Of a stretch of DNA of 64,000 nt, positions 1 through 64,000 are shown one piece after another. The position numbers and the translations under genes were made by a program. The first letter of the stretch is position 1. Each line of letters opens with the position of its first letter. The notes under the pieces were generated by a model. The model had not been told where the DNA came from. It did not search any database and saw only the letters and a list, made by a program, of their open reading frames with translations. Origin of the DNA: Candidatus Undinarchaeota archaeon (lineage in GTDB: Archaea; SpSt-1190; JASMDC01); assembly GCA_964519305.1 (NCBI GenBank), contig CAZFHY010000011.1, positions 1 to 64,000 on the forward strand, given 5' to 3'.

Positions 1-1466
1 TGCCGACTGTCCTGTTGCCACCCGACATGGATGTCGCCACCGAAGAGGTTGCTATCACCGAACGCAACATCAGCGAAGTTCTCGCACGCGATGGTGCACA
101 CCGCGCCCCCCAGGCAGTTCATAAGTAGGCATCGCCCGACCGCCTCGCCCCAGCTCTCGTCGCCCTGGGGTTTGGCCAGCAGGCAATATGCGCAGTTCTG
201 ACAGATGAAGGCACCGCGGTCCTCGCAGTTATCAGGATTGATCTCCACCCCCATGAACGATACGTTGTCCTTCATGTTCTTGCACATGAAGTTATTGACG
301 ATGAGAGGGCATACCTTGTACTGGAGAATGCATGTGATGGTGCAGTTGAGAATCTGCTCGCCGTCCCAGATGAACTTCTTCTGTTTCACGTCGTAGTAGA
401 ACCCCTCGTTGATGCACTCGCCGCACTTGTAACAGATATCGAGGCATGACGCTTGGTCGATGTCCACGGGCTGGTCGGACACCTTCTGGATGAGGGCGTC
501 ACCTCCGGTGCAGATGCCCGCGCACATGGGGCCAATGATGAGCGCGCGAACACCACAGGCCATGAAGCAGTTAATACGTTCCTGCTTACCATCCACTGTG
601 ATGCATTCGCAGCATTGGTCCACAAGGGCATTGCACTCGTACTCCACCTGCACCTGCAGCGCTTTCTTCTGCGGGATGAATGAGAAGATACCCTCCATCA
701 TGTTCTCGCACACTTCCCCAAGGAGGGGGGCCGCGAGCGACTTGCACATGCACTTGCTGATGAGGCACTTGTTGAAGGCCTCTCTCCGTTCCTTCGAGGT
801 CTTGGCGCTGCCCGTGCCCGGTATCAGCGTCAAGAGGCACTGACCACAGTTCTTGCATACATTGAAGAGGAGCTCATTGTTGCTCCTACAGGGCGCCTCG
901 CACCCCATGATGTCCTCACAGATCTCGGAGAGGATCAGGTCACCTATACAATGCTCGATCCAGCAATTGCTCTCCTTCGAGTCACCGCCAGAGCCCGAGT
1001 CAGTGATAAAGCAATCCAGGCACCCGCAGCCGATCTCGACGCACTCGTCCGTGCGTACACGGGGGATCCACGAGGAGATGGCGTACTGGCATGGGGGCTT
1101 GAGTATGATGTCGCATAGGGGTTTACCAAGGCACCGGATGAGGCAGGATTTGATCTTATCCTCGGGTTCCAAGGCGCACTTCACGCACTCGATGCGTGTG
1201 CAGAGCTTGGTGCAGAAGTTATCACCACCGCACAGTTCCTTGCACAGGGGATTGATGATGGCGAGCAGCTGACGTATGACGCATTCCTGAAGGCATTCAT
1301 CGCGGGCGGACGAGTCACTTATGCGGATGCACTCACCGCACTCGTAGCACATGTCGAGCATCTCGTCGCCCTTGATCGTGAAGTACTTGCCCGAGGATGC
1401 CGTCGTGGGAAGGAGGAAGAGCAGGAACAGTAAGAGCGCTACCGTCCTTCCTCGTAGAGCCTCCAA
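1..1466 (-). CDS. Secreted Cys-rich helical-repeat protein (partial; runs off the left edge, missing from the ORF track)
   Basis: Translated by hand from TTG at 1466 (RBS GAGGGG upstream): MEALRGRTVALLLFLLFLLPTTASSGKYF..., a signal peptide. The frame is open to position 1 and carries about 7 repeats of CxxCxxC...CxxxC...CxxxC. Confidence 0.85.
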   Translation of the reverse strand, partial: MEALRGRTVALLLFLLFLLPTTASSGKYFTIKGDEMLDMCYECGECIRISDSSARDECLQECVIRQLLAIINPLCKELCGGDNFCTKLCTRIECVKCALEPEDKIKSCLIRCLGKPLCDIILKPPCQYAISSWIPRVRTDECVEIGCGCLDCFITDSGSGGDSKESNCWIEHCIGDLILSEICEDIMGCEAPCRSNNELLFNVCKNCGQCLLTLIPGTGSAKTSKERREAFNKCLISKCMCKSLAAPLLGEVCENMMEGIFSFIPQKKALQVQVEYECNALVDQCCECITVDGKQERINCFMACGVRALIIGPMCAGICTGGDALIQKVSDQPVDIDQASCLDICYKCGECINEGFYYDVKQKKFIWDGEQILNCTITCILQYKVCPLIVNNFMCKNMKDNVSFMGVEINPDNCEDRGAFICQNCAYCLLAKPQGDESWGEAVGRCLLMNCLGGAVCTIACENFADVAFGDSNLFGGDIHVGWQQDSR

Positions 1467-1547
1467 GACTTTCCCCTCAGGCGAGACGCAAAACAGCTCT
1501 CGCTGACCAGTATAGGCTTATTCATTTGCACGCTTTAAACCTTTGGT

Positions 1548-2543
1548 TCATGTGCGTGAAGAGGGGCCCGAATGGGCGGCAAAACCGTCGGTCCCGGCGA
1601 GCGCTTCGGAAGCATTCCCGTCGGCACCAATAACACGCACAGGGCCGCGAGTGACAATGCCGATATCAGCCGACCTGATACCTTTACTGGCAAGTGCCTC
1701 CTGCGCGTTCGCTGCACCATCGGGCGTACAGAACGCGATCAGGGCCCCTGTTGACGAGGACGAACGAGGGTCTATGTCGAACGTTCCCAACACCTTGGCC
1801 ACATCAGCATCCACGAACAGGGCGTCCCCCTGCAGATCAGCCCCGAGTCCCGTGGCCGCTCTCATCTCGCCCAGCGCGCCGAACAGCCCGCCTTCCGTGA
1901 GATCGTGCATACAGACCGCCCACGGACCGATCAGACGGGCCTCCGCCACACAGGTCGCATCCCTTACCGTTCCTCGCAGAACCTCTGCACGCGCGGCCCC
2001 TAGGATCGACTCGACGCGCTCCCGCCGGCTCAAGGCGAGGTGACACGCGGTCTCACCGCCAAGGCCCTTGACGAGCAGGATGTGCATCCCCGGGCGGATG
2101 TTCGCGGGGGAGAGGAGTCGCTCGGTGAACCCCATGACCGTTGTGACTACAACGGGCTCCGCCAGAGCAGGATAGGCGCCGGAGTGGCCACCGATAATTG
2201 AAATGTCCAGGTCACGACATGCCGCGTCCATCTGTGCCGTGATGGTATCCAGGACCGCTACGTCCGCCCCCGGGGGTAGGAGTATGTCAGATACCAGGTA
2301 CTGGGGTGCGGCACCGAACACGGCAACGTCGCTGGCGGAATAGTGGACCGCAAGATAGCCCAGATGGTCCAGCGGCACACCCAGAGCAGGATCGCTGGCG
2401 ATGACCAGGAAACGGTCACCAAGGTCCAATGCACAGGCATCGTGTCCCGGGGCAGGTGGTGCGGCCAACGCGTCCGCATGTGCACCCAGCCTCCCGAGCA
2501 CGTATCGTGCCAACAGATTGGGAGGGAGCTTTCCCACGTCCAC
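1548..2543 (-). CDS. AIR synthase-related (PurM/HypE/ThiL superfamily) protein
   Basis: Motifs GKLP, GHDACAL, ASDP, SDVAVFGA, IIGGHS, MHDLTEGGL. Start moved to GTG 2543 (RBS GGTGAGGG) to remove the overlap with the divergent gene. Confidence 0.85.
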   Translation of the reverse strand: MDVGKLPPNLLARYVLGRLGAHADALAAPPAPGHDACALDLGDRFLVIASDPALGVPLDHLGYLAVHYSASDVAVFGAAPQYLVSDILLPPGADVAVLDTITAQMDAACRDLDISIIGGHSGAYPALAEPVVVTTVMGFTERLLSPANIRPGMHILLVKGLGGETACHLALSRRERVESILGAARAEVLRGTVRDATCVAEARLIGPWAVCMHDLTEGGLFGALGEMRAATGLGADLQGDALFVDADVAKVLGTFDIDPRSSSSTGALIAFCTPDGAANAQEALASKGIRSADIGIVTRGPVRVIGADGNASEALAGTDGFAAHSGPSSRT

Positions 2544-2610
2544 ATCACCCTCACCCACGCAAGATATATAAGGCCGGGGTAGAGCGGAGCATTGACAGGG
2601 GACCCCGATC

Positions 2611-3375
2611 GTGTACGACGTGGAGATCGATGACGGGTACAGGGTGGACGCCCTCGTGACCGATTTCGACAGTACGCTCTCTGTCAAGAACACGACACCC
2701 GGCGTTATGGAGATCATCTACAGACACGCAGATGAACCTGACGCCACCCGCGAGGAGATGGGCGGGCTCATTGACGCTTACTTCGCTGAGAAGCGGGAGG
2801 CCGTCGAGGGTGGAGGGAACATGGAGGAGATGCTAGAACGCTGGAGCCGGATCGAGCGCAAGTACTCGGCCATCGTAGCCCCCTACTTCACGGGCGTCAC
2901 ACGAGAAGAGATGAAAGAGGAAGGGTACAATGTAGAGCTCCGTGAGCATGCGGGGCAGGCGGTGGATCATCTGAGGAGTGCCGGCGTGTCCGTTGCGGTC
3001 GACACGAACAACTGGTCCTCATCACTGGTGACAGCGGCACTTGAGGGTCGTGTGTCCGTTGACGATGTGTACGCGAACCGCCTCGTTTACGGGGACGACG
3101 ATGTATGCACGGGCGAGATGTTGTTCGACAACGTCGACCCTCTGGCAAAGCGTGATGCGTTGCTCGATTACAAACAGAAGACCGGTGCACGACAGGTTGC
3201 ATATGTGGGTGACGACCTCAACGACCTTGCCTGCATGGTGGTGGCAGACATAGCTTTCGCCATCAAACCATCGGATGAGCTCTTGGGGGCCATCCAACAC
3301 TACGGCATTGAGGATCATGTCAGGGTGGTCGAGTCCTGGGACGAGATTGAGGGAGCGTTGCGCACCAACAAGTGA
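2611..3375 (+). CDS. HAD-superfamily phosphatase (phosphoserine phosphatase-like)
   Basis: Motif I DFDSTL, motif III Lys (AKRD), motif IV YVGDDLND. Confidence 0.8.
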   Translation: MYDVEIDDGYRVDALVTDFDSTLSVKNTTPGVMEIIYRHADEPDATREEMGGLIDAYFAEKREAVEGGGNMEEMLERWSRIERKYSAIVAPYFTGVTREEMKEEGYNVELREHAGQAVDHLRSAGVSVAVDTNNWSSSLVTAALEGRVSVDDVYANRLVYGDDDVCTGEMLFDNVDPLAKRDALLDYKQKTGARQVAYVGDDLNDLACMVVADIAFAIKPSDELLGAIQHYGIEDHVRVVESWDEIEGALRTNK

Positions 3376-3513
3376 TCGCTCAGTGACTTCTTTCAATTAC
3401 GTAGGATTAATTGGAATCCGACAAATATCAGTAAATTAGAGGGTCAGTGCTTCAAGTGACCCCCTTTCATCCGTCCGCCCTCGGAGAAATCCTTAAAAAC
3501 AAATCGTTGACCG

Positions 3514-3642
3514 ATGATAACCGTGGAGTCATACGCCCATATCGACTTCCTCAAGGACTTTGATAGTTATTTTGTTACCGAAGGGATCGATCTCAACGAG
3601 GACCTCAACGACCAGTGGGCGGGCTGGATGATCTACTTCTAA
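3514..3642 (+). CDS. Putative 42-aa small acidic protein
   Basis: MITVESYAHIDFLKDFDSYFVTEGIDLNEDLNDQWAGWMIYF*. TTAAAAA lies at 3493-3499 upstream and the codons look coding-like. Confidence 0.4.
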   Translation: MITVESYAHIDFLKDFDSYFVTEGIDLNEDLNDQWAGWMIYF

Positions 3643-3705
3643 AGGGCTGGAAAAGAGCTTCCTTGCACGTATTCATCCTCAGTAAATGGGCGCAGGCCAA
3701 CAAAC

Positions 3706-3713
3706 TATATAAG
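3706..3713 (+). promoter_or_regulatory. TATA box for the pilin-like array
   Basis: TATATAAG preceded by an A-rich BRE-like stretch, about 30 nt before ATG 3743. Confidence 0.55.
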
Positions 3714-3742
3714 GAGCCATGGGCACATCAATCTACAGGGAC

Positions 3743-3958
3743 ATGACGAATCCATTGTCACGTCTGATGCGGGCGAACCGCGGGGAGGAGGAGCAATCCC
3801 TCCTGTTGGTTATCATCGTGGCAGTGATGGTGTTCGCCGTGCTCTGGCTCGCAATCGGAAAGGCGGGACGATCGGTCGCTTTGGTGTTCGCAGGGTTCTT
3901 CAAGATGATCTGGAGCACCATCAAGGGAATGACCGGGATGGATTACCTGTTCAGGTGA
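3743..3958 (+). CDS. Minimal pilin-like protein (class III signal peptide)
   Basis: Basic leader ending NRG, then EEEQS and a hydrophobic helix LLLVIIVAVMVFAVLWL; short amphipathic tail. Confidence 0.65.
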   Translation: MTNPLSRLMRANRGEEEQSLLLVIIVAVMVFAVLWLAIGKAGRSVALVFAGFFKMIWSTIKGMTGMDYLFR

Positions 3959-4158
3959 AGGGCATGGGACGGCTCACCGATCTTGTTCGCAGTCGGCGCG
4001 GCGCTATGGGCGAAGCCATCGAGATTAACTTCTGGACCATCGTCGCTGTTCTCGTTGTGGCCGTTATCGTGTTCACACTCTACAATTTTGCTAGACAGGC
4101 CCAGCCATCCTTCGTTCAATGGTTAGCGGACATCATGGACATGTCCATGGGTGAATGA
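3955..4158 (+). CDS. Minimal pilin-like protein
   Basis: RSRRG/AMGEAIEINFWTIVAVLVVAVIVF; GTGA overlap with the previous gene. Confidence 0.7.
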   Translation: MKGMGRLTDLVRSRRGAMGEAIEINFWTIVAVLVVAVIVFTLYNFARQAQPSFVQWLADIMDMSMGE

Positions 4159-4414
4159 CATGGGCCTGCTCACGAACCGAAGGGGCATCAAGGCCAACGT
4201 GTACGACTTCATGATCTTCGTCATCATCTTCCTGCTGGTGCTAATGCTTGTGTTCACCCTTGCTGGATGGCGGATGGTCGAGATAATTCATAAACCTGCT
4301 CAGCGGATAGGTGACGATACGGCCGGCAAGGCACGGGACAATATGGCCTGGAACGGAGTTAAGAAGTCCACGGGGTTCATCAAGCTCCCAATGGGCGGCC
4401 TCCCCTTCGCGTGA
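4151..4414 (+). CDS. Minimal pilin-like protein
   Basis: NRRG/IKANVYDFMIFVIIFLLVLMLVF. Confidence 0.7.
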   Translation: MNDMGLLTNRRGIKANVYDFMIFVIIFLLVLMLVFTLAGWRMVEIIHKPAQRIGDDTAGKARDNMAWNGVKKSTGFIKLPMGGLPFA

Positions 4415-4458
4415 AATGTCGTGGTAGGTACACCCAATTACCACTACCCAATGACAAC

Positions 4459-4468
4459 TTATATAAAA
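4459..4468 (+). promoter_or_regulatory. Internal TATA box within the pilin array
   Basis: TTATATAAAA in an AT-rich 89-nt gap, followed by RBS GAGGGAG before ATG 4504. Confidence 0.6.
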
Positions 4469-4503
4469 CCTTACGTACATAGTATGTAATAGAGGGAGCA
4501 CTC

Positions 4504-4716
4504 ATGCTACGCACCCTAATCAGGTCGAAACGCGGTGAGCTGGGCGGACCCACCCGCATCAGTCTCAAGAAGATTCTTCCCGCGATCATCATGATGGTGC
4601 TCTTTCTGCTAGTGGGCTTCGCCCTGCTCCGTTCACGCGGTTATCTGGACTTCGAGACCCTTACGGGCACGTTCACCAAGACCGTGGAATCGGGGATGGA
4701 TATAGGAGGGATGTAG
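4504..4716 (+). CDS. Minimal pilin-like protein (candidate major subunit)
   Basis: RSKRG/ELGG...ILPAIIMMVLFLLVGFALL; has its own TATA box and RBS. Confidence 0.7.
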   Translation: MLRTLIRSKRGELGGPTRISLKKILPAIIMMVLFLLVGFALLRSRGYLDFETLTGTFTKTVESGMDIGGM

Positions 4717-4719
4717 CAC

Positions 4720-4911
4720 TTGTACTTACGCTACCTGCACCCATTAAAGAACCTGCGCCGCCTGGGACGCGACCAGCGCGGAATAACCATGTCACGAGAC
4801 ATGCTCATCGGGACCGTGATCGCTCTGCTAATGCTGGCGTTCCTACTCATGGTCATCGGTGACCGGATCGTGCCCATGGCGAACTCAGCGCTCTCTTGGG
4901 GACCAAAATGA
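4720..4911 (+). CDS. Minimal pilin-like protein
   Basis: DQRG/ITMSRDMLIGTVIALLMLAFLLMVI; TTG start after RBS GGAGGG. Confidence 0.7.
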   Translation: MYLRYLHPLKNLRRLGRDQRGITMSRDMLIGTVIALLMLAFLLMVIGDRIVPMANSALSWGPK

Positions 4912-5342
4912 AAGCACATCGCGGGGTCGTGGGTATATTCTACCTCGTCCTCGCGGCAGTGATAACGCTGGCAGTCTCGATCCTCATCATGCAGGCCATG
5001 TATAACCGAGCCGCTAACGCAGGAAAGAAACCGACCGATCAGGGCCTTCAGGGCAGGATCGTCGCTCTCTGCACCCAGCTGACCGGCCCGGACACCTTCG
5101 ATGCCACGGAGACCGTTGAGCTCCCCTCCAAGGTGGACGGCCGAGAGGTCGCTCGCCTCGTGATGATGTACTGCTTCCCGGGAGTATCTCCCGGCGATAT
5201 TACGGTAGAGAATGACTGTTCGCGCGAAGCTCCCGGACACGTTCTCCACTGGTGCGGATCTACCGAGCTGCTGGGTACAAAACGCTTTTCAGCAGAGATG
5301 TCCCGCGATACCGAGTTCGATGTCCGATTGAGGGTGAGCTGA
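4908..5342 (+). CDS. Pilin-like protein with Cys-containing globular domain
   Basis: MKAHRG/VVGIFYLVLAAVITLAV; ATGA overlap with the previous stop; 4 Cys. Confidence 0.7.
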   Translation: MKAHRGVVGIFYLVLAAVITLAVSILIMQAMYNRAANAGKKPTDQGLQGRIVALCTQLTGPDTFDATETVELPSKVDGREVARLVMMYCFPGVSPGDITVENDCSREAPGHVLHWCGSTELLGTKRFSAEMSRDTEFDVRLRVS

Positions 5343-5936
5343 ATGATTGCCGTCGACTCGTTCCGCAAGGTCGTGGGATTCGTCGTCATTCTAGGTCTCA
5401 TCGTTGCTATCATATATGGCGTTGCTTACGAACGGATATCGCGCGTGGGGAACAAGTTCGTAGACATGTTCGCATGCCCGCCGCTTGCGACCTGCGGTAC
5501 TGGCCCGAAGAACCAGTGCCCTCTCTTAGCTAGTCTCGATATGCCGATTCTCACTAAAGGCGATTCGCTCATGGCAGGCAAGTGCCGCCTCCGCATATGT
5601 AACCGGAAGTCCATTGGGGGAGAGCCCAACCGCGACTATAGGGTGGAGGTCTGCCGGAGCGCTGTGGCCAATCCCGGAAAGAAGGAGGTTGCCGAACAGG
5701 AGTGCGTCCTCCTCACTGATCCCCGGGGTAAGGTGAAGCAGTTCAACCTCGCGAAGGAAGGCGTGACCGAGTACGAGTGCGCTAACGTCTGGCGCCCTGC
5801 GGATCTCGATCTCACACGCTCGGAGCGCGAGGTATCGATAGACCTTATAATCAACATCAAGAACAGCACTGGGCTGTTCAAGGTGGTGGACACTGAATGG
5901 AACGTACGCTACCAGCATCCGCTCGACGAAGCATAG
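5343..5936 (+). CDS. N-anchored Cys-rich protein of the pilin array
   Basis: N-terminal TM VVGFVVILGLIVAIIYGV, 8 Cys; no clear basic-Gly leader. Confidence 0.7.
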   Translation: MIAVDSFRKVVGFVVILGLIVAIIYGVAYERISRVGNKFVDMFACPPLATCGTGPKNQCPLLASLDMPILTKGDSLMAGKCRLRICNRKSIGGEPNRDYRVEVCRSAVANPGKKEVAEQECVLLTDPRGKVKQFNLAKEGVTEYECANVWRPADLDLTRSEREVSIDLIINIKNSTGLFKVVDTEWNVRYQHPLDEA

Positions 5937-6127
5937 GCCGACTGACCCGCGGTAAACGTGGCGGGATAGCAGACCAGCCAATCTATGCTTTAGCAACGCT
6001 TATATTGATGGCCGTGTTAATCTACGTCGCGTACACATGGTTATCAAGCAAACCAGAAATGATCACAAATGTCTTCGGAAGGACCCTGGACATGCTTACT
6101 GGGGCCTTTGAGGGGTTTTTAGGATGA
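5897..6127 (+). CDS. Minimal pilin-like protein
   Basis: GKRG/GIADQPIYALATLILMAVLIYVAY plus an amphipathic tail. Confidence 0.65.
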   Translation: MERTLPASARRSIGRLTRGKRGGIADQPIYALATLILMAVLIYVAYTWLSSKPEMITNVFGRTLDMLTGAFEGFLG

Positions 6128-6585
6128 ATACGAAAGGATCTATTGACACGTCGGTCGCAGCCCTTATAGCCATCGTACTTGGTGTAGGCGTTATTGCCTT
6201 CGGTGTCTATGGGCTCAACAAAGGCCAACGGACCTCGGACAACGTTGGCGTCATGGGAGATGCGGCACGAAGTCGCCTCGATCCACGGACGCTAGGTAAG
6301 TGTGCTGACTGGCACGATGATGGATACCCTCTTGGTATCGACGTCCTTCAGTACACCTATGGCTTCCCCACTATGTTTACTGGGCAGAGCATTGCTGGGT
6401 GCAAGAACCTACCGGACAAGATGGCAGACGCCAAGGAAGACGGCGTCCCGAGCTTGAAGTTCAGTGACAGCGATGTGAAGCGATGCGCTACCTACTGTGC
6501 GAAGATCGCACAGGAAAGGGACAAATGCATGTCCCAACGCGATCCGCAGTCCTGTATGGCCGAAGCATTTGCAAAGGTAAGATAA
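6124..6585 (+). CDS. Pilin-like protein, CxxW / C-x3-C-x9-C family
   Basis: MNTKG/SIDTSVAALIAIVLGV; CADW; CATYC-x9-C. Confidence 0.75.
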   Translation: MNTKGSIDTSVAALIAIVLGVGVIAFGVYGLNKGQRTSDNVGVMGDAARSRLDPRTLGKCADWHDDGYPLGIDVLQYTYGFPTMFTGQSIAGCKNLPDKMADAKEDGVPSLKFSDSDVKRCATYCAKIAQERDKCMSQRDPQSCMAEAFAKVR

Positions 6586-6604
6586 CCTTACACGGGGAAC
6601 TACC

Positions 6605-7138
6605 ATGAGGAGACGGGGTACGTTGAGTCAGTGGTTGGGTGGGCGCGCCCACATGAGCGTGGGAACTCGTCGCGCCACTATCAATCTGAGCCTTGGTGTT
6701 CTTGTGGCCATCGTGTTCGTAGTGCTCCTCGTCGCAATGGGTGCCCTTTCTGCAAGTCGTACCAAGAAGGACGTGCAGAACAGGTCCAAGGAGTTCAAGA
6801 CCCAGATACGCTCTCAACTCCTTTCAGCCAATCCCATTGCAAAGGCATGCTCATTATGGTTCACACAGGGACTTGGTATGCCAACGGCAGTCAACTACTA
6901 TAAGGTCCCAAGCTCGTCCAAATATGCCACGTGGGGTTGCTGTGACGATCTGGACGGGCTCGAACACGACAAGCTCAACGCCCAGCGTGTGAACAAATGC
7001 CTCAAGTCGTGCGGTCAGGCACTCTCCCTATTGGAGCGTTGTAGCCATGACTGGGACATCATGGACGGAGGCAAGTACGAGGATGCCCAGGCCTGTTACA
7101 AGTCACGGTTCGATAATGACGTGAGGTGCGCCTCATGA
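6605..7138 (+). CDS. Pilin-like protein, CxxW / C-x3-C-x9-C family
   Basis: RRA/TINLSLGVLVAIVFVV; CSLW; CLKSC-x9-C. The start may be ATG 6653. Confidence 0.75.
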   Translation: MRRRGTLSQWLGGRAHMSVGTRRATINLSLGVLVAIVFVVLLVAMGALSASRTKKDVQNRSKEFKTQIRSQLLSANPIAKACSLWFTQGLGMPTAVNYYKVPSSSKYATWGCCDDLDGLEHDKLNAQRVNKCLKSCGQALSLLERCSHDWDIMDGGKYEDAQACYKSRFDNDVRCAS

Positions 7139-7548
7139 GCCGGACCCGCGCCCAAATGAGCTTCATGCCACTAGTCGTGGTCATCCTCGGGATCTTCTTC
7201 CTCACAATCGGGCTCATCCTCATATACAACGCACGCGAGATCCAGAAGTCCGAAAAAGATATCGTCCTGTTCAAGAGCGTTTCATCGATACACAACATCT
7301 GTCGGTTCTGGAAGAATCCGGGACTTTACGTAGATGTCGCCATGCCTATACAGCTTGGCGAGGCCTTCGAGTCTGCGGGGCTTAACGCGGTCTATCCCTG
7401 CTCAAACACTAACGCAGACGGCATCAGGAACTGCATGTTGAAATGCGAGGCGCTGGAGCGGCTCGTGATGGTATGCAACATCCATGGCAACGATAGGAAC
7501 GTCGAAGAATGCAGCTCCACGAACATAAGGAGCCTGCTGATGAAATGA
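7135..7548 (+). CDS. Pilin-like protein, CxxW / C-x3-C-x9-C family
   Basis: MSRTRA/QMSFMPLVVVILGIFFL; CRFW; CMLKC-x9-C; ATGA overlap. Confidence 0.75.
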   Translation: MSRTRAQMSFMPLVVVILGIFFLTIGLILIYNAREIQKSEKDIVLFKSVSSIHNICRFWKNPGLYVDVAMPIQLGEAFESAGLNAVYPCSNTNADGIRNCMLKCEALERLVMVCNIHGNDRNVEECSSTNIRSLLMK

Positions 7549-7557
7549 GGGAATGCC

Positions 7558-8115
7558 ATGACTAGCGAAGGGCTGATGCGGGCATTGGTTGTGTTCATAC
7601 TGGGACTGGTGGTGCTCGCCGCCGGCGTCCAGATGCTTGGTAGGGCCAAGAAGGTCACCATGAAGAGCGCAGTCATCCCCAGTGATTACCAGGAGCTGAA
7701 ACGCATGAAGGTCCTGGTCGATAACTGCGGGGAGACCGGGTGGGGTGCGGACCTTATCCGTGGCAAGCTCCTCTCAGGGAAGGTCGAGTGCGACACGACC
7801 TGCAAGGCCAACTTTGCAGAACACTACCGTGACATACCCCGGGCCGTGGAAGGTCTCTTCCTTGTGAAGAGCCGCTTCTGCTCCTCCTCTGGCTGCCCGG
7901 CCACGCGCCGGTGTGCCGAGGCGGTGAAATTGGCCAGCATCGGCAGTACATCGACTTATAAAGATAAGTTGAAAGGATACGCTGAAGCGTGTGCCCAGGT
8001 CTGTGCATGGAGCATGCAGAGGCACGAGGTGTGCGCCTCGCAAATGGCTGAGGTGTACACTAAGGGCAGCGGCTTCAGTTCTCCCTGTGCGGACAGGGAG
8101 GGCGAACTACCGTAG
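7558..8115 (+). CDS. Pilin-array protein, C-x3-C-x9-C family
   Basis: N-terminal TM ALVVFILGLVVLAAGV; CAQVC-x9-C; no basic-Gly leader. Confidence 0.7.
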   Translation: MTSEGLMRALVVFILGLVVLAAGVQMLGRAKKVTMKSAVIPSDYQELKRMKVLVDNCGETGWGADLIRGKLLSGKVECDTTCKANFAEHYRDIPRAVEGLFLVKSRFCSSSGCPATRRCAEAVKLASIGSTSTYKDKLKGYAEACAQVCAWSMQRHEVCASQMAEVYTKGSGFSSPCADREGELP

Positions 8116-8127
8116 AGGTGAGGGGAA

Positions 8128-8625
8128 ATGGTTCCATCAACGACATCGAACCGGGGCCAGGGGCAGCCTGTCTGGATCCTGGTGGCCGTTCTTCTGGCGG
8201 TCATCGTGGCAGTGACCATGTACAGGCTCGTCACACGGCTCGACGTGGATGAGCTGCCTGACGTGGACGTTGCGACGGCAACGACCCGATTTATGCAGCA
8301 GTGTCAACAGTGGGATGACATGGAGTGGAACCAGTACAGCAAGCCTAAAGCGGAGGAAGCCAAACATTCCATGGAGTTGTATGCCTGGCGTGCGAACCGC
8401 ATCCTCACGAAGGAAGAAGTGGAGGCGGGAAAGCAGGTCATGCCCTGCGACTGTATAGTCTACCTCCACATGCGAAACCTCGTCGACTACGGGGAGACCA
8501 TCCAGCTGTGGAAGCAGCACAAAGATTGCAATTCCTGGGCCAGGAACACCGGCTGCTCGAAGAACTTCTGCGGAACGGGCGAAGCAGCAGGAGAGTGCAA
8601 GAAGGCCCATGCGTGCCCCACGTAG
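8128..8625 (+). CDS. Pilin-like protein with CxxW motif
   Basis: SNRG/QGQPVWILVAVLLAVIVAV; CQQW; Cys-rich C-terminus; RBS GAGGTGA. Confidence 0.75.
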   Translation: MVPSTTSNRGQGQPVWILVAVLLAVIVAVTMYRLVTRLDVDELPDVDVATATTRFMQQCQQWDDMEWNQYSKPKAEEAKHSMELYAWRANRILTKEEVEAGKQVMPCDCIVYLHMRNLVDYGETIQLWKQHKDCNSWARNTGCSKNFCGTGEAAGECKKAHACPT

Positions 8626-9214
8626 TCCCTACCGACGCGCCACCATCGACGTTTTCGGGCTGGTCGCTCTCGCAATATTCGGTCTAATAGCGGCCGTTCT
8701 TCTCATCCGTTTCACTGGGCTCACCACGGGCGCATTGGGCGAGACCCATGCCGCCAAGAACATCAATGAGATCGTCGTAGGGGCACGAAAGGCCTGTAGG
8801 GACGGTGAGGCCGTCGTGAGCGCCTTCACAGTTCCCGAGCAGTACGCGTACGTGGTACGCACCTGCGACCTGTGGGAGTGCGCCGACGGCAACTGCCGGG
8901 ACGAGACCATTGCTGGTCATAACTGGCCCCTGGACGCCGATAGCAAGCGCAAGGTGTTCGACAAGTTCTGCAACGGTCGTGATTCGCCGAACCTACTGGC
9001 CGCCTGCTACATCATCTATGGCGTCCACCACGACTGGGGCCCGTTAGGTCAGCTCATGGGATGGAAGCGCATAGTCGCACAGACACGCAAATGCGAGAAC
9101 ATCCACTGCGGTATACCTTATGACATCAACCTCATCATGCCCGGAAAGCAGAAGTACCGCATGAACATAGTCAGGGACGGCGAAGCTCTGGTCGGGAGGA
9201 AGTACGATGTCTAA
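8609..9214 (+). CDS. Pilin-like protein (alpha/beta Cys scaffold)
   Basis: RRA/TIDVFGLVALAIFGLIAAVLLI; helix ending RKAC, followed by beta-type segments with paired Cys. Confidence 0.75.
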   Translation: MRAPRSPYRRATIDVFGLVALAIFGLIAAVLLIRFTGLTTGALGETHAAKNINEIVVGARKACRDGEAVVSAFTVPEQYAYVVRTCDLWECADGNCRDETIAGHNWPLDADSKRKVFDKFCNGRDSPNLLAACYIIYGVHHDWGPLGQLMGWKRIVAQTRKCENIHCGIPYDINLIMPGKQKYRMNIVRDGEALVGRKYDV

Positions 9215-10502
9215 GCTCCTAGGCCGCAAGCGAGCCCTCCTGGGCATCAAGTTCTGGTTCATGGTATTTGTGGTCATGGCGTTCATGGTCGCTGTGAGCA
9301 TGGCCATGAACATCCTCTATGTAGGTCAGACCGTGCGGGCCGCGGACGAGCTCGGCCGGATCAAGACGTACATGGAGGCCGTTTGCCACGGGAACGTAGG
9401 CGACTACCGTTCCTTCGGCGCCCCACCGTTCGGTGTGATCGTCCGGGTTGACTCTTGTGATAAGGTGCTCGCAAAGAGCGCGGTCCGAGGCGCGGTGGGT
9501 GTTGGCGTGATGACAAAACACATAACATCAATCGCCAACATGGGAAAGAAGCCCAAGGCGCTCAAGCAGATGGCCGACAAGGCAGACGACCTCGCGAAGA
9601 TGTCGGGCTCAAATGTGAAGACCGCCACTGATGCCGCCCGGATAACCGAGGCCAACCAGGCGCTTACCAAGAACCTGGCCATGTTCAAGGATCCGAGCAA
9701 GAGCCTCTTCCAGATTCCTGTCCCCTCGAAGATGGCAGGGGTCCACAACAAGGTAGTGATGGCCTTGGACAAGACCGGTATCGTCTCGGCCAACGGTGCC
9801 AAGGCCCAGAAACACATCGTAGAGATCTACAAGATACAGGGCCAGCTGGGCCGTACCAAGGACGCAGCCCAAGCGGCCAAGCTGTATGCTCAATGGGGCA
9901 ACCATGCCGACGAGGCCTACAAGCTCGCACACACGGCCGGCAGGTTCGGCACGGGGATGAAGTTCACCCAGGGAGCCCTGTACACGAGCTGTGTGGGCAC
10001 GTCCCTTGCGGGCTATGTCAAGGAAGTGGATGTCGTACCTGAAGGGGCACAGAAGGCCATTGAGGACGTCCATACGGCCACACGCGACCTAATCGCTGAT
10101 AATGTGGGGCCCGCGGGCGGGACTGTGAGCGCCCTCCCCGCCGAAGGTGTACCCTGCCTTGCCTACTCGCTCTCGAAGGGTGCAAGCCTGAAGGGCGCCA
10201 CCGGCTTCCTTGGTGGCGCTGTCACGAGCACGGCCTTCAACATCCTTGGTGGTCGGATGCTCGGTCAGTCGGCCGCCATGATCTCAAGCTTTGCCACCCG
10301 GTGCCCGGGAGCAACCAACGGCCTGGCCATCTGTATCCAGAAGTCCAAGTGTGAGAGCGAGGAGAAAGGCCCGTGCTCCGCTTGCGATGTGATATCATGT
10401 CGTGTTCCGATCAACGTGGAGTCCCGCCCCTTCGATCCGAAGATAACGGTCTCCCATGAGGGTGACGTCGTGAAGCTCAACGGGGGTGTAGAGCCATTCT
10501 GA
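9207..10502 (+). CDS. Pilin-like protein with large inserted Gly/Ala/Lys-rich domain
   Basis: RKRA/LLGIKFWFMVFVVMAFMVAV; both termini align with the 8609-9214 scaffold. Confidence 0.75.
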   Translation: MSKLLGRKRALLGIKFWFMVFVVMAFMVAVSMAMNILYVGQTVRAADELGRIKTYMEAVCHGNVGDYRSFGAPPFGVIVRVDSCDKVLAKSAVRGAVGVGVMTKHITSIANMGKKPKALKQMADKADDLAKMSGSNVKTATDAARITEANQALTKNLAMFKDPSKSLFQIPVPSKMAGVHNKVVMALDKTGIVSANGAKAQKHIVEIYKIQGQLGRTKDAAQAAKLYAQWGNHADEAYKLAHTAGRFGTGMKFTQGALYTSCVGTSLAGYVKEVDVVPEGAQKAIEDVHTATRDLIADNVGPAGGTVSALPAEGVPCLAYSLSKGASLKGATGFLGGAVTSTAFNILGGRMLGQSAAMISSFATRCPGATNGLAICIQKSKCESEEKGPCSACDVISCRVPINVESRPFDPKITVSHEGDVVKLNGGVEPF

Positions 10503-10504
10503 GG

Positions 10505-10987
10505 TTGCTCGCGGCCAAGCGCGGCCAGGCATCAACCGTGTCCGAATCCCTGTCGGAGTTCGCCAAGTTCGTGGCCGCCATCATAGTATTCGCCCTCGTA
10601 CTCGGGGCGTTCCTCGCTCTGCTCGTGAATATGCATAAGCTGTCACTCATCATGAACGCCCGCATCGTGGCCGATGCCATAGCTGGCGCTATCGCAGCGG
10701 TGTCCACAGCACCTGACCAGGCTTCGTTCTGCTATACGGTCCCATCGTTCGCTACATACCGCGTCGTCATCGGTGGCGGAGCCGTGCTGGTAGTGCAAGC
10801 AGGGGAACAGGCTTTCGGTATATCTCCTTATCCCGTCCCTGGCGTGGAGCCTACGGAGCTACTCGTTGGCAAGGACCAGGTGAGCGCTGTGATCGTTATT
10901 CGCAAGATACGCGTGGGCGCCTCCGAGCAGATATCGGTAACGGCCCCGGAGGAGTTCGAACTAAAGCGTTGTGCGGAGGTAATCTAG
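10505..10987 (+). CDS. Pilin-like protein
   Basis: AKRG/QASTVSE, close to the canonical archaeal [KR]GQ class III motif, followed by a long hydrophobic helix. Confidence 0.75.
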   Translation: MLAAKRGQASTVSESLSEFAKFVAAIIVFALVLGAFLALLVNMHKLSLIMNARIVADAIAGAIAAVSTAPDQASFCYTVPSFATYRVVIGGGAVLVVQAGEQAFGISPYPVPGVEPTELLVGKDQVSAVIVIRKIRVGASEQISVTAPEEFELKRCAEVI

Positions 10988-10988
10988 G

Positions 10989-12623
10989 ATGCTCGAGGAA
11001 CAGGTGTTCATTATCGTGATGGTCATTCTCCTGGTGACCATCGTAGGTGGCGGTGTATCCGCCTGGTTCAAGTTCACCGAGTCCATCGAGAGCGACATAG
11101 AGTTCAGGGCCGCCGTCAAGGTGGCGCACAGGCTCGCGGGCTCATCACAATGCCTTACCTACCTGTCCGCGACACAACGCGCAAGCAAGAACGTGCTCGA
11201 CGCTAACAAGCTCAAGCTCGCCAACGAAATCTATGGCAGCGACCGTTCCAAGGGCCTTCTTTCCCTAGGGGGTATCCTGGGACTCGGGAGCGCAGACGGG
11301 AACCTTCCCCGGGAACACCCGTGCGCCTTCCTCATGGGATTCAGATGGCAGGCCCACATAGTCGACCTTGAGTTCTTCTCCGATATGGAAGATGAGAAGC
11401 GAGAGGAGCTCTCTGAACGGTACGGCTGTCTACTAGCCAAGGATTCGTGCTTGTGGGATATGGGGAAACCCTTCAGCTTCTCCCCGCGCCTTGAGCATCT
11501 CGAGGCGAAGGACGCCGAGGAACGGAGCGATGACCACTTCTGCAGCGGCCAGGACTGGTGCGCGAGCATGAAGAACAGCTTGGACAAATGCCTCAGTAAA
11601 GGGGACGAGGACCTCAAAGGGCTATCCAATCCAACGGCCCCCGTGAAGATCCCTATCACCATCGCCATCACCAACGAGATCGGCCAGCTCGAGAAGCATA
11701 TGGGCTATCTCCAGGTAGTGGTCATACCCAGCGACCGCCACTGTACTCGCGAGGATTACGGTGAGCGCGCTTTCTACATGGGGGAGAACAAGGCGATAAT
11801 CGGTAAGGAATGCTGTCTCTTTGACCTCCAGGAAGGAGTGTGTCGCGGGAACCTGCGTGCAGCGCACGCGGTCCAGGCCAAGTTCGCCCGCACGGTGTAC
11901 ATTTTCTCAGGGGTCGGGACGCTCGCTAATCTCATCACCGGCCACTGCCCGGAGTACGAGTATCTCGCGAAGGATGACTACATCGCGTGCGGGTGTGAGA
12001 ACAAAGGGCAGCCGATGGAGGTAATCGGCCTCGACGGCCCCCAAGTCGTCGGAACTGGTTGCCCTAGGAACAACTTCTTCGCCGCAAAGGTTCAGAACCG
12101 CAACTGGGAGAAGCCCGCAACCGTGAAGGCCATCAAGCTCACAGCCGGCGGTAACGACTATCTACCCTGTACGAAGGAAACATGTGGTCTTCCAACGGGA
12201 ACAATCTGGGTGAAACCCTCTGAGGAGGTGGATCCCCGCTCAGTGGCCACCTACATGTTCGGTGTGCCGGCCGAGGATCTTTCCGGCGACGAGGCCGAGG
12301 TCACCATCACCATGGAGTATTCTGTCCCTAAGATATCCTCACCCTACAAGAAGCCTAAGGACTGCCGGGAGTCGGGGCACCTGTACGTGTGCACCCACAC
12401 CCTAAAAACGACCTATCCCGCCACCGGGTGTGTCGGGGAGGGATTGAAGGACGCGTGCATGGGCCAGATATGCAGCAAGGACCAAGTGTGTTGTTCTGCG
12501 GGCGGATGCATCTCCAAGGAGCGCAAGACCCATTGCGAGGCAGCGGTCACCGGTTGGGACAGCCTGAAGAAGGAAGGCGAGGCCCTCATGAAGGGCAGTC
12601 TGGAGGACGAGAAGGATGCATAG
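10989..12623 (+). CDS. Large Cys-rich N-anchored protein of the pilin array (minor pilin/adhesin-like)
   Basis: MLEEQVFIIVMVILLVTIV TM; RLAGSSQCLTY...VLDANKL; many Cys; RBS GGAGGT. Confidence 0.75.
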   Translation: MLEEQVFIIVMVILLVTIVGGGVSAWFKFTESIESDIEFRAAVKVAHRLAGSSQCLTYLSATQRASKNVLDANKLKLANEIYGSDRSKGLLSLGGILGLGSADGNLPREHPCAFLMGFRWQAHIVDLEFFSDMEDEKREELSERYGCLLAKDSCLWDMGKPFSFSPRLEHLEAKDAEERSDDHFCSGQDWCASMKNSLDKCLSKGDEDLKGLSNPTAPVKIPITIAITNEIGQLEKHMGYLQVVVIPSDRHCTREDYGERAFYMGENKAIIGKECCLFDLQEGVCRGNLRAAHAVQAKFARTVYIFSGVGTLANLITGHCPEYEYLAKDDYIACGCENKGQPMEVIGLDGPQVVGTGCPRNNFFAAKVQNRNWEKPATVKAIKLTAGGNDYLPCTKETCGLPTGTIWVKPSEEVDPRSVATYMFGVPAEDLSGDEAEVTITMEYSVPKISSPYKKPKDCRESGHLYVCTHTLKTTYPATGCVGEGLKDACMGQICSKDQVCCSAGGCISKERKTHCEAAVTGWDSLKKEGEALMKGSLEDEKDA

Positions 12624-13215
12624 GGAGTCCATCCGACGTTTCCTGGCCCGGGCACGCCGGTCCCGCCGCGGTATGGGGATGGGGACCGCCTTCACTGCCG
12701 GTCTAACCATCATGACCGTTGGGCTCGCCCTCATAGTCGCGACCTCCCGTATCAAGGTCAACGTCATGCTCGCAGAGGAGCAGGCATGGGACCCAACCTA
12801 CCAGCTCCTCCTCTCTCTGGCCGAGTCCACCGTTGTGATACGTGAGGGCGACCATCGTGCAGTGCTGAGCATGTTCGACATCCTATCCATGGTGGGTGCG
12901 ACACAACAGTCCAAGGTAGTCGTTCGTGTGAAGGGAAAGAGCGTTACCGTTGACGTGAACGAACTGCTGGAGAAGAAGCTCAAACGTCCTTTCGAGCTCA
13001 TCGGCCGGAACCAGGTCCATATCGTGCTCACGGACAACGATCAGAAGAAGGTCATTGTCGAGTACCCTCGACGTAACACCGTGGACTATCGTGCCTGGCT
13101 CGAGAAGGAGAACTTCGAGATTGGCCGCGTGACCTCCGCCCGTATGCTAGTCCCGCTCCCTGACGGTACATCTACAGCCACCCTCCTCCTACAATATGCG
13201 GAGGTGTATTCATGA
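12616..13215 (+). CDS. Pilin-like protein
   Basis: RSRRG/MGMGTAFTAGLTIMTVGLALIV. Confidence 0.7.
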   Translation: MHRESIRRFLARARRSRRGMGMGTAFTAGLTIMTVGLALIVATSRIKVNVMLAEEQAWDPTYQLLLSLAESTVVIREGDHRAVLSMFDILSMVGATQQSKVVVRVKGKSVTVDVNELLEKKLKRPFELIGRNQVHIVLTDNDQKKVIVEYPRRNTVDYRAWLEKENFEIGRVTSARMLVPLPDGTSTATLLLQYAEVYS

Positions 13216-14501
13216 TGCGGCGCCGTCTCAATATCGGCCGTTCCCGCTCAACAGTCGGTTGGTTCCTATGGCTCGCCCACGCGACCCGCGGTGTTGCCCC
13301 GGCAGTGCTCATGCTAGGGGCATCGGTCGCGCTCACCATCGGGATGTCCATGTACGTAACCGCCAAGCTCCAGGGTGATGCGGTCGTGAAGTCCATCACA
13401 CAGGAGGCGAAGATACTCAAGCGGATTCATATCAACGAGGCTGCGCGGCTCTACGCACGCCAGTCCATCAGGACCGTGGTGAACCAGGCCGTGGCAGATG
13501 TTCTGCGTTACGGGGGTTTCACGGACCCCGCCTTTACCACTCTTGGGACCGCGACCGTAAGCCAGAACAAGGTCGTGCTGTTCGAGAAATGCGAGCAACA
13601 AGGTGGGGGCGATGTGACGTGGAAGAAAGCGTGCGAGCAGGAGCTCGATCCGTTCTTGGAGAGCGATGTCACGGTCATTACAGAGCGCGCTCGCGAGAGC
13701 ATAGGGCAGCTTGTGCCCGAACGTGTCGGTGCCGCTGTAGCTGCGCACAACCGAGAGGATCAGGACTCCATGATCCGTCTCACATCACCGGACATCCATA
13801 TGGACTTCAACGATGATGCTGTGTCTGTCATCGTCCCGCTCAACATCACTACTTACCTGGCAAACAAGCTGGGAGTTGTCTCATCGCCCGACTATATTTC
13901 CGAGACGGTACAGGTGCGCATGATGAAGCTCTTCGAGGTCGGGCTGGATGTGTCAAGATTGGACCTTCATGAACGTACCCAGGAGGCACTGTGCGGCGTA
14001 TGCGACCGCTACCCGGATCGGCGCCCGATGGCAAAGGACCTGCGCACCATCACGGACGAGGCCCTCGACAAGATCGAGGAAGAGTATGCTGAGGAGTATG
14101 CGGATGACGGTATCGCGATCACAATCACTCTTATCGATGGGACTCTGTTCCATATATTACCCAAAAAACCGTTCGATCAGGCTGAAGAGGACGGTGTGAA
14201 GGTAGTAGACTGGAAGGAGCCGGAAGCAGATGACGCACCCGTCCCCTGGCAACTATACATGAACGGCGAGGTGGCCGAGGATCCTGCGAGCGGGAAGAAG
14301 AGCGGCCGATACGCCCTTGGGGCCGATCTTGCCATCCATGTACGTGCGGAGGACCAGCGCACCTACCTACCTTACTTAGTACAGCGTGGTACGAAGATGG
14401 ATTACGAGTACCGGCCAATCGCTGTGGAGTTCGTACTCAAGAAGCGTGTGTGGGAGGGCGACGATTCGAAGTGCTCCCTCACTGCCGAGTGCGAGGGATA
14501 G
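13212..14501 (+). CDS. Large pilin-like protein, last gene of the array
   Basis: ATRG/VAPAVLMLGASVALTIGMSMYV; ATGA overlap. Confidence 0.7.
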   Translation: MMRRRLNIGRSRSTVGWFLWLAHATRGVAPAVLMLGASVALTIGMSMYVTAKLQGDAVVKSITQEAKILKRIHINEAARLYARQSIRTVVNQAVADVLRYGGFTDPAFTTLGTATVSQNKVVLFEKCEQQGGGDVTWKKACEQELDPFLESDVTVITERARESIGQLVPERVGAAVAAHNREDQDSMIRLTSPDIHMDFNDDAVSVIVPLNITTYLANKLGVVSSPDYISETVQVRMMKLFEVGLDVSRLDLHERTQEALCGVCDRYPDRRPMAKDLRTITDEALDKIEEEYAEEYADDGIAITITLIDGTLFHILPKKPFDQAEEDGVKVVDWKEPEADDAPVPWQLYMNGEVAEDPASGKKSGRYALGADLAIHVRAEDQRTYLPYLVQRGTKMDYEYRPIAVEFVLKKRVWEGDDSKCSLTAECEG

Positions 14502-14590
14502 GGCTATTCGCGATTATTGATGGCAGAATCCGCCCGGATTTGCGAAAAAGATATAGGTGAGAACGTACATATATTTACTACTTCAGAGTA

Positions 14591-15472
14591 ATGAAAATGG
14601 TTTGGCCGAAGATCAGTCTGCCAAAGGACCCCGAACGAGAGGAGCGTAGCTTTCAAGACCTCCAGGAAGAGATATTCCTGATCGAGAAGGACGCGGGTCT
14701 CATGGAAAAGAACGCACCCTTCCATAAGTATGAAAAGGAATATCTCAAAGAGATAGGGGACAGCGCCACTCCTGTGAAAGCAAGTGAGGTCATCGCAGCT
14801 GCAAGCAACGCCGATATTGCATATCTGGGAGATTACCATCTATCACCAGAGTGTCAGGACGTACAGTTAGCAGTCCTCGAGGCAATGGCGGCGAAAAGTG
14901 TGAAGGATGGGCGACCTCTCCACCTTGCAGTAGAGTTCTTTGCAGAGCCATATCAGGATGCAGTGAACGACTACCTGGCCGGGAAGCTCTCACCGGGGCA
15001 GCTAGCACACCGTACCAATTTCGACGATGAAATGGGTGTGAACTTCGAGAGTTATGTGCGGCTCCTCGACTACGCTCGGGATAACGGGATCGCAGTTCTC
15101 GCAACAGAGTACTCGATGTCTGATAGAAAGGATAAGGACCTCTATTCGCGGGATGAGCACGCAGCCACTTCAATCGCCAATCTATTCAATAAAGATGGGA
15201 TTGAAAGGCCACGCATAGCTGTTGTGTACGGCACCTATCATACAAGCCCCGGGCACCTCCCGAAGCAGGTAGATAAACGACTGGAAGAACCTGCTAGGAA
15301 CGTTAGCATAGTCAGCTCCGCTCCCGCCATATACTGGTCGCTCGCGCACAGCATGCCGGGCAAGAAAATCGAAGCAGCCCAAGTGAATAAGGACGTATTC
15401 TACGTTCCGGGGGCAAGTGAGACGGAGCACAGCGAACGATACCTTCACAACTTAGAATCGTACCAATTCTGA
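14591..15472 (+). CDS. ChaN/EreA-like (DUF399-type) family protein
   Basis: IAYLGDYH, LAVEFF, Y..LLDYAR..GI, RDEHAA and VVYGTYH match the ChaN-like motif order. No signal peptide. Confidence 0.65.
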   Translation: MKMVWPKISLPKDPEREERSFQDLQEEIFLIEKDAGLMEKNAPFHKYEKEYLKEIGDSATPVKASEVIAAASNADIAYLGDYHLSPECQDVQLAVLEAMAAKSVKDGRPLHLAVEFFAEPYQDAVNDYLAGKLSPGQLAHRTNFDDEMGVNFESYVRLLDYARDNGIAVLATEYSMSDRKDKDLYSRDEHAATSIANLFNKDGIERPRIAVVYGTYHTSPGHLPKQVDKRLEEPARNVSIVSSAPAIYWSLAHSMPGKKIEAAQVNKDVFYVPGASETEHSERYLHNLESYQF

Positions 15473-15514
15473 GACCGCGGATCGTTGGAATGCCGAGCGT
15501 CCAATTTTTAAGCA

Positions 15515-16798
15515 TTGAACAACATGGCTCCCCCCGTGCTGGAGCGTGAGCGGGATAACCTGCGTTTCCTCCTGGACGAGCTGGAAGGGTGGAAGGAGAA
15601 AGAGCTCATAACTAATGAGCAGTACGAGACGCTTACCAAGCGTTACATAGACCGCCTCGATATAATCGAGAAGGAGACTGGTGGCGAGGACGCGGTCTAT
15701 CTTGAAGAGGCATACGGCACATGGCTCGTGCGTTTGGGAACTATGGCGGTGCTAACGGCCTTCTCTATCATCGCTGCCTACTCGATGGGCTGGTTCACGG
15801 ACGGCCAGAAGGTGCTCCTTACTTTTCTGGGTGCAGGATTGTTCTGCGGAGTGGCCATTAAGCTTCGCCCGGCGCTCAGGGAGACGCTGTCGAACGCCCT
15901 GCTATTCATCGGCGGCTCCCTTCTCGTCGCAGCTATCGGGCTCTTGTATTCCTTCGACTTCATTGGAGCCGGAGCAGAGGCCTTCCTTCAACTTGGTGCC
16001 GCCGTGGTGCTTGTCATGCTCGCCGAACGCTACGACTCCACATGGGTGCTCATCGAGGGTATGAGCACTGCTGTGGGCGCAGGAACTCTCCTATATCAGG
16101 AGGTGCTCCCTGGGATAATCGTGTTACTGGGTGCTGCTGCAACGTGTATCTGGTTCGCCCGTCGTGTAATCGAGCGTTCGCCTGCGGCCTTGGCGTACGA
16201 TCTGTTCGTCTCTTTCTTCGTACTCGGTTTCCTTGCGTGGGATATTTTCGACATACTGCAGGACCATTGGACTAATTATCACTGGTATCTGGTCCCGTTG
16301 TCGCTCTTCATCTATTCGGTCATACTCCTCATCGTAGCCCCGCGAGTGAAGCAAAAGCACGGCGGGTGGTCGGCCGTTCCATTCTACTTAGCAGGATGTG
16401 TTGGGACCGCTATCATGTGGGGTATGCTCATCCTCGATTTCAGCAGGGCGATGGGTTTCACTGCACCAGCAGGGCTGGGGGCCATTACGTACCTCCCCAT
16501 GGGAATAATCTTCCTTCGATGGGGGAGGAAGGAAGGTGAAACCGTCGTCATCGCAGCAGGTGGGCTCGTGCTCCTCTTCGACCTCACCCTCGTTGCATAC
16601 GTGCTCGAGCTACCTCCGGCTGTCGCAGCAACTCTCCTTCTCATCGCCGGTTTCGGTGTGTTGTTCGCTGCCTGGCGGTTCGATGTGAAGCGACGGGAGC
16701 TATTGGAGACTCTTGGAGCTTCCGAAGAGAAGAACGATAAGCTGGGCGATACCGCCGAAGGTGCGATGGAGGGCGTTGGCGCGCTCTTGGAACGTTGA
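15515..16798 (+). CDS. DUF2157-type polytopic membrane protein
   Basis: N-terminal LDELEGWKEKELITNEQYETL..RY followed by about 12 TM helices. Confidence 0.7.
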   Translation: MNNMAPPVLERERDNLRFLLDELEGWKEKELITNEQYETLTKRYIDRLDIIEKETGGEDAVYLEEAYGTWLVRLGTMAVLTAFSIIAAYSMGWFTDGQKVLLTFLGAGLFCGVAIKLRPALRETLSNALLFIGGSLLVAAIGLLYSFDFIGAGAEAFLQLGAAVVLVMLAERYDSTWVLIEGMSTAVGAGTLLYQEVLPGIIVLLGAAATCIWFARRVIERSPAALAYDLFVSFFVLGFLAWDIFDILQDHWTNYHWYLVPLSLFIYSVILLIVAPRVKQKHGGWSAVPFYLAGCVGTAIMWGMLILDFSRAMGFTAPAGLGAITYLPMGIIFLRWGRKEGETVVIAAGGLVLLFDLTLVAYVLELPPAVAATLLLIAGFGVLFAAWRFDVKRRELLETLGASEEKNDKLGDTAEGAMEGVGALLER

Positions 16799-16801
16799 AG
16801 C

Positions 16802-17227
16802 TCAATCGCCTTCGTGCACGGACGAAGTTCCAACGATGGTAATGGACACCTTCCGCTTTCGTTGGCGGACGTCCAGTTCAACGAGGAAGATCGACTGCCA
16901 GGTACCGAGTTGTAACCTGTCATCGCGCACCGGTATGGTGCAGGACGGGCCAAGCATAAGTGACCGAACATGGCTCTGAGGATTGTCTCCATGCTTATAG
17001 TCCGCCTTCTTCGGTACGAGCCGCTCGATCGCGGCCTTGAAGTCCTCCACCGCGGCAGGTTCGTTCTCGTTCAGGACGATGGCACAGGTTGCCCCGGGGA
17101 CGAACACCGTGGCGGTGCCCGTTCGCACCTTTGCCTCGGCGATAACTGTCGCCACGAGATCTGTGATGTCCTGGAAGTCAAGTTCTCCGGCGGTCGAGAT
17201 GGGGACGTCCCGCGCGTACACGACCAT
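16802..17227 (-). CDS. yjbQ: YjbQ/UPF0047 family protein
   Basis: DIT, NENEP, YKHGDNPQSH, LQLGTWQSIFLVELD. Confidence 0.9.
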   Translation of the reverse strand: MVVYARDVPISTAGELDFQDITDLVATVIAEAKVRTGTATVFVPGATCAIVLNENEPAAVEDFKAAIERLVPKKADYKHGDNPQSHVRSLMLGPSCTIPVRDDRLQLGTWQSIFLVELDVRQRKRKVSITIVGTSSVHEGD

Positions 17228-17228
17228 C

Positions 17229-18302
17229 CTATTGACCCCCGGTATCGATCCACGTCAGTATCCTGTTGAACGCCTCGATGCGGCTGGGGAAGAGTACAGG
17301 ACCGCTCTTGAAGAAGAATGCACTGAGGTCCTGAGGGACGTAATCGCCCTTTTCCTTGGCGAGGGGTACAAGGCGGATCAGGTCGGCCAGTAGTACTGAT
17401 GCGGAGGGTGAATCACTGATACGCGCGGTTATGGTGATGAAATTTGTGGTCCCTGCGAAGGTGTTGTAATGTATGTTCAGGTACATATGCTTGGTATCGG
17501 GATCCATATGTGCCGGCGGGATATAATCGATACCGATGTAATGCGGGATGTCCACGCCGGGATACACGGTCGTGATGATGCGGGACTTGGACCGTTTCTT
17601 GGCAGCGCCCCTTCCGCTCGAATCTGAAAGGGAGAGGAAGTCCGTGTTCGATGCGTACTGCCACTGAGCGATATTGAGCGGGATTCGCCCGTGCTGGGAG
17701 AGGTGACACAAGAGATCGTGGGTGAGCGGTGTCGCTCCAGAGGCGAAGTCATTCCCCATGAGCACGGCTTTATTCTCTCGTGCAAGGTAGTCGTACTCCT
17801 CGTCACCACAGATGGGGGTGGGGATCCCGTTGATCACACTCACTCCTTCCTGGAGAGCATACAGGGAGTATACCTTGCTCGAGGTCATGTCTACATCGGG
17901 CTCGGTCGTGGAGCAGATAGCCAGAACATCAAGGCCCTTCATCCGCTCCCTTAGGTACGTCTCGGTCTCTCCGCGCTTCTTATGGTCCCATATGGAAACG
18001 ATGTTCTTGATCACGTGGTCCCTTTCCACACATACGCCCTCTTCGATAATGATGTCATCGTAGTAACCCTTGGGGAGGGGGTAATACTTGCGAATGACAT
18101 CGCCGACGCTCTTACCTACCTTGTCCCCATCGATGTCGAAAACCCGTACTAGCTCGATGTCGTCCAAAGGGGTGGGTACGACGTCCCTGATGGGATTGGT
18201 CAAACAAGTCCAGATATCTCTACCCTCGCGATGAAGGGCGAGGCCATAGAGGAAGCAGGATGATAGGTAGCCGAGGCCGACGATGCCGATTCGAATGGTC
18301 AT
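17229..18302 (-). CDS. myo-inositol-1-phosphate synthase family protein
   Basis: IGIVGLG, FDID..KVG, INGIP, GNDFASGAT, NTDFL, DSPS, FFKSGP. Confidence 0.8.
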   Translation of the reverse strand: MTIRIGIVGLGYLSSCFLYGLALHREGRDIWTCLTNPIRDVVPTPLDDIELVRVFDIDGDKVGKSVGDVIRKYYPLPKGYYDDIIIEEGVCVERDHVIKNIVSIWDHKKRGETETYLRERMKGLDVLAICSTTEPDVDMTSSKVYSLYALQEGVSVINGIPTPICGDEEYDYLARENKAVLMGNDFASGATPLTHDLLCHLSQHGRIPLNIAQWQYASNTDFLSLSDSSGRGAAKKRSKSRIITTVYPGVDIPHYIGIDYIPPAHMDPDTKHMYLNIHYNTFAGTTNFITITARISDSPSASVLLADLIRLVPLAKEKGDYVPQDLSAFFFKSGPVLFPSRIEAFNRILTWIDTGGQ

Positions 18303-18551
18303 GAGCGTGTCACCGCCCCCTGCTAGCGGGGTAGAAGATAAAAATGGGACCCTCGTGCTTTCAAGAATTGTAGTGGGCCCTGTAATCTAATATTTCTTAA
18401 TAGTCTTTTCAAAAAACGTAGTTACGCCCGTATTTGGCGGTAAAACCGCGAAATTACCCGCTAGGACGTGAGGGCAACGACCAGCAACCATAAACGGCGC
18501 CCCACTACCACAGGCTACCATCCGAAATTCGTAGTGAAACGTCCCAGAAAA

Positions 18552-18564
18552 AACCCATTTATAT
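18552..18564 (+). promoter_or_regulatory. BRE/TATA promoter of the giant surface-protein gene
   Basis: AACCCATTTATAT about 30 nt upstream of GTG 18595; an identical 13-mer lies at 36595-36607. Confidence 0.65.
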
Positions 18565-18594
18565 GGTTGCAACCTACCACTTCCACGGGTACAG

Positions 18595-21500
18595 GTGATT
18601 ACTTTGTATAGATTGAAGAGGACCATTGCCGGATTGTTGATTGTGCTACTCCTTTTGGGCGTAGCGGAAGGAGAAGTACCGTGTGAAATACCGCGACCGG
18701 ACATATGTACGCAGGAGTACGCTCCAGTATGTGGCTCAGATGGAGAAACATATGGGAACGGGTGTACTGCGTGTAGCAACGCCGCCGTGGAGCATTACAC
18801 TGACGGAGAATGCGAGGCGCAGGTTGAGGAGAATCCCGAAGGGGACGAACCAGCGGACGAAGGAGAGTCCGATGAAGGCGCGTCCACCCCTCCAGCCGAG
18901 CCGGTCCATCCCGAATGCCCTCTGAACATGGAAGAGGTCTGTTTATGTGAGCAATGTTTCTGCACAACGCCCCGGTGCGTTGTGGACGCTGACTGCTCTA
19001 CAAAGGTCACGTGTGCCTCGAACGAAGTGGACATCTGTCAGGACGAGATCTGTACCTGTATCAGCACTGACGACGTGGACCTGGTGGACGTCAACGACAC
19101 TGCGGACTGGGGGGACGACGAGATCCCGCTCCCGCTAGGGGTTGAGTGCCGTGTCCAGAGCCTCGAGAGCGAGAACATAAAGGACTACTACGATAAGACC
19201 TCACGCCAACTCTGCTCAATCTCTGAAGCATTCTCAACATTCGTTGGCACCGAACCCGACGAGATGAGAGCAAAGGCGGACTATGGTTTCTCTGCAACGC
19301 GTCCAGAATGGTCGGGCGTGCTCACCGAAACCGAGGATTCCCTGGGACGCGCGATCTCAGAGACCGCGAGCGCGGAACAGCGACTCGCTCAACACATGAT
19401 CAAATTCATCAACACCGTAAAGGTAATGATCAATCTCTGTAGCACTGCTGACTACGTTTGCGGCCACGAGTGTAGCCTGTGCGGCGGCGCTGCAAGTGGA
19501 CAGTCACCCTGCTCCTGCGAGGATGAATCGTGCTGTAACTCCCTTGTTACTGAAGACCTTTGCGGTATCGCCCCCACCTGTTCATGGATGCCCAGTGATG
19601 CTGGCGAGTGTGAGGGTAAGCCCGACGGGGAAAAATGCTCTAACGGCGATGGTATCTGCTGTGTCGGTAGACGCGGTGCTGACGACACAGAATACCCCAT
19701 GTGCATCATCGGCGGGATGGAGTGCGGCGAGTTCGGTGAAGGGGCCGGTGGCGAAGATGGAGGTGACGCCGGTGGAGATGAGACCACGTGGACCATCCCC
19801 GATGGCAGCGAACGATTCGAGGACGGCGAATTCCTCTGGAAGCCCATCTCCGAGAGCGATGGCAACCTCGTCATCCTCCTGCCCTCAAGCTACTCAAGCG
19901 ACTGCTCTGTCACCGCAGGCGGGACCCAGGGCGACTATCGCAGCAGGGCCAACGGCGACCGGCCTCACTACAGGTACGGACAACCCGGAAGTGCGTTCGG
20001 TAATAACGTGGAGGTCGTGGCCAACTGTCCAGATGGGGAGGGGGGGCCCTCGGATAACAACGTGGGCGGCGGCGATTGTGCCGACCAGACCGATGGGGCC
20101 AGATGCGGCACTGCGGGAAGATGCTGCGGCAAACGATGCGTCGAGGGTGCGTTCTCATGCGACTCGGGGACATGCTCGCTCAGATGTGCTGGCTTCAGTC
20201 CCGAAGAGTGCCAGATGTTCGACTGTTCAGGCAACAACAGGACCACTTGCGGCGAGACCAATGAGACAAAGGGAATCTGCATGTGGAAATCCTATGATAA
20301 CGTCCCCGGGGACGACGATAACGATAATGATGGTATCAACCGCTGCTACGACAACATGACCTGTGATGCTGATGGGGACAGCATACCTGACCGGGTCGAC
20401 GAGGACATAGACGGTGACGGTATCCCCAATGAGGAAGATCTGGATATCGACGGCGACGGCGTCCCGAACGAGGAGGACCGGCTCCCTGGTGATGATAATG
20501 ACATCACATCGAAGAAGCTGTACGGTATCAAGTACCGCCTCCAACGCTGGGACGAAGATGATGGCTGGTCCAATATCGATGAAGAGGTGGAATGTGTCAA
20601 TGAATGTACCCACGAGTGCATCTGGCAGAACACCTGCCGGGATGGCCCCGATCTTGTCCAGTGCATCTTCGGTAACCAGGACGATGGACAGCAAGGCGAT
20701 TGTGATTGCCAAGGCCGACCGCAGAACAACCAGGTAGAGCAGATCTCCACCGAGGTGACCCCCGGCGAGGGTGAACTGGACTTCGACGGCGACGGAGTGC
20801 GCATCTGTACCGATAACGAGACGTGCGATTCTGACGGCGACGGCATCCTCGACTATGAGGATCAGGACGATGATAACGACGGCACGGTGGACGTGCTGGA
20901 CGAGGACGACGACGGGGACGGCAACCTCGACACGGAGGACCTGCTCTTCGGCGACGATGATGACTTCACGTTCACGACCTACAAGGTGGACGACGACCTC
21001 GACTGTATCCTCAATTGTGGGCCGGACTTCCGACAGTGCGACTCGGACGGCGATGGTACGAACATCCCCCAGGACCCTGACGATGACAATGATGGGACCT
21101 CGGACGAAGACGGCGATCTGGACCAGGACGGGGATTCTCAGGGTAATGGGTGTGTGAACATCTGCAACCTCAACAGCACGCAGGACCTCTGCCTGCCGGC
21201 TTGCCCCAAGGACTGGGAGAGCGGTGCGGACCAGTGCGGACAGTGGTCGGGATCGTGCATGGGTACGATCAACCGCTACTATGAGAACCTATACCTTATC
21301 GAGCACCTTGGGATCCTTGTGAACAACGAGATCAACAACATTGTCACCTATTCCCGGGAGAACAACACTTTGGTGGAGATGGCGACACAAGATAACGAGA
21401 TCAACGTCACTGACATAAGTGAGCTCGATCTCAACTTGGACACCCCGGTCCTTGCGGCCATCATGGACAAGCTTGCGGACAAGGTCGTGGACCAGGCCGT

Positions 21501-24500
21501 GGCCAAGTACGTTGCCGACGTCGTGTTCGCCTTCATTGGCAGGAGCGACGAATTGGCCGGGAACGCAACCATGGTGGGTGAGCTGCTTGATGAGTACAAC
21601 GCGGGGATCGAAGCTAACCGCGAAGCGGTGCTCGCTAACTTGGCCAATCTAGCAAAGCGTAACTGCGACCTCTCGGAGGCCTTACAGTGCATAAACGGTA
21701 AGGGCGCGTTCGATAATGGGCCCGGCAAGTATGGTATCGCCGAGCTGAACAACGAGGGATTCTGGCTCGATCTCGAGAACAACATCACAACGTACTTTGA
21801 CCCTGCGGAGCTCGGGCAGGAACCGCCTGTAGAGATGATCCAGGCCTGTGATGATGACGCTTGCTCCACGAGAAAGGAGGTCGAAACCTTGGACGATGCC
21901 TGTGACGTGCGTGTGGAGGGCGAGGAGCTCGTTCTCGTCACCGAATCGCGAGGCCTCTACAAGGACTATATCCTATTTGTGCCCAACTACAACAATGGGA
22001 CCCTTCCTCAGGAGCTGCAGGTAAAGGCTTCTATCACCGGCGAAGGTTCAAGTGTCGAGGAGAAGACGCTCGTGTTCCCGAGCGCCGATGCTGCGAACCA
22101 TACGTTATCCCTGTCGCTTGCGACCGTATCTTACAATGGTGCTGACCTCCTCGTCCGCTGGGGAGCGGACACACCCGCGCAGATCGCCTGTGAAGAGCCG
22201 TTAGGCGATGTATGCACTCAGGATTACTCCCCTGTATGCGGTTCGGACGGACGCACCCATTCAAACGGCTGCACGGCCTGCTCCACCGCAGGGGTCGAAA
22301 CCTATTCGCCTGGTGAGTGTGGCGCCATCACGCCCGGTACGAGCCCTGAAGGAGCGATATTAGAGATCCGCATCCTTCGTGGCGACCTGCCCCATGTATG
22401 GCGTGTCCACGATGTGGGCCGGCTCTCCAGCGTGGTGAAAGGCGTCGACCGGACCGTGCGGGAGGACCGCGCCCGGCAGTGGGCCCGTAGGACACGGATT
22501 GCATCCATCGATGGCCGCCGGCTCGAGCTGGAGGAGCCCTACGCATACTCGGCATTCATGGCGGGCGTGTTCAAGGAAGCATGCCTGCTCTCGAGCGCGA
22601 ACGTACAGATGCTGGATGCGGACCCGACCATGAGGCCCTCCAAGCTCCTGGACGTAGTCGCTCCGCTGAACAAGATAGAAGAGGTGCTCCCACCGCGGGA
22701 GGATGACATCCTCGGAAGGCTCTTCGCTACCTGGGGAAGCAACGTATCGCTACCCAATCTAATATCCTTCGGTGATCCGATCTTCTCGGCAGAGGATGCG
22801 GTGCGCCAGGACCGGGCGGTGGAGGAGACCAATCAGATGCTCTCGCACATGTGTGTCCAGAACATCGAGCGCGGTACGGGACCGCCTCCCGAGGAACCGA
22901 TCCCCGAGGCTTTCGTGGACACGGGTTTCCATTACAGCTGCGATTCAATAACCTCGGAGGAACTGTGCGGTGCCGGTGAGAGCGTTGCTTACTGTACATG
23001 GGAGAACGGTACATGCGTGAACATCGTTACCAACGATATCCTGCGGATAATCGAGCTCGACAAGATTGAGTTGGACGATTTCACGTTCACCATGCAGGGG
23101 AGCGGTATCGCTCATGACGACCTGTTGACCTATGACACCGCCACGTACGTTTCACCTCAGTGCGTCCCTGCCGTGCTCATGCGGCTTGGCCTGGGCGAGG
23201 ATCTCTGCACGTCATTCGAACAGCTGGCTGAGCTCTTGATGGAGAACAACTGCACGAAGGGCGGGATCATCGATTGTCTGGATACAGAGGCGACAACGCC
23301 ACGTATCACGATGCGCGAGCTCGTCTGGCTCGTTGAATGCCCGTTGGCGGGCGTGACGCCCGGTACCGGCAACGACGGTCAGGACAACGATGGCGACGGC
23401 GCCATCGACGAGGATCCGCTGGACGATCTCGACAACGATGGTGACGGGATTATCGACGAGGACGGTCATGGCGGCGATGGTAAGGACAATGATGGTGACG
23501 GTCTCATTGACGAGGACTGGCGAGATGGTCAAGACAACGATGGTGACGGTCGCATCGACGAGGATGGCGCCGGTATCGATGGCTACAACGCCGATGGCCA
23601 GGACAACGATGACGATGGTCTCATCGATGAGGACGTATGGGATGGCGAGGATAACGACGGCGATGGCCTAATCGATGAGGACGGATGGGGCGGCGACGGT
23701 CTGGACAACGACGGCGACGGCCTAATCGATGAGGATCCGCGCAATGACGTGGACGATGATGGAGATGGCCGCATCGACGAAGATGGTGCTGGTGTGGACG
23801 AGCACTGGCGCGAGGAGGCCGAATGCGATGCTTACACCGTTGAGATTGATGAGCATGCAGGGATGTCCGTGGGTGTCGGTGAGAAACTGACCTACATGGT
23901 CACGATCACCGATACATCCGAAGCGGAGAGCTGCAAGGGACGGCCAATCAGGATCATGGCCACATCTGAAGGCCCCTGTGGTGTTGCGACAGTACCAATG
24001 CCGCTACAGTTCGACCTCGCAAAGGGCGATATAGCGGTCAAGGAACTGGATGTCATCGCATACTATGAGGAAGGGCAATGTATCATCCACGTGGTCGTGG
24101 AGGACGGAGACCGACACGCCGCTGACCGGGAGTTCGCGATATCTCTGGATCCTTCTCTGATCACCCAGGAATGTCTTCCGGGAGAGCATCTTCAGAACGG
24201 GGCCTGCTGCGTGCTCGGCGAGACCTGCTGTCGTAGCTCGGAGGACTGTGCCACCGAGGGGACCTGCATAGGTAACTACTTCATGCCGGCCGTGTGCGGT
24301 CCGGACCACTATTGTCTGACTACGCTTGACGTGGACAAGGTAGAGGACTGCACCAAGCAGGGCAAGCTCTGCAGCGAAGAGCACAAGCGCTGCATGGACC
24401 CGGACGAGCTGAACATCCGAATCGATCTAGCCATTCTGACGATCGTACGGAACGAGTACAAGAAGGGCACGGAGCTTGAGCTCGTAGCTGATGTTGTGGA

Positions 24501-27057
24501 TGTCAATCTGCAGCACGTGCTCGGTGCCGTGGTTAATGTCAAGCTAGGTGACACGGTCGTGGGATTGCAGGAGAGCAACAACCTGTACCGTGGCATCATC
24601 GTACTTGATGTCCCTGGAGACCAAGAGCTGGAAATCACGGCCAAGCGCGGCGAGGACCGGGACGAATACACCAAGACGATAACTGTGTACGAGCTCCTGG
24701 ACTTCGAGATAGAGGCTGTGCCTCTCGCGATTTACCGTGGCGGCACCATATCCGTGCACGTGACACCCAAGGATACATCAGGTGCCGTGCTCGATAACGT
24801 GCTCGTCAAGTACTTCCTCGACGCCGAGGAAGTGTATGGCGAGGGTACAATCGAGATACCCATGGAGGCGTCGGCCGGCGCTCACGGTCTAAAGACCTGT
24901 GTCTTCAAGAAGTACTACAAACCAGGATCCGCGTGTGTCATCCAGGGTGACTATTGCTGCAAGCTAAAGGGTCTGGTGGTGCTCACCGGCGGCTTCGCCA
25001 TGAAGGCCGTCGATACAGAGGGTCGCGAGAAGGGTATATTCTCTCAGGGTGAGGACATAATCGTTGCGGTCACCACCGATGAGGATACTGAGGTTAGCTG
25101 TGAAGCTGGCGGTGAGACTAAGAAATGCACCACGGCAGAGCGCACGTGCTCCGTGACGTTCGCGGGCACTAATTCGGGCGACCTTGAAGTCACATGTACA
25201 GCGTTCGGTATGAGCAAGGTACTACACGTACCCGTCTATCGCAGCATAACCGCAGTAACCCTCTCTCAGAGCCCGACCAAGGTGAAGCCCGGCGATGTCA
25301 TCTCAGTCATCGAGGTTCGCGATGCAGCAGGCCCGGTGACCGAGTACGATGCATATTGGACGGTGGATGGTACCGTTGTGCCTAGTGCACAGCTCGAGGT
25401 ACTCGACGAACCCGGGCTCCATGACGTTGAACTGAAGGTGGCGGCTTCAGGCTATCAGGAGCACACGGAACGTTACACCATGGACGTGGAAGCGGACCGG
25501 TCCTTCAGCGCGACCATGTTACCGGACTTCCAGTCGGTCAATCCGGGCGTTGCGGCCACGTTCACAATACGTGTCACGAACGAGGGTAATGTGAAGCAGT
25601 TGTTCACTCTGAAAGTCGACAGTGCCGAGGTGTTCGCCGAGAAGAGCGAGCTTGAGATCGAGGCGAGTGAGAGCGCCGATATCAAGCTCGTGGTTACCAA
25701 GGATGCGGTGGGCGTCTTTGACATCGGCGCAACGGTCCTTGGTGTCGAGCAACAGAAGCAGGTGAGCGGCCAGCTCGAGGTAGCGACGGAGGAGAAGCGA
25801 GGCGTCAAGATAGCTCTTGTCCAGAAGGAGACCGAGGTCGAGGCGGGCACATCTGTTTCCATCGGCTTCGAGATCTGGAACACAGGTAACGTCGCCGACA
25901 CCTATGTAGTGAGCACCGATGGTATTCAGCTCAAGGATGTCGACATGTCTCTTGGTAGCAATGCTAACGACAAGCAGGTGTTCCCCGTGCTCCTCTCCAA
26001 GGCAGGTACGTACGCGTTCACCTTCACCGTGGAGTCGAAGAGCGATCCTTCGATCAAGGAGAATATCGAGGGCAGCGTGATGGCGTACAGCTACGACTAC
26101 GCCATCAGTCCCGAGGAACTGATGATCGAGGGTCAGATAAACGAGCGCATGGAGTTCGAGTTCACTCTGGAGAACAAGGGCCAGAAGTCCAACACCTTCT
26201 CCTTCTCCAGCAGTGGGGCCGACCTGGTCTTCGAGAAGACCTTCCTTACACTCGGGCCAAGTGAGAAGAAGCCCATCAAGGGTCGCAAGACCGTGAAGGC
26301 AGATTCAGTGGACACCATTACAGTTGTCGATAAGGTGAAGAGCGCTGAGAAGAGCGCCACTCTCAAGTCGGCGCTGGTGCAGGCGTTCACACTGGGCCTG
26401 GACAAAGAGGAGCTCCAGATGATACGGGGCGGCAAGGGTGAGTTCACCATCAACGTGGATAATAAACTCGACGAGGCGCTCACGCTGGACGTTCAGCTCA
26501 GCGCTCCCGGTGGTAAAGAACTGGCGTGGATCACAAAGACCATAACCATCGCTGCCAAGGACACCGGTCAGGAAGCGAACGAGATCACCATCGCCGAAGA
26601 TGCTGAGCTCGGGGAGTTCTCAATCGCCGTGGTTGCGCGGAAGGGTGAGGAGGTACGCTCCAAGGAACTGACAATCCGCGTGGTGCCCGATATTGGTGCA
26701 ATCCAGGACGAGATCAACGCCTTCCTGTCCGACATGGGCGGTGTTGAGGAAGCCATCTCTCTGCTGGAGCGCCAGGGTATCGATCCCGTCTCCGCTAAGA
26801 CCGCCTTCAAGGTGACGAAGGTGTCGTCCATAGAGGTGGACGAGGAGTTCAAGAACGGCCGGTACGACATTGCGACCACGAAGCTCCTGAAGGCCCGCGA
26901 TTCGCTGAAGAAGACCAAGGACGAGCTGGACAACGCCCGCCTCCTGGCGGGAGCGAAGGGGTACACAGGAACGAGCTATGTGATACCCGCGGCCGTGCTC
27001 GTGCTCGTCGCGGCTGCAGCTTTCGCGGCAAACAAGAAGGGCCTGCTGGGCAAGTAA
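18595..27057 (+). CDS. 2820-aa surface protein: two Kazal domains, Cys-rich modules, TSP3-like and DNDGDG Ca-binding repeats, Ig-like stalk, coiled coil, C-terminal TM anchor
   Basis: Signal peptide; CTQEYAPVCGSDGETYGNGC and CTQDYSPVCGSDGRTHSNGC; DxDxDG repeats; V.N.GN CARDB/NEW3-like beta domains; C-terminal YVIPAAVLVLVAAAAFAANKK. Confidence 0.9.
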   Translation: MITLYRLKRTIAGLLIVLLLLGVAEGEVPCEIPRPDICTQEYAPVCGSDGETYGNGCTACSNAAVEHYTDGECEAQVEENPEGDEPADEGESDEGASTPPAEPVHPECPLNMEEVCLCEQCFCTTPRCVVDADCSTKVTCASNEVDICQDEICTCISTDDVDLVDVNDTADWGDDEIPLPLGVECRVQSLESENIKDYYDKTSRQLCSISEAFSTFVGTEPDEMRAKADYGFSATRPEWSGVLTETEDSLGRAISETASAEQRLAQHMIKFINTVKVMINLCSTADYVCGHECSLCGGAASGQSPCSCEDESCCNSLVTEDLCGIAPTCSWMPSDAGECEGKPDGEKCSNGDGICCVGRRGADDTEYPMCIIGGMECGEFGEGAGGEDGGDAGGDETTWTIPDGSERFEDGEFLWKPISESDGNLVILLPSSYSSDCSVTAGGTQGDYRSRANGDRPHYRYGQPGSAFGNNVEVVANCPDGEGGPSDNNVGGGDCADQTDGARCGTAGRCCGKRCVEGAFSCDSGTCSLRCAGFSPEECQMFDCSGNNRTTCGETNETKGICMWKSYDNVPGDDDNDNDGINRCYDNMTCDADGDSIPDRVDEDIDGDGIPNEEDLDIDGDGVPNEEDRLPGDDNDITSKKLYGIKYRLQRWDEDDGWSNIDEEVECVNECTHECIWQNTCRDGPDLVQCIFGNQDDGQQGDCDCQGRPQNNQVEQISTEVTPGEGELDFDGDGVRICTDNETCDSDGDGILDYEDQDDDNDGTVDVLDEDDDGDGNLDTEDLLFGDDDDFTFTTYKVDDDLDCILNCGPDFRQCDSDGDGTNIPQDPDDDNDGTSDEDGDLDQDGDSQGNGCVNICNLNSTQDLCLPACPKDWESGADQCGQWSGSCMGTINRYYENLYLIEHLGILVNNEINNIVTYSRENNTLVEMATQDNEINVTDISELDLNLDTPVLAAIMDKLADKVVDQAVAKYVADVVFAFIGRSDELAGNATMVGELLDEYNAGIEANREAVLANLANLAKRNCDLSEALQCINGKGAFDNGPGKYGIAELNNEGFWLDLENNITTYFDPAELGQEPPVEMIQACDDDACSTRKEVETLDDACDVRVEGEELVLVTESRGLYKDYILFVPNYNNGTLPQELQVKASITGEGSSVEEKTLVFPSADAANHTLSLSLATVSYNGADLLVRWGADTPAQIACEEPLGDVCTQDYSPVCGSDGRTHSNGCTACSTAGVETYSPGECGAITPGTSPEGAILEIRILRGDLPHVWRVHDVGRLSSVVKGVDRTVREDRARQWARRTRIASIDGRRLELEEPYAYSAFMAGVFKEACLLSSANVQMLDADPTMRPSKLLDVVAPLNKIEEVLPPREDDILGRLFATWGSNVSLPNLISFGDPIFSAEDAVRQDRAVEETNQMLSHMCVQNIERGTGPPPEEPIPEAFVDTGFHYSCDSITSEELCGAGESVAYCTWENGTCVNIVTNDILRIIELDKIELDDFTFTMQGSGIAHDDLLTYDTATYVSPQCVPAVLMRLGLGEDLCTSFEQLAELLMENNCTKGGIIDCLDTEATTPRITMRELVWLVECPLAGVTPGTGNDGQDNDGDGAIDEDPLDDLDNDGDGIIDEDGHGGDGKDNDGDGLIDEDWRDGQDNDGDGRIDEDGAGIDGYNADGQDNDDDGLIDEDVWDGEDNDGDGLIDEDGWGGDGLDNDGDGLIDEDPRNDVDDDGDGRIDEDGAGVDEHWREEAECDAYTVEIDEHAGMSVGVGEKLTYMVTITDTSEAESCKGRPIRIMATSEGPCGVATVPMPLQFDLAKGDIAVKELDVIAYYEEGQCIIHVVVEDGDRHAADREFAISLDPSLITQECLPGEHLQNGACCVLGETCCRSSEDCATEGTCIGNYFMPAVCGPDHYCLTTLDVDKVEDCTKQGKLCSEEHKRCMDPDELNIRIDLAILTIVRNEYKKGTELELVADVVDVNLQHVLGAVVNVKLGDTVVGLQESNNLYRGIIVLDVPGDQELEITAKRGEDRDEYTKTITVYELLDFEIEAVPLAIYRGGTISVHVTPKDTSGAVLDNVLVKYFLDAEEVYGEGTIEIPMEASAGAHGLKTCVFKKYYKPGSACVIQGDYCCKLKGLVVLTGGFAMKAVDTEGREKGIFSQGEDIIVAVTTDEDTEVSCEAGGETKKCTTAERTCSVTFAGTNSGDLEVTCTAFGMSKVLHVPVYRSITAVTLSQSPTKVKPGDVISVIEVRDAAGPVTEYDAYWTVDGTVVPSAQLEVLDEPGLHDVELKVAASGYQEHTERYTMDVEADRSFSATMLPDFQSVNPGVAATFTIRVTNEGNVKQLFTLKVDSAEVFAEKSELEIEASESADIKLVVTKDAVGVFDIGATVLGVEQQKQVSGQLEVATEEKRGVKIALVQKETEVEAGTSVSIGFEIWNTGNVADTYVVSTDGIQLKDVDMSLGSNANDKQVFPVLLSKAGTYAFTFTVESKSDPSIKENIEGSVMAYSYDYAISPEELMIEGQINERMEFEFTLENKGQKSNTFSFSSSGADLVFEKTFLTLGPSEKKPIKGRKTVKADSVDTITVVDKVKSAEKSATLKSALVQAFTLGLDKEELQMIRGGKGEFTINVDNKLDEALTLDVQLSAPGGKELAWITKTITIAAKDTGQEANEITIAEDAELGEFSIAVVARKGEEVRSKELTIRVVPDIGAIQDEINAFLSDMGGVEEAISLLERQGIDPVSAKTAFKVTKVSSIEVDEEFKNGRYDIATTKLLKARDSLKKTKDELDNARLLAGAKGYTGTSYVIPAAVLVLVAAAAFAANKKGLLGK
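23371..23790 (+). repeat. Eight tandem DxxDNDGDGxIDED coding repeats
   Basis: Eight copies, arranged as two blocks of four, each block ending GRIDEDGAG. Confidence 0.9.
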
Positions 27058-27070
27058 CCGATAGGGGACC

Positions 27071-27104
27071 GCCGTTGGGGGGCGATTCAACGCCCTCCAG
27101 CGGC
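27071..27104 (+). terminator. 14-bp GC-rich hairpin between convergent genes
   Basis: GCCGTTGGGGGGCG-attcaa-CGCCCTCCAGCGGC with two G:U pairs on the + strand, 13 nt after the giant gene's stop. Confidence 0.55.
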
Positions 27105-27131
27105 AATCATCGGAGATGAACCCAGAGTTGA

Positions 27132-27602
27132 CTAGTCCCAGCGTACAACGGTGGTAGGCATGTTCCCTCGCGGTGTATCCATCCGTCTGTGCTGCTGGAA
27201 TGTACGCTCAGGCTCGAGCTCCCGAACGATGTTCACCAATGATTCCATGACCTCGTCGTCCTCTTCGAGGGAGACCGAGGCGGTCGAGTAGCTCTCAGGG
27301 GTCCCATAGCCGAGATCACGGACGCCCGCAAGAAAATCGTGTGCTGTCGCCTCATCTGCGCTGAGGGTTATTCGATAGACCTCTTTCTCGGTCGTTACAC
27401 CGTCACGGCCCCTGACGATGTCCTGAATCCCACCGGAGGCAGATACATCGGGAAGAGCATCGTAGTGCTCGACAAGGGCCGCTACGTCATAGGTGCGGAG
27501 TTCATCTGCCCTCGGTTCGAACACAGTGCAAGCATCGTTAGCACCGAACTCGGTGTGGATGCTCTTGTATGCGCAGATCGTGTAATCGAGGATTATGTCC
27601 AT
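27132..27602 (-). CDS. Hypothetical protein, tandem paralogue A
   Basis: Starts MDIILDY (ATG 27602); shares motif blocks with 27677-28150; upstream AAAAGGTTTTTAA promoter. Confidence 0.8.
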   Translation of the reverse strand: MDIILDYTICAYKSIHTEFGANDACTVFEPRADELRTYDVAALVEHYDALPDVSASGGIQDIVRGRDGVTTEKEVYRITLSADEATAHDFLAGVRDLGYGTPESYSTASVSLEEDDEVMESLVNIVRELEPERTFQQHRRMDTPRGNMPTTVVRWD

Positions 27603-27676
27603 GTTCCTCACCGGAGCGAAGGGCCCGCACGTGGGCCGGCTTAAAAACCTTTTCTTTTCGCGTGACGGGGGCTACG

Positions 27677-28150
27677 TTACTCCCAGCGGACAGCCATGCC
27701 TTGCTTGGGGCCGTCCGGTGTTTCCACGACGGCGTGCCGGTCATAGTACCGATGGGTCTCGATAGACGTCACCATTGATGTGAGCTGTTCACGAACCTCA
27801 TTGGAATCGTCAGTGGAGATGGAGGCGGGACCGTATTTTTCTGGAGTGCCGTACCCCATGTCCTTCACTTCCTTAAGGAACCGCTCAGCATCCACGCCAT
27901 CACAATTTAGAGTAACGCGATAGACCTCTTTCTCGGCCTTGATACCTCGTGGGTAGCTTGTGAACTCTTGGAGCTCACCGCTCGCTTCCACTCCCGGGAG
28001 CTCGTTGTACCGGGAAACCAGCTCCGCCACATCGTGTGCGCGGTCCTGATCTAGTCGCGCTTCGTACAGGGTCCAGCCCTGTTCCGTGTGACCGAACTCG
28101 TTCTCGAAGCTCATGAACGTGTGTGTAGCGTAATCGAGGATGATATCCAT
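27677..28150 (-). CDS. Hypothetical protein, tandem paralogue B
   Basis: MDIILDY, EKEVYR, GYGTPE, VRW shared with paralogue A; upstream GAAAACCTTAAAA promoter. Confidence 0.8.
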   Translation of the reverse strand: MDIILDYATHTFMSFENEFGHTEQGWTLYEARLDQDRAHDVAELVSRYNELPGVEASGELQEFTSYPRGIKAEKEVYRVTLNCDGVDAERFLKEVKDMGYGTPEKYGPASISTDDSNEVREQLTSMVTSIETHRYYDRHAVVETPDGPKQGMAVRWE

Positions 28151-28222
28151 GGTTGTTCGCCTTGTGACGCGCTCGGTTGCGGGCTGCGTTTTAAGGTTTT
28201 CCTTTCGGGGCGCCGAATATAT

Positions 28223-28597
28223 CTAAGATAAAAGATTCTTCATCCACCATCGCAGTCTGAGGCGCAAGGACCGGCTTCCGTTGATGTCCTCCACCGTGAG
28301 CATGAAGATGAGGTCCTTTCCGGCCATGGGGTGGCTGCCCGATCGGCCGTAACCCTTCTCTGCAGGAATGTACACTTCCTTTTCCTCACCGATCGTCATC
28401 CCGACGAGGGCCTCCTCGAAACCGGGGATTACCTTGTGCTCGCCTACGACCACCTTCTTGGGGCCGTACTTACGCTTGGGTTTGTAGACATCGGCCTGCT
28501 TGGCGTACTCCTTCACGGACGTATCGAAGATCTCGTGACTGTCGGCGTACCATCCGATGTAGGTGACGTCAAGAGCGTCCCCTTCCTTCACGACCAC
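28223..28597 (-). CDS. FKBP-type peptidyl-prolyl isomerase
   Basis: VKEGD..V.YIG, FDTS, VIPGFEEAL.GM..GEEKEV.IP.EKGYG, HPMAGKDL.F. Start approximate, trimmed to avoid overlap with the upstream gene. Confidence 0.9.
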   Translation of the reverse strand: MVVKEGDALDVTYIGWYADSHEIFDTSVKEYAKQADVYKPKRKYGPKKVVVGEHKVIPGFEEALVGMTIGEEKEVYIPAEKGYGRSGSHPMAGKDLIFMLTVEDINGSRSLRLRLRWWMKNLLS

Positions 28598-28613
28598 GGG
28601 ATCTGCCAGCAGA

Positions 28614-29951
28614 TCATCCTCTGATGTGCCGGAGCACCTCATCCCGCTTCGCGGCCATGGTATGGGTGTCCTTGGCCTCGAGGTTGAGACGGAGCAGGGG
28701 TTCAGTATTGGACGGGCGGACGTTGAACCACCAGTCATCGAATTCGATCTTCAGACCGTCCAGATGGGACACGTTGCCCTCCTTCCCATAGACGCTCTCT
28801 AGCTTCTTTAGCACAGCATCCTTGTCCTCGACGGTGGAATTGATCTCCCCTGAGATGTGATAACTGTGGGCGTCGGCGAGGACCTGGGAGAGACGACCAC
28901 CTCGACGGGACACGAGCTCCACCATCATCAGTGCGGGGATCCATCCGTTGTCGACGTAGACATCGTCACCACGGAAGTAGTAGTGGCCGGAGATCTCGCC
29001 AGCGAACACAGCGTTGTCCTCGCGCATGGAGGCCTTGATGAATGCATGACCTACACGGGACATCTTCGGTACGCCCCGCGCCTTGCGGATAGAATCACGG
29101 ACGTACCATGAAGCGCGAAGGTCGTAGTACACGACGTCCCCGGGATTGTCCTGGAGCACACGCTGGGCCAAGAGCCCTGTGATGAAATCACCAGGTACGA
29201 ACTTGCCCGTGTTGTCGATAAAGAAGCACCGATCGGTGTCGCCGTCCCAGGCGATACCCAGGTCGGCGCCCTGGATCATTACCTCGTCCATGATCTGTCG
29301 CCGGTTCTCCTCCACCATGGGATTGGCATCATGTACGGGGAAGGACCCGTCCAGCTTGAAGTTAAGTGGGATGATCTCAAGAGGTAGACCTTTGAACACG
29401 AGCGGAGCGATCTTACCGGCCATACCGTTGGATGCGTCCATGACAATTTTCATCGGTCGGATGGCCTTCACGTCCACGAACGAGTGGACCCATGTGACGA
29501 AATCGTCCAAGACGTCACGTTCGATGATTGTACCCTTCTGGGCAGGCTCGGGGAAGTCGTTCTTCTCCGCAAGGGCCTTGATGTCTCGAAGACCCGTCTC
29601 AATGCCGATAGGGATTGCCTTCTCCCTCACAATCTTCATCCCGTTGTCCTCAGGGGGATTGTGGGAGGCGGTGATCATCACCCCGGCACCCCTCTCGAGC
29701 TGGTGGACCGCGAAGTAGAGCACGTCGGTCCCCACCAGACCGATATCGATGACGTTGGCACCTTGTTCGGTGACACCTTTGGCCAGGGCCTGTAGCATCT
29801 GTGGTGACGATATGCGCATGTCACGCCCGATGACGACCTCGTCTACGCCCAGCAGCGTAACGATTGCACGTCCCACACGGTATGCGATGTCCTCAGTCAG
29901 CTCGGTGCCGAACTTCCCCCGGATGTCGTAGGCCTTGAAGATATCCCCCAT
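28614..29951 (-). CDS. Phosphomannomutase/phosphoglucomutase
   Basis: FKAYDIRG, ITASHNP, DGDTDR, GEISGH, RPSNTEP. Start at ATG 29951. Confidence 0.95.
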   Translation of the reverse strand: MGDIFKAYDIRGKFGTELTEDIAYRVGRAIVTLLGVDEVVIGRDMRISSPQMLQALAKGVTEQGANVIDIGLVGTDVLYFAVHQLERGAGVMITASHNPPEDNGMKIVREKAIPIGIETGLRDIKALAEKNDFPEPAQKGTIIERDVLDDFVTWVHSFVDVKAIRPMKIVMDASNGMAGKIAPLVFKGLPLEIIPLNFKLDGSFPVHDANPMVEENRRQIMDEVMIQGADLGIAWDGDTDRCFFIDNTGKFVPGDFITGLLAQRVLQDNPGDVVYYDLRASWYVRDSIRKARGVPKMSRVGHAFIKASMREDNAVFAGEISGHYYFRGDDVYVDNGWIPALMMVELVSRRGGRLSQVLADAHSYHISGEINSTVEDKDAVLKKLESVYGKEGNVSHLDGLKIEFDDWWFNVRPSNTEPLLRLNLEAKDTHTMAAKRDEVLRHIRG

Positions 29952-30012
29952 GGTCACACCGGTGTGGAGAACAAGGCTCAGAATTAAAGGCTTTGCGCCC
30001 GAGGGGACGGCC

Positions 30013-30597
30013 ATGGAGCTCACCGAGGCGCTGGCCACCCGACGGAGCGTGCGAAAGCTCGACCCGGAGCCCGTTCCACGGGAGATCATCGAGGAGCTTG
30101 TGAGCTTAGCTACCATGGCCCCAAACGCCCATAACTCCCAGCCATGGCAGTTCGTGGTTGTGGATAAGATGCGCGAGTCTCTTGTGGACGCTCTGGCATC
30201 GGGCCTAAGGAGCGACCTACTAGGTGAAGGGGAGAGTCCTGATGAAGCTCAGCAGATCGCGGAGGCCAAGACTGGCCGGTTCCGACACCCGCCAGCGCTC
30301 CTGCTCGTTTGCCTGGACGCACAGCGGATCAAGGCCGGGCCGCGTCAGGATGCAGAACGGCTCCTAGCAGTGCATAGCGTCGCTGCCGCAATCCAGAACC
30401 TGCTGCTGGCCGCCCATGATCGGGGTCTGGCCACCTGCTGGTACTGTGCACCCGCATTCTGCCCTGAGACAGTGCGAAAGGCACTGGACCTATCGCCAGA
30501 CGTTGAACCCCAGGCACTGGTGGCGCTCGGCAGGCCGGCAGAGGATCCCACATCACCCCGCCGCCGCCCGCTTGCGGAGGTTCTGGTGTGGCGATGA
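30013..30597 (+). CDS. Nitroreductase-family protein, FbiB C-terminal domain/FbiE-like
   Basis: RRSVR, APNAHNSQPWQF, SVAAAIQNLLLAAH..GL.TCWYCAPAFCPETVR.AL; ATGA-coupled to cofD. Confidence 0.8.
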   Translation: MELTEALATRRSVRKLDPEPVPREIIEELVSLATMAPNAHNSQPWQFVVVDKMRESLVDALASGLRSDLLGEGESPDEAQQIAEAKTGRFRHPPALLLVCLDAQRIKAGPRQDAERLLAVHSVAAAIQNLLLAAHDRGLATCWYCAPAFCPETVRKALDLSPDVEPQALVALGRPAEDPTSPRRRPLAEVLVWR

Positions 30598-31538
30598 CCC
30601 GGGCGTGCGTTCTCTGCGGGGGTGTAGGTGCGGCCCGTTTCCTTACGGGCCTTGTGCGTGTCATTCCCCCAGAGGATATCGGATGTATCGTGAACACCGG
30701 CGACGACATCGATGTCTGGGGCGCGCGCGTATGCCCGGATGTGGACATAGTAACGTATACCCTTGCTGGGATCGTGGACCGGGACAAGGGCTGGGGTGTA
30801 GCGGGCGATACGTTCACGTGCCTTGAGGCCATGGTGCGCCTGAAGGAGATGGGCTGGTTCCGATTGGGGGATGCCGATCTTGCTCTGTCACTAGTACGTA
30901 CTCAGCTTCTTGGGGCCGGACGAGAGCTTGAGGACGCGATTGCTGAGATAGTCCATCGTTTGGGTGTCGTACCTACAATCGTCCCCATGTCAAACGAACG
31001 TGTGGAGACGCGCGTGACAACACCCGCGGGCGAGATGTCGTTCGAAGAATACTTCGTACGTGAGGGCTGCCGGCCCGAGGTCCGAAAAGTGCGTTACGCA
31101 GGCGCCGACATAGCCCGCCCGAGCCGAGGTGCCGGGCGCCTCATACGCGAGTCAGATGTCCTCCTTATAGCCCCTTCGAATCCGTTGGCCAGCATTGGTC
31201 CGATACTGGCCGTTCCCGGGATGCGTGAGCTAGTGGAGACGTTCAATGGGCCGCGGATTGCGGTCAGCCCCCTTATTGGTGGTAAGACGATCAAGGGACC
31301 CGCTGACCGGATGCTCCGAGCGGCCGGATTCCCTCCTAGCGTGGAAGGACTGGCCACGTTCTACGACGGACTAATCGACGGTTTCGTCATCGACGAGGTC
31401 GATTCTTCAAGCATCCCCGTGCTGGAGGGCCGGGGACTTGCAGTTCATGCGCTCCCCTCGCTCATGGACACGCCCGCCCGGGCAGAGGCGGTGGCCCGGG
31501 GGGCCCTCAAGCTTGCAGAGGAGATCGAACGCCCTTGA
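30594..31538 (+). CDS. cofD: 2-phospho-L-lactate/PEP transferase CofD (FbiA)
   Basis: LCGGVGAARFL.GL, VNTGDD, CPDVD..YTL, WFRLGD.DLA, PSNP..SIGPIL, KGPA. Confidence 0.93.
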   Translation: MTRACVLCGGVGAARFLTGLVRVIPPEDIGCIVNTGDDIDVWGARVCPDVDIVTYTLAGIVDRDKGWGVAGDTFTCLEAMVRLKEMGWFRLGDADLALSLVRTQLLGAGRELEDAIAEIVHRLGVVPTIVPMSNERVETRVTTPAGEMSFEEYFVREGCRPEVRKVRYAGADIARPSRGAGRLIRESDVLLIAPSNPLASIGPILAVPGMRELVETFNGPRIAVSPLIGGKTIKGPADRMLRAAGFPPSVEGLATFYDGLIDGFVIDEVDSSSIPVLEGRGLAVHALPSLMDTPARAEAVARGALKLAEEIERP

Positions 31539-32140
31539 ACAGCTGCATCCTGGTGCCAGTAAAGGGATTTCGAGAGGCCCTTGGAAAGACGCGTCTCGCA
31601 GGATCCTTCGGACCCGATGAACGGGCAACGCTCGTTGAAAACATGGCCGAGCGCGTTGTACGGACGGCGTCCGAAGTGGCCCCCGTCTATCTCCTCGCAC
31701 GCGAGGACCCCCCACCAAAGGTCGCAGCCCACATACATGATACGATCGACGATTTGGGGAGGGGTCTGAACGCCGAACTGGAGTCCGCTATCGACACCCT
31801 CCTGGCCAACGAACATGACAAGCTCCTCGTGCTCCCTGGGGACATACCATTGGTCACTACCGCGGTCATTGAGCGCGCTCTCAATCTGCTCGACGACCAT
31901 GATGTCGTCGTAGCACCGACAACGGACGGGGGGACCGCGCTCCTCGGTATACGATCGCCGCGACGGTCGAGGATGCTGTTCGGAGAACGGTCGAGCTATA
32001 TTGCACATTCCGAAAACGCCCGGAATCAGGGTCTTTCCGTAATTCTACTGGATAACGAAGATCCAATCCTGGACGTGGACACGGCAGATGATGTAGTCCT
32101 TGTTCAGGATGAGCTCTCTACTACTGATAGATGCTTGTAG
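31535..32140 (+). CDS. cofC: 2-phospho-L-lactate/PEP guanylyltransferase CofC (FbiD)
   Basis: VPVK....KTRLA, GLN, GDIP, DGGT, DVDT.DD; adjacent to cofD. Confidence 0.88.
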   Translation: MNSCILVPVKGFREALGKTRLAGSFGPDERATLVENMAERVVRTASEVAPVYLLAREDPPPKVAAHIHDTIDDLGRGLNAELESAIDTLLANEHDKLLVLPGDIPLVTTAVIERALNLLDDHDVVVAPTTDGGTALLGIRSPRRSRMLFGERSSYIAHSENARNQGLSVILLDNEDPILDVDTADDVVLVQDELSTTDRCL

Positions 32141-33150
32141 AGCGTGTCGCGTCGAACGGCCCGACGCCCCGCCTCCTTGGCAAGCGCGGCCAGGGACTCT
32201 GCGCTCATGGCCTGACCGTTGCGCCCTCCTGCCAGCCGTGTGATGTTCTCGGCCCCGAGGGTTCCGCCCAGATCGTTGGCACCCCAGTCGAGGGCCTTGA
32301 CGGCCGTCCCACGGCCGAGCTTCACCCAGGATACTTGGATGTTTGGGATGAGGGGGTGGAGGGCCAGACGCGCAGCGGCCACCATCAGGAGGTCAGCGGC
32401 CATGCCGGGCGATCTGATCCCCCGCTCCCGGAACAGCGGTGTGTTCGGGGAAATGAAGGACAGAGGTACGAACTCGGTGAATCCGCCCGTCTCCTCTTGA
32501 AGATCACGGAGGAGGTAGAGGTGCTCCAAGCGGTCGTTCCATCCCTCGCCGATACCATAGAGCATTGTGCATGTCGTCGGGATACCCTGCTCATGGGCCG
32601 AACGAACAACGTCTAGCCATTCTGCAGTACCGAGCTTCTCAGGGCAGACCTTCTTGCGGACATGATCAACAAGCACCTCCGCCGCAGTACCCGGCATGGA
32701 CCCGAGGCCGGCCTGCCGCAGTTCCTTGAGGACCGTCTCGATGTCCTCTCCTGTCTGATGAGCGGCGTGGGCCACCTCTTGTGGGGAGAACGCGTGGATG
32801 TGGATGTTGGGTGCTGCCTTCCGAACAGCCCGCACTATGGCCACATAGTGCTCAAGGAAGAGGTCGGGGTGGAGCCCGCCCTGGATGCACACCTCCGTAG
32901 CACCGCTCTCGGCCGCGGAACGCGCATCCTCCCCCACGTTCTCAGCAGAACGCAGGTATCCCTCGCGGTTGGCGAAAGCACAGAACAGGCATCTATTGAT
33001 ACACACATCAGTGAAGTTGATATTGCGATTGACCACGAAGGTGACATCGTCTCCAACTGCATCCGTTCTGAGGGCGTCGGCCGCTCTCTGCGCTTCGAGC
33101 GGCCGGGCAATCAGACGTCGGACCCCCTCGCGGTCCAAAGGTTCACTCAT
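32104..33150 (-). CDS. cofH: FO synthase subunit CofH (radical SAM)
   Basis: VVNRNINFT.VCINRCLFC, EVCIQGGLHP, HAFSPQE, SMPGTAAE, GGFTEFVPL, NIQVSWVK, ANDLGGT. Start at ATG 33150. Confidence 0.92.
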   Translation of the reverse strand: MSEPLDREGVRRLIARPLEAQRAADALRTDAVGDDVTFVVNRNINFTDVCINRCLFCAFANREGYLRSAENVGEDARSAAESGATEVCIQGGLHPDLFLEHYVAIVRAVRKAAPNIHIHAFSPQEVAHAAHQTGEDIETVLKELRQAGLGSMPGTAAEVLVDHVRKKVCPEKLGTAEWLDVVRSAHEQGIPTTCTMLYGIGEGWNDRLEHLYLLRDLQEETGGFTEFVPLSFISPNTPLFRERGIRSPGMAADLLMVAAARLALHPLIPNIQVSWVKLGRGTAVKALDWGANDLGGTLGAENITRLAGGRNGQAMSAESLAALAKEAGRRAVRRDTLYKHLSVVESSS

Positions 33151-34174
33151 TGCCTGACACCTCTCGGGCGAGGGCGAGCACGCGGGGGGCGAGATGTGAG
33201 GGTGTGATGTACTGCTCCCGGACGGGGAGCCTGTGAGAGAGGACAAATCCGGCCTCCTCGCACGCGGCCTCTAGCTCGTCTAGAGTGGACCATGGTCGGT
33301 CCGGATTAATGAAGTCGGGTGTCACCGGCGATACGCCGCCAAGGTCATCTGCGACGGACATGGCGAGCGTGAGGAGATCACGAGAAACGAGATTAGGAGG
33401 TATCTGGATACTAACATCGGGCGGAAGGCTAATGCGGGCCATTGCCAGCGTATCGAGGACCTCCTTATCGCTGGGCGCCGGTACGCTCTCCATGGGTGTA
33501 CCCTCGTGAGGTACGAATGGCTGGACAAGGACCTCTTGGATATGTCCATAGCGCGCATGGATGTCAGCAATCGCCTTTAGTGATTGCTGCCGTTCGAGAC
33601 GTGTTTCGCCGATACCCACGAGAATGCCGGTGGTGAAGGGGATACCTTGTATCCCTGCCGTTGCGATATGTGCGAGCCGAAGGGAGGGCACCTTACCACA
33701 GCAACCATCATGTGGCCCGCCCGGGTTCCCCAGACGCTCGCTGGAGGTCTCTAACATGAGCCCCATGCCCGCGTTCACACTTGCGAGCATCTCGAGCTCG
33801 TCCGCGATAAGGACACCCGCGTTCGTGTGAGGGAGCAGGCCGCTCTCCAGTGCTCGGCCGGCCAGATCAGCAAGGAACTCCACCATGCTCTTGTATCCCC
33901 ACTCATTGAGCTTGTGTCGCACGTACGGGTCAGAATCCGAACGCTCACCAAGAGTAAGGAGAGCCTCAGTGCATCCCGCTTGGACGGCACGTTCTATGAG
34001 CTCTTGTGCCTCATCTGGCGAGAGCAGGCGCGGCCGATCATCCCCCCGCACCCGGAATCCACAGTATGCACAGTTATTGATACAGGCAGTGGCGACCGGT
34101 AGGAAGGCGTTCGATGACACTGTAATCCGGCGGCCGAAGGCTTCCTGTCGGCGCCTACATGCGGCCTCCCACAT
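33143..34174 (-). CDS. cofG: FO synthase subunit CofG (radical SAM)
   Basis: CINNCAYC, EALLTLGE, LPHTNAG, MGLMLE, PFTTGILVGIGE, QIPPNL, DLGGVSP. Start probably ATG 34174. Confidence 0.92.
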   Translation of the reverse strand: MWEAACRRRQEAFGRRITVSSNAFLPVATACINNCAYCGFRVRGDDRPRLLSPDEAQELIERAVQAGCTEALLTLGERSDSDPYVRHKLNEWGYKSMVEFLADLAGRALESGLLPHTNAGVLIADELEMLASVNAGMGLMLETSSERLGNPGGPHDGCCGKVPSLRLAHIATAGIQGIPFTTGILVGIGETRLERQQSLKAIADIHARYGHIQEVLVQPFVPHEGTPMESVPAPSDKEVLDTLAMARISLPPDVSIQIPPNLVSRDLLTLAMSVADDLGGVSPVTPDFINPDRPWSTLDELEAACEEAGFVLSHRLPVREQYITPSHLAPRVLALAREVSGNE

Positions 34175-34230
34175 CGAGTGATGGGTGAGGGTAAAAGCAT
34201 TTATTGATGGCACCGCCAAATGACATCAGG

Positions 34231-35121
34231 ATGGTAGGGGACCCACTCCCCGAGGGAACGAGCCCACCAATCATACACGAGGCTCGCGCCAACATTGACA
34301 AGGAGAAGAAACGCGGCATCTCCATAGACTCCGCGATCAAACAGCGCAGCCCCTACATGATGGTGCGCGATGACGAGGAGCCCGCACAGAATCAGGGGGA
34401 GTCGCCCGCGACAGGGGGTGCGGACGTGATGTCCGGTGCCTCTGCCAACGATGCAGTTGCGTTCATTGCCAAGGCATCGGGTGTAGAGGGCGCATCGAAG
34501 GCGCGTGCGGATACAAAGGCCGCTCCGACCGAGGCGTTCTTCGAGGAGACCGAGGAGCTCGAGCAGAACAAGATAATGGATGTAATCGTCACCCTCGGGA
34601 CCATGCTCATCACGTTCTTCATCCTTCTGGCCGTCATCTACGGCGGGTATCGTGTGGTCTCTGTAGTGGCCCCAGGTATAGCCAACGCTATGGGGGGAGA
34701 GAAGAGCGAAGGACCCCTCTACAACATCACCTGCGCAGGATTCTCCGCGTGCCCTGACGACATAATGGATGCATGTGGGCTTGAGGGGGAGGTGGCCTGT
34801 GCAGATATCAATAACGCAGGACCCGCCACCATCCCAGGGACCGCACTTGTCAAAGCGAGTATCTCCATCTCCGGGGAGAGTGGGATGCATACCTACAATG
34901 CTGACAAGATCCGTATCGTAAATATCGATGGTACCTCCTGTGATATACTGGCAGGATGTGCGTGGTGCCTTGATCAAGAATGGGCCGAGCAGAAAGTAAA
35001 GACCTTGGTAATCCCGCCCGCGCCGCTCGGAGAACTGAAGACCGGTCGTCACTCCATTACACCGGGAGTGGAGAGAGCGAACCTGATCCAGGACTGCTCC
35101 TTCGGAACGGACCTTGTCTGA
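34231..35121 (+). CDS. Hypothetical single-pass membrane protein
   Basis: Low-complexity N-terminus, central TM (VIVTLGTMLITFFILLAVIYGG), Cys-containing C-terminal domain. Start uncertain (34204-34231). Confidence 0.65.
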   Translation: MVGDPLPEGTSPPIIHEARANIDKEKKRGISIDSAIKQRSPYMMVRDDEEPAQNQGESPATGGADVMSGASANDAVAFIAKASGVEGASKARADTKAAPTEAFFEETEELEQNKIMDVIVTLGTMLITFFILLAVIYGGYRVVSVVAPGIANAMGGEKSEGPLYNITCAGFSACPDDIMDACGLEGEVACADINNAGPATIPGTALVKASISISGESGMHTYNADKIRIVNIDGTSCDILAGCAWCLDQEWAEQKVKTLVIPPAPLGELKTGRHSITPGVERANLIQDCSFGTDLV

Positions 35122-35231
35122 GGCCGACCGAAAGGGATAAGAATCCTAATTCCTTCTCCTTGACACGTGGGCGAGAACGCGTCAACCAAGAGCGTTCGAA
35201 ACCCGTGACGTGACAATCATCTACGGAGGCA

Positions 35232-36275
35232 TTGAAAGTGGTAAAGGACAAGCTTTTCGGTAAACACCTCCTGTGTACACAGGACTGGGGGGTTGACGAA
35301 CTCATCCGCGCACTAGAGCTTGCGGAGGACATGCAGAAGGAGCGTTTCTCAGGCAAATATTTCGACGTCCTGAAAATGAGGACGTACATGATGTTCTTCT
35401 ACAATCCTTCCGTGCGCACTCGGCAATCCTTTGAGTGCGCCGCGACCGAGCTAGGAGGCCATGCACAGTTCCTCGAGCCCAAGTCCATGCGGCTCAAGAC
35501 GAAGAAGACCGCTGGCGAGACCGTCGAGGACGCGGCCCAGGTCATGGCCAGGTACGGTGCGGGCGTGGGTATTCGTATTCTTGAGGACAAGATTGGGGCC
35601 TACGGCGAGGGGCAGAAGCTACTTGAGGACTATTGCAAGTGGAGCCCGGTACCCATCCACAGCATGGCCCACGATAAGTTCCACCCCTTCCAGGGGCTCG
35701 CTGATGTCATGGGGCTCAAGAAGCATCTCAAGACCCCCGATTATAACTTCAAGGGCAAGAAGATCCTCCAGGTTTGGGGGAAGGGTGCACTTGCGCGCTC
35801 CTGGTGCTCAGTGCAGGAAAGCATCCTGATCAACTCCCGCCTGGGTATGGACGTGTGTCTGGCCCACCCTGAGGGTTTCGATCTGGATCCTGAGGTCATT
35901 GCCATGGTGAAGGCCAACTGCAAGGCCAACGGTGCCGAGTTCGAGATAGTGAACGATGTTGACGAGGCCTACGATGACAGCGTTGATGTCGTGTACTCCC
36001 GCAACTGGATGACCGCTGGTGCCTACAAGGGTGGCGAGTTCGATAAACCCGGAGAGATCGAAAAGAGCCTCCAGCACACGGATTGGATTTGCGACGCACC
36101 AAAGATGGCCAAGACCAACAACGCCCTCTTCATTCACCCAATGCCTATAGACCGGGGTAATGAGGTTTCGGATGATGTGGCCAGCGGCCCCCGCTCGATA
36201 GTCTACGATGTCGCGGAGAACCGCCTTCACGTACAGAAGGCCGTAATGGCCCTCACTATGGGCAATCTTCCCTAG
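35232..36275 (+). CDS. Ornithine carbamoyltransferase-superfamily enzyme (AOTC/SOTC/YgeW-like branch)
   Basis: FYNPSVRT, HPFQ, YSRNW, HPMP.DRG.EV, AENRLH; TTG start with RBS GGAGG. Confidence 0.85.
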   Translation: MKVVKDKLFGKHLLCTQDWGVDELIRALELAEDMQKERFSGKYFDVLKMRTYMMFFYNPSVRTRQSFECAATELGGHAQFLEPKSMRLKTKKTAGETVEDAAQVMARYGAGVGIRILEDKIGAYGEGQKLLEDYCKWSPVPIHSMAHDKFHPFQGLADVMGLKKHLKTPDYNFKGKKILQVWGKGALARSWCSVQESILINSRLGMDVCLAHPEGFDLDPEVIAMVKANCKANGAEFEIVNDVDEAYDDSVDVVYSRNWMTAGAYKGGEFDKPGEIEKSLQHTDWICDAPKMAKTNNALFIHPMPIDRGNEVSDDVASGPRSIVYDVAENRLHVQKAVMALTMGNLP

Positions 36276-36297
36276 GAACAGGGCACTCTGAAAAATC

Positions 36298-36323
36298 GCC
36301 GGCCTCTCGTGGGAGGGGCCGGT
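36298..36323 (+). terminator. GC-rich hairpin after the carbamoyltransferase gene
   Basis: GCCGGCCTCTC-gtgg-GAGGGGCCGGT, an 11-bp stem with G:U pairs. Confidence 0.45.
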
Positions 36324-36594
36324 ACAACCTCTGTTCACGAATATCGCGCCGTTACGTCGCTCATATAATCCGGAATCCACACATTCCTGTCAAACGCTGG
36401 AACTAATCGCGGGGCGTTCATTTGGATGCGAACAGACGACGTATTTTACCCCCTCAGACCCCGGACCGCCGGTCCTTGCGCTCTGATAGTATTCAAACGT
36501 TTCACAATGTTTCCCAACGGTGACGAGCAACCCCTGCCCGCCGTTGGCACCGATAACGCGAGGCGGAGATGTATGTCCCGCAACCATTACAGAG

Positions 36595-36607
36595 AACCCA
36601 TTTATAT
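36595..36607 (+). promoter_or_regulatory. BRE/TATA promoter
   Basis: AACCCATTTATAT upstream of RBS GAGGG and ATG 36650. Confidence 0.6.
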
Positions 36608-36649
36608 CGTCTCAAACACCGCTCTATATCGGTACAAAGGAGGGATCAC

Positions 36650-38815
36650 ATGCGCGTACGTCTCCTTACGATGTTAGTTGTTATCGCCTTGGTCCTCACC
36701 AGTGCTCCGGAGGACCTGAGCGACGGCTCGACAGAAGGGGTGGAGGGAGATCGGATCGTACCATATGCATCCGAAGAACAGGCTTCCGATGCACCCTCGA
36801 CCCGCGTTGACAATTCCGAGAACTCGCTCAAGAAGCGTATACTAAGAACGGCCCTGATTATCAGAACGGTGGATGACAGCATCGAACGCACAGAACTGTC
36901 CACCACCATGAAAGGGATTACTGAGCTCTTGATACTCAACGACATTGATGGCGCTCGTGAACTCCAGACGGAAATCGAGGGGCGGGCAGAAGTGGTGCTG
37001 AGGGAGCAGCGCCGACAGCGGGCGGAGGCGGACATCAGGGAATTAGAGTTGATAGCCGCAACCTTGGAGGATGGTATGCGGAAAACCGCGCTTGAGAAGA
37101 CCTTAACTTCAGCACGCGAGCTCAAGGATAAGGGCGTCAGCGCAGAGACGATCCGAAATAGGATCGATAATGACGCCGCCACACTGCTCGCAGACCGACA
37201 GATAATAAGGGCAGGGGCGCTCCTCGATCAGGTGAAGGCCGACATAGTCAGGATGCGTGAGGGGGATGCCACGCTCCATAGCATGGCCGCTCGTCATGGG
37301 AAGATGATAGGACAAGCCGAGCGCGAACTGGAGAATGGGATGCCCGACAATGCGCTCCACCTTCTTGAACGCGTGACCATGGAACAGCAGGATGCCCTAC
37401 GTGCAACGCCTCTCGTCGGCGAGGTTGTCGGCATGGAGGAGTTCCCCGTGCTAGGTACTCAGGGTCAGGCACCTGGATCCGTTCTCCCTGAGGAAGAGGA
37501 CGGTACTATACCGACCGCGGAACCCGAGCGCCTCTCTGCGGGTAATCGACAACCACGGGCCGTCATCGAGCAGAAGAAGGGGGAAGTGCGTGAGCGAATC
37601 GCAGTCCTTATGGCCAGATTGACCATCGCTAGCAACAAGGAGCGCTTAATTGAGCAACGCCTGACCATGGCACCACCTGAGAAACGGCAGGTATTGCTTA
37701 GACGTTTGGCGATCATGAGGGAGCGGAAACGTAGCATCTCCGCTATAGTCCGATCAGGTAACCTCGATAAGGTCGAAGCTCTTGCCGAGGAGATTGAGCG
37801 TGACCTAGCACTCCTTGAAGAGCGGATGCCACAAATATCCGCAGTGAAGAGCGAAGTTAAACGAATACGACCGAAGAAGATCCTCCGACAGGACCGCGAG
37901 CGTGTACGCGAACTGATATCCAATATCCGGCTACGTGAGCTCGATGAACTCGTAGATAATATGCCTGTTGACGACGCGGAAGACAAGGATCAGGAACTAG
38001 AACTCCTCCTCGCGCTCAATCCCACCGACGATGAGATTGCGAATGAACTCGCAATCAGTGATGGGCTCGAGGCAAAGGTCGATATCGTACTCTCCGGTCA
38101 GGTTGTTACGCTCGAGGGTGCCGATGGTATGGGATCCGTTGAGAAGAGCGTCTTCACGATGAGCGTTAGCGCCACAGAGGCGGTGGTGGATGTTCGCATA
38201 GTCAAGATTATCCCCAAGGACATAGCCGTGAACGTAGCTAACCTCACCTTTTCTGCGGAACCAGATGTGGTCGAGCGCGATCCAATCGTGCTCTGGGACC
38301 TAGGTGGCCTTGATGCTGGCGAGGAAGTGGAGCTAGTTTTTACTGCTGAAGGTGCGGGGGAGCCAACATCAGTGGGGGCGATTGAGATCCTTGTGCTCAA
38401 GAGCCCCGCGTACGCGAGCCCTCATTTGGAGGCGCCCGTTGAGGTAGAGGCGAGCGAGGATATAGTTGAGCAGATAGCCAAGACCGTGGCAGTCGTCACG
38501 GAAGAACCTCCGCCTGTCCGGACCGCCGAGTTTATCGGTCCCGGGCTTTCGATGGGCGTCCCGCTCCAAGATGAACCGGGTTTTTTCATACTAATAATGG
38601 TCCTTGTACTAGTGACCGCATTCCTCGTCGGCGTGGTGTTCAAAGCGGACATGGTGTTCACAGCGCCACGACCGCCAACACCTCCCGCACCAGGGACCGT
38701 CTGGGACGCACAATTGGTGAAGAGCGCAGAATGGGACCTCCTACCACGGTCAGTCAAGGGCTACAAATCAGATCCCTTGTACCCGGGGCGATATCGGGAG
38801 CAGAACAAGGATTAG
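36650..38815 (+). CDS. Surface protein: signal peptide, long coiled coil, beta domain, C-terminal TM
   Basis: MRVRLLTMLVVIALVLT; heptad-rich middle; IPKDIA...DPIVLWDL beta domain; TM FFILIMVLVLVTAFLVGVVF. Confidence 0.8.
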   Translation: MRVRLLTMLVVIALVLTSAPEDLSDGSTEGVEGDRIVPYASEEQASDAPSTRVDNSENSLKKRILRTALIIRTVDDSIERTELSTTMKGITELLILNDIDGARELQTEIEGRAEVVLREQRRQRAEADIRELELIAATLEDGMRKTALEKTLTSARELKDKGVSAETIRNRIDNDAATLLADRQIIRAGALLDQVKADIVRMREGDATLHSMAARHGKMIGQAERELENGMPDNALHLLERVTMEQQDALRATPLVGEVVGMEEFPVLGTQGQAPGSVLPEEEDGTIPTAEPERLSAGNRQPRAVIEQKKGEVRERIAVLMARLTIASNKERLIEQRLTMAPPEKRQVLLRRLAIMRERKRSISAIVRSGNLDKVEALAEEIERDLALLEERMPQISAVKSEVKRIRPKKILRQDRERVRELISNIRLRELDELVDNMPVDDAEDKDQELELLLALNPTDDEIANELAISDGLEAKVDIVLSGQVVTLEGADGMGSVEKSVFTMSVSATEAVVDVRIVKIIPKDIAVNVANLTFSAEPDVVERDPIVLWDLGGLDAGEEVELVFTAEGAGEPTSVGAIEILVLKSPAYASPHLEAPVEVEASEDIVEQIAKTVAVVTEEPPPVRTAEFIGPGLSMGVPLQDEPGFFILIMVLVLVTAFLVGVVFKADMVFTAPRPPTPPAPGTVWDAQLVKSAEWDLLPRSVKGYKSDPLYPGRYREQNKD

Positions 38816-38976
38816 CGACCAAGCACCAGGAAGGCCACTGCCAGCAGCACCCCTAGTACGATGATGAGGTTTATCGTTAGGCTTCCAGCGTAGGCAGTGA
38901 GGGCTACGGTCTCGGGATCGTGATCACGAAGGCGTTGCATGTACGCATCGATCATGCCTCTGATCCCGGCCGCCAT
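38812..38976 (-). CDS. 54-aa small membrane protein (below the ORF-track cutoff)
   Basis: MAAGIRGMIDAYMQRLRDHDPETVALTAYAGSLTINLIIVLGVLLAVAFLVLGR*; ATAAA about 25 nt upstream. Confidence 0.6.
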   Translation of the reverse strand: MAAGIRGMIDAYMQRLRDHDPETVALTAYAGSLTINLIIVLGVLLAVAFLVLGR

Positions 38977-39028
38977 GGACAAATGATCGGCAGATAGACA
39001 TTTATCTCATGAGGGATGATTACACCGG

Positions 39029-39262
39029 ATGGGATTAATCGAGACCCTCCGGCCTCTGCTCGTTAAATTGGAGAATAAAGTCTATCCGCTTTTCTTCCTT
39101 CTGGGCATTCTTCTCATCAGCCTCTGCGGTATAGCCTATATCCCTGTCTTAGAGCTCAGGCTGCGCATCTTCGTGGACAGTCTCCTGTTCTTCATCAGCC
39201 TGTTCCTTCTATGGTGCATGGGCGAGGTACTCCTCACAGTGATACGGGAGTTCGAGATGTGA
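39029..39262 (+). CDS. 77-aa two-TM membrane protein
   Basis: Two hydrophobic helices; TTTATC 28 nt upstream. Confidence 0.65.
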   Translation: MGLIETLRPLLVKLENKVYPLFFLLGILLISLCGIAYIPVLELRLRIFVDSLLFFISLFLLWCMGEVLLTVIREFEM

Positions 39263-39272
39263 GTGTGAACCC

Positions 39273-40958
39273 TTAGTCCTCGCTCTTCTGCTCCGGCGCG
39301 TCACGTTTGAGCAGCCATGCAAGCGTGTTGCGTAGGAGGATGCGGCTGTCGGGCTCGTCACGCGAGATCCCATTGGCATCACCGAACAGAACAGCACGAC
39401 CTTTCTCCACGTCACGAGCGGCCATGACTACGATGTAACCCTTCTTCTCGTTCATGTCCGGTACGAAGTTGCTATCCTCGTCAGCGAAGCTGGTCTGGCT
39501 GGCGTAGAGCACGACGTCATCCGTTTCCTCCACGTCCAGAGAGCAACTCGCAGTGAGCCTGAGCTTGTTCACACCCTTTGCCACGGGGTGGCCTGTGTTG
39601 TGCACGAAGGGCATATAGGTGACGTTATCGCCTTCATAGTCACATACGAGATCGGGATTGAACCGTGTTCCGAGCTTGAACGCGATCTTGTTGAGGTTCG
39701 AGTTGTCAGCGCCCCCCGCCCCAACCAGGAACAGACCCGCCCCGGCACGCACGCGAGCTAGCACGTTCTCAAGCGCCTCACGCCCGGGAGTCTTATCGGG
39801 TGACACCACGACCAGAAGTCCACCATCGAACTCTTCCATGCTCTCAAGGTCCTTTGGTTTGAGGGAAAGGTCATCTAGAGCGTTGGTAAGGGCGCTCTTC
39901 ACCGCTTCGTCAAGAGAGTCGAGTCCAAGGACGTTTATCGAGCCACTGCTTCCCGGTTCGCCCGCGAGGTCGGCTGAGCAGTAGGGGCATACCTTCCAAT
40001 CAGCGTTAATCGCCTTCTCGCACTCGGGGCAGTTGAACTCCCCCATGAGGATGGCACGCTTGACCTCTTCTTTCTTGGCGGTACGTTCCTTCGTCTTCGT
40101 TGGCTCTGGCGCCTCTTCCTTGGGCTCTTCCTCCTCTTCAGGTTCTTCGGGCTCTTCCTCCTCCTCTTCCTCCTCTTCCTCCTTTTCGGACGAAGCACGT
40201 CGTCCGTGTAGGACTACTAGGAGAAGCGCTACTAGCAATAGGAGGGAACCGCCCACGTAAAGCTCATACCCAGCAGGGATTCCGGGGATGAGGGCGGGGG
40301 CCGTAGTTACGGCGGGCTTGCTGCACACATTATCCGTGCATTCGAGTCCCTCGCCACAATCATCGGTCTTACTGCAACAGTCCTCGCTCTGACCGCAACA
40401 GATGCTTCCGCCACCGGTCACATTTACACAGAAGCCGGAGATGCACTGCGCGGCACCGGTGCACGCAGCACCATCTGCAAGGGCCTCGACCGGCTTATTT
40501 ACGCACCGAGAGCCGCTGCACATCTCACCATTGGCGCAGTGCTCGTCCTTTGTGCAGCATGTACGCGTCGTTGAGCAGCATACGTCGTTCTGACAGTGCT
40601 CGCCCTCAAGACAACCGCAGTCAGCGCAACAAACGGTTGCGTTCTCCCCGCGGTCACAGTGGCCATCGCCGCAGACCACACGGTAGCATCCTTGTGCTGA
40701 AGCGCCGCCACGGGCTGTCTTGCACACCTCGCTATCACCACAAGCACAGTCATTAGGAGAACTGAGGCAGGTCTCCCCTAATGTCTTCGTGCATTCCGTG
40801 TCGCCGATGCACTCGCTTGAATTGAGCATATGACAGTCGGCGCGACAACTGGCGCACTCATTATTAGCAACGTCGCACACACGGTCGCCGCACGTGGCCC
40901 CAAGGGCCAGCGGGAGCAAGAGGGCTATTATTGTCAGGAACAGCACGGAGGTTCTCAT
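39273..40958 (-). CDS. Single-pass protein: Cys-rich ectodomain, TM, acidic linker, zinc ribbon, GIFT/GATase-like domain
   Basis: Signal peptide; CGDxxC repeats; TM; poly-Glu; CPEC-x10-CPYC; G.GLFLVG...NLN.IA..LG..FN.D and GRAVLFGD. Confidence 0.8.
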   Translation of the reverse strand: MRTSVLFLTIIALLLPLALGATCGDRVCDVANNECASCRADCHMLNSSECIGDTECTKTLGETCLSSPNDCACGDSEVCKTARGGASAQGCYRVVCGDGHCDRGENATVCCADCGCLEGEHCQNDVCCSTTRTCCTKDEHCANGEMCSGSRCVNKPVEALADGAACTGAAQCISGFCVNVTGGGSICCGQSEDCCSKTDDCGEGLECTDNVCSKPAVTTAPALIPGIPAGYELYVGGSLLLLVALLLVVLHGRRASSEKEEEEEEEEEEPEEPEEEEEPKEEAPEPTKTKERTAKKEEVKRAILMGEFNCPECEKAINADWKVCPYCSADLAGEPGSSGSINVLGLDSLDEAVKSALTNALDDLSLKPKDLESMEEFDGGLLVVVSPDKTPGREALENVLARVRAGAGLFLVGAGGADNSNLNKIAFKLGTRFNPDLVCDYEGDNVTYMPFVHNTGHPVAKGVNKLRLTASCSLDVEETDDVVLYASQTSFADEDSNFVPDMNEKKGYIVVMAARDVEKGRAVLFGDANGISRDEPDSRILLRNTLAWLLKRDAPEQKSED

Positions 40959-41024
40959 GGTACAGACCTTCCGCTGAACCTCGGCCCCTTATACTTCTTA
41001 TGTCTTTAGTCCGCACGCGGGAGC

Positions 41025-43652
41025 TCACGGTTCACACACACACATGCATGAGGGCAAGATCGTACAAGCATCGGGAACAATCTCGATATCGCATCCAGAC
41101 TCACATTTGCATTCGTAGGAGACCGTACACCCGGACCCGACGAGCGTTACGCTCCCTTGCTGTTTGAGGGGTAGGGTCCCGATACGAGCCCGTAGTGAAA
41201 GGTCGATCTCATTGCTGAGCACTTCACCGTCAGGGCCGTGGAATGCAGCTCGTAGGCGATATCGCCCTTCACTTGTTGGGGTGAACTCCTCGATCACCTC
41301 TATGGTCCGGCCGGTACCCGGGGGCAGCACGAGACGTTCATTCAGCTCCTCTAATGATTCACCTTCTGGGTCCGTGAGATTGGTCTCGACCGCTACATCA
41401 ATCGAGGTCCGACCCGGGTTCCTGATCTCGATAATGGCGCGTGAGGGAATGCCGAGCGGCGTGTGAAGAGAGAAGTGACCATTCTGGATAAACCGTGCTA
41501 CGGCCGTGACAGCGGTACCAGTTACCGTTGCCTGGTGCTCTACGAGGTGTCCAAGGTCGACCTGCTCCTCGCCGGACCCGTCCGGTTCGGCCATCGTGAC
41601 GCTAATGTCCAGCGAATGCCGCAAAGAGTAAAGAGGGACGTGGAAAGGTTCGGACTCGAGGATGATCGTTCGCTCCACCTGCCTATCTAACACAGTGCGC
41701 ACGAGCGTTTCCCCTTCCGTAAGGTCGTCGACGGCGACGGTAATCAGTTTACGCGCAAGGTCACCGAGGTTGTGGACCTTCACAACGGCCCGCGCTTCCT
41801 CGCCCACACGGACGAGAGCCGCAGGTCTGTCGGTCATGACATATGCCTGTGTCACTATGACACCGGTGGAGACTGCCACCGTACCCTTGTCCGACGACAC
41901 CGCCTCTCCGTCCTCGTCTCGAAGGACGAGACGGACATGAATCCGTCCCGAACTACGCTCCCCCTCGCTGGGTTTATACTCACACAACACAATGTCACGC
42001 ACGTCAGTCAGGGCGGACACATCATAAGGAGCTTCAAGGCATGCACCCTCGATATCCTCCAGTGAAAGGGTGCCGGAGAACGCAGTTAGCCCTTGGTTCT
42101 GGATCCGTGCACCAATCATGACCGTTGCATCATTGTCGATGGCGACCACCTCAGCTCTGTTGGATGTGAGGCTCAGAGTGACAGAGATCGTGCCTGATCT
42201 AAGTGGTATCTCGCTAAAGGGACAGAGGCAGCACGCACCGTCTCCCGACGAGCATGCACCGATGGCCGGGCATCCCTGTTCTCGGCACGTTAAGGCGAGG
42301 ACGCTGTCCTGGTCATTTGCCATCATCTCCGCAGCAACGGACCTACCTGCGTGAAGGGACATCCCCGCGGTCGTGTAATCGAGGCATCCGGGAGTTCTCA
42401 GGAAAACGCAGCGATCATCCCCGTCACAGCCCATGCGTCCGGGCAGGTGCTCGTGGAGCAGACCTAACTGCTCGACCATGAGGTACTTGTCCTCGGCCTT
42501 CCATATCTGGTCAAGGTCGAAGTTATCGTCATCCACCGGTAATCCGGGCTCCACAGCGAATACGACGTCGCGGTCCGTCGGAAGGGCAGGGCAGTCACCC
42601 GCCGGGGTCACGAACACGTTCGAGTGTGTGCCCCATGCTGCGATGTTCAGATCACCCCAGAATCCTTGGTGGCCAGCGCTCGCGGGCATTCCACCCATCA
42701 TCAGGATGGCTTGGGTGATGTTCCGCTGGAACGCGTCCACAACATCATCCTCGCTGTACGGGGAAAGGAGACCCCGCACCTCCTTTACAAGACGGTCCTG
42801 GTTCCTGACGCTCGCTGCGCTGACTGCACCCACCTCAAGACCCCCACGCACATCGGACCCCCACGCCTCGAGCCGCTGGATGACTTGGCCGAGGTCCGCT
42901 ACATAAGCATCGATGAATTCCTCTAAGGCAATGAGCCCGTCACGCACCGCACACGGCGAAGCGGTCCCATGGACGAATCCGGATTCCTTTGATCCGTCCA
43001 CCTTGCACATATCTATTGTGTGCGCCAGGTCAACAGCGCACAAGGCCTCATTATCCCGGTCTATGAAACCCCGGTCCTGGTTCTCAGGAATACCGTCACC
43101 GTTAGTGTCCATACAACCGGTATAGGTACGACATACACCACAACTGTTGAACCGGGCGGAATCCGCGGGTGATGTCGGTTCAAGGGACGGATTGGTCGAT
43201 AGGGGGCTGTAGGCGCATGTGGCCTGTGCGTGGTCGAAGCACACGGTGGGCTCGCAGACGGAATTTGTCAGGAAGTCGTCAATCGAGTCGAAGCAGGTGA
43301 TCGCCGGATTCAGTCCACCATCGGGACCGGCAGTGTAATCTAGGCAGGGACCATAGGCCGTCTTCGCGTCATCGTACAACGCGTGACAGTGCTGACATGT
43401 CTGGTCCAGGGTAGCTCGAACACCGGACACATATCCCTTGAGCCGCCCGAGGAAGGCCGTTCTGGATATGAAGAACGTGCGATGGACGTCCAGATAGCGG
43501 TCATAGGTGTCGGTCTTAACTACAGGGCAAACGGGGGGTACGAGCTCGGTGTCGATAGGATTAGCGAAGTCGGCACCGTCACGTACAAGTGCCGCGCCAA
43601 AGGCAAGAGAAATACACATAATTGCTACCAGGAGCCGGATACGCACTTTCAC
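41025..43652 (-). CDS. 875-aa secreted Cys-rich protein with CARDB/Ig-like domains
   Basis: Signal peptide; Cys-rich N-half; I.N.G-type beta-sandwich repeats; terminal C.C...C...C.C motif. Confidence 0.8.
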   Translation of the reverse strand: MKVRIRLLVAIMCISLAFGAALVRDGADFANPIDTELVPPVCPVVKTDTYDRYLDVHRTFFISRTAFLGRLKGYVSGVRATLDQTCQHCHALYDDAKTAYGPCLDYTAGPDGGLNPAITCFDSIDDFLTNSVCEPTVCFDHAQATCAYSPLSTNPSLEPTSPADSARFNSCGVCRTYTGCMDTNGDGIPENQDRGFIDRDNEALCAVDLAHTIDMCKVDGSKESGFVHGTASPCAVRDGLIALEEFIDAYVADLGQVIQRLEAWGSDVRGGLEVGAVSAASVRNQDRLVKEVRGLLSPYSEDDVVDAFQRNITQAILMMGGMPASAGHQGFWGDLNIAAWGTHSNVFVTPAGDCPALPTDRDVVFAVEPGLPVDDDNFDLDQIWKAEDKYLMVEQLGLLHEHLPGRMGCDGDDRCVFLRTPGCLDYTTAGMSLHAGRSVAAEMMANDQDSVLALTCREQGCPAIGACSSGDGACCLCPFSEIPLRSGTISVTLSLTSNRAEVVAIDNDATVMIGARIQNQGLTAFSGTLSLEDIEGACLEAPYDVSALTDVRDIVLCEYKPSEGERSSGRIHVRLVLRDEDGEAVSSDKGTVAVSTGVIVTQAYVMTDRPAALVRVGEEARAVVKVHNLGDLARKLITVAVDDLTEGETLVRTVLDRQVERTIILESEPFHVPLYSLRHSLDISVTMAEPDGSGEEQVDLGHLVEHQATVTGTAVTAVARFIQNGHFSLHTPLGIPSRAIIEIRNPGRTSIDVAVETNLTDPEGESLEELNERLVLPPGTGRTIEVIEEFTPTSEGRYRLRAAFHGPDGEVLSNEIDLSLRARIGTLPLKQQGSVTLVGSGCTVSYECKCESGCDIEIVPDACTILPSCMCVCEP

Positions 43653-43653
43653 C

Positions 43654-46425
43654 TCAGCATCCCCCCCGCATGCTCTTCCATCCGCCCGGATTCTCCTCGA
43701 CGGGAACCGCGGTCTGGTCCTTGAGTCCCGTGGAGTCGTGCACGACGTATACGTTCATGTGGGTGCCAGGGAGGGCCTGGGGCACACAAACATCCTGGAG
43801 CATTATGTGAAGCCCTTCGGGTGACGGTCTGATGTACGTTACCGGGACCTTATTACTTGGCTGTGGGCTGCGCAGGTACACGCTGAGCGTGTTCGGGGAG
43901 ACGTCGATGTTCGCCACATCGATAAGGACATCCATGTCGAAACCCCCTGCCGCCAAGGCATGGAACAGTGGCTCGCTCAGGTCGCCCGGTAGTACCTTGA
44001 CTATTCCAAGACGGCGCTCGGCCTCACGACCCACAACGAAGGCACCTCGGACGGCGACCGACGTCTTCTTGGGCATGAGGTGGTCTGCATGGAGCGTGAT
44101 ATCCACAGACCGACGGCCACTGATCGGCTCTTCGGGCATATCCAACCGCACCCTGAAGCTCCAGACGCCACGCTCGTGATCGAACCGTGATGTGAGTTCT
44201 GGTTTGAATCCGGGGACATCGATGGAGAACGCGTAAGCAGGGATGTCCCGGTGCTCTATCCCGTTCATATCTACGATCTTGGCAGTCACTTCGACCTCGC
44301 CCCCTCCAGCGGTCTCGAGGGCGTCCAATGAGAGATATCGAGGCGTCACACGAATCGGCTTGATGAGGAGGCGATTGTCGCCAGCGAACCAGACCGGGAA
44401 CGTCTGGGAGAGGATTACGGTCTGTCCGCGATGCGAGACGAAGAGACGCAGATCGTATACACCTGCCGACAAGCTCCCGGAGAACGTGAGCCCGTATGAG
44501 AGTCTGCCACCCCCCGCCCTTCCTTTCGGCGTCACTGTTGCGGGAAGCGGACCCAGATAGGCGTCCACCCTGACGACACCAGGATTGTCGACGGGGGCCC
44601 GCCTGCCCTCATTGTCAATCGTGTACACATGGAGGTCCGCCAGCACGTGAGCGAGGCCCGCGGTCAGTGACGCCTCGGTCACCGATCCTGCAACGTCAAG
44701 GATGCTTGCACCGAATTCGTACCGTATGCATCCTTCTGCGGTGCAGGCTTGACCGAACATGCATCGTTCTCGGGGACGGTCCTCGTCATCGAGACACACG
44801 CAGGATGAGCGCGAGCAGGTCTGCCCCCACTCGATACAGGGGAGCCGTTCATGGAACACCGAGATCGTGCAGGACCCACTCTCCCGGGTTACAGCGAAGG
44901 GGATTTCTTCACCCCGGCACCCGGACGTGTGGCACTGCTGCCCGGGAAGACACACGCCCACAATCTCGCCCCCGCGTGTGCAGACACAGTTGGGGCTCGA
45001 TTCGCGCCTCGATATACACCGCTGACCGACGGATATGCAGGGAAGTTCGATATCCTCGAAGGCAAGGCTTCCGCTCGGGCCACAGACGACGTCCACCTCC
45101 GATACCGTCGGATGCCACGGGGTGATGGACACGACCTCCGAGCGCGAACTGAGGAGGATCCCGCCGGAGTAGGACGAGATACGGACCACGTAATTGCCCG
45201 GTCTATAGGAGGGCTCGGTCCTGATCCGGGCCTGCCCACAGTCCCGAGAGTACTGACGGGCGAAGCTAACTCCTTCAGGCGACTCGAGCTCGATGATACA
45301 GTGATCGCCAGGGGCGCTGATAAGGACCTCGATGTCCTCACCGGCCATGACTGCGCTCTGTCGGGCACGCATCGCGACGGGCGCGGGCTCCTCACCTTTG
45401 AGTCGCACGAGCGTGAACAATCCGGTGGCTTGACCAACCGCGCCATCACCATAGAGGGTCACGGACAGTTCGTATACGCCGGCAGGCCAGTCAGTGGCGG
45501 TGCCCAACTCGATGATATGACAGGGCCGGAAATAGCGTTCCTGGTACACCCGTCCTTCGCGGACGATCCTCGCCGTGCAGCCCACTAGTTCGCCATTAGC
45601 GCTCACCTCGGCGCTGACAATCTGTCCGGGAAGGGTGTACGAACGGGTAGTTCTCACGGTGCCGGCGATATCGGCCTCGTCGAGCACGAGTTCGCGTTCA
45701 GCCACGGTGACTTCAGGAGTACCGGTGCCGAACTCAATTCTGTAGAACCTGAGTTGCACCTTATGTCGTGCTTCTGGGGGGATGATGAGATAGAGGTCGC
45801 GACACTCCATGGAGTGGACCGCGGCGAACAGCTTGTCCCCGTCCATGAGCTCAGCAGCACATGCCACCCCTTCGAGCATGGGCAACCGTACGGCGGTACC
45901 CGGAAGGCCTCGTGGTGACACCTCATTGAGCAGCTCCGTATGTTCTTCGACGTCGTTGATGCTCATGGTGAACTGGAACGAGATATCCTCTTCACCGAGC
46001 TCGGGGATACGCACACGACCTTCAGGGAGCACCGCAACGAAGGTCGGCCTGATCGTGTACGTGTGATCCTTGTACAAGGACGAGTATCGTACCGTGAAGT
46101 TCAATACGAGCGAATCCCCAGCATGGGATATCCCGCTCAGAAGGACCTCCTCCGCGGCCTTTGAACGCTGGATGGTGCAGTCCAACATGGCGCCCCCCGA
46201 GTTGCAGGTGATGCACTCGGTATCCCCTTCCTCGCCGGGACATAAGGGCAGGTCGAGATGTGCGCGGTCATCAGTGGTGAGCCCGCGCAGTTCCAGTGAA
46301 GCGGACGTGTCATCGGGTCGGTCGAGGTATAGGGTCTCAGTAGCCACGATGTCGCTCTCCGCGAGCATGAGGCATGGGAGAATGATCCCCAGTATGAACA
46401 GGGTCGTCAGTGACAGGGGCCTCAT
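43654..46425 (-). CDS. 923-aa secreted multi-Ig-like protein with duplicated Cys module
   Basis: Signal peptide; [PA]GxY beta repeats; two copies of LPCI..GQ.C...CVC...C..GQ.C...GC. Confidence 0.8.
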   Translation of the reverse strand: MRPLSLTTLFILGIILPCLMLAESDIVATETLYLDRPDDTSASLELRGLTTDDRAHLDLPLCPGEEGDTECITCNSGGAMLDCTIQRSKAAEEVLLSGISHAGDSLVLNFTVRYSSLYKDHTYTIRPTFVAVLPEGRVRIPELGEEDISFQFTMSINDVEEHTELLNEVSPRGLPGTAVRLPMLEGVACAAELMDGDKLFAAVHSMECRDLYLIIPPEARHKVQLRFYRIEFGTGTPEVTVAERELVLDEADIAGTVRTTRSYTLPGQIVSAEVSANGELVGCTARIVREGRVYQERYFRPCHIIELGTATDWPAGVYELSVTLYGDGAVGQATGLFTLVRLKGEEPAPVAMRARQSAVMAGEDIEVLISAPGDHCIIELESPEGVSFARQYSRDCGQARIRTEPSYRPGNYVVRISSYSGGILLSSRSEVVSITPWHPTVSEVDVVCGPSGSLAFEDIELPCISVGQRCISRRESSPNCVCTRGGEIVGVCLPGQQCHTSGCRGEEIPFAVTRESGSCTISVFHERLPCIEWGQTCSRSSCVCLDDEDRPRERCMFGQACTAEGCIRYEFGASILDVAGSVTEASLTAGLAHVLADLHVYTIDNEGRRAPVDNPGVVRVDAYLGPLPATVTPKGRAGGGRLSYGLTFSGSLSAGVYDLRLFVSHRGQTVILSQTFPVWFAGDNRLLIKPIRVTPRYLSLDALETAGGGEVEVTAKIVDMNGIEHRDIPAYAFSIDVPGFKPELTSRFDHERGVWSFRVRLDMPEEPISGRRSVDITLHADHLMPKKTSVAVRGAFVVGREAERRLGIVKVLPGDLSEPLFHALAAGGFDMDVLIDVANIDVSPNTLSVYLRSPQPSNKVPVTYIRPSPEGLHIMLQDVCVPQALPGTHMNVYVVHDSTGLKDQTAVPVEENPGGWKSMRGGC

Positions 46426-46691
46426 GGGCAGTCCCCCGTTTCATCAGCGTTCACGAGCTGACCCCGGGAGTCAGTTAGATAGCTCATGGACACCATATCG
46501 AACTCCGCGGACGTGTCCTCGGTGAGATCCACCACCACACCATGAGGCCTTACCCTCCATCCAGGGCGGCCATCCTCCTCATCCCGTGATGGATACAGGT
46601 AGACGAGGTAACGACCGGGCTCCACGTCACCGATCTCGAACTTACCAGTGTGGTCAACCACCCGCTTGATGGGTCGACCCCCCTCGCGCAA
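46422..46691 (-). CDS. Carboxypeptidase-regulatory-like beta domain protein, possibly 5'-truncated
   Basis: VDHTGKFEIGDVEPGRYLV; stop overlaps the next ATG; frame open to about 46784 with no ATG or signal peptide. Confidence 0.55.
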   Translation of the reverse strand: MREGGRPIKRVVDHTGKFEIGDVEPGRYLVYLYPSRDEEDGRPGWRVRPHGVVVDLTEDTSAEFDMVSMSYLTDSRGQLVNADETGDCP

Positions 46692-46774
46692 AGGGAAAAG
46701 AACGGCCGTTATGTAACGTGGGGGATTGCCGGTAACGTGGCGGAGGGCGGTGGTGCCGACCTCCGCGAAGACTT

Positions 46775-47122
46775 GTGGTGGAGTTCACCGAACCCGAGGA
46801 GGACTATTCGATCTATCTTTACCCGCTGCTAGTGTTCATCGTCATGGGGATGGCGATGATCTACCTCCTGCATAGGAGCCATGAACATGATAATCCGATC
46901 AAAGTAGTGCTCCATACCCTGTCACCCCTTGAGCGGAAGATCGTGACCATGCTCAAGAGTGCTGATGGAGAGCTCCTCCAGTCGACCTTAGCCTCCCGTA
47001 TTGATATCCCTCGCACTTCTCTCCACCGGCATCTTAAGGATCTGGAAGCGAAGAAGGTGCTGGTCATCGAGCGCGTAGGGCGCCAGAACAAGGTCCGCCT
47101 TGCACACTGGTTAGAAGAGTGA
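46775..47122 (+). CDS. Membrane-anchored winged-HTH protein (COG2512-like C-terminal part)
   Basis: TM, then LSPLERKIV..L....GELLQS.L....IPRTSL.R.LK.LE.K..L..ER.GRQNKV.L. Confidence 0.7.
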   Translation: MVEFTEPEEDYSIYLYPLLVFIVMGMAMIYLLHRSHEHDNPIKVVLHTLSPLERKIVTMLKSADGELLQSTLASRIDIPRTSLHRHLKDLEAKKVLVIERVGRQNKVRLAHWLEE

Positions 47123-47123
47123 C

Positions 47124-48017
47124 CTAGATCAGCCTGGCAATAACAGCTGCTAGGAGCGTGAAGCGGGTCATGATGAACCATCGGGGCATGTTGGGGGCCG
47201 CCCCCTTCGCCGCGGCCTCAAGATCATCTTCCTGGTGGAGAGGCCAGGTCTCGGCGACCGTCACCACCGAGGCCAGACCGAACACTCCGAGAAGCACCCG
47301 GGCCAACCAGGTGGTCCCTTGGATCTCAACGGCCCAGATCGAAAGTACTGCACCTGCCGCGACCATGAGGGGCGCGAGCAGGAGGGTGGTGTGCAGACCA
47401 AGTACGTGAGCAGGTGTATTGATGTCCTCCTCAGCGTCCTCTGCATAGTCCTCGCATGTGTTTACCAGGGTGATGCCCTCCATCACGAGCGCGTACCCGA
47501 CAGCGACCACGATGACGGAGGTCGGGAGGTCCGGCCTGATGAGCAACCAGCCAGCAGGGATGGGTAGGAGGTACAGCCCGATCGCCACGGGGACCATCCC
47601 AAGAAGTCCTCTTCGCTTCCACCGGAAGGGTTCTTGAGAGTAGGCCGCCGCTAATATGAGCCCGAACAGGGCAAGCATTGTAGTCGGGACGTGGCCGAGG
47701 TACGCCAGAACGCCCGCAAGCACCAGCGACAAGGCCACCTCGCCGGCCATGATTCGGCGGACCGTATCCCTTCCTATACGCTCCACAGCATCGCTCATAT
47801 AGGTCTTGTACCGTCGGTCCACCTCCACATCGCTATAGGCGTTGAGGTTGCAGGCGAACGTCAGGATCGTGAAGAAGAGGAGCACGTACAACGCCACGGC
47901 CAGAGAGAAGAGCGAGCTGACCATTGGTGCGGCCAACACAACGCCGAGGAGGGCGGTGGGAAGGCTCCCCTTCTGGATATTGAACCGACTTATGGCAGAG
48001 AAATCAGCGAACGTCAA
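47124..48017 (-). CDS. UbiA-family prenyltransferase
   Basis: NAYSDVEVD and NTCEDYAED Asp-rich motifs; about 8-9 TM helices; start TTG 48017 after GGAGGT. Confidence 0.85.
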   Translation of the reverse strand: MTFADFSAISRFNIQKGSLPTALLGVVLAAPMVSSLFSLAVALYVLLFFTILTFACNLNAYSDVEVDRRYKTYMSDAVERIGRDTVRRIMAGEVALSLVLAGVLAYLGHVPTTMLALFGLILAAAYSQEPFRWKRRGLLGMVPVAIGLYLLPIPAGWLLIRPDLPTSVIVVAVGYALVMEGITLVNTCEDYAEDAEEDINTPAHVLGLHTTLLLAPLMVAAGAVLSIWAVEIQGTTWLARVLLGVFGLASVVTVAETWPLHQEDDLEAAAKGAAPNMPRWFIMTRFTLLAAVIARLI

Positions 48018-48104
48018 TGTACCTCCCCCCACTTTCAGATCACCCTATTCCCATATCCTTGGGGGGAGCTCTTCGACCTGACACGCGAGCGCTTCCGTCC
48101 ATCG

Positions 48105-49925
48105 TTATTCTCCTGTGAGGCGGTCAAGCACGAAGCGCATCTCAGCTCTGGCAAGGATGGTCTGTATCCCCGATGCATCGTTCCGGGTCAGGCAGAGGGC
48201 AGTGAACCCGCACGACACCAGGAACTGTAACAGGTCAGGATCGTGACTGTCCCACAACAGTGTGCAGGGAATATCTGTCGCCCGACATGACCTGGCCACT
48301 GACGCCAGAGCGTTGCGAATAGCGCCGTTCGTCTCCAACGCCTCGCGCCCATAACCGGGCGCCAGGTCCGGGAATAGCGACTCGCCATCGATTAGAACAC
48401 CATCCACCCCGGCGGCGCATGCGTCCTCGGCAAGCCAGAGGGAGAGCGGTGAGGCGAACTGGACCCATACTGCTACCTCCACACCTGCATTGTCGAGAGC
48501 GTCCAAGGCAGCTTCGAGCCCTTCCATGGAGGATATTCCCTGGAGCACAGCGGTCACTCCCTTTGCATTGGTAAGGGCCGTCAGCACGCGTCTAGTCGCC
48601 GTCGCCAGGGCGGCCGGATCATGTGCGTCCACGCCGACCAGCACATCGCGGCCTGCCGCTCCGTCCAAGATCAGCGTTTCCAGTGCTTCGGTCGCGCGCA
48701 CGAGCACAGCGTCCGACCACGTAGCGGGAGTACTCCCTGCCCCAAGGAGCTGTATCAGGAGCGTGCCCGTAGGGGCCATCCCGCCTTCCGGGAGGGCGGC
48801 CGGGGCGGGTGTCGGTGCGACGATCGGCGTGCCCATATCCAGCGTTGGTGCTGATGCGGGCGCCTCGGCGAGGAGATCCAGGGAGGCGAGCCCTGCGAAC
48901 CCTGTTTCGGCCGCGGGTGCAGCCATGGCCTGCAACTCAACGGGAGCAGTCGAGTCAGGAATGCGCTTGACCCCGGTTACTGCGACACGCCCACGATAGG
49001 CAGCCCAGCCCAGTACCAGGGGTCCGTCGAGCACTGTCTCCAGCCGTCGTGCCAATCCCGCCACCTCCGTCACGAGAGGGTCGGGTAGTTTCTGGGCCTT
49101 GGCCTTGGCGGCACCGAGCGCTACTCGGCCCGAGCGCTCCAGTCGTTCGCAGATATCGTCGCGCACGAGCTTATGGCTCTGGCGCCCCACGGTCCGAGAT
49201 ACTATGTCCATCGAAGCGCGGTCGATCCTGTACAGGTCACCCACCACGTCGCCCCCGTTCAGTATAGGGGTCAGTCCTGCGACTGCTTCGATCTCAAGCA
49301 TTCCCTGATCGTCATTGGCCTGGGAACGTGCCACGCCTGAGACATCGGGCGCGACCATTTTCTGAACGATGACGGCGACATCAAGAGCGGGCTTTGTGGC
49401 CTGTACGGGGATGAGAGTTGGTTCGAACCGTGTTGCCCAGCATCGCTTGACCGCCTCGATAAGGTCGTTCTCGCCCTTGACATTGAGGAGCGCGGACCCT
49501 TCGTCCTCATCAGGGAGGGAGGAGCGGACCGCTACGAAGGAGAGGTTACGGTTCATGACAAGGCCTTTGGTCGACTTGGGGATTTTACTCAGCTCTTTAC
49601 CGTAGCTCATGTGCTCGTACGCCTGCCTGATGGGGGTCACCAGTTCACGTGGCATGTCCGCTTTTGCTATCTCGGCTATGATGCGCCGAGAGGTGTCCTC
49701 CATGGACGCCTGGTCCGTTGTGTCCACCTTGGACAGGAGCGCAGCGATCCGCTTTCCAATGCCGTTATGGGCGAGGAATGTGTGGAACATCCCTGTCGGG
49801 AGCACGAATCCGGGTGGAACGTCAATCCCCTCCCGTAGAATACGATCGAGGGTTCGGGCCTTGCGCCCTACCATGGTCGTCGTCTGTCCCCCGAGTTCAC
49901 CGAGCATCACTACGCTGTCCGTCAT
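48105..49925 (-). CDS. Degenerate PEP synthase-like protein lacking the phosphohistidine domain
   Basis: VGRKA, VPPGF, VAVRSS, LNVKG...A.KRCW, VIVQKMV in the ATP-grasp part; no GGxTSH motif; eroded C-terminal barrel. Confidence 0.75.
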   Translation of the reverse strand: MTDSVVMLGELGGQTTTMVGRKARTLDRILREGIDVPPGFVLPTGMFHTFLAHNGIGKRIAALLSKVDTTDQASMEDTSRRIIAEIAKADMPRELVTPIRQAYEHMSYGKELSKIPKSTKGLVMNRNLSFVAVRSSLPDEDEGSALLNVKGENDLIEAVKRCWATRFEPTLIPVQATKPALDVAVIVQKMVAPDVSGVARSQANDDQGMLEIEAVAGLTPILNGGDVVGDLYRIDRASMDIVSRTVGRQSHKLVRDDICERLERSGRVALGAAKAKAQKLPDPLVTEVAGLARRLETVLDGPLVLGWAAYRGRVAVTGVKRIPDSTAPVELQAMAAPAAETGFAGLASLDLLAEAPASAPTLDMGTPIVAPTPAPAALPEGGMAPTGTLLIQLLGAGSTPATWSDAVLVRATEALETLILDGAAGRDVLVGVDAHDPAALATATRRVLTALTNAKGVTAVLQGISSMEGLEAALDALDNAGVEVAVWVQFASPLSLWLAEDACAAGVDGVLIDGESLFPDLAPGYGREALETNGAIRNALASVARSCRATDIPCTLLWDSHDPDLLQFLVSCGFTALCLTRNDASGIQTILARAEMRFVLDRLTGE

Positions 49926-50018
49926 GGTACAAACCGATAGGACGGAGGGGGTTCAGTAATAAAAACCCTAGCCGCTCCCGGTAGGTTTTTGAATATGTAC
50001 CCCCGACCTCACGGGATC

Positions 50019-51608
50019 ATGACTTCGCCCGTACCAACACCTCTGGGTGACGCTGTTCAGGCAGCCTACCGCCGGGGTGAGGACGACGAGGCCATGGAAC
50101 CGCTCGTACTTGTGGACGGCGCCGATCAACCTATCGGCCGTATCAAGGACGGCGACCATGTAATCTTCTACGACATCCGCGGCGAGCGGGAGGTGGAACT
50201 GACCCTGGCTTTCGTGGACCCGCGGTTCACCCACTTCTCCATCGAACCCATGACCGTGCCGTTCACGACCATGATCGAGTACCGCAGCGACCTCCCCGTG
50301 TCCGTTGCCTTCCCGCCCCCAGGACGTCTGGACGATACGTTGGCCCACGTGGTCAGCCGGGCCGGCCTGCGCCAGGCGCGGATCGCCGAGTCGGAGAAGG
50401 CCATCCATATCACATACTTCTTCTCAGGTAAGTGCGAGAAGCCGCTTCCAGGAGAGGAGCGCGAGGAAGTGCCATCGCCACGGGACGTGCCCTTCGACAC
50501 CGTCCCACAGATGAACGCCGAGGGTGTCGCGGACGCAGTTATCCGCAGGCTCAAAGAACCGGAGCTTGCCTTCATCACAGCCAACCTCGCCAACGTGGAC
50601 GTCGTGGGCCATCTCGAGAACCGCGAGGCCATCGGGACGGCCGTTGCGGCCGTGGATGCGGCGGCAGGGCGAATCATCAAATCCGCACGAGCTGCCGGCG
50701 TGACAACGCTCGTGACGGCCGACCATGGGACTGTGGAGAGTTGGCTCTACCCGGACGGTTCGATCGATACCGGTCACACGAAAAGTCAGGTTCCCTTCGT
50801 GCTCGTCCCCCCCGAGGGTGCACCCGCGGGGATCGCTCTTCGGGATAGTGGTGAGCTTGCTGACGTAGCGCCTACGGCCGCAGCCCTCCTGGACCTGGAG
50901 ACCCCCCCCTCCTGGACGGGGCGTCCGTTACTTGCGGATACGACCGCGCTCTCGCCCGGACGTGTGCTTATCCTCATCCTCGACGGATGGGGGGAGGGTG
51001 ACGGCGGGGACGGCGACCTGATCGCTTCAGCGAGCACGCCGGTCATGGACCGGCTCCGCTCGGTCTATCCTAGCACCACCCTGCGCGCCGCAGGCGAATC
51101 TGTGGGGATGCCATCAAAGGCTGTTGGCAACTCGGAGGTAGGTCATCTTCACCTGGGTGCTGGACGCCGGATCCCGTCGGACCGTGTCCGCATCGATACA
51201 GCGCTTGCTGATGGGAGCTTCCTTGAGAACCCGGCCTTCCTGAACGCTGTACGCGCCTCACGTGATGCCGGTACGGCACTTCATCTATTGGGTATCATAT
51301 CGTTTTACTCCTCTCACGGCTCCGTGCGCCATCTAGAAGCGCTGCTGGAGCTGGCTGCCCGCGAGCGTCATCCCGAGGTGTACGTCCACGGGATGCTGGG
51401 CCGGCGCGGTGAGCGCCCCGAAGCGGGCGCAGGTTACGTGCGCGACGTCGAACAGGAGTGTGCCCGTCTCGGCGTCGGACGGGTCACGACCATGATAGGA
51501 CGCTTCTGGTCCCTGGACAGGGAGGAGAACTGGGACCGTATCGAGAAGACCTATGACGCGCTCGTCCGCGGCGTGGCACGACACGTACCGGACGATTCCA
51601 AGGAGTGA
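50019..51608 (+). CDS. gpmI: 2,3-bisphosphoglycerate-independent phosphoglycerate mutase, circularly permuted
   Basis: All GpmI motifs are present in swapped order: ESEK, NVDVVGH, TADHG and TGHT precede ILDGWG, GNSEVGH and GRFWSLDRE. Start ATG 50019, with TTTTTGAATA upstream. Confidence 0.88.
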   Translation: MTSPVPTPLGDAVQAAYRRGEDDEAMEPLVLVDGADQPIGRIKDGDHVIFYDIRGEREVELTLAFVDPRFTHFSIEPMTVPFTTMIEYRSDLPVSVAFPPPGRLDDTLAHVVSRAGLRQARIAESEKAIHITYFFSGKCEKPLPGEEREEVPSPRDVPFDTVPQMNAEGVADAVIRRLKEPELAFITANLANVDVVGHLENREAIGTAVAAVDAAAGRIIKSARAAGVTTLVTADHGTVESWLYPDGSIDTGHTKSQVPFVLVPPEGAPAGIALRDSGELADVAPTAAALLDLETPPSWTGRPLLADTTALSPGRVLILILDGWGEGDGGDGDLIASASTPVMDRLRSVYPSTTLRAAGESVGMPSKAVGNSEVGHLHLGAGRRIPSDRVRIDTALADGSFLENPAFLNAVRASRDAGTALHLLGIISFYSSHGSVRHLEALLELAARERHPEVYVHGMLGRRGERPEAGAGYVRDVEQECARLGVGRVTTMIGRFWSLDREENWDRIEKTYDALVRGVARHVPDDSKE

Positions 51609-52633
51609 GCATCATGACAGAACAGGACCCACGTATCGCACAGGACCTTGTACGAACGGAGGCCTTCCCCGAGAAGACCGGCCCCGCAACGTTGGTACAG
51701 ACCCATATTTCCTTCGTGTTCATCGCCGACGAGCATGTGTACAAGGTGAAGAAGGCCGTTGACTTCGGTTTCCTCGACTTCTCCTCCCTTGAGAAGCGAA
51801 AGCGCTTCTGCGACGCTGAGGTTTCACTCAATCGACGACTGTCGCCCCACGTATACCTAGAGGTCGTACCGGTGACCGAGAGCGATGGTCGTCTGGTGTT
51901 CGGCGGAAACGGTGAACCCGTGGAGTGGGCCGTTCGGATGCGCCGGATCCCTATGGACAGGCAGATGCTCAAATTGATCGAGACCGGTGGCATTGTCGAG
52001 CCGGATGTACGTCGTGTGGCCGAGACGATCGCCCGGTTCCACCGTGAAGAACCGGTCAAACCCGAACTGGCCAAGTACGGCTCCCTCGAGACGGTGAAAT
52101 TCAACACCGACGAGAACTTCGAGCAGACGGTCGGTTACATAGACCGCACGATCACCCGTGAACAATATGATACACTGAAGGCCTACACGGATGCCTTCTA
52201 TCGTGAGCAGGTCAATCTATTGGCCCGACGTGTATCCGGGGGTTTCGTCAAGGACTGCCATGGCGACCTTCATCTGGAGCATATAATCCTCACTGATCCG
52301 GTGACGGTGTTCGACTGCATCGAGTTCAACGAGCGGTTCCGCTACTCCGACACCGCCGCTGATATCGCCTTCCTTGCCATGGAACTGGACTTCCGTGACC
52401 ACCCGGAGCTCACTAAAGTGCTCATGGAGGCCTATGTGACCGCCTCGGGCGATCCTGAGGTGATGGACATGCTCACCTTCTACAAGGTATATCGGGCCTA
52501 TGTGCGGGGCAAGGTGATCTCGTTCAGGCTGGACGATCCCAACATACCCGAGGACGAGAAGCAGAAGGCCATCGAGAGCGCCTCGAAGTACTTCGGACTG
52601 GCCCACTCATATGTCGCGGAGGTACCTGAGTGA
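51605..52633 (+). CDS. Aminoglycoside-phosphotransferase-like kinase (COG2187 N-domain)
   Basis: QTHIS.VF, YKVKK.VDFGFLDF, EV.LNRRL, CHGDLH, FDCIEFN, YRAYVRGKV. Confidence 0.88.
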   Translation: MSIMTEQDPRIAQDLVRTEAFPEKTGPATLVQTHISFVFIADEHVYKVKKAVDFGFLDFSSLEKRKRFCDAEVSLNRRLSPHVYLEVVPVTESDGRLVFGGNGEPVEWAVRMRRIPMDRQMLKLIETGGIVEPDVRRVAETIARFHREEPVKPELAKYGSLETVKFNTDENFEQTVGYIDRTITREQYDTLKAYTDAFYREQVNLLARRVSGGFVKDCHGDLHLEHIILTDPVTVFDCIEFNERFRYSDTAADIAFLAMELDFRDHPELTKVLMEAYVTASGDPEVMDMLTFYKVYRAYVRGKVISFRLDDPNIPEDEKQKAIESASKYFGLAHSYVAEVPE

Positions 52634-53196
52634 AAGCGCTCGTGATTACCTGCGGGCTCATGGGCTCTGGAAAGAGCAGAGTCGCTAGCGCCCTCGGCGA
52701 GGTGCTCGCAACCGATGTGGTCTCTTCAGATATCGTACGCAAGGAGCTCACCAACGTGGACCTGGATGAGCATCGGTACGTTTCGTTCGATAAGGGAATC
52801 TACTCTGGGGATACGACGCGTCTGGTCTACGAGCATATGTGCGAACGGGCGATCACCTGGCTTAAATCCGGTCAACCCATCGTGCTGGACGCTTGTTTCG
52901 GGAAACGCTGGCAACGCGATCTTGCTCGCAACGCTGCTCTTCAGGTTGGCGCCCCGTTCCTCTGCGTTGAGGTAACTTGTCCCATCAGCGAACTGAAGCG
53001 GCGACTTGCCTCGAGAGAGGCGGACGGAACGGATGTGTCCGATGGGCGGTTGGAGATATTTGAGGAGCACAGGCGAAAGTTCGAGGCCATTGAGGAGTTA
53101 GCGGCTCCCGAGCATATGGTCGTGGACGGTCAGGCCCCTCCGGAAGAGAACGCCCAGTCGGTCCTTGCTGACCTGAAGAAACGCACCTCCAAGTAA
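52630..53196 (+). CDS. AAA_33 P-loop kinase (COG0645)
   Basis: GLMGSGKS, SSDIVRKEL, IY, VLDACF, SDG. Confidence 0.88.
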   Translation: MKALVITCGLMGSGKSRVASALGEVLATDVVSSDIVRKELTNVDLDEHRYVSFDKGIYSGDTTRLVYEHMCERAITWLKSGQPIVLDACFGKRWQRDLARNAALQVGAPFLCVEVTCPISELKRRLASREADGTDVSDGRLEIFEEHRRKFEAIEELAAPEHMVVDGQAPPEENAQSVLADLKKRTSK

Positions 53197-53238
53197 GGGC
53201 CTGGACATGGGGGCAGGGAATGATCCTACCCCGTTTCA

Positions 53239-53311
53239 TGGACTGGACGGGATTTGAACCCGTGGCCTCCGCCTTGCGAAGGCGGCGCTCTACCAGCTGA
53301 GCTACCAGCCC
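53239..53311 (-). tRNA. tRNA-Ala (anticodon CGC)
   Basis: GGGCTGGTAGCTCAGCTGGTAGAGCGCCGCCTTCGCAAGGCGGAGGCCACGGGTTCAAATCCCGTCCAGTCCA; G3:U70 alanine identity pair; no encoded CCA. Confidence 0.96.
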
Positions 53312-53431
53312 ACCGTGGCGTGTCGGCGCTATAGACTTATATTGCTTATCTACAGGCGGGCGCCGACGCGAACACAGGGAGAAGAAAAGGGAAAGGGTCT
53401 TAAGCAGGTGGTGTCAGTTCATGTCTGTACC

Positions 53432-55681
53432 ATGGCGCAAACCGCCCGTACCGTTGTACGTATCACCGGCATGCTGCTGCTCTTGGCGCTCATGGCCCAA
53501 CCCGTCATGGGGGTCACTATCGACAACCCTCGAGAGAAGGGCTACGCCCGCCTCAAGTTCACATACAGTGCTGCCATGGAGGCCACTCCCAAGAGCACTG
53601 ATGCCCGGTTGAGCGAACTGACCGTCCTCGTCTTCCGAGTTCCACAGGAGGACGCAAGGCAGCGCATCGTCTCACTTGACGTTGATTCTCCGGGCAAGCT
53701 CGATACTGATGCGCTCGGGAATCGCTATGCAACGTTCACCTGGAAGGAAGTGGCGCCGGAGGGTACCTACCCCCTCAAGATAACCACTGAGGTCGAGGTG
53801 CGTGCGAGGCAGGTCCCGGTCCGTGATCCACCACCTTTCCCGCTTCCTCCTGACGATGTGACGGGTCATCGAAATTTCCTCACTCCCGGTCAGTTCACGA
53901 CCTATGACAAGGAGATGGCTGCCATCGCTTTCGAGGTCACTCGCGATGCGACCGACGCTATGGATGCGGCCATGCTCCTTGCAGCATGGGTGCACGATCA
54001 CGTGACATACGATCCCGTCTGCGGTGACACGATCCGCGGCGCAGCTTGGACGTTCGAGAACAAGCGCGGTACGTGCGACGAGATAACCCACCTGTACATG
54101 TCGCTGTGCAGGGCGGTCGGGCTTCCCGTCAGGTACGTTTCCGGTTACGCGTTCGGCACATTCGAGGAATCGGATGATTGGGGCCCGCACGCCTGGGCCG
54201 AGGTGTTCCTCCCCGGTACGGGCTGGGTGCCCATGGACCCGACCTATAATGAGATCGGCTGGCTCGATCCCACACATCTCAAGATCTCCGTGTCCACTGA
54301 TGGCAATACGACGTCAGAGCGTCACACGGTACGTTACGTTGACGTGGAGCTCATTAAGAGCCCTCCGACGATATCCGTCGATGTGCTAGATACAGCCGAT
54401 GCGACCCCACCAATGACCCTTTCCCTCGACGCACCGGATGAACTGGGCGCCAACGATCCCGTGCTCATCCGTGCTCGTGTCAAGAACCTGCGCGATACCG
54501 TGCTAGTCACTAACCTCAAGCTTGGCTACCGTACCGAGAAGGGCGAGTTCAATCTCATCTGGGGACGAGAAGAGCAATCGCTCAGACTGGAGCCTCGTGA
54601 GGAGGCCGAACTCCACTGGATGCTCCAGGCCCCAGACCTGACCCTTGAGTGCACCACTGATGGGACAGGCCGCAGGTTCTGCACCTACTACCAGTACGAT
54701 TTCGCAGTGCACTCCGACGTGACCGCTAACGTGAGCGTGCGGTTCGTTTCCAATCATGAGCGGACCGCCGGGCTCAGGGTGGACCTCCCCAAGGACCGCT
54801 ATGGTGTGGGGGAGGAGGTGCGCGCAGCGTTGAGCGTGGACGAGCCTACGGCAGTGTACGTCATCACCGACGTTACCCAGCTCGATACATCACAGTACGA
54901 CGTGGACGGAGCGAGCGCACTGACCTTCCCGGCGGACCGCTCCGGGACGCTCCTCATCTACGCTGTGGACGGGACGCTGGTCAACCATACGATCCATGTT
55001 TCCCTGGACGGTGCAATTTCAGCTGACTCAGTATCGTTCCCCGAGCACGTGACGAAGGGCGATACCATCCCGGTATCGATAATCTTGAGAAACACTGGGA
55101 GCCGGGATGCATCCCGGTTCGCCGTCCGTGTGAGCAGCCAGAACCTCGTGCTCGCAGAGCGCGTGGTCGATGCCTTGTCTGCGGGAGCATCGACCGATAT
55201 AATGCTGGATGTGCCCTCTACGACGCTCGGGGTGGGCGAGCATGTCCTCACCCTGGAGGTAGGTGGTGAGAATCCCACTCAGTACTTCGGGCATGTACGC
55301 ATAGAGGGCGCTCCTGCGTTGGTGATGTCGGCAAAGTTACCGGCCCGGATGGTCGCAGGTCGGCGCTACCGCAGTGTTCTGACCTTGGCGAACACCGGCA
55401 CAGCTCCCGCAACAGGGATTACATTTAATGTCGTTCTACCGCCCGGGCTAGCCTTCTCTGGATTCCCGTACCCGCCCACCCTGAACGAGGGCGAGGTCCA
55501 CACAAGGGCAGTTGAGATCGTGCCCGGCTACGATATGCCCGCGGGGAACCACACGCTTGCCATGGAGCTCGTCCACGGAGGATTGACGACGCGACGTGAT
55601 TTCAGTTTCGAAGTCGAGAACGGCCTGAGACTCCAGTTCCTAGCACTACTGGAATCGATCTACAAGCTCATTGTAGGCTGA
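53432..55681 (+). CDS. Secreted transglutaminase-like protein with CARDB/Ig-like domains
   Basis: Signal peptide from ATG 53432; Cys-His-Asp triad GTCDE, HAWAEV, MDPT; L.NTG beta domains. Confidence 0.88.
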   Translation: MAQTARTVVRITGMLLLLALMAQPVMGVTIDNPREKGYARLKFTYSAAMEATPKSTDARLSELTVLVFRVPQEDARQRIVSLDVDSPGKLDTDALGNRYATFTWKEVAPEGTYPLKITTEVEVRARQVPVRDPPPFPLPPDDVTGHRNFLTPGQFTTYDKEMAAIAFEVTRDATDAMDAAMLLAAWVHDHVTYDPVCGDTIRGAAWTFENKRGTCDEITHLYMSLCRAVGLPVRYVSGYAFGTFEESDDWGPHAWAEVFLPGTGWVPMDPTYNEIGWLDPTHLKISVSTDGNTTSERHTVRYVDVELIKSPPTISVDVLDTADATPPMTLSLDAPDELGANDPVLIRARVKNLRDTVLVTNLKLGYRTEKGEFNLIWGREEQSLRLEPREEAELHWMLQAPDLTLECTTDGTGRRFCTYYQYDFAVHSDVTANVSVRFVSNHERTAGLRVDLPKDRYGVGEEVRAALSVDEPTAVYVITDVTQLDTSQYDVDGASALTFPADRSGTLLIYAVDGTLVNHTIHVSLDGAISADSVSFPEHVTKGDTIPVSIILRNTGSRDASRFAVRVSSQNLVLAERVVDALSAGASTDIMLDVPSTTLGVGEHVLTLEVGGENPTQYFGHVRIEGAPALVMSAKLPARMVAGRRYRSVLTLANTGTAPATGITFNVVLPPGLAFSGFPYPPTLNEGEVHTRAVEIVPGYDMPAGNHTLAMELVHGGLTTRRDFSFEVENGLRLQFLALLESIYKLIVG

Positions 55682-55692
55682 CGTGCGGGACG

Positions 55693-56604
55693 TCACTCAA
55701 GGGAGACGGCCAGGTCCTTCTTCTCCAGCTCTTCCTTCCGCCCCAGGGCTTCCTGGACCGTTGTCAGCAGGTCGTCCATGGACTCAAGATGCTGTTCCTG
55801 CTGCTTCTCCAGACGCTCCACCTGCTCGAGCCGACGGACGAGGGATTTCTCGATGTTGATGATACGCCCATCCAGGAGCGCGAACTCCTTGCGCATGGTC
55901 TCCTCCCAGTCGTGGAGCCTGTCGTTCACACGGCCCTCGATACCGGTCATGGTCTCCTCAAGCTTGCCCACCCGGCTCTTAAGGGCCACCATATCGGCCT
56001 TCAGTTCGCTCGACCGGTCGCCGGACACGTGCTCTAGTCGCTCGGTGAGCTCCTCCAGAAGCTTCAAGCGGGTCTCCAGCTCGATTATGTGCTCCTCATG
56101 CGGGCCGGGCGATTCCTCTAGGTGCCTGATCCGGCCTTCCAGAGCGAGGCCGCTCTTCTGGAGGGCGAGCACACCATCGTTCATCTCCTTGAGGTGGCGG
56201 TCAACGGCACTGGACGAGCGCTCCACGGTAGTGGCCAGATCGACCACCTTGCCGATGGTATCCTCCAGGAAGGTGCGGTCCTTGGTGAACTTCTCCATCT
56301 CACCTGCAAGGAGCTCCACACGACGCACCTCTGACTTGATCTGCTGTCGCAGGTCGTCGGAGCGTTCAGTCAGCTCGACAAGTCGCTCGACCTCGTCAAC
56401 GACCTTCATGCCCTCGACGCGCTCCATGCGCTGGAACATGCGCTTCTCGATGTCGGTGACGTGGCCGCGAAGGGTATCGAGCTCTTCACGCGCCTCTAGG
56501 ACGTCCTTCTTGGGAGATAGCTCGGCGAAACGGCGTCGACAGAGCTTTGACAGCTCTGTGAGGTGGGTGTTCAATACCTCAAGCTCTTCCTCAACGTTGG
56601 TCAT
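55693..56604 (-). CDS. All-coiled-coil cytoplasmic protein
   Basis: 303 aa of E/K/R/L heptads; RBS GAGGAGTGA; AATATAA upstream. Confidence 0.8.
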   Translation of the reverse strand: MTNVEEELEVLNTHLTELSKLCRRRFAELSPKKDVLEAREELDTLRGHVTDIEKRMFQRMERVEGMKVVDEVERLVELTERSDDLRQQIKSEVRRVELLAGEMEKFTKDRTFLEDTIGKVVDLATTVERSSSAVDRHLKEMNDGVLALQKSGLALEGRIRHLEESPGPHEEHIIELETRLKLLEELTERLEHVSGDRSSELKADMVALKSRVGKLEETMTGIEGRVNDRLHDWEETMRKEFALLDGRIINIEKSLVRRLEQVERLEKQQEQHLESMDDLLTTVQEALGRKEELEKKDLAVSLE

Positions 56605-56746
56605 CGCGCTATCACTCCTCTAGCCCTATCCCATGGGGTGCCGTCTTCCTTTATATTTTCGTTGATTTCCCGGACCTGGGTACCGGCATCGCACGCCCCA
56701 TACATAGTTATTTGAGCATTGACCGGATGATGGGGGGGGAACGGCC

Positions 56747-58066
56747 GTGGTACCTGCACGTCAGAGCGACCTGTTCACTTGGGGGCCCGAGAGTGCACCC
56801 GCCTCTCATGATGATAATTCTAGCCCGATGACCGGCTCTGACAGCACCCCCACATCCCCTCCGAAAGAGGAGAACGTGATCTCTGTAACAGAGCTCACCG
56901 CCCGCATCAAGGGTCTTATCGAGCGGGATAGCGCGCTCGCTGACCTCCGCGTGCGGGGCGAGCTCTTGGGTGTAAAGGAACACTCCAGTGGCCACTGGTA
57001 TTTCACACTGAAGGATGAGGATGCCGTTGTCAGCTGCGTCATGTGGAGGAGCAGTGCTTCAAAGCTGCGATTCACTCCGGAGGACGGACTGGAGGTGGTG
57101 GTCCGCGGGCACATATCTGTCTATGAACGACGTGGTCAGTACCAGCTCTACGTGCGGTCCTTGGAGCCTGCGGGGAAGGGCGGGCTGTACGAGGCCTTCG
57201 AGCGGCTCAAGCGTCGCCTTGAGACCGAGGGATTGTTCGCCCCTGAGCGCAAGCGGCCCCTTCCAGAGTTCCCCCGGCGGATCGGGGTAGTGACGTCCCC
57301 GACCGGCGCCGCTGTACGCGACATAATCAACGTGCTGGGCCGGCGCTGGCCCCTGACGAGCGTCCTTCTGGCCCCTGCGAAGGTACAGGGGGAGGGCGCT
57401 GCAGAAGAGGTGGCGGCGGCAATAACCCGGTTGAGCGAGCGCGATGACATCGACGTGCTCATAGTGGGGCGCGGGGGCGGCTCACTTGAGGACCTGTGGG
57501 CGTTCAATGAGGAGGTAGTAGCAAGGGCCATCGCTCAGAGCTCTGTCCCGGTCATATCTGCAGTGGGTCACGAGACAGACTTCACCATTGCCGACTTCGT
57601 GGCGGACGAGCGCGCCCCTACTCCCTCGGCAGCCGCGGAGGTGGCCGTACCGGACCAGACCGGAATGGCCCAGAGCGTGAGCGAGCTTGGAGGGCGATGC
57701 GCGGCCAGTGTCCGGGGACGGCTCGGTCAGGGGCGTAGCGCGATGGCTTTGGCAGTTCAAGCGCTTCATGCCCGCGATCCTCGTCGACGCATCGAACAGG
57801 TGCGACAGACCGTCGACATGCTCACGATGACCCTCACTAACGCCATAATCACATACATTGCAGAGGGGAGGAGCTCCCTTGAGCGGACCGCTGGACGCCT
57901 TGAGGCCCTCGATCCCAATGCAGTCCTTCAACGCGGTTACTCGATCACATTAGCTGGTGAGATGATCGTTCGAGATGCGACAAGCCTCGCACCCGGCGAT
58001 GCTGTTCGCACCATACTTGCCCGGGGTGCTGTTACATCACGGGTGGAAAACGTCGAAGATGAATGA
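56747..58066 (+). CDS. xseA: Exodeoxyribonuclease VII large subunit
   Basis: SVTEL, V.GE, SGHWYFTLKD, G.YQL, IGVVTSPTGAAVRD, VQG, RGGGSLEDLWAFNEE, VGHETD, TPSAAAE, L.RGYS. Confidence 0.96.
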   Translation: MVPARQSDLFTWGPESAPASHDDNSSPMTGSDSTPTSPPKEENVISVTELTARIKGLIERDSALADLRVRGELLGVKEHSSGHWYFTLKDEDAVVSCVMWRSSASKLRFTPEDGLEVVVRGHISVYERRGQYQLYVRSLEPAGKGGLYEAFERLKRRLETEGLFAPERKRPLPEFPRRIGVVTSPTGAAVRDIINVLGRRWPLTSVLLAPAKVQGEGAAEEVAAAITRLSERDDIDVLIVGRGGGSLEDLWAFNEEVVARAIAQSSVPVISAVGHETDFTIADFVADERAPTPSAAAEVAVPDQTGMAQSVSELGGRCAASVRGRLGQGRSAMALAVQALHARDPRRRIEQVRQTVDMLTMTLTNAIITYIAEGRSSLERTAGRLEALDPNAVLQRGYSITLAGEMIVRDATSLAPGDAVRTILARGAVTSRVENVEDE

Positions 58067-58352
58067 TAGGGAAGTGATGCTTATGACCGATGACACCACA
58101 ACAGACGAAAGAGATGATGCTGGCCAGGGGAAGGACTTCGAGTCGGCATTGATACGTCTCAAGGAGGTGACCATGACTCTCGAAGGGGGCGACCTCAGCC
58201 TGGAGGAGTCCATGCGTCTCTTCGAGGAGGGGATGCGCTTGGCCGCTCAATGCTCCAAGAGATTGGATAAAGCAGAGCAGCGAGTGGAGGCTTTAGTGGC
58301 CGGTAAGGACGGTGACCGGACGGAACCCTTCGCACCAATGGAAGAGCCTTGA
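58059..58352 (+). CDS. xseB: Exodeoxyribonuclease VII small subunit
   Basis: FESAL..L..V...LEGG.LSLEES...FEEG..L...C...L..AEQRV. Confidence 0.93.
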   Translation: MNDREVMLMTDDTTTDERDDAGQGKDFESALIRLKEVTMTLEGGDLSLEESMRLFEEGMRLAAQCSKRLDKAEQRVEALVAGKDGDRTEPFAPMEEP

Positions 58353-58355
58353 GGA

Positions 58356-58853
58356 TTATCCTTTGAGCACATGATAGACCAGATGGGCCATCTCGGAGGA
58401 TGCCAGGCGTGCACCAAGTGTGGCCGCCTTTGGCGAACCGGGTACACAGAACACAGCCCGCCCCTCCACAACTCCCGCCGTTGCTCGTGAGAGGAACGCG
58501 GCAGTTCCTACCTGCTCTACAGAACGGGCACGGAATAGTTCTCCGAACCCCGGTAACGTCTTGTCAAGTAGAGGCTCCACGGTCTCGATTGTGATGTCAC
58601 GAGGTCCGACGCCCGTCCCTCCCGTGCAGAAAACGACGTCCACGTCCTTCTCCTGAACCACCGAGCGTATGGCGGCGGGATCGTCGGGGACCACCCGTAC
58701 CTCTACAACCGTTATTCCCGCACGCTCCAGCTCATCCCTGGCGGCAGGGCCTGACCGGTCCTCGCGTTCGCCGCTGTGGCACCTGTCGCTCACGGTGACG
58801 ATCCGGGCCTTTACGGGGCGGTCGTCAGGGGGTCTGTGGTGATGGTCACTCAC
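58356..58853 (-). CDS. moaB: Molybdopterin adenylyltransferase MoaB/Mog
   Basis: TVSD, D.SGP, VVPDD, TGGTG.GPRD.T.E, PGFGE, LSRA.AG, PGSP. Confidence 0.92.
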   Translation of the reverse strand: MSDHHHRPPDDRPVKARIVTVSDRCHSGEREDRSGPAARDELERAGITVVEVRVVPDDPAAIRSVVQEKDVDVVFCTGGTGVGPRDITIETVEPLLDKTLPGFGELFRARSVEQVGTAAFLSRATAGVVEGRAVFCVPGSPKAATLGARLASSEMAHLVYHVLKG

Positions 58854-59295
58854 GAGGACCACCCTTTATCTTGTCCTCTACCAAGATATCAGCGATGCGT
58901 GTCGACGGGTACTGACCATCTTCATCCTTCTCGTAGGCCTTGGTCATGTCCCATACGGCAAGTAGGGCGGCGGAAACCCCTGTGAGCGCCTCCATCTCCA
59001 CACCGGTGCGCGCCCGACTCTTGACTGTAACGGTGCACACGATTGCCTCCTCACCAAGGTCCCAGTCGACATCCACCCGCTCGATCGGGAGGGGATGGCA
59101 CAGGGGCACGATGCGCGGAGTATCCTTGACGGCGAGAACCGCGGCAACTCGTGCAGTGGCCAGGACATCACCCTTGGCGGCCCTGCCCTCCCTGACCAGT
59201 GTGATGGTCCCGGGGCTGAGCAGGATGCGACCTGAGGCCCGTGCGGTGCGCGGTACGACCGGTTTCTCGGATACGTCGACCATGGCGGTTCCCAT
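58846..59295 (-). CDS. moaC: Cyclic pyranopterin monophosphate synthase
   Basis: MVDVSEK, KGDVL, PLCHPL, TGVEMEALT, WDMTK. Confidence 0.96.
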   Translation of the reverse strand: MGTAMVDVSEKPVVPRTARASGRILLSPGTITLVREGRAAKGDVLATARVAAVLAVKDTPRIVPLCHPLPIERVDVDWDLGEEAIVCTVTVKSRARTGVEMEALTGVSAALLAVWDMTKAYEKDEDGQYPSTRIADILVEDKIKGGPRE

Positions 59296-59301
59296 TATTC
59301 A

Positions 59302-60219
59302 TCACCTGAAATAAGGTTCACGGGCAACGATGGCCCGCTCGAACGCCTGCTTGCAGGCGTCGATATCGTCAGCTCGAAGGGGGGTGAGGATATCTATGAG
59401 GTTGTCCCTGCGCATGAGGCAGGGCTTGAGATGGCCGTCAGCTGTGAGGCGGAGCCTCGAGCAGTTTGCGCAGAAGGTGTTGTTGTGCATGCTGCGGACC
59501 ACCTCTACGGTGAGGCCGCCGGACAGATTGTACTTGGTCCTGGCATGAAGGCTGCGCCTGATGATCAAGTCCGCTTCACGCGAGAGGCGCTCCTCGAGAG
59601 GGGCAGCAGAGACCACGGCACCTCCGTAAGCGTCGCAGGGGAGGTTCGTGTCCACGAGCTCGATGACCTGGAGGATGGCTCCGGAGTCCCGCGCGTAGTC
59701 CATGAGCCGGTCGAGCTCATGAGCGTTCCTGTTGGTGAGCACGAAGTTGAGCTTCACCGGGGAAAGGTGCTCAATTGCCTCATCAAGACCCGTTAGTACC
59801 TGTTCGAGGGTTCCCACGCCGGTCATTTCCTGATACAATGCGGGGTCCAGGGTGTCCAGAGAGACGTTCACGCGGTCCAGACCGGCCGCAGCGAGCTCCG
59901 AAGCCTGTTCGGCGAGCAGTACTCCATTAGTGGTCATGGATATATTACCTATACCCTCGATAGCGCGGACGGCGGCCACGACGTCGCGGATGTCCTTCCG
60001 CACCAGGGGCTCACCGCCGGTGAGCTTCACGGAACCCACCCCGAATCCTGTGCCCACCCGCACGATGGTGCCGATCTCTTCAGGCGTCATCTCGACGCCG
60101 GCCCCGGTGTCGCTCCCCTCGCGGTGGCAGTAGTCGCACCGGAGGTTGCATCGCTCCGTCACAGAGATACGCAACCCCTTCACCGGTCGACCGTGGGGAT
60201 CGAGCATGGGGCAGACCAT
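59302..60219 (-). CDS. moaA: GTP 3',8-cyclase
   Basis: LRISVTERCNLRCDYC, TGGEPL, TTNG, NVSLD, FCANCSRLRLT.DG.LKPCL. Confidence 0.96.
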   Translation of the reverse strand: MVCPMLDPHGRPVKGLRISVTERCNLRCDYCHREGSDTGAGVEMTPEEIGTIVRVGTGFGVGSVKLTGGEPLVRKDIRDVVAAVRAIEGIGNISMTTNGVLLAEQASELAAAGLDRVNVSLDTLDPALYQEMTGVGTLEQVLTGLDEAIEHLSPVKLNFVLTNRNAHELDRLMDYARDSGAILQVIELVDTNLPCDAYGGAVVSAAPLEERLSREADLIIRRSLHARTKYNLSGGLTVEVVRSMHNNTFCANCSRLRLTADGHLKPCLMRRDNLIDILTPLRADDIDACKQAFERAIVAREPYFR

Positions 60220-60230
60220 GACCGTGGTAG

Positions 60231-60989
60231 TTAAAAATCCTTTCCTGCGCGACCGTGGGCGGCCTGCTTGAAGGCAACAGCGAGGTCGGGATCCACCCGG
60301 CCACCCCGCTTCAGTGCGGAAGCGACGATTACTCCGTCAGCATGCCCGAGCAGCCCTGAGATCGCGTCCACCGTCGCACCGCTACCGATCAGCACCGGCA
60401 CATCAACGACCGCACGTACGCGCTCGAGATCGTCCGGATCCGGAGCAGCACCTGTGGCCGGCCCGGAGACGATGAGAGCATCGGCCATGCCGCGGCCCAC
60501 GGCATCGCGCGCCTCATCCTCGAGAGAGGGTGCCAGGGAGCGGGCGTGCTTGACATGCACATCGGCGTATACCTTAACATCGCTACCAAGGAGGTGCTTG
60601 AGTCGCTGGACACGGTCCGCGCACCCGTTCACAGTACCTTGGTCACACACGGCCGCGTACACGTAGACGTTGACGCGTATGAACTTGGCGCCGGTAGCGG
60701 TGGCGATCGCAATGGCTGCTTCCGCGTCGTTGCGCAGTACGTTCACTCCGAAAGGGATCTCTAGACCCTCGGCGGCCCGTGTGATCACTGCGGTCATGGA
60801 GGCGACGGTGGTCTTCGAGGAGGTCGGTTCGAACGGTACGTCGTTGAAGTTCTCGAACACCACACAATCGAAACCCGCGTTAGCGAAGGCCTTCGCATCT
60901 AGCCGCGCATTACGCACCACGGTGTCCATGTCCCCCTTCCACCGGGGGCTTCCCGGGAGCGGGTCCAGATGAACTGCGCCAATGAGCAT
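60231..60989 (-). CDS. BtpA/SgcQ family protein
   Basis: IG.VHL.PLPGSP, ENF.D.PF, GVNVLRND, FIRVN, ADVHVKH, AD.LIVSG..TG, GSG. Confidence 0.92.
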   Translation of the reverse strand: MLIGAVHLDPLPGSPRWKGDMDTVVRNARLDAKAFANAGFDCVVFENFNDVPFEPTSSKTTVASMTAVITRAAEGLEIPFGVNVLRNDAEAAIAIATATGAKFIRVNVYVYAAVCDQGTVNGCADRVQRLKHLLGSDVKVYADVHVKHARSLAPSLEDEARDAVGRGMADALIVSGPATGAAPDPDDLERVRAVVDVPVLIGSGATVDAISGLLGHADGVIVASALKRGGRVDPDLAVAFKQAAHGRAGKDF

Positions 60990-61045
60990 GATGCGCGCGG
61001 AAACAAAACACACATAAATATTACTGGCAGAACCGGAGTAAAAGA

Positions 61046-61119
61046 GGGCCTGTAGTCTAGATGGTTATGATGCTGCCTTGACAAGGCAGAGGTCCGGAGT
61101 TCAAATCTCCGCGGGCCCA
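61046..61119 (+). tRNA. tRNA-Val (anticodon GAC)
   Basis: GGGCCTGTAGTCTAGATGGTTATGATGCTGCCTTGACAAGGCAGAGGTCCGGAGTTCAAATCTCCGCGGGCCCA; no encoded CCA; ATAAATA about 29 nt upstream. Confidence 0.96.
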
Positions 61120-61123
61120 TTCA

Positions 61124-61148
61124 CGGGAGGGGCCGATCGTCCCTCCCG
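61124..61148. terminator. Hairpin between the tRNA-Val and the convergent gene
   Basis: CGGGAGGGGC-cgatc-GTCCCTCCCG, a 10-bp stem. Confidence 0.45.
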
Positions 61149-61163
61149 AATCCTGCTCCCCAG

Positions 61164-64000
61164 CTATGGGTGGAATCCTCGGTAGTCGAGGTCCTCTTCC
61201 TCCTCTGTCTTCTTTGCCTTTGCTTTGGGGGCCGGGGCCTCGCTACCGGGGTGCAGCCCCTTCCCGGCTGTGCTCGGTCCTGACACTGAACCCGGGTGCA
61301 GCCCTGAGGCCGCGTCGCTAAGCTCTTCCTTGGGCTCCTCCTTCTTTGGGGGAGGCGCTGTTTGTTGGGTCGGCGCTTGCGTGACCTGTCCCTGCCCCCA
61401 ACCGCCAGCCTGTCCGCCCCACTGCATGTTGTTCGCGGGCGTAGCGCGCCACGCGCCGCTCTGACCGTAGTACCCACCGCCGCCATAGTACTGGTTGGCC
61501 ATGTAGTTACCCTGCTGTTGCTGCTGCCACGCAGCCGCGGTCGAAACGGGGATCGCCTTTCCAGGGAAGAACCGCCGTTTGACGGCCAGGAATAGAGCAC
61601 CGATGATAACGATGACCTCGATGAAGTCCTTGATATTGGCCAGCACGCCGATCTGCTCGAGCACCGATTCCTGCTCGACCGTTACAACGACTTTGCGGAT
61701 GATCGTCTTGTTGGGCAATCCGCGCGGGATAGCGTTGATGATGAGCACGTGACTTCCGGGGATCTGCCCTTGCACATCAACTGACAGAGGGAAGGTGGCG
61801 TTCACGTCGATGTTCACCTTAAGACGCTTGATCCACGCAAGACCGACCATGGTGGGATCGCTCTCAAGAGTGATGTCGAAGGCATCGCGCAGGGAACCCG
61901 TGTTCTTCACGGTGAAGGAGAGGAGCTTGGTCTGCTTTTCTATCATATCGATGGTCGGCTCGCTCTCGATCTCCGCATCACAGATGCAGTCGGCCGAGTT
62001 GCGGCAGTTCTCACCGATACCGGGGGCGCACCTCCGGTCGATACAGTCATCGGGTGTACAGTCGACACGACAGGACTCGCACTCCGTCGCAGCCTCGCAC
62101 TCACCGTCACCGCATCCTCCACGACAGGAGTTGGTCTCGGGATCGCACTTCTGGTCGCCGGGGCACTCACAATCGACGCAGCATGTCCCTGCGGTCTCGT
62201 CAGGGCTGTCACAAAAAGTGTCGCCGCACGCGACCCGATAGCACCCGATCTCGTTGGACTCGGGGCGCTGTGCATCACATGTGAATCCTGGCATGCACGA
62301 ACAGTCCTTTGGCGCGATAGCACAGTTTTCGCCCATCGATGTGTCGCACACACCGTTGTTGAGGCAATCCTTGATAGAGCAATCCTGAGGACATTGGCCG
62401 CACTCGTTCTGGCATTTACCATCACCGCACTCGGCCTTGGCGCACTTCTGGGAATGGTCGCATGTGTATCCTTTCTCGCACATGCCCTCGCAGAAACAGT
62501 CCCCACCTCCGCTGCTACGTACCATGCATTCGCTATCCCCATCGCACACTCCCGTTTCACATGCCGAGCCACAATCGCTCCCCTCGTAGATGCACTGGCC
62601 AAGGATGCACCGGTCAACGGAGCAGGGATTCCCGTCATCGCATCCGCAGTCCTCAGGGCAGGTATTGCAATCCTCAGTGGCCTCGCATACCTCATTGGGG
62701 CACTCGGCCGTACATGCATTGGTAGGGTCCGTGGGGCAGGGGTCCTCTGAGTCGGGCATCCCGTCCATATCGCGATCGGGCAGACAACGGTCATCGGCGC
62801 ATATGTAGGTGAACTCGAAGGCGGTCTTGCATGCCTTGTTCGAATCGGTCATGTTCCCGCACCGCACGCACCGGGCTGCAGGATCGCAGATGAGCCCCAT
62901 CTCGGCACAGGATACCTCGGTACCGGGAGTGCATACCGAGATCTGGCACGAGAACTCAATGTGTGCGTTCTGGTGGCACATGTCCGTGCAGTCTTTGTCC
63001 CCCTGGCAGGGCTTGCACGCGTTCTTTGGATCGCGCGGGCAGGGGTCCTTGTCATCAGCGAACTCGTCATTGTCGTAGTCGGGCGCGCACCCATGCTCCC
63101 AAGTGGTGGTGGGATCGCACGTCTCCGTTTCTTTGCACTGACAGTCCTGAGGGCAGTCGTTGCAGTCCTCTCCCTCGTCGCACTTACCGTTACCGCACAG
63201 CATCTCGCAGCGGCCGGCCTTGCACCCGAACTCCGTACCGTATGTGAGCGTGCAGTTGACGTCCGACGTACAGGCCACGCATCCCTTCCGGGTGCAGATC
63301 CCGCCCTCGCTCTTGCAGTCCTGCTCAGGCTTGTCCTGGCATACGTAGTTGTCGCAGGACTGGCCCCGGTAGATGTTCTGCTCGCACGTGTACGGGCAGT
63401 TCTCGTCCTTGAAGCATTTGGCGACCTTGCACCCCAGCGTCTGGAAGTCGCAGGCATAGTTCGCACCGTACTGTGCCTGACACTGCTCGGTTGAGATGCA
63501 CTGGAGGCAGCCCGTGGGCAGCTGACAGATCTGGTTGGACCCGCCGGTGGAGCAATCCTGGATGTCGGCACCCAGGATTTCGCACTTGTGGTTCTGACAG
63601 GTGTAGTTGAGGAAGGAGTAACGCTGGCACTGGTCCTCGCAATGGGTATCGTCCAAGCACTCCACACATCCGCGCTCAGCATTGCACTGGAAGAGGATCT
63701 CCGAGCAGTCCGACGACACCGCTTCACACAGACCGGTATGACATGTGTAGTTTAGGAAGGTGCGACTACCGCCGCCACCGCACTGATTGGCGCACGGCGG
63801 ATTCGTTGCCTGGCAGTCACCCACCTCATTGCACTTACCCGGAGCGTCGCTGTCACAGCAGATACTACCGAAGGAGTTGCAGGTGAGATCACCAGAACCA
63901 AGATTGCACCCTACGTTCCCGCCGCAGTCGAGGCGCCCGCAGTCCTTGCCAGGGAAGAAACCGGGACGCGGCGAGATGCACTGGCCCTTGCAGCAGAAGC
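61164..64000 (-). CDS. Very Cys-rich single-pass surface protein (partial; start lies beyond the right edge)
   Basis: The frame stays open from 63824 to the window end (FCCKGQCISPRPG...). Contains CxxDxxC and CGDGxC..E.C..CP.DC repeats, two D.DxDxxxDxxDPCP.DP TSP3-like units, an Ig-like domain, a TM and a Q/G/Y-rich tail. Confidence 0.88.
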   Translation of the reverse strand, partial: FCCKGQCISPRPGFFPGKDCGRLDCGGNVGCNLGSGDLTCNSFGSICCDSDAPGKCNEVGDCQATNPPCANQCGGGGSRTFLNYTCHTGLCEAVSSDCSEILFQCNAERGCVECLDDTHCEDQCQRYSFLNYTCQNHKCEILGADIQDCSTGGSNQICQLPTGCLQCISTEQCQAQYGANYACDFQTLGCKVAKCFKDENCPYTCEQNIYRGQSCDNYVCQDKPEQDCKSEGGICTRKGCVACTSDVNCTLTYGTEFGCKAGRCEMLCGNGKCDEGEDCNDCPQDCQCKETETCDPTTTWEHGCAPDYDNDEFADDKDPCPRDPKNACKPCQGDKDCTDMCHQNAHIEFSCQISVCTPGTEVSCAEMGLICDPAARCVRCGNMTDSNKACKTAFEFTYICADDRCLPDRDMDGMPDSEDPCPTDPTNACTAECPNEVCEATEDCNTCPEDCGCDDGNPCSVDRCILGQCIYEGSDCGSACETGVCDGDSECMVRSSGGGDCFCEGMCEKGYTCDHSQKCAKAECGDGKCQNECGQCPQDCSIKDCLNNGVCDTSMGENCAIAPKDCSCMPGFTCDAQRPESNEIGCYRVACGDTFCDSPDETAGTCCVDCECPGDQKCDPETNSCRGGCGDGECEAATECESCRVDCTPDDCIDRRCAPGIGENCRNSADCICDAEIESEPTIDMIEKQTKLLSFTVKNTGSLRDAFDITLESDPTMVGLAWIKRLKVNIDVNATFPLSVDVQGQIPGSHVLIINAIPRGLPNKTIIRKVVVTVEQESVLEQIGVLANIKDFIEVIVIIGALFLAVKRRFFPGKAIPVSTAAAWQQQQQGNYMANQYYGGGGYYGQSGAWRATPANNMQWGGQAGGWGQGQVTQAPTQQTAPPPKKEEPKEELSDAASGLHPGSVSGPSTAGKGLHPGSEAPAPKAKAKKTEEEEDLDYRGFHP

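Follow-up and report, generated by a model that had tools for sequence, protein, structure and literature searches.

An array of 19 single-helix protein genes in an Undinarchaeota genome as the probable subunits of a type IV filament machine of DPANN type

What is encoded by a long run of single-helix protein genes in a region with no assembly genes? The window, a stretch of 64,000 nucleotides at the start of contig C11 of a Candidatus Undinarchaeota archaeon, carries such a run, and a preliminary description had read it as pilin-like subunits of an uncharacterised pilus or pseudopilus with its machinery encoded elsewhere. In our analysis the 19 genes probably encode the subunits of a type IV filament (T4F) machine of the kind found in DPANN archaea.

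Composition and reality of the array

The ORF listing gives 19 co-directional + strand ORFs (g01 to g19) spanning 3719-14501 (the previously given start, 3743, corresponds to the next in-frame ATG within g01), each with a single N-terminal hydrophobic segment in a Kyte-Doolittle scan, which confirms the gene count and topology described before. Six proteins have 63-87 aa, eight Cys-containing proteins have 140-201 aa and five have 160-544 aa, the sizes rising along the array as had been noted. The claim that the genes are mostly translationally coupled holds for their spacing, 17 of the 18 junctions being at most 20 nt (the sole larger gap, 89 nt, separates g03 and g04), while actual overlaps are found at 10 of 18. 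The genes are listed below; a slash follows the leader motif, dN/dS refers to the sister species G001, and G002 onwards are other genomes of the phylum.

g01, 3719..3958, + strand: 79 aa, minimal single-helix protein; leader ...RANRG/EEEQS; alternative start 3743; dN/dS 0.16
g02, 3955..4158, + strand: 67 aa, minimal; leader RSRRG/AMGEAIE; 4-nt overlap with g01; dN/dS 0.07
g03, 4151..4414, + strand: 87 aa, minimal; leader TNRRG/IKA; dN/dS 0.14
g04, 4504..4716, + strand: 70 aa, minimal, weakly similar to g02 (BLASTP, E 1e-4); leader RSKRG/ELGG, an 11-residue polar spacer, then the helix; dN/dS 0.09
g05, 4720..4911, + strand: 63 aa, minimal; leader RDQRG/ITM; dN/dS 0.20
g06, 4896..5342, + strand: 148 aa, 4 Cys; leader KAHRG/VVG, helix directly after; dN/dS 0.16
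g07, 5343..5936, + strand: 197 aa, 8 Cys; N-terminal helix without [KR][GA]; dN/dS 0.07
g08, 5897..6127, + strand: 76 aa, minimal; leader RGKRG/GIA; dN/dS 0.31, the array maximum
g09, 6124..6585, + strand: 153 aa, 6 Cys; leader TKG/SID; 'C-x-x-W' family (n=9, including g10 and array genes of G002, G004, G007, G011 and G015)
g10, 6605..7138, + strand: 177 aa, 8 Cys; leader TRRA/TIN; paralogue of g09; dN/dS 0.12
g11, 7126..7548, + strand: 140 aa, 6 Cys; leader RTRA/QMS; orthologue in the G002 array; dN/dS 0.10
g12, 7558..8115, + strand: 185 aa, 10 Cys; MRA/LVV by eye, missed by the script; dN/dS 0.09
g13, 8128..8625, + strand: 165 aa, 8 Cys; leader SNRG/QGQPVW; orthologues in the G004, G011 and G015 arrays; its ectodomain aligns, with all 8 Cys, with the C-terminal domain of the DsbA-domain protein C18:66983-69265
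g14, 8609..9214, + strand: 201 aa, 8 Cys; leader YRRA/TID; dN/dS 0.06
g15, 9207..10502, + strand: 431 aa, 10 Cys; leader RKRA/LLG; orthologues of 551-753 aa within the G002, G003 and G004 arrays; dN/dS 0.04
g16, 10505..10987, + strand: 160 aa; leader AKRG/QAS, 11-residue spacer; orthologues in G003-G006, three of which (G003, G005 and G006) have an SLT lytic transglycosylase domain, lacking in g16 itself; dN/dS 0.02
g17, 10989..12623, + strand: 544 aa, 26 Cys; no leader, MLEEQ then the helix; its orthologues (G002-G006) do have [KR][GA]; dN/dS 0.04
g18, 12616..13215, + strand: 199 aa, no Cys; leader RSRRG/MGM; orthologues in G002, G003 and G005; dN/dS 0.07
g19, 13212..14501, + strand: 429 aa, 6 Cys; leader HATRG/VAP; last array gene; N-terminal module kept in G002-G007 and G011; g19-like proteins of two relatives bear Peptidase_M23; dN/dS 0.08

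The 19 ORFs are genuine genes maintained by purifying selection, since all of them are intact and collinear in the sister species (87-97% amino acid identity) and the dN/dS ratios are 0.02-0.31 per gene (pooled 0.08). The Cys count is even in all 13 Cys-containing array proteins, which would fit exported, disulfide-bonded domains.

Leaders, families and folds

Leaders were defined as [KR][GA] at most 14 residues ahead of the hydrophobic run. The script found them in 16 of the 19 proteins, identical to the 16 reported previously, and missed g07, g12 and g17, the first and last of which lack the motif also by eye. The same rule is passed by 117 of 300 (39%) other single-N-terminal-helix ORFs in the genome, so that the motif is enriched in the array (binomial P 7e-5) and by itself lacks specificity. 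A textbook class III signal has the helix immediately after the cleavage motif; six array proteins have a polar spacer of 5-11 residues between the two. In the arrays of nine relatives, 41 of 67 single-helix ORFs carry the motif (16 start with M[KR][GA]) and several proteins begin directly with the helix; the motif is present in only three of the 11 small ORFs (at most 90 aa), and thus some of the small proteins may escape processing. The G or A after a basic residue is retained among orthologues at 13-23% identity, and most of the 34 representatives of the g19 family start, by eye, with M[KR]G and continue into a hydrophobic stretch.

No array protein, from g01 to g19, scores above any Pfam or NCBIfam cut-off, and the Pfam models Class_IIIsignal (PF04021) and Pilin_N (PF07790) have no match in the array even at E 10. 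The g19 profile search (search size 1.84 billion) yields only 34 matching cluster representatives, all of them matching N-terminally, while profile-profile comparison finds the g09, g17 and g19 families unrelated beyond the helix (probability <10%).

Structure prediction, proposed earlier as a check, gave one usable model. The AlphaFold (AF2) model of g19 has a 72-residue helix (residues 28-99) that starts at +1 of RG, is confidently predicted (pLDDT 83-94 for residues 31-100) and is followed by alpha/beta domains. A significant fold match is absent: Foldseek returns nothing at E 0.001 or better, and the best VIA score, Z 7.6, is at noise level according to the tool's own note. Pilins occur only among the tied VIA rows for residues 235-413 (PilX, Z 7.0; PilA5, 6.3; XcpV/W, 5.6; PilJ, 5.4), together with unrelated folds and at the same stated noise level. 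The g09 model is all-helical and, with a mean pLDDT of 54.9, too poor for use.

Motor, peptidases and gene order in relatives

Contig C11 has no match to PF00437, PF00482 or PF01478, in agreement with the stated absence of ATPase, platform and peptidase genes from the window, and the 154-kb array contig of G001 has none to PF00437 or PF01478. A candidate motor and peptidases are encoded elsewhere in the genome. Contig C2 carries an adjoining pair, located via orthology and synteny in relatives: the ATPase C2:1045-3348 (Walker A GTRGSGKS, LILGEVR and TIH) and the T2SSF-like partner C2:3353-5533 with nine hydrophobic segments. The ATPase is 56% identical to its counterpart in G002 (25-28% for the other ATPases) and the partner 36%; the solved structures nearest to the ATPase profile are A. 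fulgidus GspE (2e-31), CpaF (3e-24) and FlaI (9e-17). One homologue of the partner matches T2SSF at 31.2 bits (cut-off 25.2), T2SSF is among the matches listed for three of four other homologues (E 0.036-0.27), and JGI names one homologue TadB. Four A24 peptidases are encoded in the genome, one of which, C2:158750-160015, has a GGGD motif. Five further T2SSE matches exceed the Pfam cut-off, and relatives with 0.6-Mb genomes have two to five each; with several such ATPases and the motor on another contig, assignment of one of them to the array follows only from synteny in relatives. Two small divergent genes, coiled-coil-like by eye, lie upstream of the ATPase.

This synteny, suggested earlier as a check, is clear: the array is no orphan, as eight of its 19 families adjoin the orthologous ATPase-platform pair in relatives. 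Orthologues of g09, g11, g13 and g15-g19 sit in arrays directly behind a divergent T2SSE ATPase and a nine-helix T2SSF-like partner in six of the 11 phylum genomes examined. In G002 the ATPase (PF00437, E 9e-11) and a 708-aa partner are followed by an array with g09-, g11-, g15-, g17-, g18- and g19-like genes, which has overlapping junctions and itself overlaps the platform gene. The layout recurs in G003, G007, G011, G012 and G015. G004 has it too, interrupted by the end of a contig, and the order g09..g13, g15, g16, g17, g18, g19 there is that of the window. Array and motor are unlinked in this genome, G001, G005 and G006. The ATPase and an A24 prepilin peptidase are each found in 17 of 17 phylum genomes.

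Outside the phylum, the ATPase is 46-51% identical in records labelled Woesearchaeota or Nanoarchaeota. Of 38 DPANN loci that extend at least 8 kb downstream of its orthologue, 29 have a multi-helix partner adjoining the orthologue, and only eight have at least four single-helix ORFs on the same strand. In loci L111, L134 and L141 the ATPase is followed by a series of single-helix proteins with [KR]G in their leaders. HMMs of nine array families, searched against 80 DPANN loci, matched in L070-L072 and once, weakly, in L083; in this search the families are detectable only inside the Undinarchaeota-labelled phylum.

Readings of the array and known systems

The C2 pair, the A24 peptidases and the g19 helix support the core of the earlier proposal. 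By analogy with T4F systems, the N-terminal helix would insert the array proteins in the membrane, an A24 prepilin peptidase (C2:158750-160015 is the best candidate) would trim most of them after the G or A of the short basic leader, and the C2 ATPase, acting on its platform, would lift them from the membrane and stack them. The 63-87 aa proteins g01-g05 and g08 are candidate headless fibre subunits, like Flp and Epd pilins, and the eight Cys-containing proteins of 140-201 aa, together with g15-g19, may be minor or tip subunits whose outer domains are held by disulfide bonds. We infer leader cleavage and the identity of the cleaving peptidase, service by the C2 motor rather than by one of the five other T2SSE ATPases, and filament formation; as to what the filament would do, our first guess is attachment or cell contact.

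The same machine and proteins could instead form a short pseudopilus or piston, with no long adhesive pilus, for DNA uptake or protein export, which we regard as unlikely. Its many Cys-rich subunits would then make a periplasm-like scaffold or tip, and fourteen of the 19 proteins, with their head domains, look like minor subunits; type II secretion and competence pseudopili are systems with several head-bearing subunits. The SLT domain on g16-like proteins of three relatives and Peptidase_M23 on g19-like proteins of two likewise suggest surface-displayed enzymes rather than fibre parts, and the Undinarchaeota description, where it treats pili, proposes that they import DNA (PMC7414124). The six headless proteins, however, resemble Flp/Epd-type fibre subunits in form.

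Rather more doubtful is that the array proteins are ordinary single-pass proteins of the surface or envelope, inserted by Sec and left uncleaved, whose genes only travel with the ATPase-platform pair. Basic residues ahead of a membrane helix are expected in any signal anchor, and the background frequency of the motif, the proteins of relatives that begin directly with the helix, the lack of a pilin family match and the unlinked motor here and in three relatives all agree with this reading. Yet the G or A after the basic residue is far commoner than in the background and persists among distant orthologues, the platform gene junction overlaps in G002, an A24 peptidase accompanies the array in 17 of 17 genomes, and the predicted g19 helix begins exactly at +1. 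A foreign island (a provirus or other mobile element) with virion or envelope proteins is scarcely credible: small membrane proteins without annotation, encoded one after another, are typical of viral dark matter, but GC is even across the window (0.54-0.63), the array has no tRNA, integrase or repeat boundary close by (the window has two tRNAs in all, at 53.2 and 61.0 kb), the viral contig collection holds no g19 relative, and eight families are vertically shared in the phylum beside a cellular ATPase-platform pair.

Read as subunits of a filament machine, the array resembles several known systems. With the minor (pseudo)pilin tip complexes of T4aP and T2SS (PilX, XcpV/W) it shares several head-bearing subunits in a fixed order of neighbouring genes, the structural rows for g19 (Z 5.4-7.0) being tied with unrelated folds at noise level; those complexes known so far consist of four to five members, against thirteen here. 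The bacterial Tad/Flp pilus (CpaF/TadA, TadB/C, Flp and the pseudopilins TadE/F/G) is similar in its ATPase, with CpaF near our profile, and in combining very small fibre candidates with larger single-helix accessory subunits. It differs in having three accessory subunits against 13 and in the Flp motif G/xxxxEY, not found by eye in the small proteins of the window (g02 has RG/AMGEAIE), and the array belongs to an archaeal system without outer-membrane parts. The motif was noted once, as KG/ELSIEY, in the Woesearchaeota-labelled locus L141.

For the archaeal T4F 'system 1' (PLoS Genet 2026; PMC13705601), the sections concerned report system-1-type pilins in 1990 DPANN genomes, an adjoining ATPase and platform, and scattered pilins. 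System 1 and the Epd pili of Methanococcus maripaludis, with minimal pilins that lack a head, numerous accessory pilins and an A24 peptidase of their own, resemble the machine proposed here; system 1 is described with two platform genes, whereas one protein of 650-730 aa with about nine helices follows the ATPase here, and the array has no sequence match to any known pilin model.

Closest are the T4P-like loci of DPANN archaea, which make the system less new than the word uncharacterised had implied. Makarova, Wolf and Koonin (2019) describe 'dark-matter' islands in DPANN in which a variety of pilins is encoded beside a T4P ATPase and TadC (PMC6393860). Hamm et al. (2024) report that cluster 2 DPANN and Undinarchaeota have two conserved CpaF/TadC loci, which include coiled-coil proteins, filament proteins being named, in the text on these loci, only for locus 1 (PMC11291902). 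The 19-gene subunit array differs in lying on another contig than the motor and in that its families are detectable in one phylum only; the orthologous ATPase, the adjoining multi-helix partner, the two small upstream genes that look coiled-coil-like and, in L111, L134 and L141, the runs of [KR]G-leader single-helix proteins are shared. We therefore read the array as an expanded, relocated variant of the published DPANN pilus-like systems.

Layout, conservation and leaders of the array

The array probably represents a genuine set of subunits of a type IV filament-like machine, a set that has grown and been relocated from the motor genes. The window covers the opening 64 kb of contig C11, and the 3.63-Mb genome to which it belongs (42 contigs, estimated completeness 99.8%) has an SSU rRNA that scores 1508 bits against the archaeal model. 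A Kyte-Doolittle scan found one N-terminal hydrophobic segment in each of 19 ORFs at 3719-14501 (+ strand). The size classes proposed in the preliminary description were recovered.

Proteins of the array (g01-g19, in gene order)
g01-g05 and g08, + strand: six minimal proteins of 63-87 aa, one helix
g06, g07 and g09-g14, + strand: eight Cys-containing proteins of 140-201 aa
g15-g19, + strand: five proteins of 160-544 aa

Ten of the 18 junctions between these genes are overlaps and 17 are within 20 nt, the single exception being a gap of 89 nt. The number of Cys residues is even in all 13 Cys-containing proteins. The entire block is retained in the sister species (G001), where none of the 19 ORFs is broken; amino-acid identity is 87-97%, and dN/dS is 0.02-0.31 per gene (0.08 pooled). 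N-x-S/T sequons are rare in the 19 proteins: four were observed vs 11.6 +/- 3.2 in residue shuffles, and counts of four or less occurred in 6 of 500 shuffles.

The GC content is even throughout the window, and its only RNA genes are two tRNAs distant from the array. The possibility that the array is a foreign island or a provirus was rejected because of the even GC content, the distance of the tRNAs and the lack of a g19 relative in a collection of viral contigs. Between 3300 and 15600, five bacterial-type promoters (5.6 in shuffles) and ten bacterial-type terminators (8.1 in shuffles) were predicted, both counts being at background level, with bacterial models and an archaeal host. Two features were seen upstream of g01:

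3514-3645, + strand: stretch strongly conserved with the sister species, differing mainly at third codon positions; translates into an acidic ORF of 43 aa that lacks a membrane helix (MITVESYAHIDF...WMIYF)
3704-3711: TATA-like CTATATAA, 8 nt upstream of the ATG at 3719 and ~32 nt upstream of the second ATG at 3743

The spacing of the TATA-like element would fit a leaderless start of g01 at 3743.

A class III signal consists of a short basic leader ending in [KR][GA] and a hydrophobic helix of ~20 residues, with no spacer in the textbook form. The preliminary description assigned such leaders to most of the array, and this holds: [KR][GA] lies at most 14 residues before the helix in 16 of the 19 proteins by script and in 17 by eye (g12 reads MRA|LVV by eye; g07 and g17 lack the motif), while six proteins carry a polar spacer of 5-11 residues between leader and helix, which is atypical for this signal. 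The motif is enriched in the array (P = 7e-5), yet alone it is weak evidence, because the same rule is also satisfied by 117 of the genome's 300 other ORFs with a single helix. In the arrays of relatives described below it was found in 41 of 67 single-helix ORFs, 38 of 56 above 90 aa and 3 of 11 at 90 aa or less; the small proteins therefore may not all be processed.

A prepilin peptidase was expected elsewhere in the genome, and four matches to the A24 family (PF01478) exceed the cut-off there. A24 peptidases are present in all 17 genomes of the phylum. The candidate in the source genome is

C2:158750-160015: A24 peptidase with the motif GGGD, the other three reading GGAD or SAGD

We infer removal of the leaders after G/A, polymerisation of the products and their putative biological role.

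Synteny in relatives and the candidate motor locus on contig C2

As the preliminary description stated for the window, assembly genes are absent from it: no T2SSE ATPase, T2SSF platform or peptidase was matched in the window or on the rest of contig C11. The phylum is represented in the collection by 17 species genomes; the 15 outside the source genus measure 0.6-1.2 Mb, vs 3.6 Mb for the source genome and 3.8 Mb for its sister. In five genomes of the phylum g19 weakly matched protein N-termini, and the loci so found were whole arrays of single-helix proteins. HMM searches have shown that the relatives' arrays hold orthologues of g09, g11, g13, g15, g16, g17, g18 and g19, and in one relative (G004) the order g09..g13, g15, g16, g17, g18, g19 is that of the window. 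In another (G002), the start of the array overlaps by four bases the end of a gene for a 708-aa membrane protein, which in turn overlaps the gene of a 760-aa ATPase (T2SSE, PF00437, E 9e-11).

Arrangement of the ATPase, its partner and the array in the 11 genomes examined
ATPase, partner and array contiguous (6/11): G002, G003, G007, G011, G012, G015
Pair and array abutting at two contig ends: G004
Array and pair on separate contigs: G000 (source), G001 (sister), G005, G006

Synteny in relatives supports the suggestion that the machinery is encoded elsewhere: a pair orthologous to the array-linked ATPase and partner sits on contig C2 of the source genome, followed by a third gene:

C2:1045-3348: divergent T2SSE ATPase of 767 aa, 56% identity to the ATPase of G002; Walker A GTRGSGKS, LILGEVR and TIH motifs
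C2:3353-5533: T2SSF-like platform partner of 726 aa, 36% identity to the partner of G002; nine hydrophobic segments
C2:5478-8333: protein of 951-954 aa right after the platform gene in the source and sister genomes, where relatives carry the array; Sec-type signal-like start, no Pfam match

The remaining ATPases of the genome show 25-28% identity to the G002 protein. Compared with solved structures (PDB), the profile of the C2-type ATPase came nearest to A. fulgidus GspE (2e-31), CpaF (3e-24) and FlaI (9e-17). Its partner appears to be a T2SSF protein that has diverged strongly: the Pfam cut-off is exceeded by one homologue (31.2 vs 25.2 bits), three of four others match at E 0.036-0.27, and one was named TadB by its source. 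When the partner was compared by profile with two T2SSF proteins of the source genome, the probability was 25% for one, along the T2SSF-like stretch, and 4% for the other.

The C2-type ATPase was found in 17 of 17 phylum genomes, at 50% identity or more except for one cut copy; records that bear the labels Woesearchaeota, Nanoarchaeota and others contain it with 46-51% identity. The source genome has six T2SSE matches above the Pfam cut-off, and the smallest relatives have two to five; the argument that the smallest genomes keep the C2-type ATPase alone was dropped for the latter reason. Because of these additional matches, it is synteny in relatives that links the array, putatively, to the C2 motor.

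We confirmed 581 loci with orthologues of the ATPase and kept 80 for comparison. Among these 80 DPANN loci, HMMs of nine array families matched only three labelled Undinarchaeota and, weakly, one more; beyond the phylum the families are not detected. Thirty eight DPANN loci extend at least 8 kb past the ATPase: 29 have a multi-helix partner and eight have at least four single-helix ORFs on the same strand.

The array is flanked in five relatives by an SPFH/Band 7 gene, a conserved gene of 198-199 aa and a radical SAM gene (for example, L035:15594-18313). Contig C11 also carries the SPFH and radical SAM orthologues of the source genome (C11:78394-80310), but these are separated from g19 by ~64 kb on its downstream side, which suggests that the ancestral neighbourhood was stretched by insertions.

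Apart from this system, another complete pilus locus was observed on contig C18, and a protein encoded near it shares a domain with g13:

C18:57-63 kb: ATPase, two T2SSF genes and two RG|Q pilin-like genes
C18:66983-69265, ~4-6 kb from that locus: membrane-anchored protein of 760 aa with two DsbA/thioredoxin domains, whose C-terminal domain is the Cys-rich outer domain of g13 (8128-8625)

Predicted fold, sequence searches and other proteins

In the pilin fold, a beta-sheet head packs against the second half of an extended N-terminal alpha-helix. The helix anticipated by the preliminary description was predicted for one protein, g19 (36 sequences, mean pLDDT 69, pTM 0.62), as a continuous helix of residues 28-99 that starts at +1 of the RG site (block pLDDT 83-94 over 31-100) and is followed by alpha/beta domains. 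Foldseek matched the g19 model to no PDB row with an E-value of 0.001 or lower. In a wide VIA-align search the best Z was 7.6, the noise level by the tool's own note; at this level PilX (7.0), PilA5 (6.3), XcpV/W (5.6) and PilJ (5.4) were tied with unrelated rows, pilins and pseudopilins made up four of the best 50 rows, and an archaellin aligned to the helix alone. We do not treat these rows as support. The g09 model (mean pLDDT 54.9) was too poor for a fold search.

None of the 19 proteins exceeded a cut-off in Pfam or NCBIfam scans. Genome-wide searches to E 10 with PF04021 (class III signal) and PF07790 (archaeal pilin N-terminus) had no match in 3719-14501, and the single match to archaellin (PF01917) is on contig C5. 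A word-indexed search of 5.8 billion proteins with g19 found one match, 93% identical; a profile of its N-terminal module found 34 among 1.84 billion cluster representatives, all aligned at their own N-terminus and the majority starting, by eye, with M[KR]G and a hydrophobic stretch. In a language-model atlas g19 was placed with unnamed Nanobdellota/Woesearchaeota clusters only (0.93-0.94), and g17 gave nothing usable. Three profiles, one built from the N-terminal module of g19, one from the g09 family and one from the platform partner, retrieved nothing credible in PDB sequence searches. The g09, g17 and g19 families, compared with each other by profiles, showed no relation beyond the helix (probability under 10%). 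The six proteins of 63-87 aa consist of one helix and a tail of 25-35 residues, and matched no known pilin sequence.

Some orthologues in one small-genome family, and one further protein of the g19 family, carry additional domains:

L037:8854-10011, L040:10641-11816 and L041:9074-10321 (3/3 genomes read): g16 orthologues with an SLT lytic transglycosylase domain
L037:13077-19940 and L041:1031-7129: g19 orthologues of 2000-2300 aa with Peptidase_M23; weak GH39-like match in one
P0011: g19-family protein with a C39-like peptidase

These are predicted to be bacterial cell-wall-degrading enzymes fused to pilin-like anchors.

Several other ORFs of the window were noted:

3-1466, - strand: 488-aa ORF cut by the contig start, extremely Cys-rich, N-terminal signal-like helix, no family match
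18595-27057, + strand: 2820-aa ORF, probably encoding a giant surface protein; N-terminal Kazal-type inhibitor domains (the scan counts a further Kazal stretch), extended Asp-rich repeats that are DxDxDG-like, numerous Cys and a membrane helix at the C-terminus
36569-38815, + strand: 748 aa, without a Pfam match up to E 0.01
43654-46425, - strand: 923 aa, likewise
61164-63824, - strand: 886 aa, likewise
30588-34219 and 59302-60219: genes for CofD, CofH/CofG-like radical SAM, MoaA-like, phosphoglucomutase and carbamoyltransferase proteins

Significance and comparison with known systems

DPANN archaea are believed to live in attachment to other cells, by a mechanism that to our knowledge is poorly understood. 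The C2-type ATPase is a prime candidate for the attachment motor, since it is kept in 17/17 phylum genomes and has counterparts of ~50% identity in other DPANN-labelled records. With 19 genes vs about 7-12 in relatives, the array is the largest and best-ordered parts list for such a motor among the loci compared, and the comparison of arrays shows its conserved members (g09, g11, g13 and g15-g19). The large genome, with F420 and molybdenum cofactor genes in the same window, indicates that the machine does not depend on a reduced and host-bound way of life. Genomes of ~4 Mb were assigned to a DPANN-affiliated lineage in the accessible part of PMC10936187. The array also yields a defined target set for proteomics, expression with the cognate peptidase, and tomography.

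A further reading, which we regard as speculative and rather improbable, would make the array and the C2 motor the unreduced form of a contact machine universal in DPANN: ~19 ordered subunits would build a fibre whose multi-protein tip is exceptionally large, and in small-genome relatives the same tip positions (g16, g19) would bear enzymes that cut murein (SLT, M23, C39-like). If so, the tip enzymes would mean that bacterial rather than archaeal partners are breached, and the presence of the machine in a 3.6-Mb, biosynthetically rich relative would make it older than the symbiotic lifestyle.

The more conservative view, a subunit array separated from its motor, concerns a kind of system already in print, as far as the accessible text of these sources goes. 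Makarova, Wolf and Koonin 2019 (PMC6393860) described, in some DPANN, dark-matter proteins with signal peptides beside a T4P ATPase and TadC as "diverse pilins"; Hamm et al. 2024 (PMC11291902) reported that two type IV pilus-like loci, which encode CpaF, TadC and coiled-coil proteins, are conserved across cluster 2 DPANN and Undinarchaeota, with filament proteins named, in the part available, for locus 1 only. In the accessible sections of two other papers, the cognate pilins of one nanoarchaeal ATPase clade were not identifiable (Makarova et al. 2016, PMC4858521), and the DPANN ATPase and platform were adjacent, with scattered pilins and a mostly ambiguous system identity (PLoS Genetics 2026, PMC13705601). 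The array explains why survey tools call DPANN pilins "scattered" or unidentified: such subunits fit none of the curated pilin models, and their genes often lie apart from those of the motor. Our literature search found no paper on the array families and no solved DPANN pilus, though published supplementary tables may list the genes; the portions seen of two protein-family surveys (PMC9258230, PMC8204110) contain nothing on pili.

The Epd, "system 1" and Tad systems have two platform genes (EpdJ/K, TadB/C), whereas the ATPase loci compared have a single partner of 643-740 aa after the ATPase. In the profile search CpaF (3e-24) is among the nearest solved relatives of the ATPase, as is A. fulgidus GspE (2e-31). 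The six smallest array proteins (63-87 aa) resemble headless Flp/EpdE-like pilins (~50-90 aa) in size, but not in sequence. With the locus of Hamm et al., in its accessible description, the C2 pair shares conservation and the adjacency of an ATPase and a TadC-like gene; the two genes upstream of the C2 ATPase (C2:506-919 and one cut by the contig start) encode proteins of helical, repetitive appearance by eye, and the published loci encode coiled-coil proteins. Relative to these systems, four points are new: the putative link between an unlinked array and a motor found throughout the phylum, the gene order that is conserved, the extent of the array and the large host genome.

Follow-up and report, generated by a model that had tools for sequence, protein, structure and literature searches.

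A lineage-variable helical domain set within a conserved Cys-rich scaffold: an archaeal array protein resembling a pilus tip or accessory subunit

In GspK, the apical minor pseudopilin of the bacterial T2SS, an alpha-domain of ~180 residues is inserted between strands in the middle of the pilin sheet, and the C-terminal strand is provided in cis (PMC13533445, available part). XcpX/GspK tops the tip complex (PMC6211770, available part). In CpaL (~600 aa) of the Caulobacter Tad/type IVc pilus, a middle region of ~470 aa follows a pilin-like N domain, and the strand at the C-terminus is donated in cis (PMC13533445, available part). Among archaea, ordered type IV filament (T4F) loci are rare in DPANN (Nanobdellati) and their pilins are scattered, according to the available part of a MacSyFinder catalogue (Sivabalasarma and Albers 2026, PMC13705601). 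Host-dependent DPANN archaea must nevertheless recognise and keep hold of partner cells. Here, we analysed a 431-aa protein encoded in a 64,000-nucleotide stretch of an archaeal contig (the window), in which a split Cys-rich module and a large helical domain recall these tip subunits.

Parts of the protein and their conservation

The ORF at 9207-10502 (+), named by the first-pass annotation, encodes 431 aa with 10 cysteines and is present in a single copy in its genome; all peptides quoted for it and for its neighbour were recovered in the translations. ORFs 8609-9214 (+) and 9207-10502 (+) share 8 nt. The protein was divided into the following parts:

9207..9341, + strand: basic N-terminus (RKRA) and sole TM-like hydrophobic helix, residues 1-45, class-III-signal-like (Kyte-Doolittle, AF2)
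9342..9536, + strand: conserved N module, residues 46-110 (family alignment, AF2, hhalign)
9537..10190, + strand: lineage-specific middle domain, residues 111-328 (AF2, composition, hhalign)
10191..10298, + strand: Gly/Ala/Ser/Thr-rich connector, residues 329-364, family-conserved, not TM-like (composition, hhalign)
10299..10502, + strand: conserved Cys-rich beta module, residues 365-431, plus stop (family alignment, AF2)

The N-terminus consists of RKRA followed by LLGIKFWFMVFVVMAFMVAV... and contains the only TM-like segment of the protein: 19-residue windows with a mean Kyte-Doolittle value of at least 1.6 begin at residues 9-23 only, and AF2 places a helix over residues 2/4-42. The features of a class III signal (a basic residue, Gly/Ala at -1 and ~20 hydrophobic residues) are present, with KRA followed by LLGIKFWF..., and in 13 of the 19 family members the hydrophobic stretch is preceded by [KRH][GA]. 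The N module comprises, in order, a helix, Cys60, a beta-hairpin (67-83), Cys84 and a conserved Gly/Ala-rich helix with K90 and R94. C60, G62, C84, K90 and R94 are near-invariant in the family alignment, with C60 and C84 invariant among the 19 family sequences.

For the middle domain, AF2 predicts mainly alpha-helices and one beta-hairpin (165-188); a helical hairpin (195-244) is among the better-predicted stretches. Its composition (Ala 16%, Lys 11%, Gly 9%; net charge ~+8) agrees with the earlier description of a Gly/Ala/Lys-rich insert, and the Cys84-Cys366 stretch of 281 residues agrees with the ~280 aa first estimated. The motifs that had been placed in the insert are all real, but GAVGVG (95-100) and the Gly-rich segment 330-349 lie outside the variable part; since both are conserved even in the long relatives, they belong to the scaffold and connector. 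The connector (Gly 19%, Ala 17%; pLDDT 28-42) was confidently aligned with the long relatives.

The most conserved part of the family is the C-terminus, with an invariant Cys pattern and a fixed end. The module contains C366, C376, C382, C390, C393 and C398 (spacing C-x9-C-x5-C-x7-C-x2-C-x4-C), and C366, C376, C390, C393, C398 and G426 are invariant in 11 family sequences. Five strands are predicted by AF2 within 372-426 (pLDDT 75-88). The extreme C-terminus is conserved as G-x-[VIFL]-x-x-[FMHIW], and in 16 of 19 family members the chain stops five residues past the conserved Gly, on an aromatic or hydrophobic residue. A Zn or Fe-S site was considered for the Cys pattern and set aside; putative disulfides were preferred, given the predicted extracytoplasmic location of the module and the abundance of Cys in most array proteins.

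Two independent AF2 runs agreed on a helix at 2/4-60, two strands (67-71, 77-83) and, after a helical middle, five strands at the C-terminal end (pLDDT 70-88 in the flanks, 41-90 included; mean 59-60; pTM 0.40-0.46), and the second run, with a deeper alignment of 19 rows, gave no better model. In this modest model, 281 residues separate predicted strand 2 (77-83) from strand 3 (372-379). In outline, the models suggest that the N and C segments form a small Cys-rich beta module split by a mostly helical domain. A Foldseek search against the PDB returned no match at E <=0.001. No solved pilin was found among the fold matches, but hits to the insert's helical hairpin took up these lists and the flanks were barely tested; the matches of the insert were generic helical hairpins only. 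The best hit of the family profile among the sequences of solved structures was a de novo helical design (E 0.076). In the ESM Atlas, the whole protein matched an archaeal cluster at 0.75, and the insert alone gave no usable match. A complex prediction for the ectodomain with two flanking array proteins, run without controls, scored 0.00.

We then compared the protein across its family. A match was found in 15 of the 17 genomes of the class, and among 1.84 billion representatives there were full-length homologues at 96%, 60%, 39% and 39% identity, plus five longer, distant ones. The 96% relative carries an Undinarchaeales label in public records. A profile search of genome and metagenome contigs with a 5-row alignment returned the 96% relative only, and no curated family matched the protein (Pfam at E up to 0.1 and 10; no relevant NCBIfam model to E 1). 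By the sequence searches made, the family is found only in one small archaeal group. Eight marine/seawater DNA sequencing runs from two studies contain the stretch, and the DNA may derive from them; the runs listed as containing it include no RNA run.

The family retains residues ~7-105 and 330-431, and the stretch between the two conserved cysteines changes. The flanks of the short and long subfamilies aligned with an hhalign E of 1e-20, confidently over 7-105, and hhalign detected no homology between the middle domain of the short forms and the middle of the long relatives. Within the short subfamily, middle and flanks are similarly conserved: identity to P0002 is 56% in the middle and 54-70% in the flanks, and identity to P0003/P0004 is 36-37% and 37-43%, respectively. 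The first-pass annotation had raised the comparison of the insert among homologues, and it does differ: the C84-to-C366 spacing ranges from 281 to 618 residues in the 19 members, the present protein being the shortest (281), and short and long middles cannot be aligned. In the class, long forms occur most often. These results confirm the scaffold-plus-insert architecture within the family, independently of any comparison with the neighbouring gene.

The surrounding array and the upstream neighbour

The gene lies within an array of membrane-anchored-type ORFs:

3719..14501, + strand: array of ~19 tightly packed or overlapping ORFs (ORF lists, N-terminal and Cys table, synteny)
8609..9214, + strand: upstream neighbour, 201 aa, 8 Cys (ORF list; same-type protein at the syntenic position in relatives)
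10505..10987, + strand: downstream gene, 160 aa, conserved array member (BLAST orthologues)

Each array ORF encodes one N-terminal hydrophobic helix, preceded in most by a basic-Gly/Ala motif; in several, 8-15 partly charged residues separate the motif from the helix, which is atypical for prepilins. Cysteines (2-26) are present in 12 of the ~19 proteins, and five are only 63-87 aa long, with little beyond a helix. Orthologues occur in the same order in five further genomes (G011, G003, G009, G005 and G014). No Pfam or NCBIfam family was found for any of the 19 array proteins, and no curated pilin, archaellin or class-III-signal model matched them or the 431-aa protein. We infer the pilin identity of the latter from its N-terminal helix, its split Cys-rich module and the array context, which support the earlier term 'pilin scaffold' in outline, although no curated pilin model matches. 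The G009 orthologue of the downstream gene bears an inserted SLT transglycosylase domain in alignment A6 (Pfam E 1.7e-7; 31.3 bits vs a cut-off of 21.3), showing that domain insertion into array scaffolds recurs.

All 17 class genomes carry a gene for a polytopic membrane protein. Of the 15 genomes that also have a homologue of the 431-aa protein, five (G003, G005, G009, G011 and G014) have the two genes within 10 kb on one contig; in the other 10, the window's genome included, they are on different contigs. In the window's genome and a sister genome, the array contig differs from the contig of the ATPase and membrane protein, with unrelated genes between. The order in G003 is a 760-aa T2SSE ATPase (Pfam T2SSE E 9.4e-11; NCBIfam FlaI 3.4e-32 and TadA 7.3e-33, both below their cut-offs), the 708-aa polytopic membrane protein and then the array. 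In G009, a 766-aa frame and a 730-aa frame at the membrane-protein match precede the array; the 766-aa frame has the size and position of the G003 ATPase, the family scan having covered G003 only. The membrane protein stands directly before the array in G011 and G005. It matched T2SSF weakly (Pfam E 8.6), and hhalign against the genome's own T2SSF proteins gave E 0.0039 (probability 8.6%). The window's genome contains four Peptidase_A24 matches above the cut-off (prepilin-peptidase genes).

The first-pass annotation held that both ends of the protein align with the upstream neighbour, for which only two sequence homologues were found in 5.8 billion clusters. For the pair itself, the alignment did not rise above chance: BLASTP gave E 5.9, and Smith-Waterman comparison with 1000 shuffles gave z 0.10 for the N flank (448/1000 reaching the score) and z 1.15 for the C flank (136/1000). 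An hhalign comparison of the family alignment with the neighbour recovered the same N-terminal register as proposed earlier (43-83 vs 46-88), with E 0.15 and a probability of 0.4%. At the family level, the two ends diverged. Neighbour-position proteins from five other genomes (alignment A5) matched the family over the TM helix and N module at E 4.5e-5 (probability 68.8%) and, without the TM helix, at P 1.4e-4 to 7e-4 over 46 columns, weak support (P ~1e-4 to 7e-4) for a shared N module; the C module gave P 0.37-0.52 and no support. When 64 non-family array proteins were compared with the N-module profile, the best two were neighbour-position proteins (P 5.2e-4 and 3.8e-3), and the window's own neighbour fell outside the top 16. 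By sequence, the neighbour family is a possible distant relative of the N module alone.

These data bear on whether the gene arose as a duplicate of a neighbour-type gene that received a domain in a ~34-residue loop, leaving the neighbour as the insert-less paralogue. We consider this origin unlikely. The motif order helix-VC-G...P...C[DE] common to both families, the N-module matches with and without the TM helix, the top rank of neighbour-position proteins among the 64 and the adjacency of the two genes in the window, G011, G009 and G005 speak for it; yet the window pair is no better than chance, the C modules do not match, the best single P becomes ~0.03 once corrected for 64 tests, and the homologue does not adjoin a neighbour-type gene in G003 and G014. 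Moreover, since long forms are the prevailing type in the class, replacement or reduction of a domain is a likelier origin of the 281-residue middle in the window than a new insertion.

Explanations for the role of the protein

With some reserve, we lean towards a minor or tip subunit of the GspK/CpaL kind, which would display its lineage-specific helical domain as part of a divergent archaeal T4F system conserved in the class. The N-terminus would be cut after the predicted Ala10 by a class III signal peptidase, and the helix would dock into the filament. The small beta module would serve as the pilin head, probably disulfide-stabilised outside the cell, and the helical middle domain would face outward on a low-copy minor or tip subunit, binding a partner surface or a substrate. 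The conserved extreme C-terminus may be the final beta-strand, which would complete the head and dock to neighbouring minor subunits. Less probable, though the likeliest alternative, is an uncleaved, bitopic, signal-anchored (N-in/C-out) surface or assembly-accessory protein that never enters the filament. Such a protein would belong to the same apparatus as an alignment/stator-type component or as part of the envelope, in a role comparable to PilN/PilO, GspL/M or ArlF/G, with its variable ectodomain contacting the envelope or the partner cell. One N-terminal TM helix after basic residues fits the positive-inside rule equally well, the [KRH][GA] motif is missing in 6 of the 19 members, none of the pilin family models matches, array and ATPase are not linked in the window's genus, and Cys-rich ectodomains occur throughout the array. 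Against an anchored protein of this kind, 19 such proteins in one array, five of them of 63-87 aa, are typical of pilin sets and not of accessory proteins, the AF2 models show a pilin-like order of a long helix and then a small sheet, and the conserved extreme C-terminus fits a docking strand.

The first-pass annotation had instead read the insert as a pre-toxin or pore-forming helical region, so that the protein would be a pilus-displayed effector entering the host membrane. The insert is indeed mostly helical in the AF2 models, the Gly-rich segment 330-353 has small-xxx-small spacings, and the class relatives are small-genome, probably host-dependent archaea. The wall-degrading SLT domain on one array orthologue means that effector-like modules do occur on these scaffolds, and in Myxococcus, Tad pilus tips exposing variable domains participate in contact-dependent killing (PMC12075869, available part). 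However, no toxin, translocator or colicin family in Pfam/NCBIfam matched, for the insert alone even at E up to 10. The sole Pfam match to E 10, for insert and whole protein alike, was DUF6376 (E 0.14), and an NCBIfam rodlin match to the protein (E 0.015) fell far below the cut-off. A second membrane-spanning segment was absent: beyond residues 1-45, no 19-residue window had a Kyte-Doolittle mean above 1.02 (at 334), compared with at least 1.6 in the anchor. Nor does the protein carry a toxin domain at its C-terminus, where it ends in the conserved Cys-rich module. With neither a family match nor a second hydrophobic segment, the pre-toxin linker, the pore-forming helices and membrane insertion find no support, and we regard a toxin as very improbable. 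The protein has the look of a subunit at the pilus tip or of an accessory one, and the toxin claim is corrected to that of an ordinary-looking modular surface subunit.

A bolder form of the filament-subunit reading is doubtful. The array, the ArlI/TadA-like ATPase and the 700-aa membrane protein would together form an undescribed, class-specific T4F machine with ~17 pilin-like subunits, in which the present family is apical and its middle domain sets recognition. If so, a C-terminal cis beta-strand would license tip assembly, the first archaeal case, the 281-618-aa middle domain would decide which partner cell or substrate is recognised, and the array scaffolds would take up differing modules, such as the SLT wall hydrolase in one relative. 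Such a machine would predate genome reduction, because a 3.6-Mb lineage keeps it.

Comparison with described filament systems

The likeness to GspK/XcpX lies in a predicted pilin-like N-terminal helix, a predicted small beta head split by a large alpha-helical domain and the picture of a low-copy tip subunit encoded among other minor pilin genes. In the modest model of the present protein, the insert starts right after predicted strand 2 and five strands follow it. The differences are that the protein matches no GspK/T2SSK sequence model or profile in Pfam or NCBIfam, is archaeal, contains 10 cysteines and has an insert of 281 aa, with as many as 618 aa in relatives; no protein was recognised as a GspI/J counterpart and no fold match was obtained.

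With CpaL and other PilK homologues with large insertions, the protein has in common a putative minor-pilin-like N domain, a long middle and a short conserved C-terminus; in addition, the array-associated ATPase scores best to FlaI and TadA models, and the C-terminal end is fixed in 16 of 19 family members. In contrast to the 6-10 residue strand of CpaL, the conserved C-terminal part here is a whole Cys-rich module of ~65 residues. The likeness is architectural rather than established homology, and the C-terminus would act as in CpaL only by analogy. Modular pilins, as described in the available parts of the sources for S. sanguinis PilB (PMC8179133) and for archaeal bindosome proteins and Epd-locus adhesin-like proteins (PMC13705601), likewise join a pilin N-terminus to an extra domain. 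Their module is appended C-terminally, whereas that of the present protein is nested inside the head domain and matches no known module family.

Like the archaeal T4F systems covered by the available part of PMC13705601, the window's genome combines an ATPase, a platform-like membrane protein, many pilin-like genes and a class III peptidase. In contrast to the picture given there, a single locus in five relatives comprises the platform-like membrane protein and, after it, an array of ~15-17 genes; in G003 the ATPase lies directly upstream of the membrane protein as well. A constant scaffold with a displayed domain that changes between lineages, in a conserved locus, makes this protein a concrete candidate for a contact or specificity determinant of the class. 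The family would also allow the insertion architecture of the bacterial tip subunits GspK and CpaL to be examined in an archaeal case.

The target gene, its array and its family

The ORF at 9207-10502 was analyzed within the following window features:
3719-14501 (+): array of about 19 tightly packed ORFs, each with one N-terminal hydrophobic helix
9207-10502 (+): target ORF, 431 aa

The start of the target overlapped the stop of the upstream neighbour (8609-9214) by 8 nt, and ORF 10505-10987 followed 3 nt after its end. A basic-Gly/Ala motif preceded the hydrophobic helix in most array ORFs, and 12 of the 19 contained 2-26 cysteines. Neither Pfam nor NCBIfam gave a family match for any of the 19 proteins, and the array was bordered in the window by a HAD hydrolase gene and a ChaN-like gene.

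Five very small ORFs at the array start (3719-4911, +; 63-87 aa) each comprised scarcely more than the basic-Gly motif and a single hydrophobic helix, and are candidate major filament subunits; in several, unlike in typical class III signals, 8-15 partly charged residues stood between motif and helix. The array member at 10989-12623 (+; 544 aa, 26 cysteines, no family match) shared its N-terminal ~130 residues with much shorter orthologues in two other genomes of the class, G003 and G011 (213 and 324 aa), a further case of an array scaffold bearing extra, lineage-specific sequence.

Just 9 proteins among 1.84 billion representatives matched the target family. Four were similar in length to the target (60%, 39% and 39% identity, plus one fragment), and five (657-775 aa) matched only at the two ends, over residues about 1-115 and a C-terminal stretch. 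When the 17 class genomes were searched with a profile, 15 contained the family, most often in open frames 520-750 aa long. C60, C84, C317, C376, C393, C398 and G426 were invariant in the 19 aligned members, in which the spacing between the C84 and C366 columns ranged from 281 residues (window and closest relatives) up to 618. Short, window-like forms and long forms aligned at E 1e-20, with confidence confined to residues 7-105 and 330-431. Among the short forms alone, the middle was conserved to the same degree as the flanks, which argues that it is a folded, constrained domain rather than a hypervariable loop. GAVGVG and the Gly-rich stretch at 330-364, both previously placed in the insert, were kept in the long relatives too, and so serve as scaffold connectors. 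In 16 of the 19 members the chain stopped exactly five residues past the conserved Gly, the last residue being aromatic or hydrophobic, and this conserved end invites the idea of a possible docking-strand role.

AF2 was run twice with shallow alignments (11 and 19 rows), and both runs gave the same topology: N-terminal helices at 2/4-42 and 45-60 followed by strands at 67-71 and 77-83; a largely helical middle that included a single beta-hairpin (165-188) and, predicted with more confidence, a helical hairpin (195-244, pLDDT 70-82); and five C-terminal strands across 372-426. The models were modest (mean pLDDT 59-60, pTM 0.40-0.46), with the flanks at pLDDT 70-88 and most of the middle below 50.

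Comparison with the upstream neighbour

All peptides quoted in the first-pass annotation occurred in the ORF translations. The likeness it had claimed between the target ends and the neighbour was not above chance for the window pair by BLASTP (E 5.9), hhalign of the target family against the neighbour (E 0.15, in the same N-terminal register as originally seen) or Smith-Waterman comparison with 1000 shuffles (N flank: z 0.10, 448/1000 reaching the score; C flank: z 1.15, 136/1000). Because a search of 5.8 billion clusters yielded just two sequence homologues of the neighbour, we built an alignment, A5, from the proteins that occupy the equivalent syntenic place in five further genomes. The target family matched A5 at E 4.5e-5 (probability 68.8%, 84 columns including the TM helix); without this helix, the N module (residues ~46-105/110) gave P 1.4e-4 to 7e-4, and the C module (~365-431) P 0.37-0.52. 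As a control, 69 array proteins of six genomes (5 family members, 64 others) were scored against the N-module profile. The best two of the 64 were neighbour-position proteins (P 5.2e-4 and 3.8e-3), and the window's own neighbour fell outside the top 16. Given the family-level P values and this ranking, distant kinship of the target and neighbour-type proteins is possible for the N module only, and the C-terminal motif matches are at chance level.

Synteny, machinery and genomic surroundings

Orthologues of the window genes starting at 8128, 9207, 10505, 10989 and 13212 were detectable by BLAST in G011 and G003, and the same array order was found in G009, G005 and G014. In G003 a 760-aa ATPase and then a 708-aa polytopic membrane protein led directly into the array. 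The ATPase matched Pfam T2SSE above cut-off (E 9.4e-11); its best NCBIfam models, TadA-family (7.3e-33) and FlaI (3.4e-32), were both below cut-off. G009 had frames of 766 aa (known by size and position only) and 730 aa (at the site of the membrane-protein match) at the same positions ahead of its array, and the membrane protein adjoined the array on the upstream side in G011 and G005. This protein was present in 17 of 17 class genomes; its similarity to platform proteins of the T2SSF family is suggestive at most, with Pfam at E 8.6 and hhalign at E 0.0039 (probability 8.6%). It lay on one contig with the target homologue, at most 10 kb away, in 5 of the 15 family-bearing genomes, and on a different contig in the other 10. 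The host genome, G000, encodes the orthologous pair on another contig:
G000 contig C2, 1045-5533: ATPase (767 aa) and membrane protein (726 aa, 36% identical to that of G003)
The pair stood at the contig start and was followed by other genes, including Cys-rich ORFs of 951 aa and 658 aa that matched no family; machinery and array are therefore unlinked in this genus. G000 contained 7 T2SSE, 8 T2SSF and 4 Peptidase_A24 matches.

Just past the array lay an SPFH/Band 7 gene in G011 (L027:3358-4341, Pfam E 8e-40) and a 330-aa ORF in G003 (L028:11594-12586); no SPFH/Band 7-type gene adjoined the array in the window.

The gene directly downstream of the target had an enlarged orthologue in G009:
L066:16354-17511 (G009): SLT-bearing orthologue of window 10505-10987, 385 aa
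Its ~210-residue insertion in the conserved scaffold contained a Pfam SLT lytic-transglycosylase domain (E 1.7e-7, above cut-off), which argues that nesting of modules in array scaffolds recurs. Such a wall-degrading module, carried on a pilin-like scaffold by an archaeon with a small genome, is noteworthy in its own right.

G000 comprises 3.63 Mb in 42 contigs (99.8% complete, 4.3% contamination), with window G+C of about 54-63%; a relative in public records was 96% identical. A search for RNA data on the stretch gave none. Its sister genome is 3.8 Mb, and the 15 other genomes of the class are 0.6-1.2 Mb. A lineage with large genomes inside a class whose other genomes are reduced would be relevant to genome reduction in DPANN, or may signal a binning or classification problem. 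Further window features were:
18595-27057 (+): ORF of 2820 aa whose N-terminal part carries Kazal-type protease-inhibitor domains (E 2e-14), plus a weak match of Ig-like type
30588-34219: cofD and two radical-SAM genes (cofG/H-type), one of them CofH/MqnC-type
The former, which lies a few kb away from the array, encodes a giant protein that is secreted or at the surface. The latter genes suggest F420 biosynthesis, which would not be expected in a lineage grouped with reduced symbionts.

Functional interpretation

The most economical reading is that a divergent type IV filament system would carry the target as a pilin-like subunit, either minor or at the tip, that displays a lineage-specific helical domain. 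Pilin-family membership is not established, as the profile match failed and N-terminal processing is a prediction; the main rival is that the target is a signal-anchored, non-filament component of the same apparatus. The pre-toxin or pore-forming character first proposed for the insert failed every test run, and a toxin or pore-former is conceivable only loosely, since pilus tips can carry effector-like modules, according to part of one report (PMC12075869).

Our literature search found no description of the array locus, and one may still exist. The available part of the Undinarchaeota paper (PMC7414124) attributes pili to all of its MAGs, with DNA uptake as a possible role, and makes no mention of the target family. 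Ordered loci are rare in DPANN according to the accessible portion of a 2026 survey of archaeal T4F (PMC13705601). For a putative pilin-like subunit with a displayed domain, the nearest known architectures are those of the bacterial GspK and CpaL. As excerpts of the sources describe them, GspK carries an alpha-domain of ~180 residues between strands of the pilin sheet, CpaL combines a pilin-like N domain and a long middle with a C-terminal strand supplied in cis (PMC13533445), and XcpX/GspK caps the tip complex (PMC6211770).
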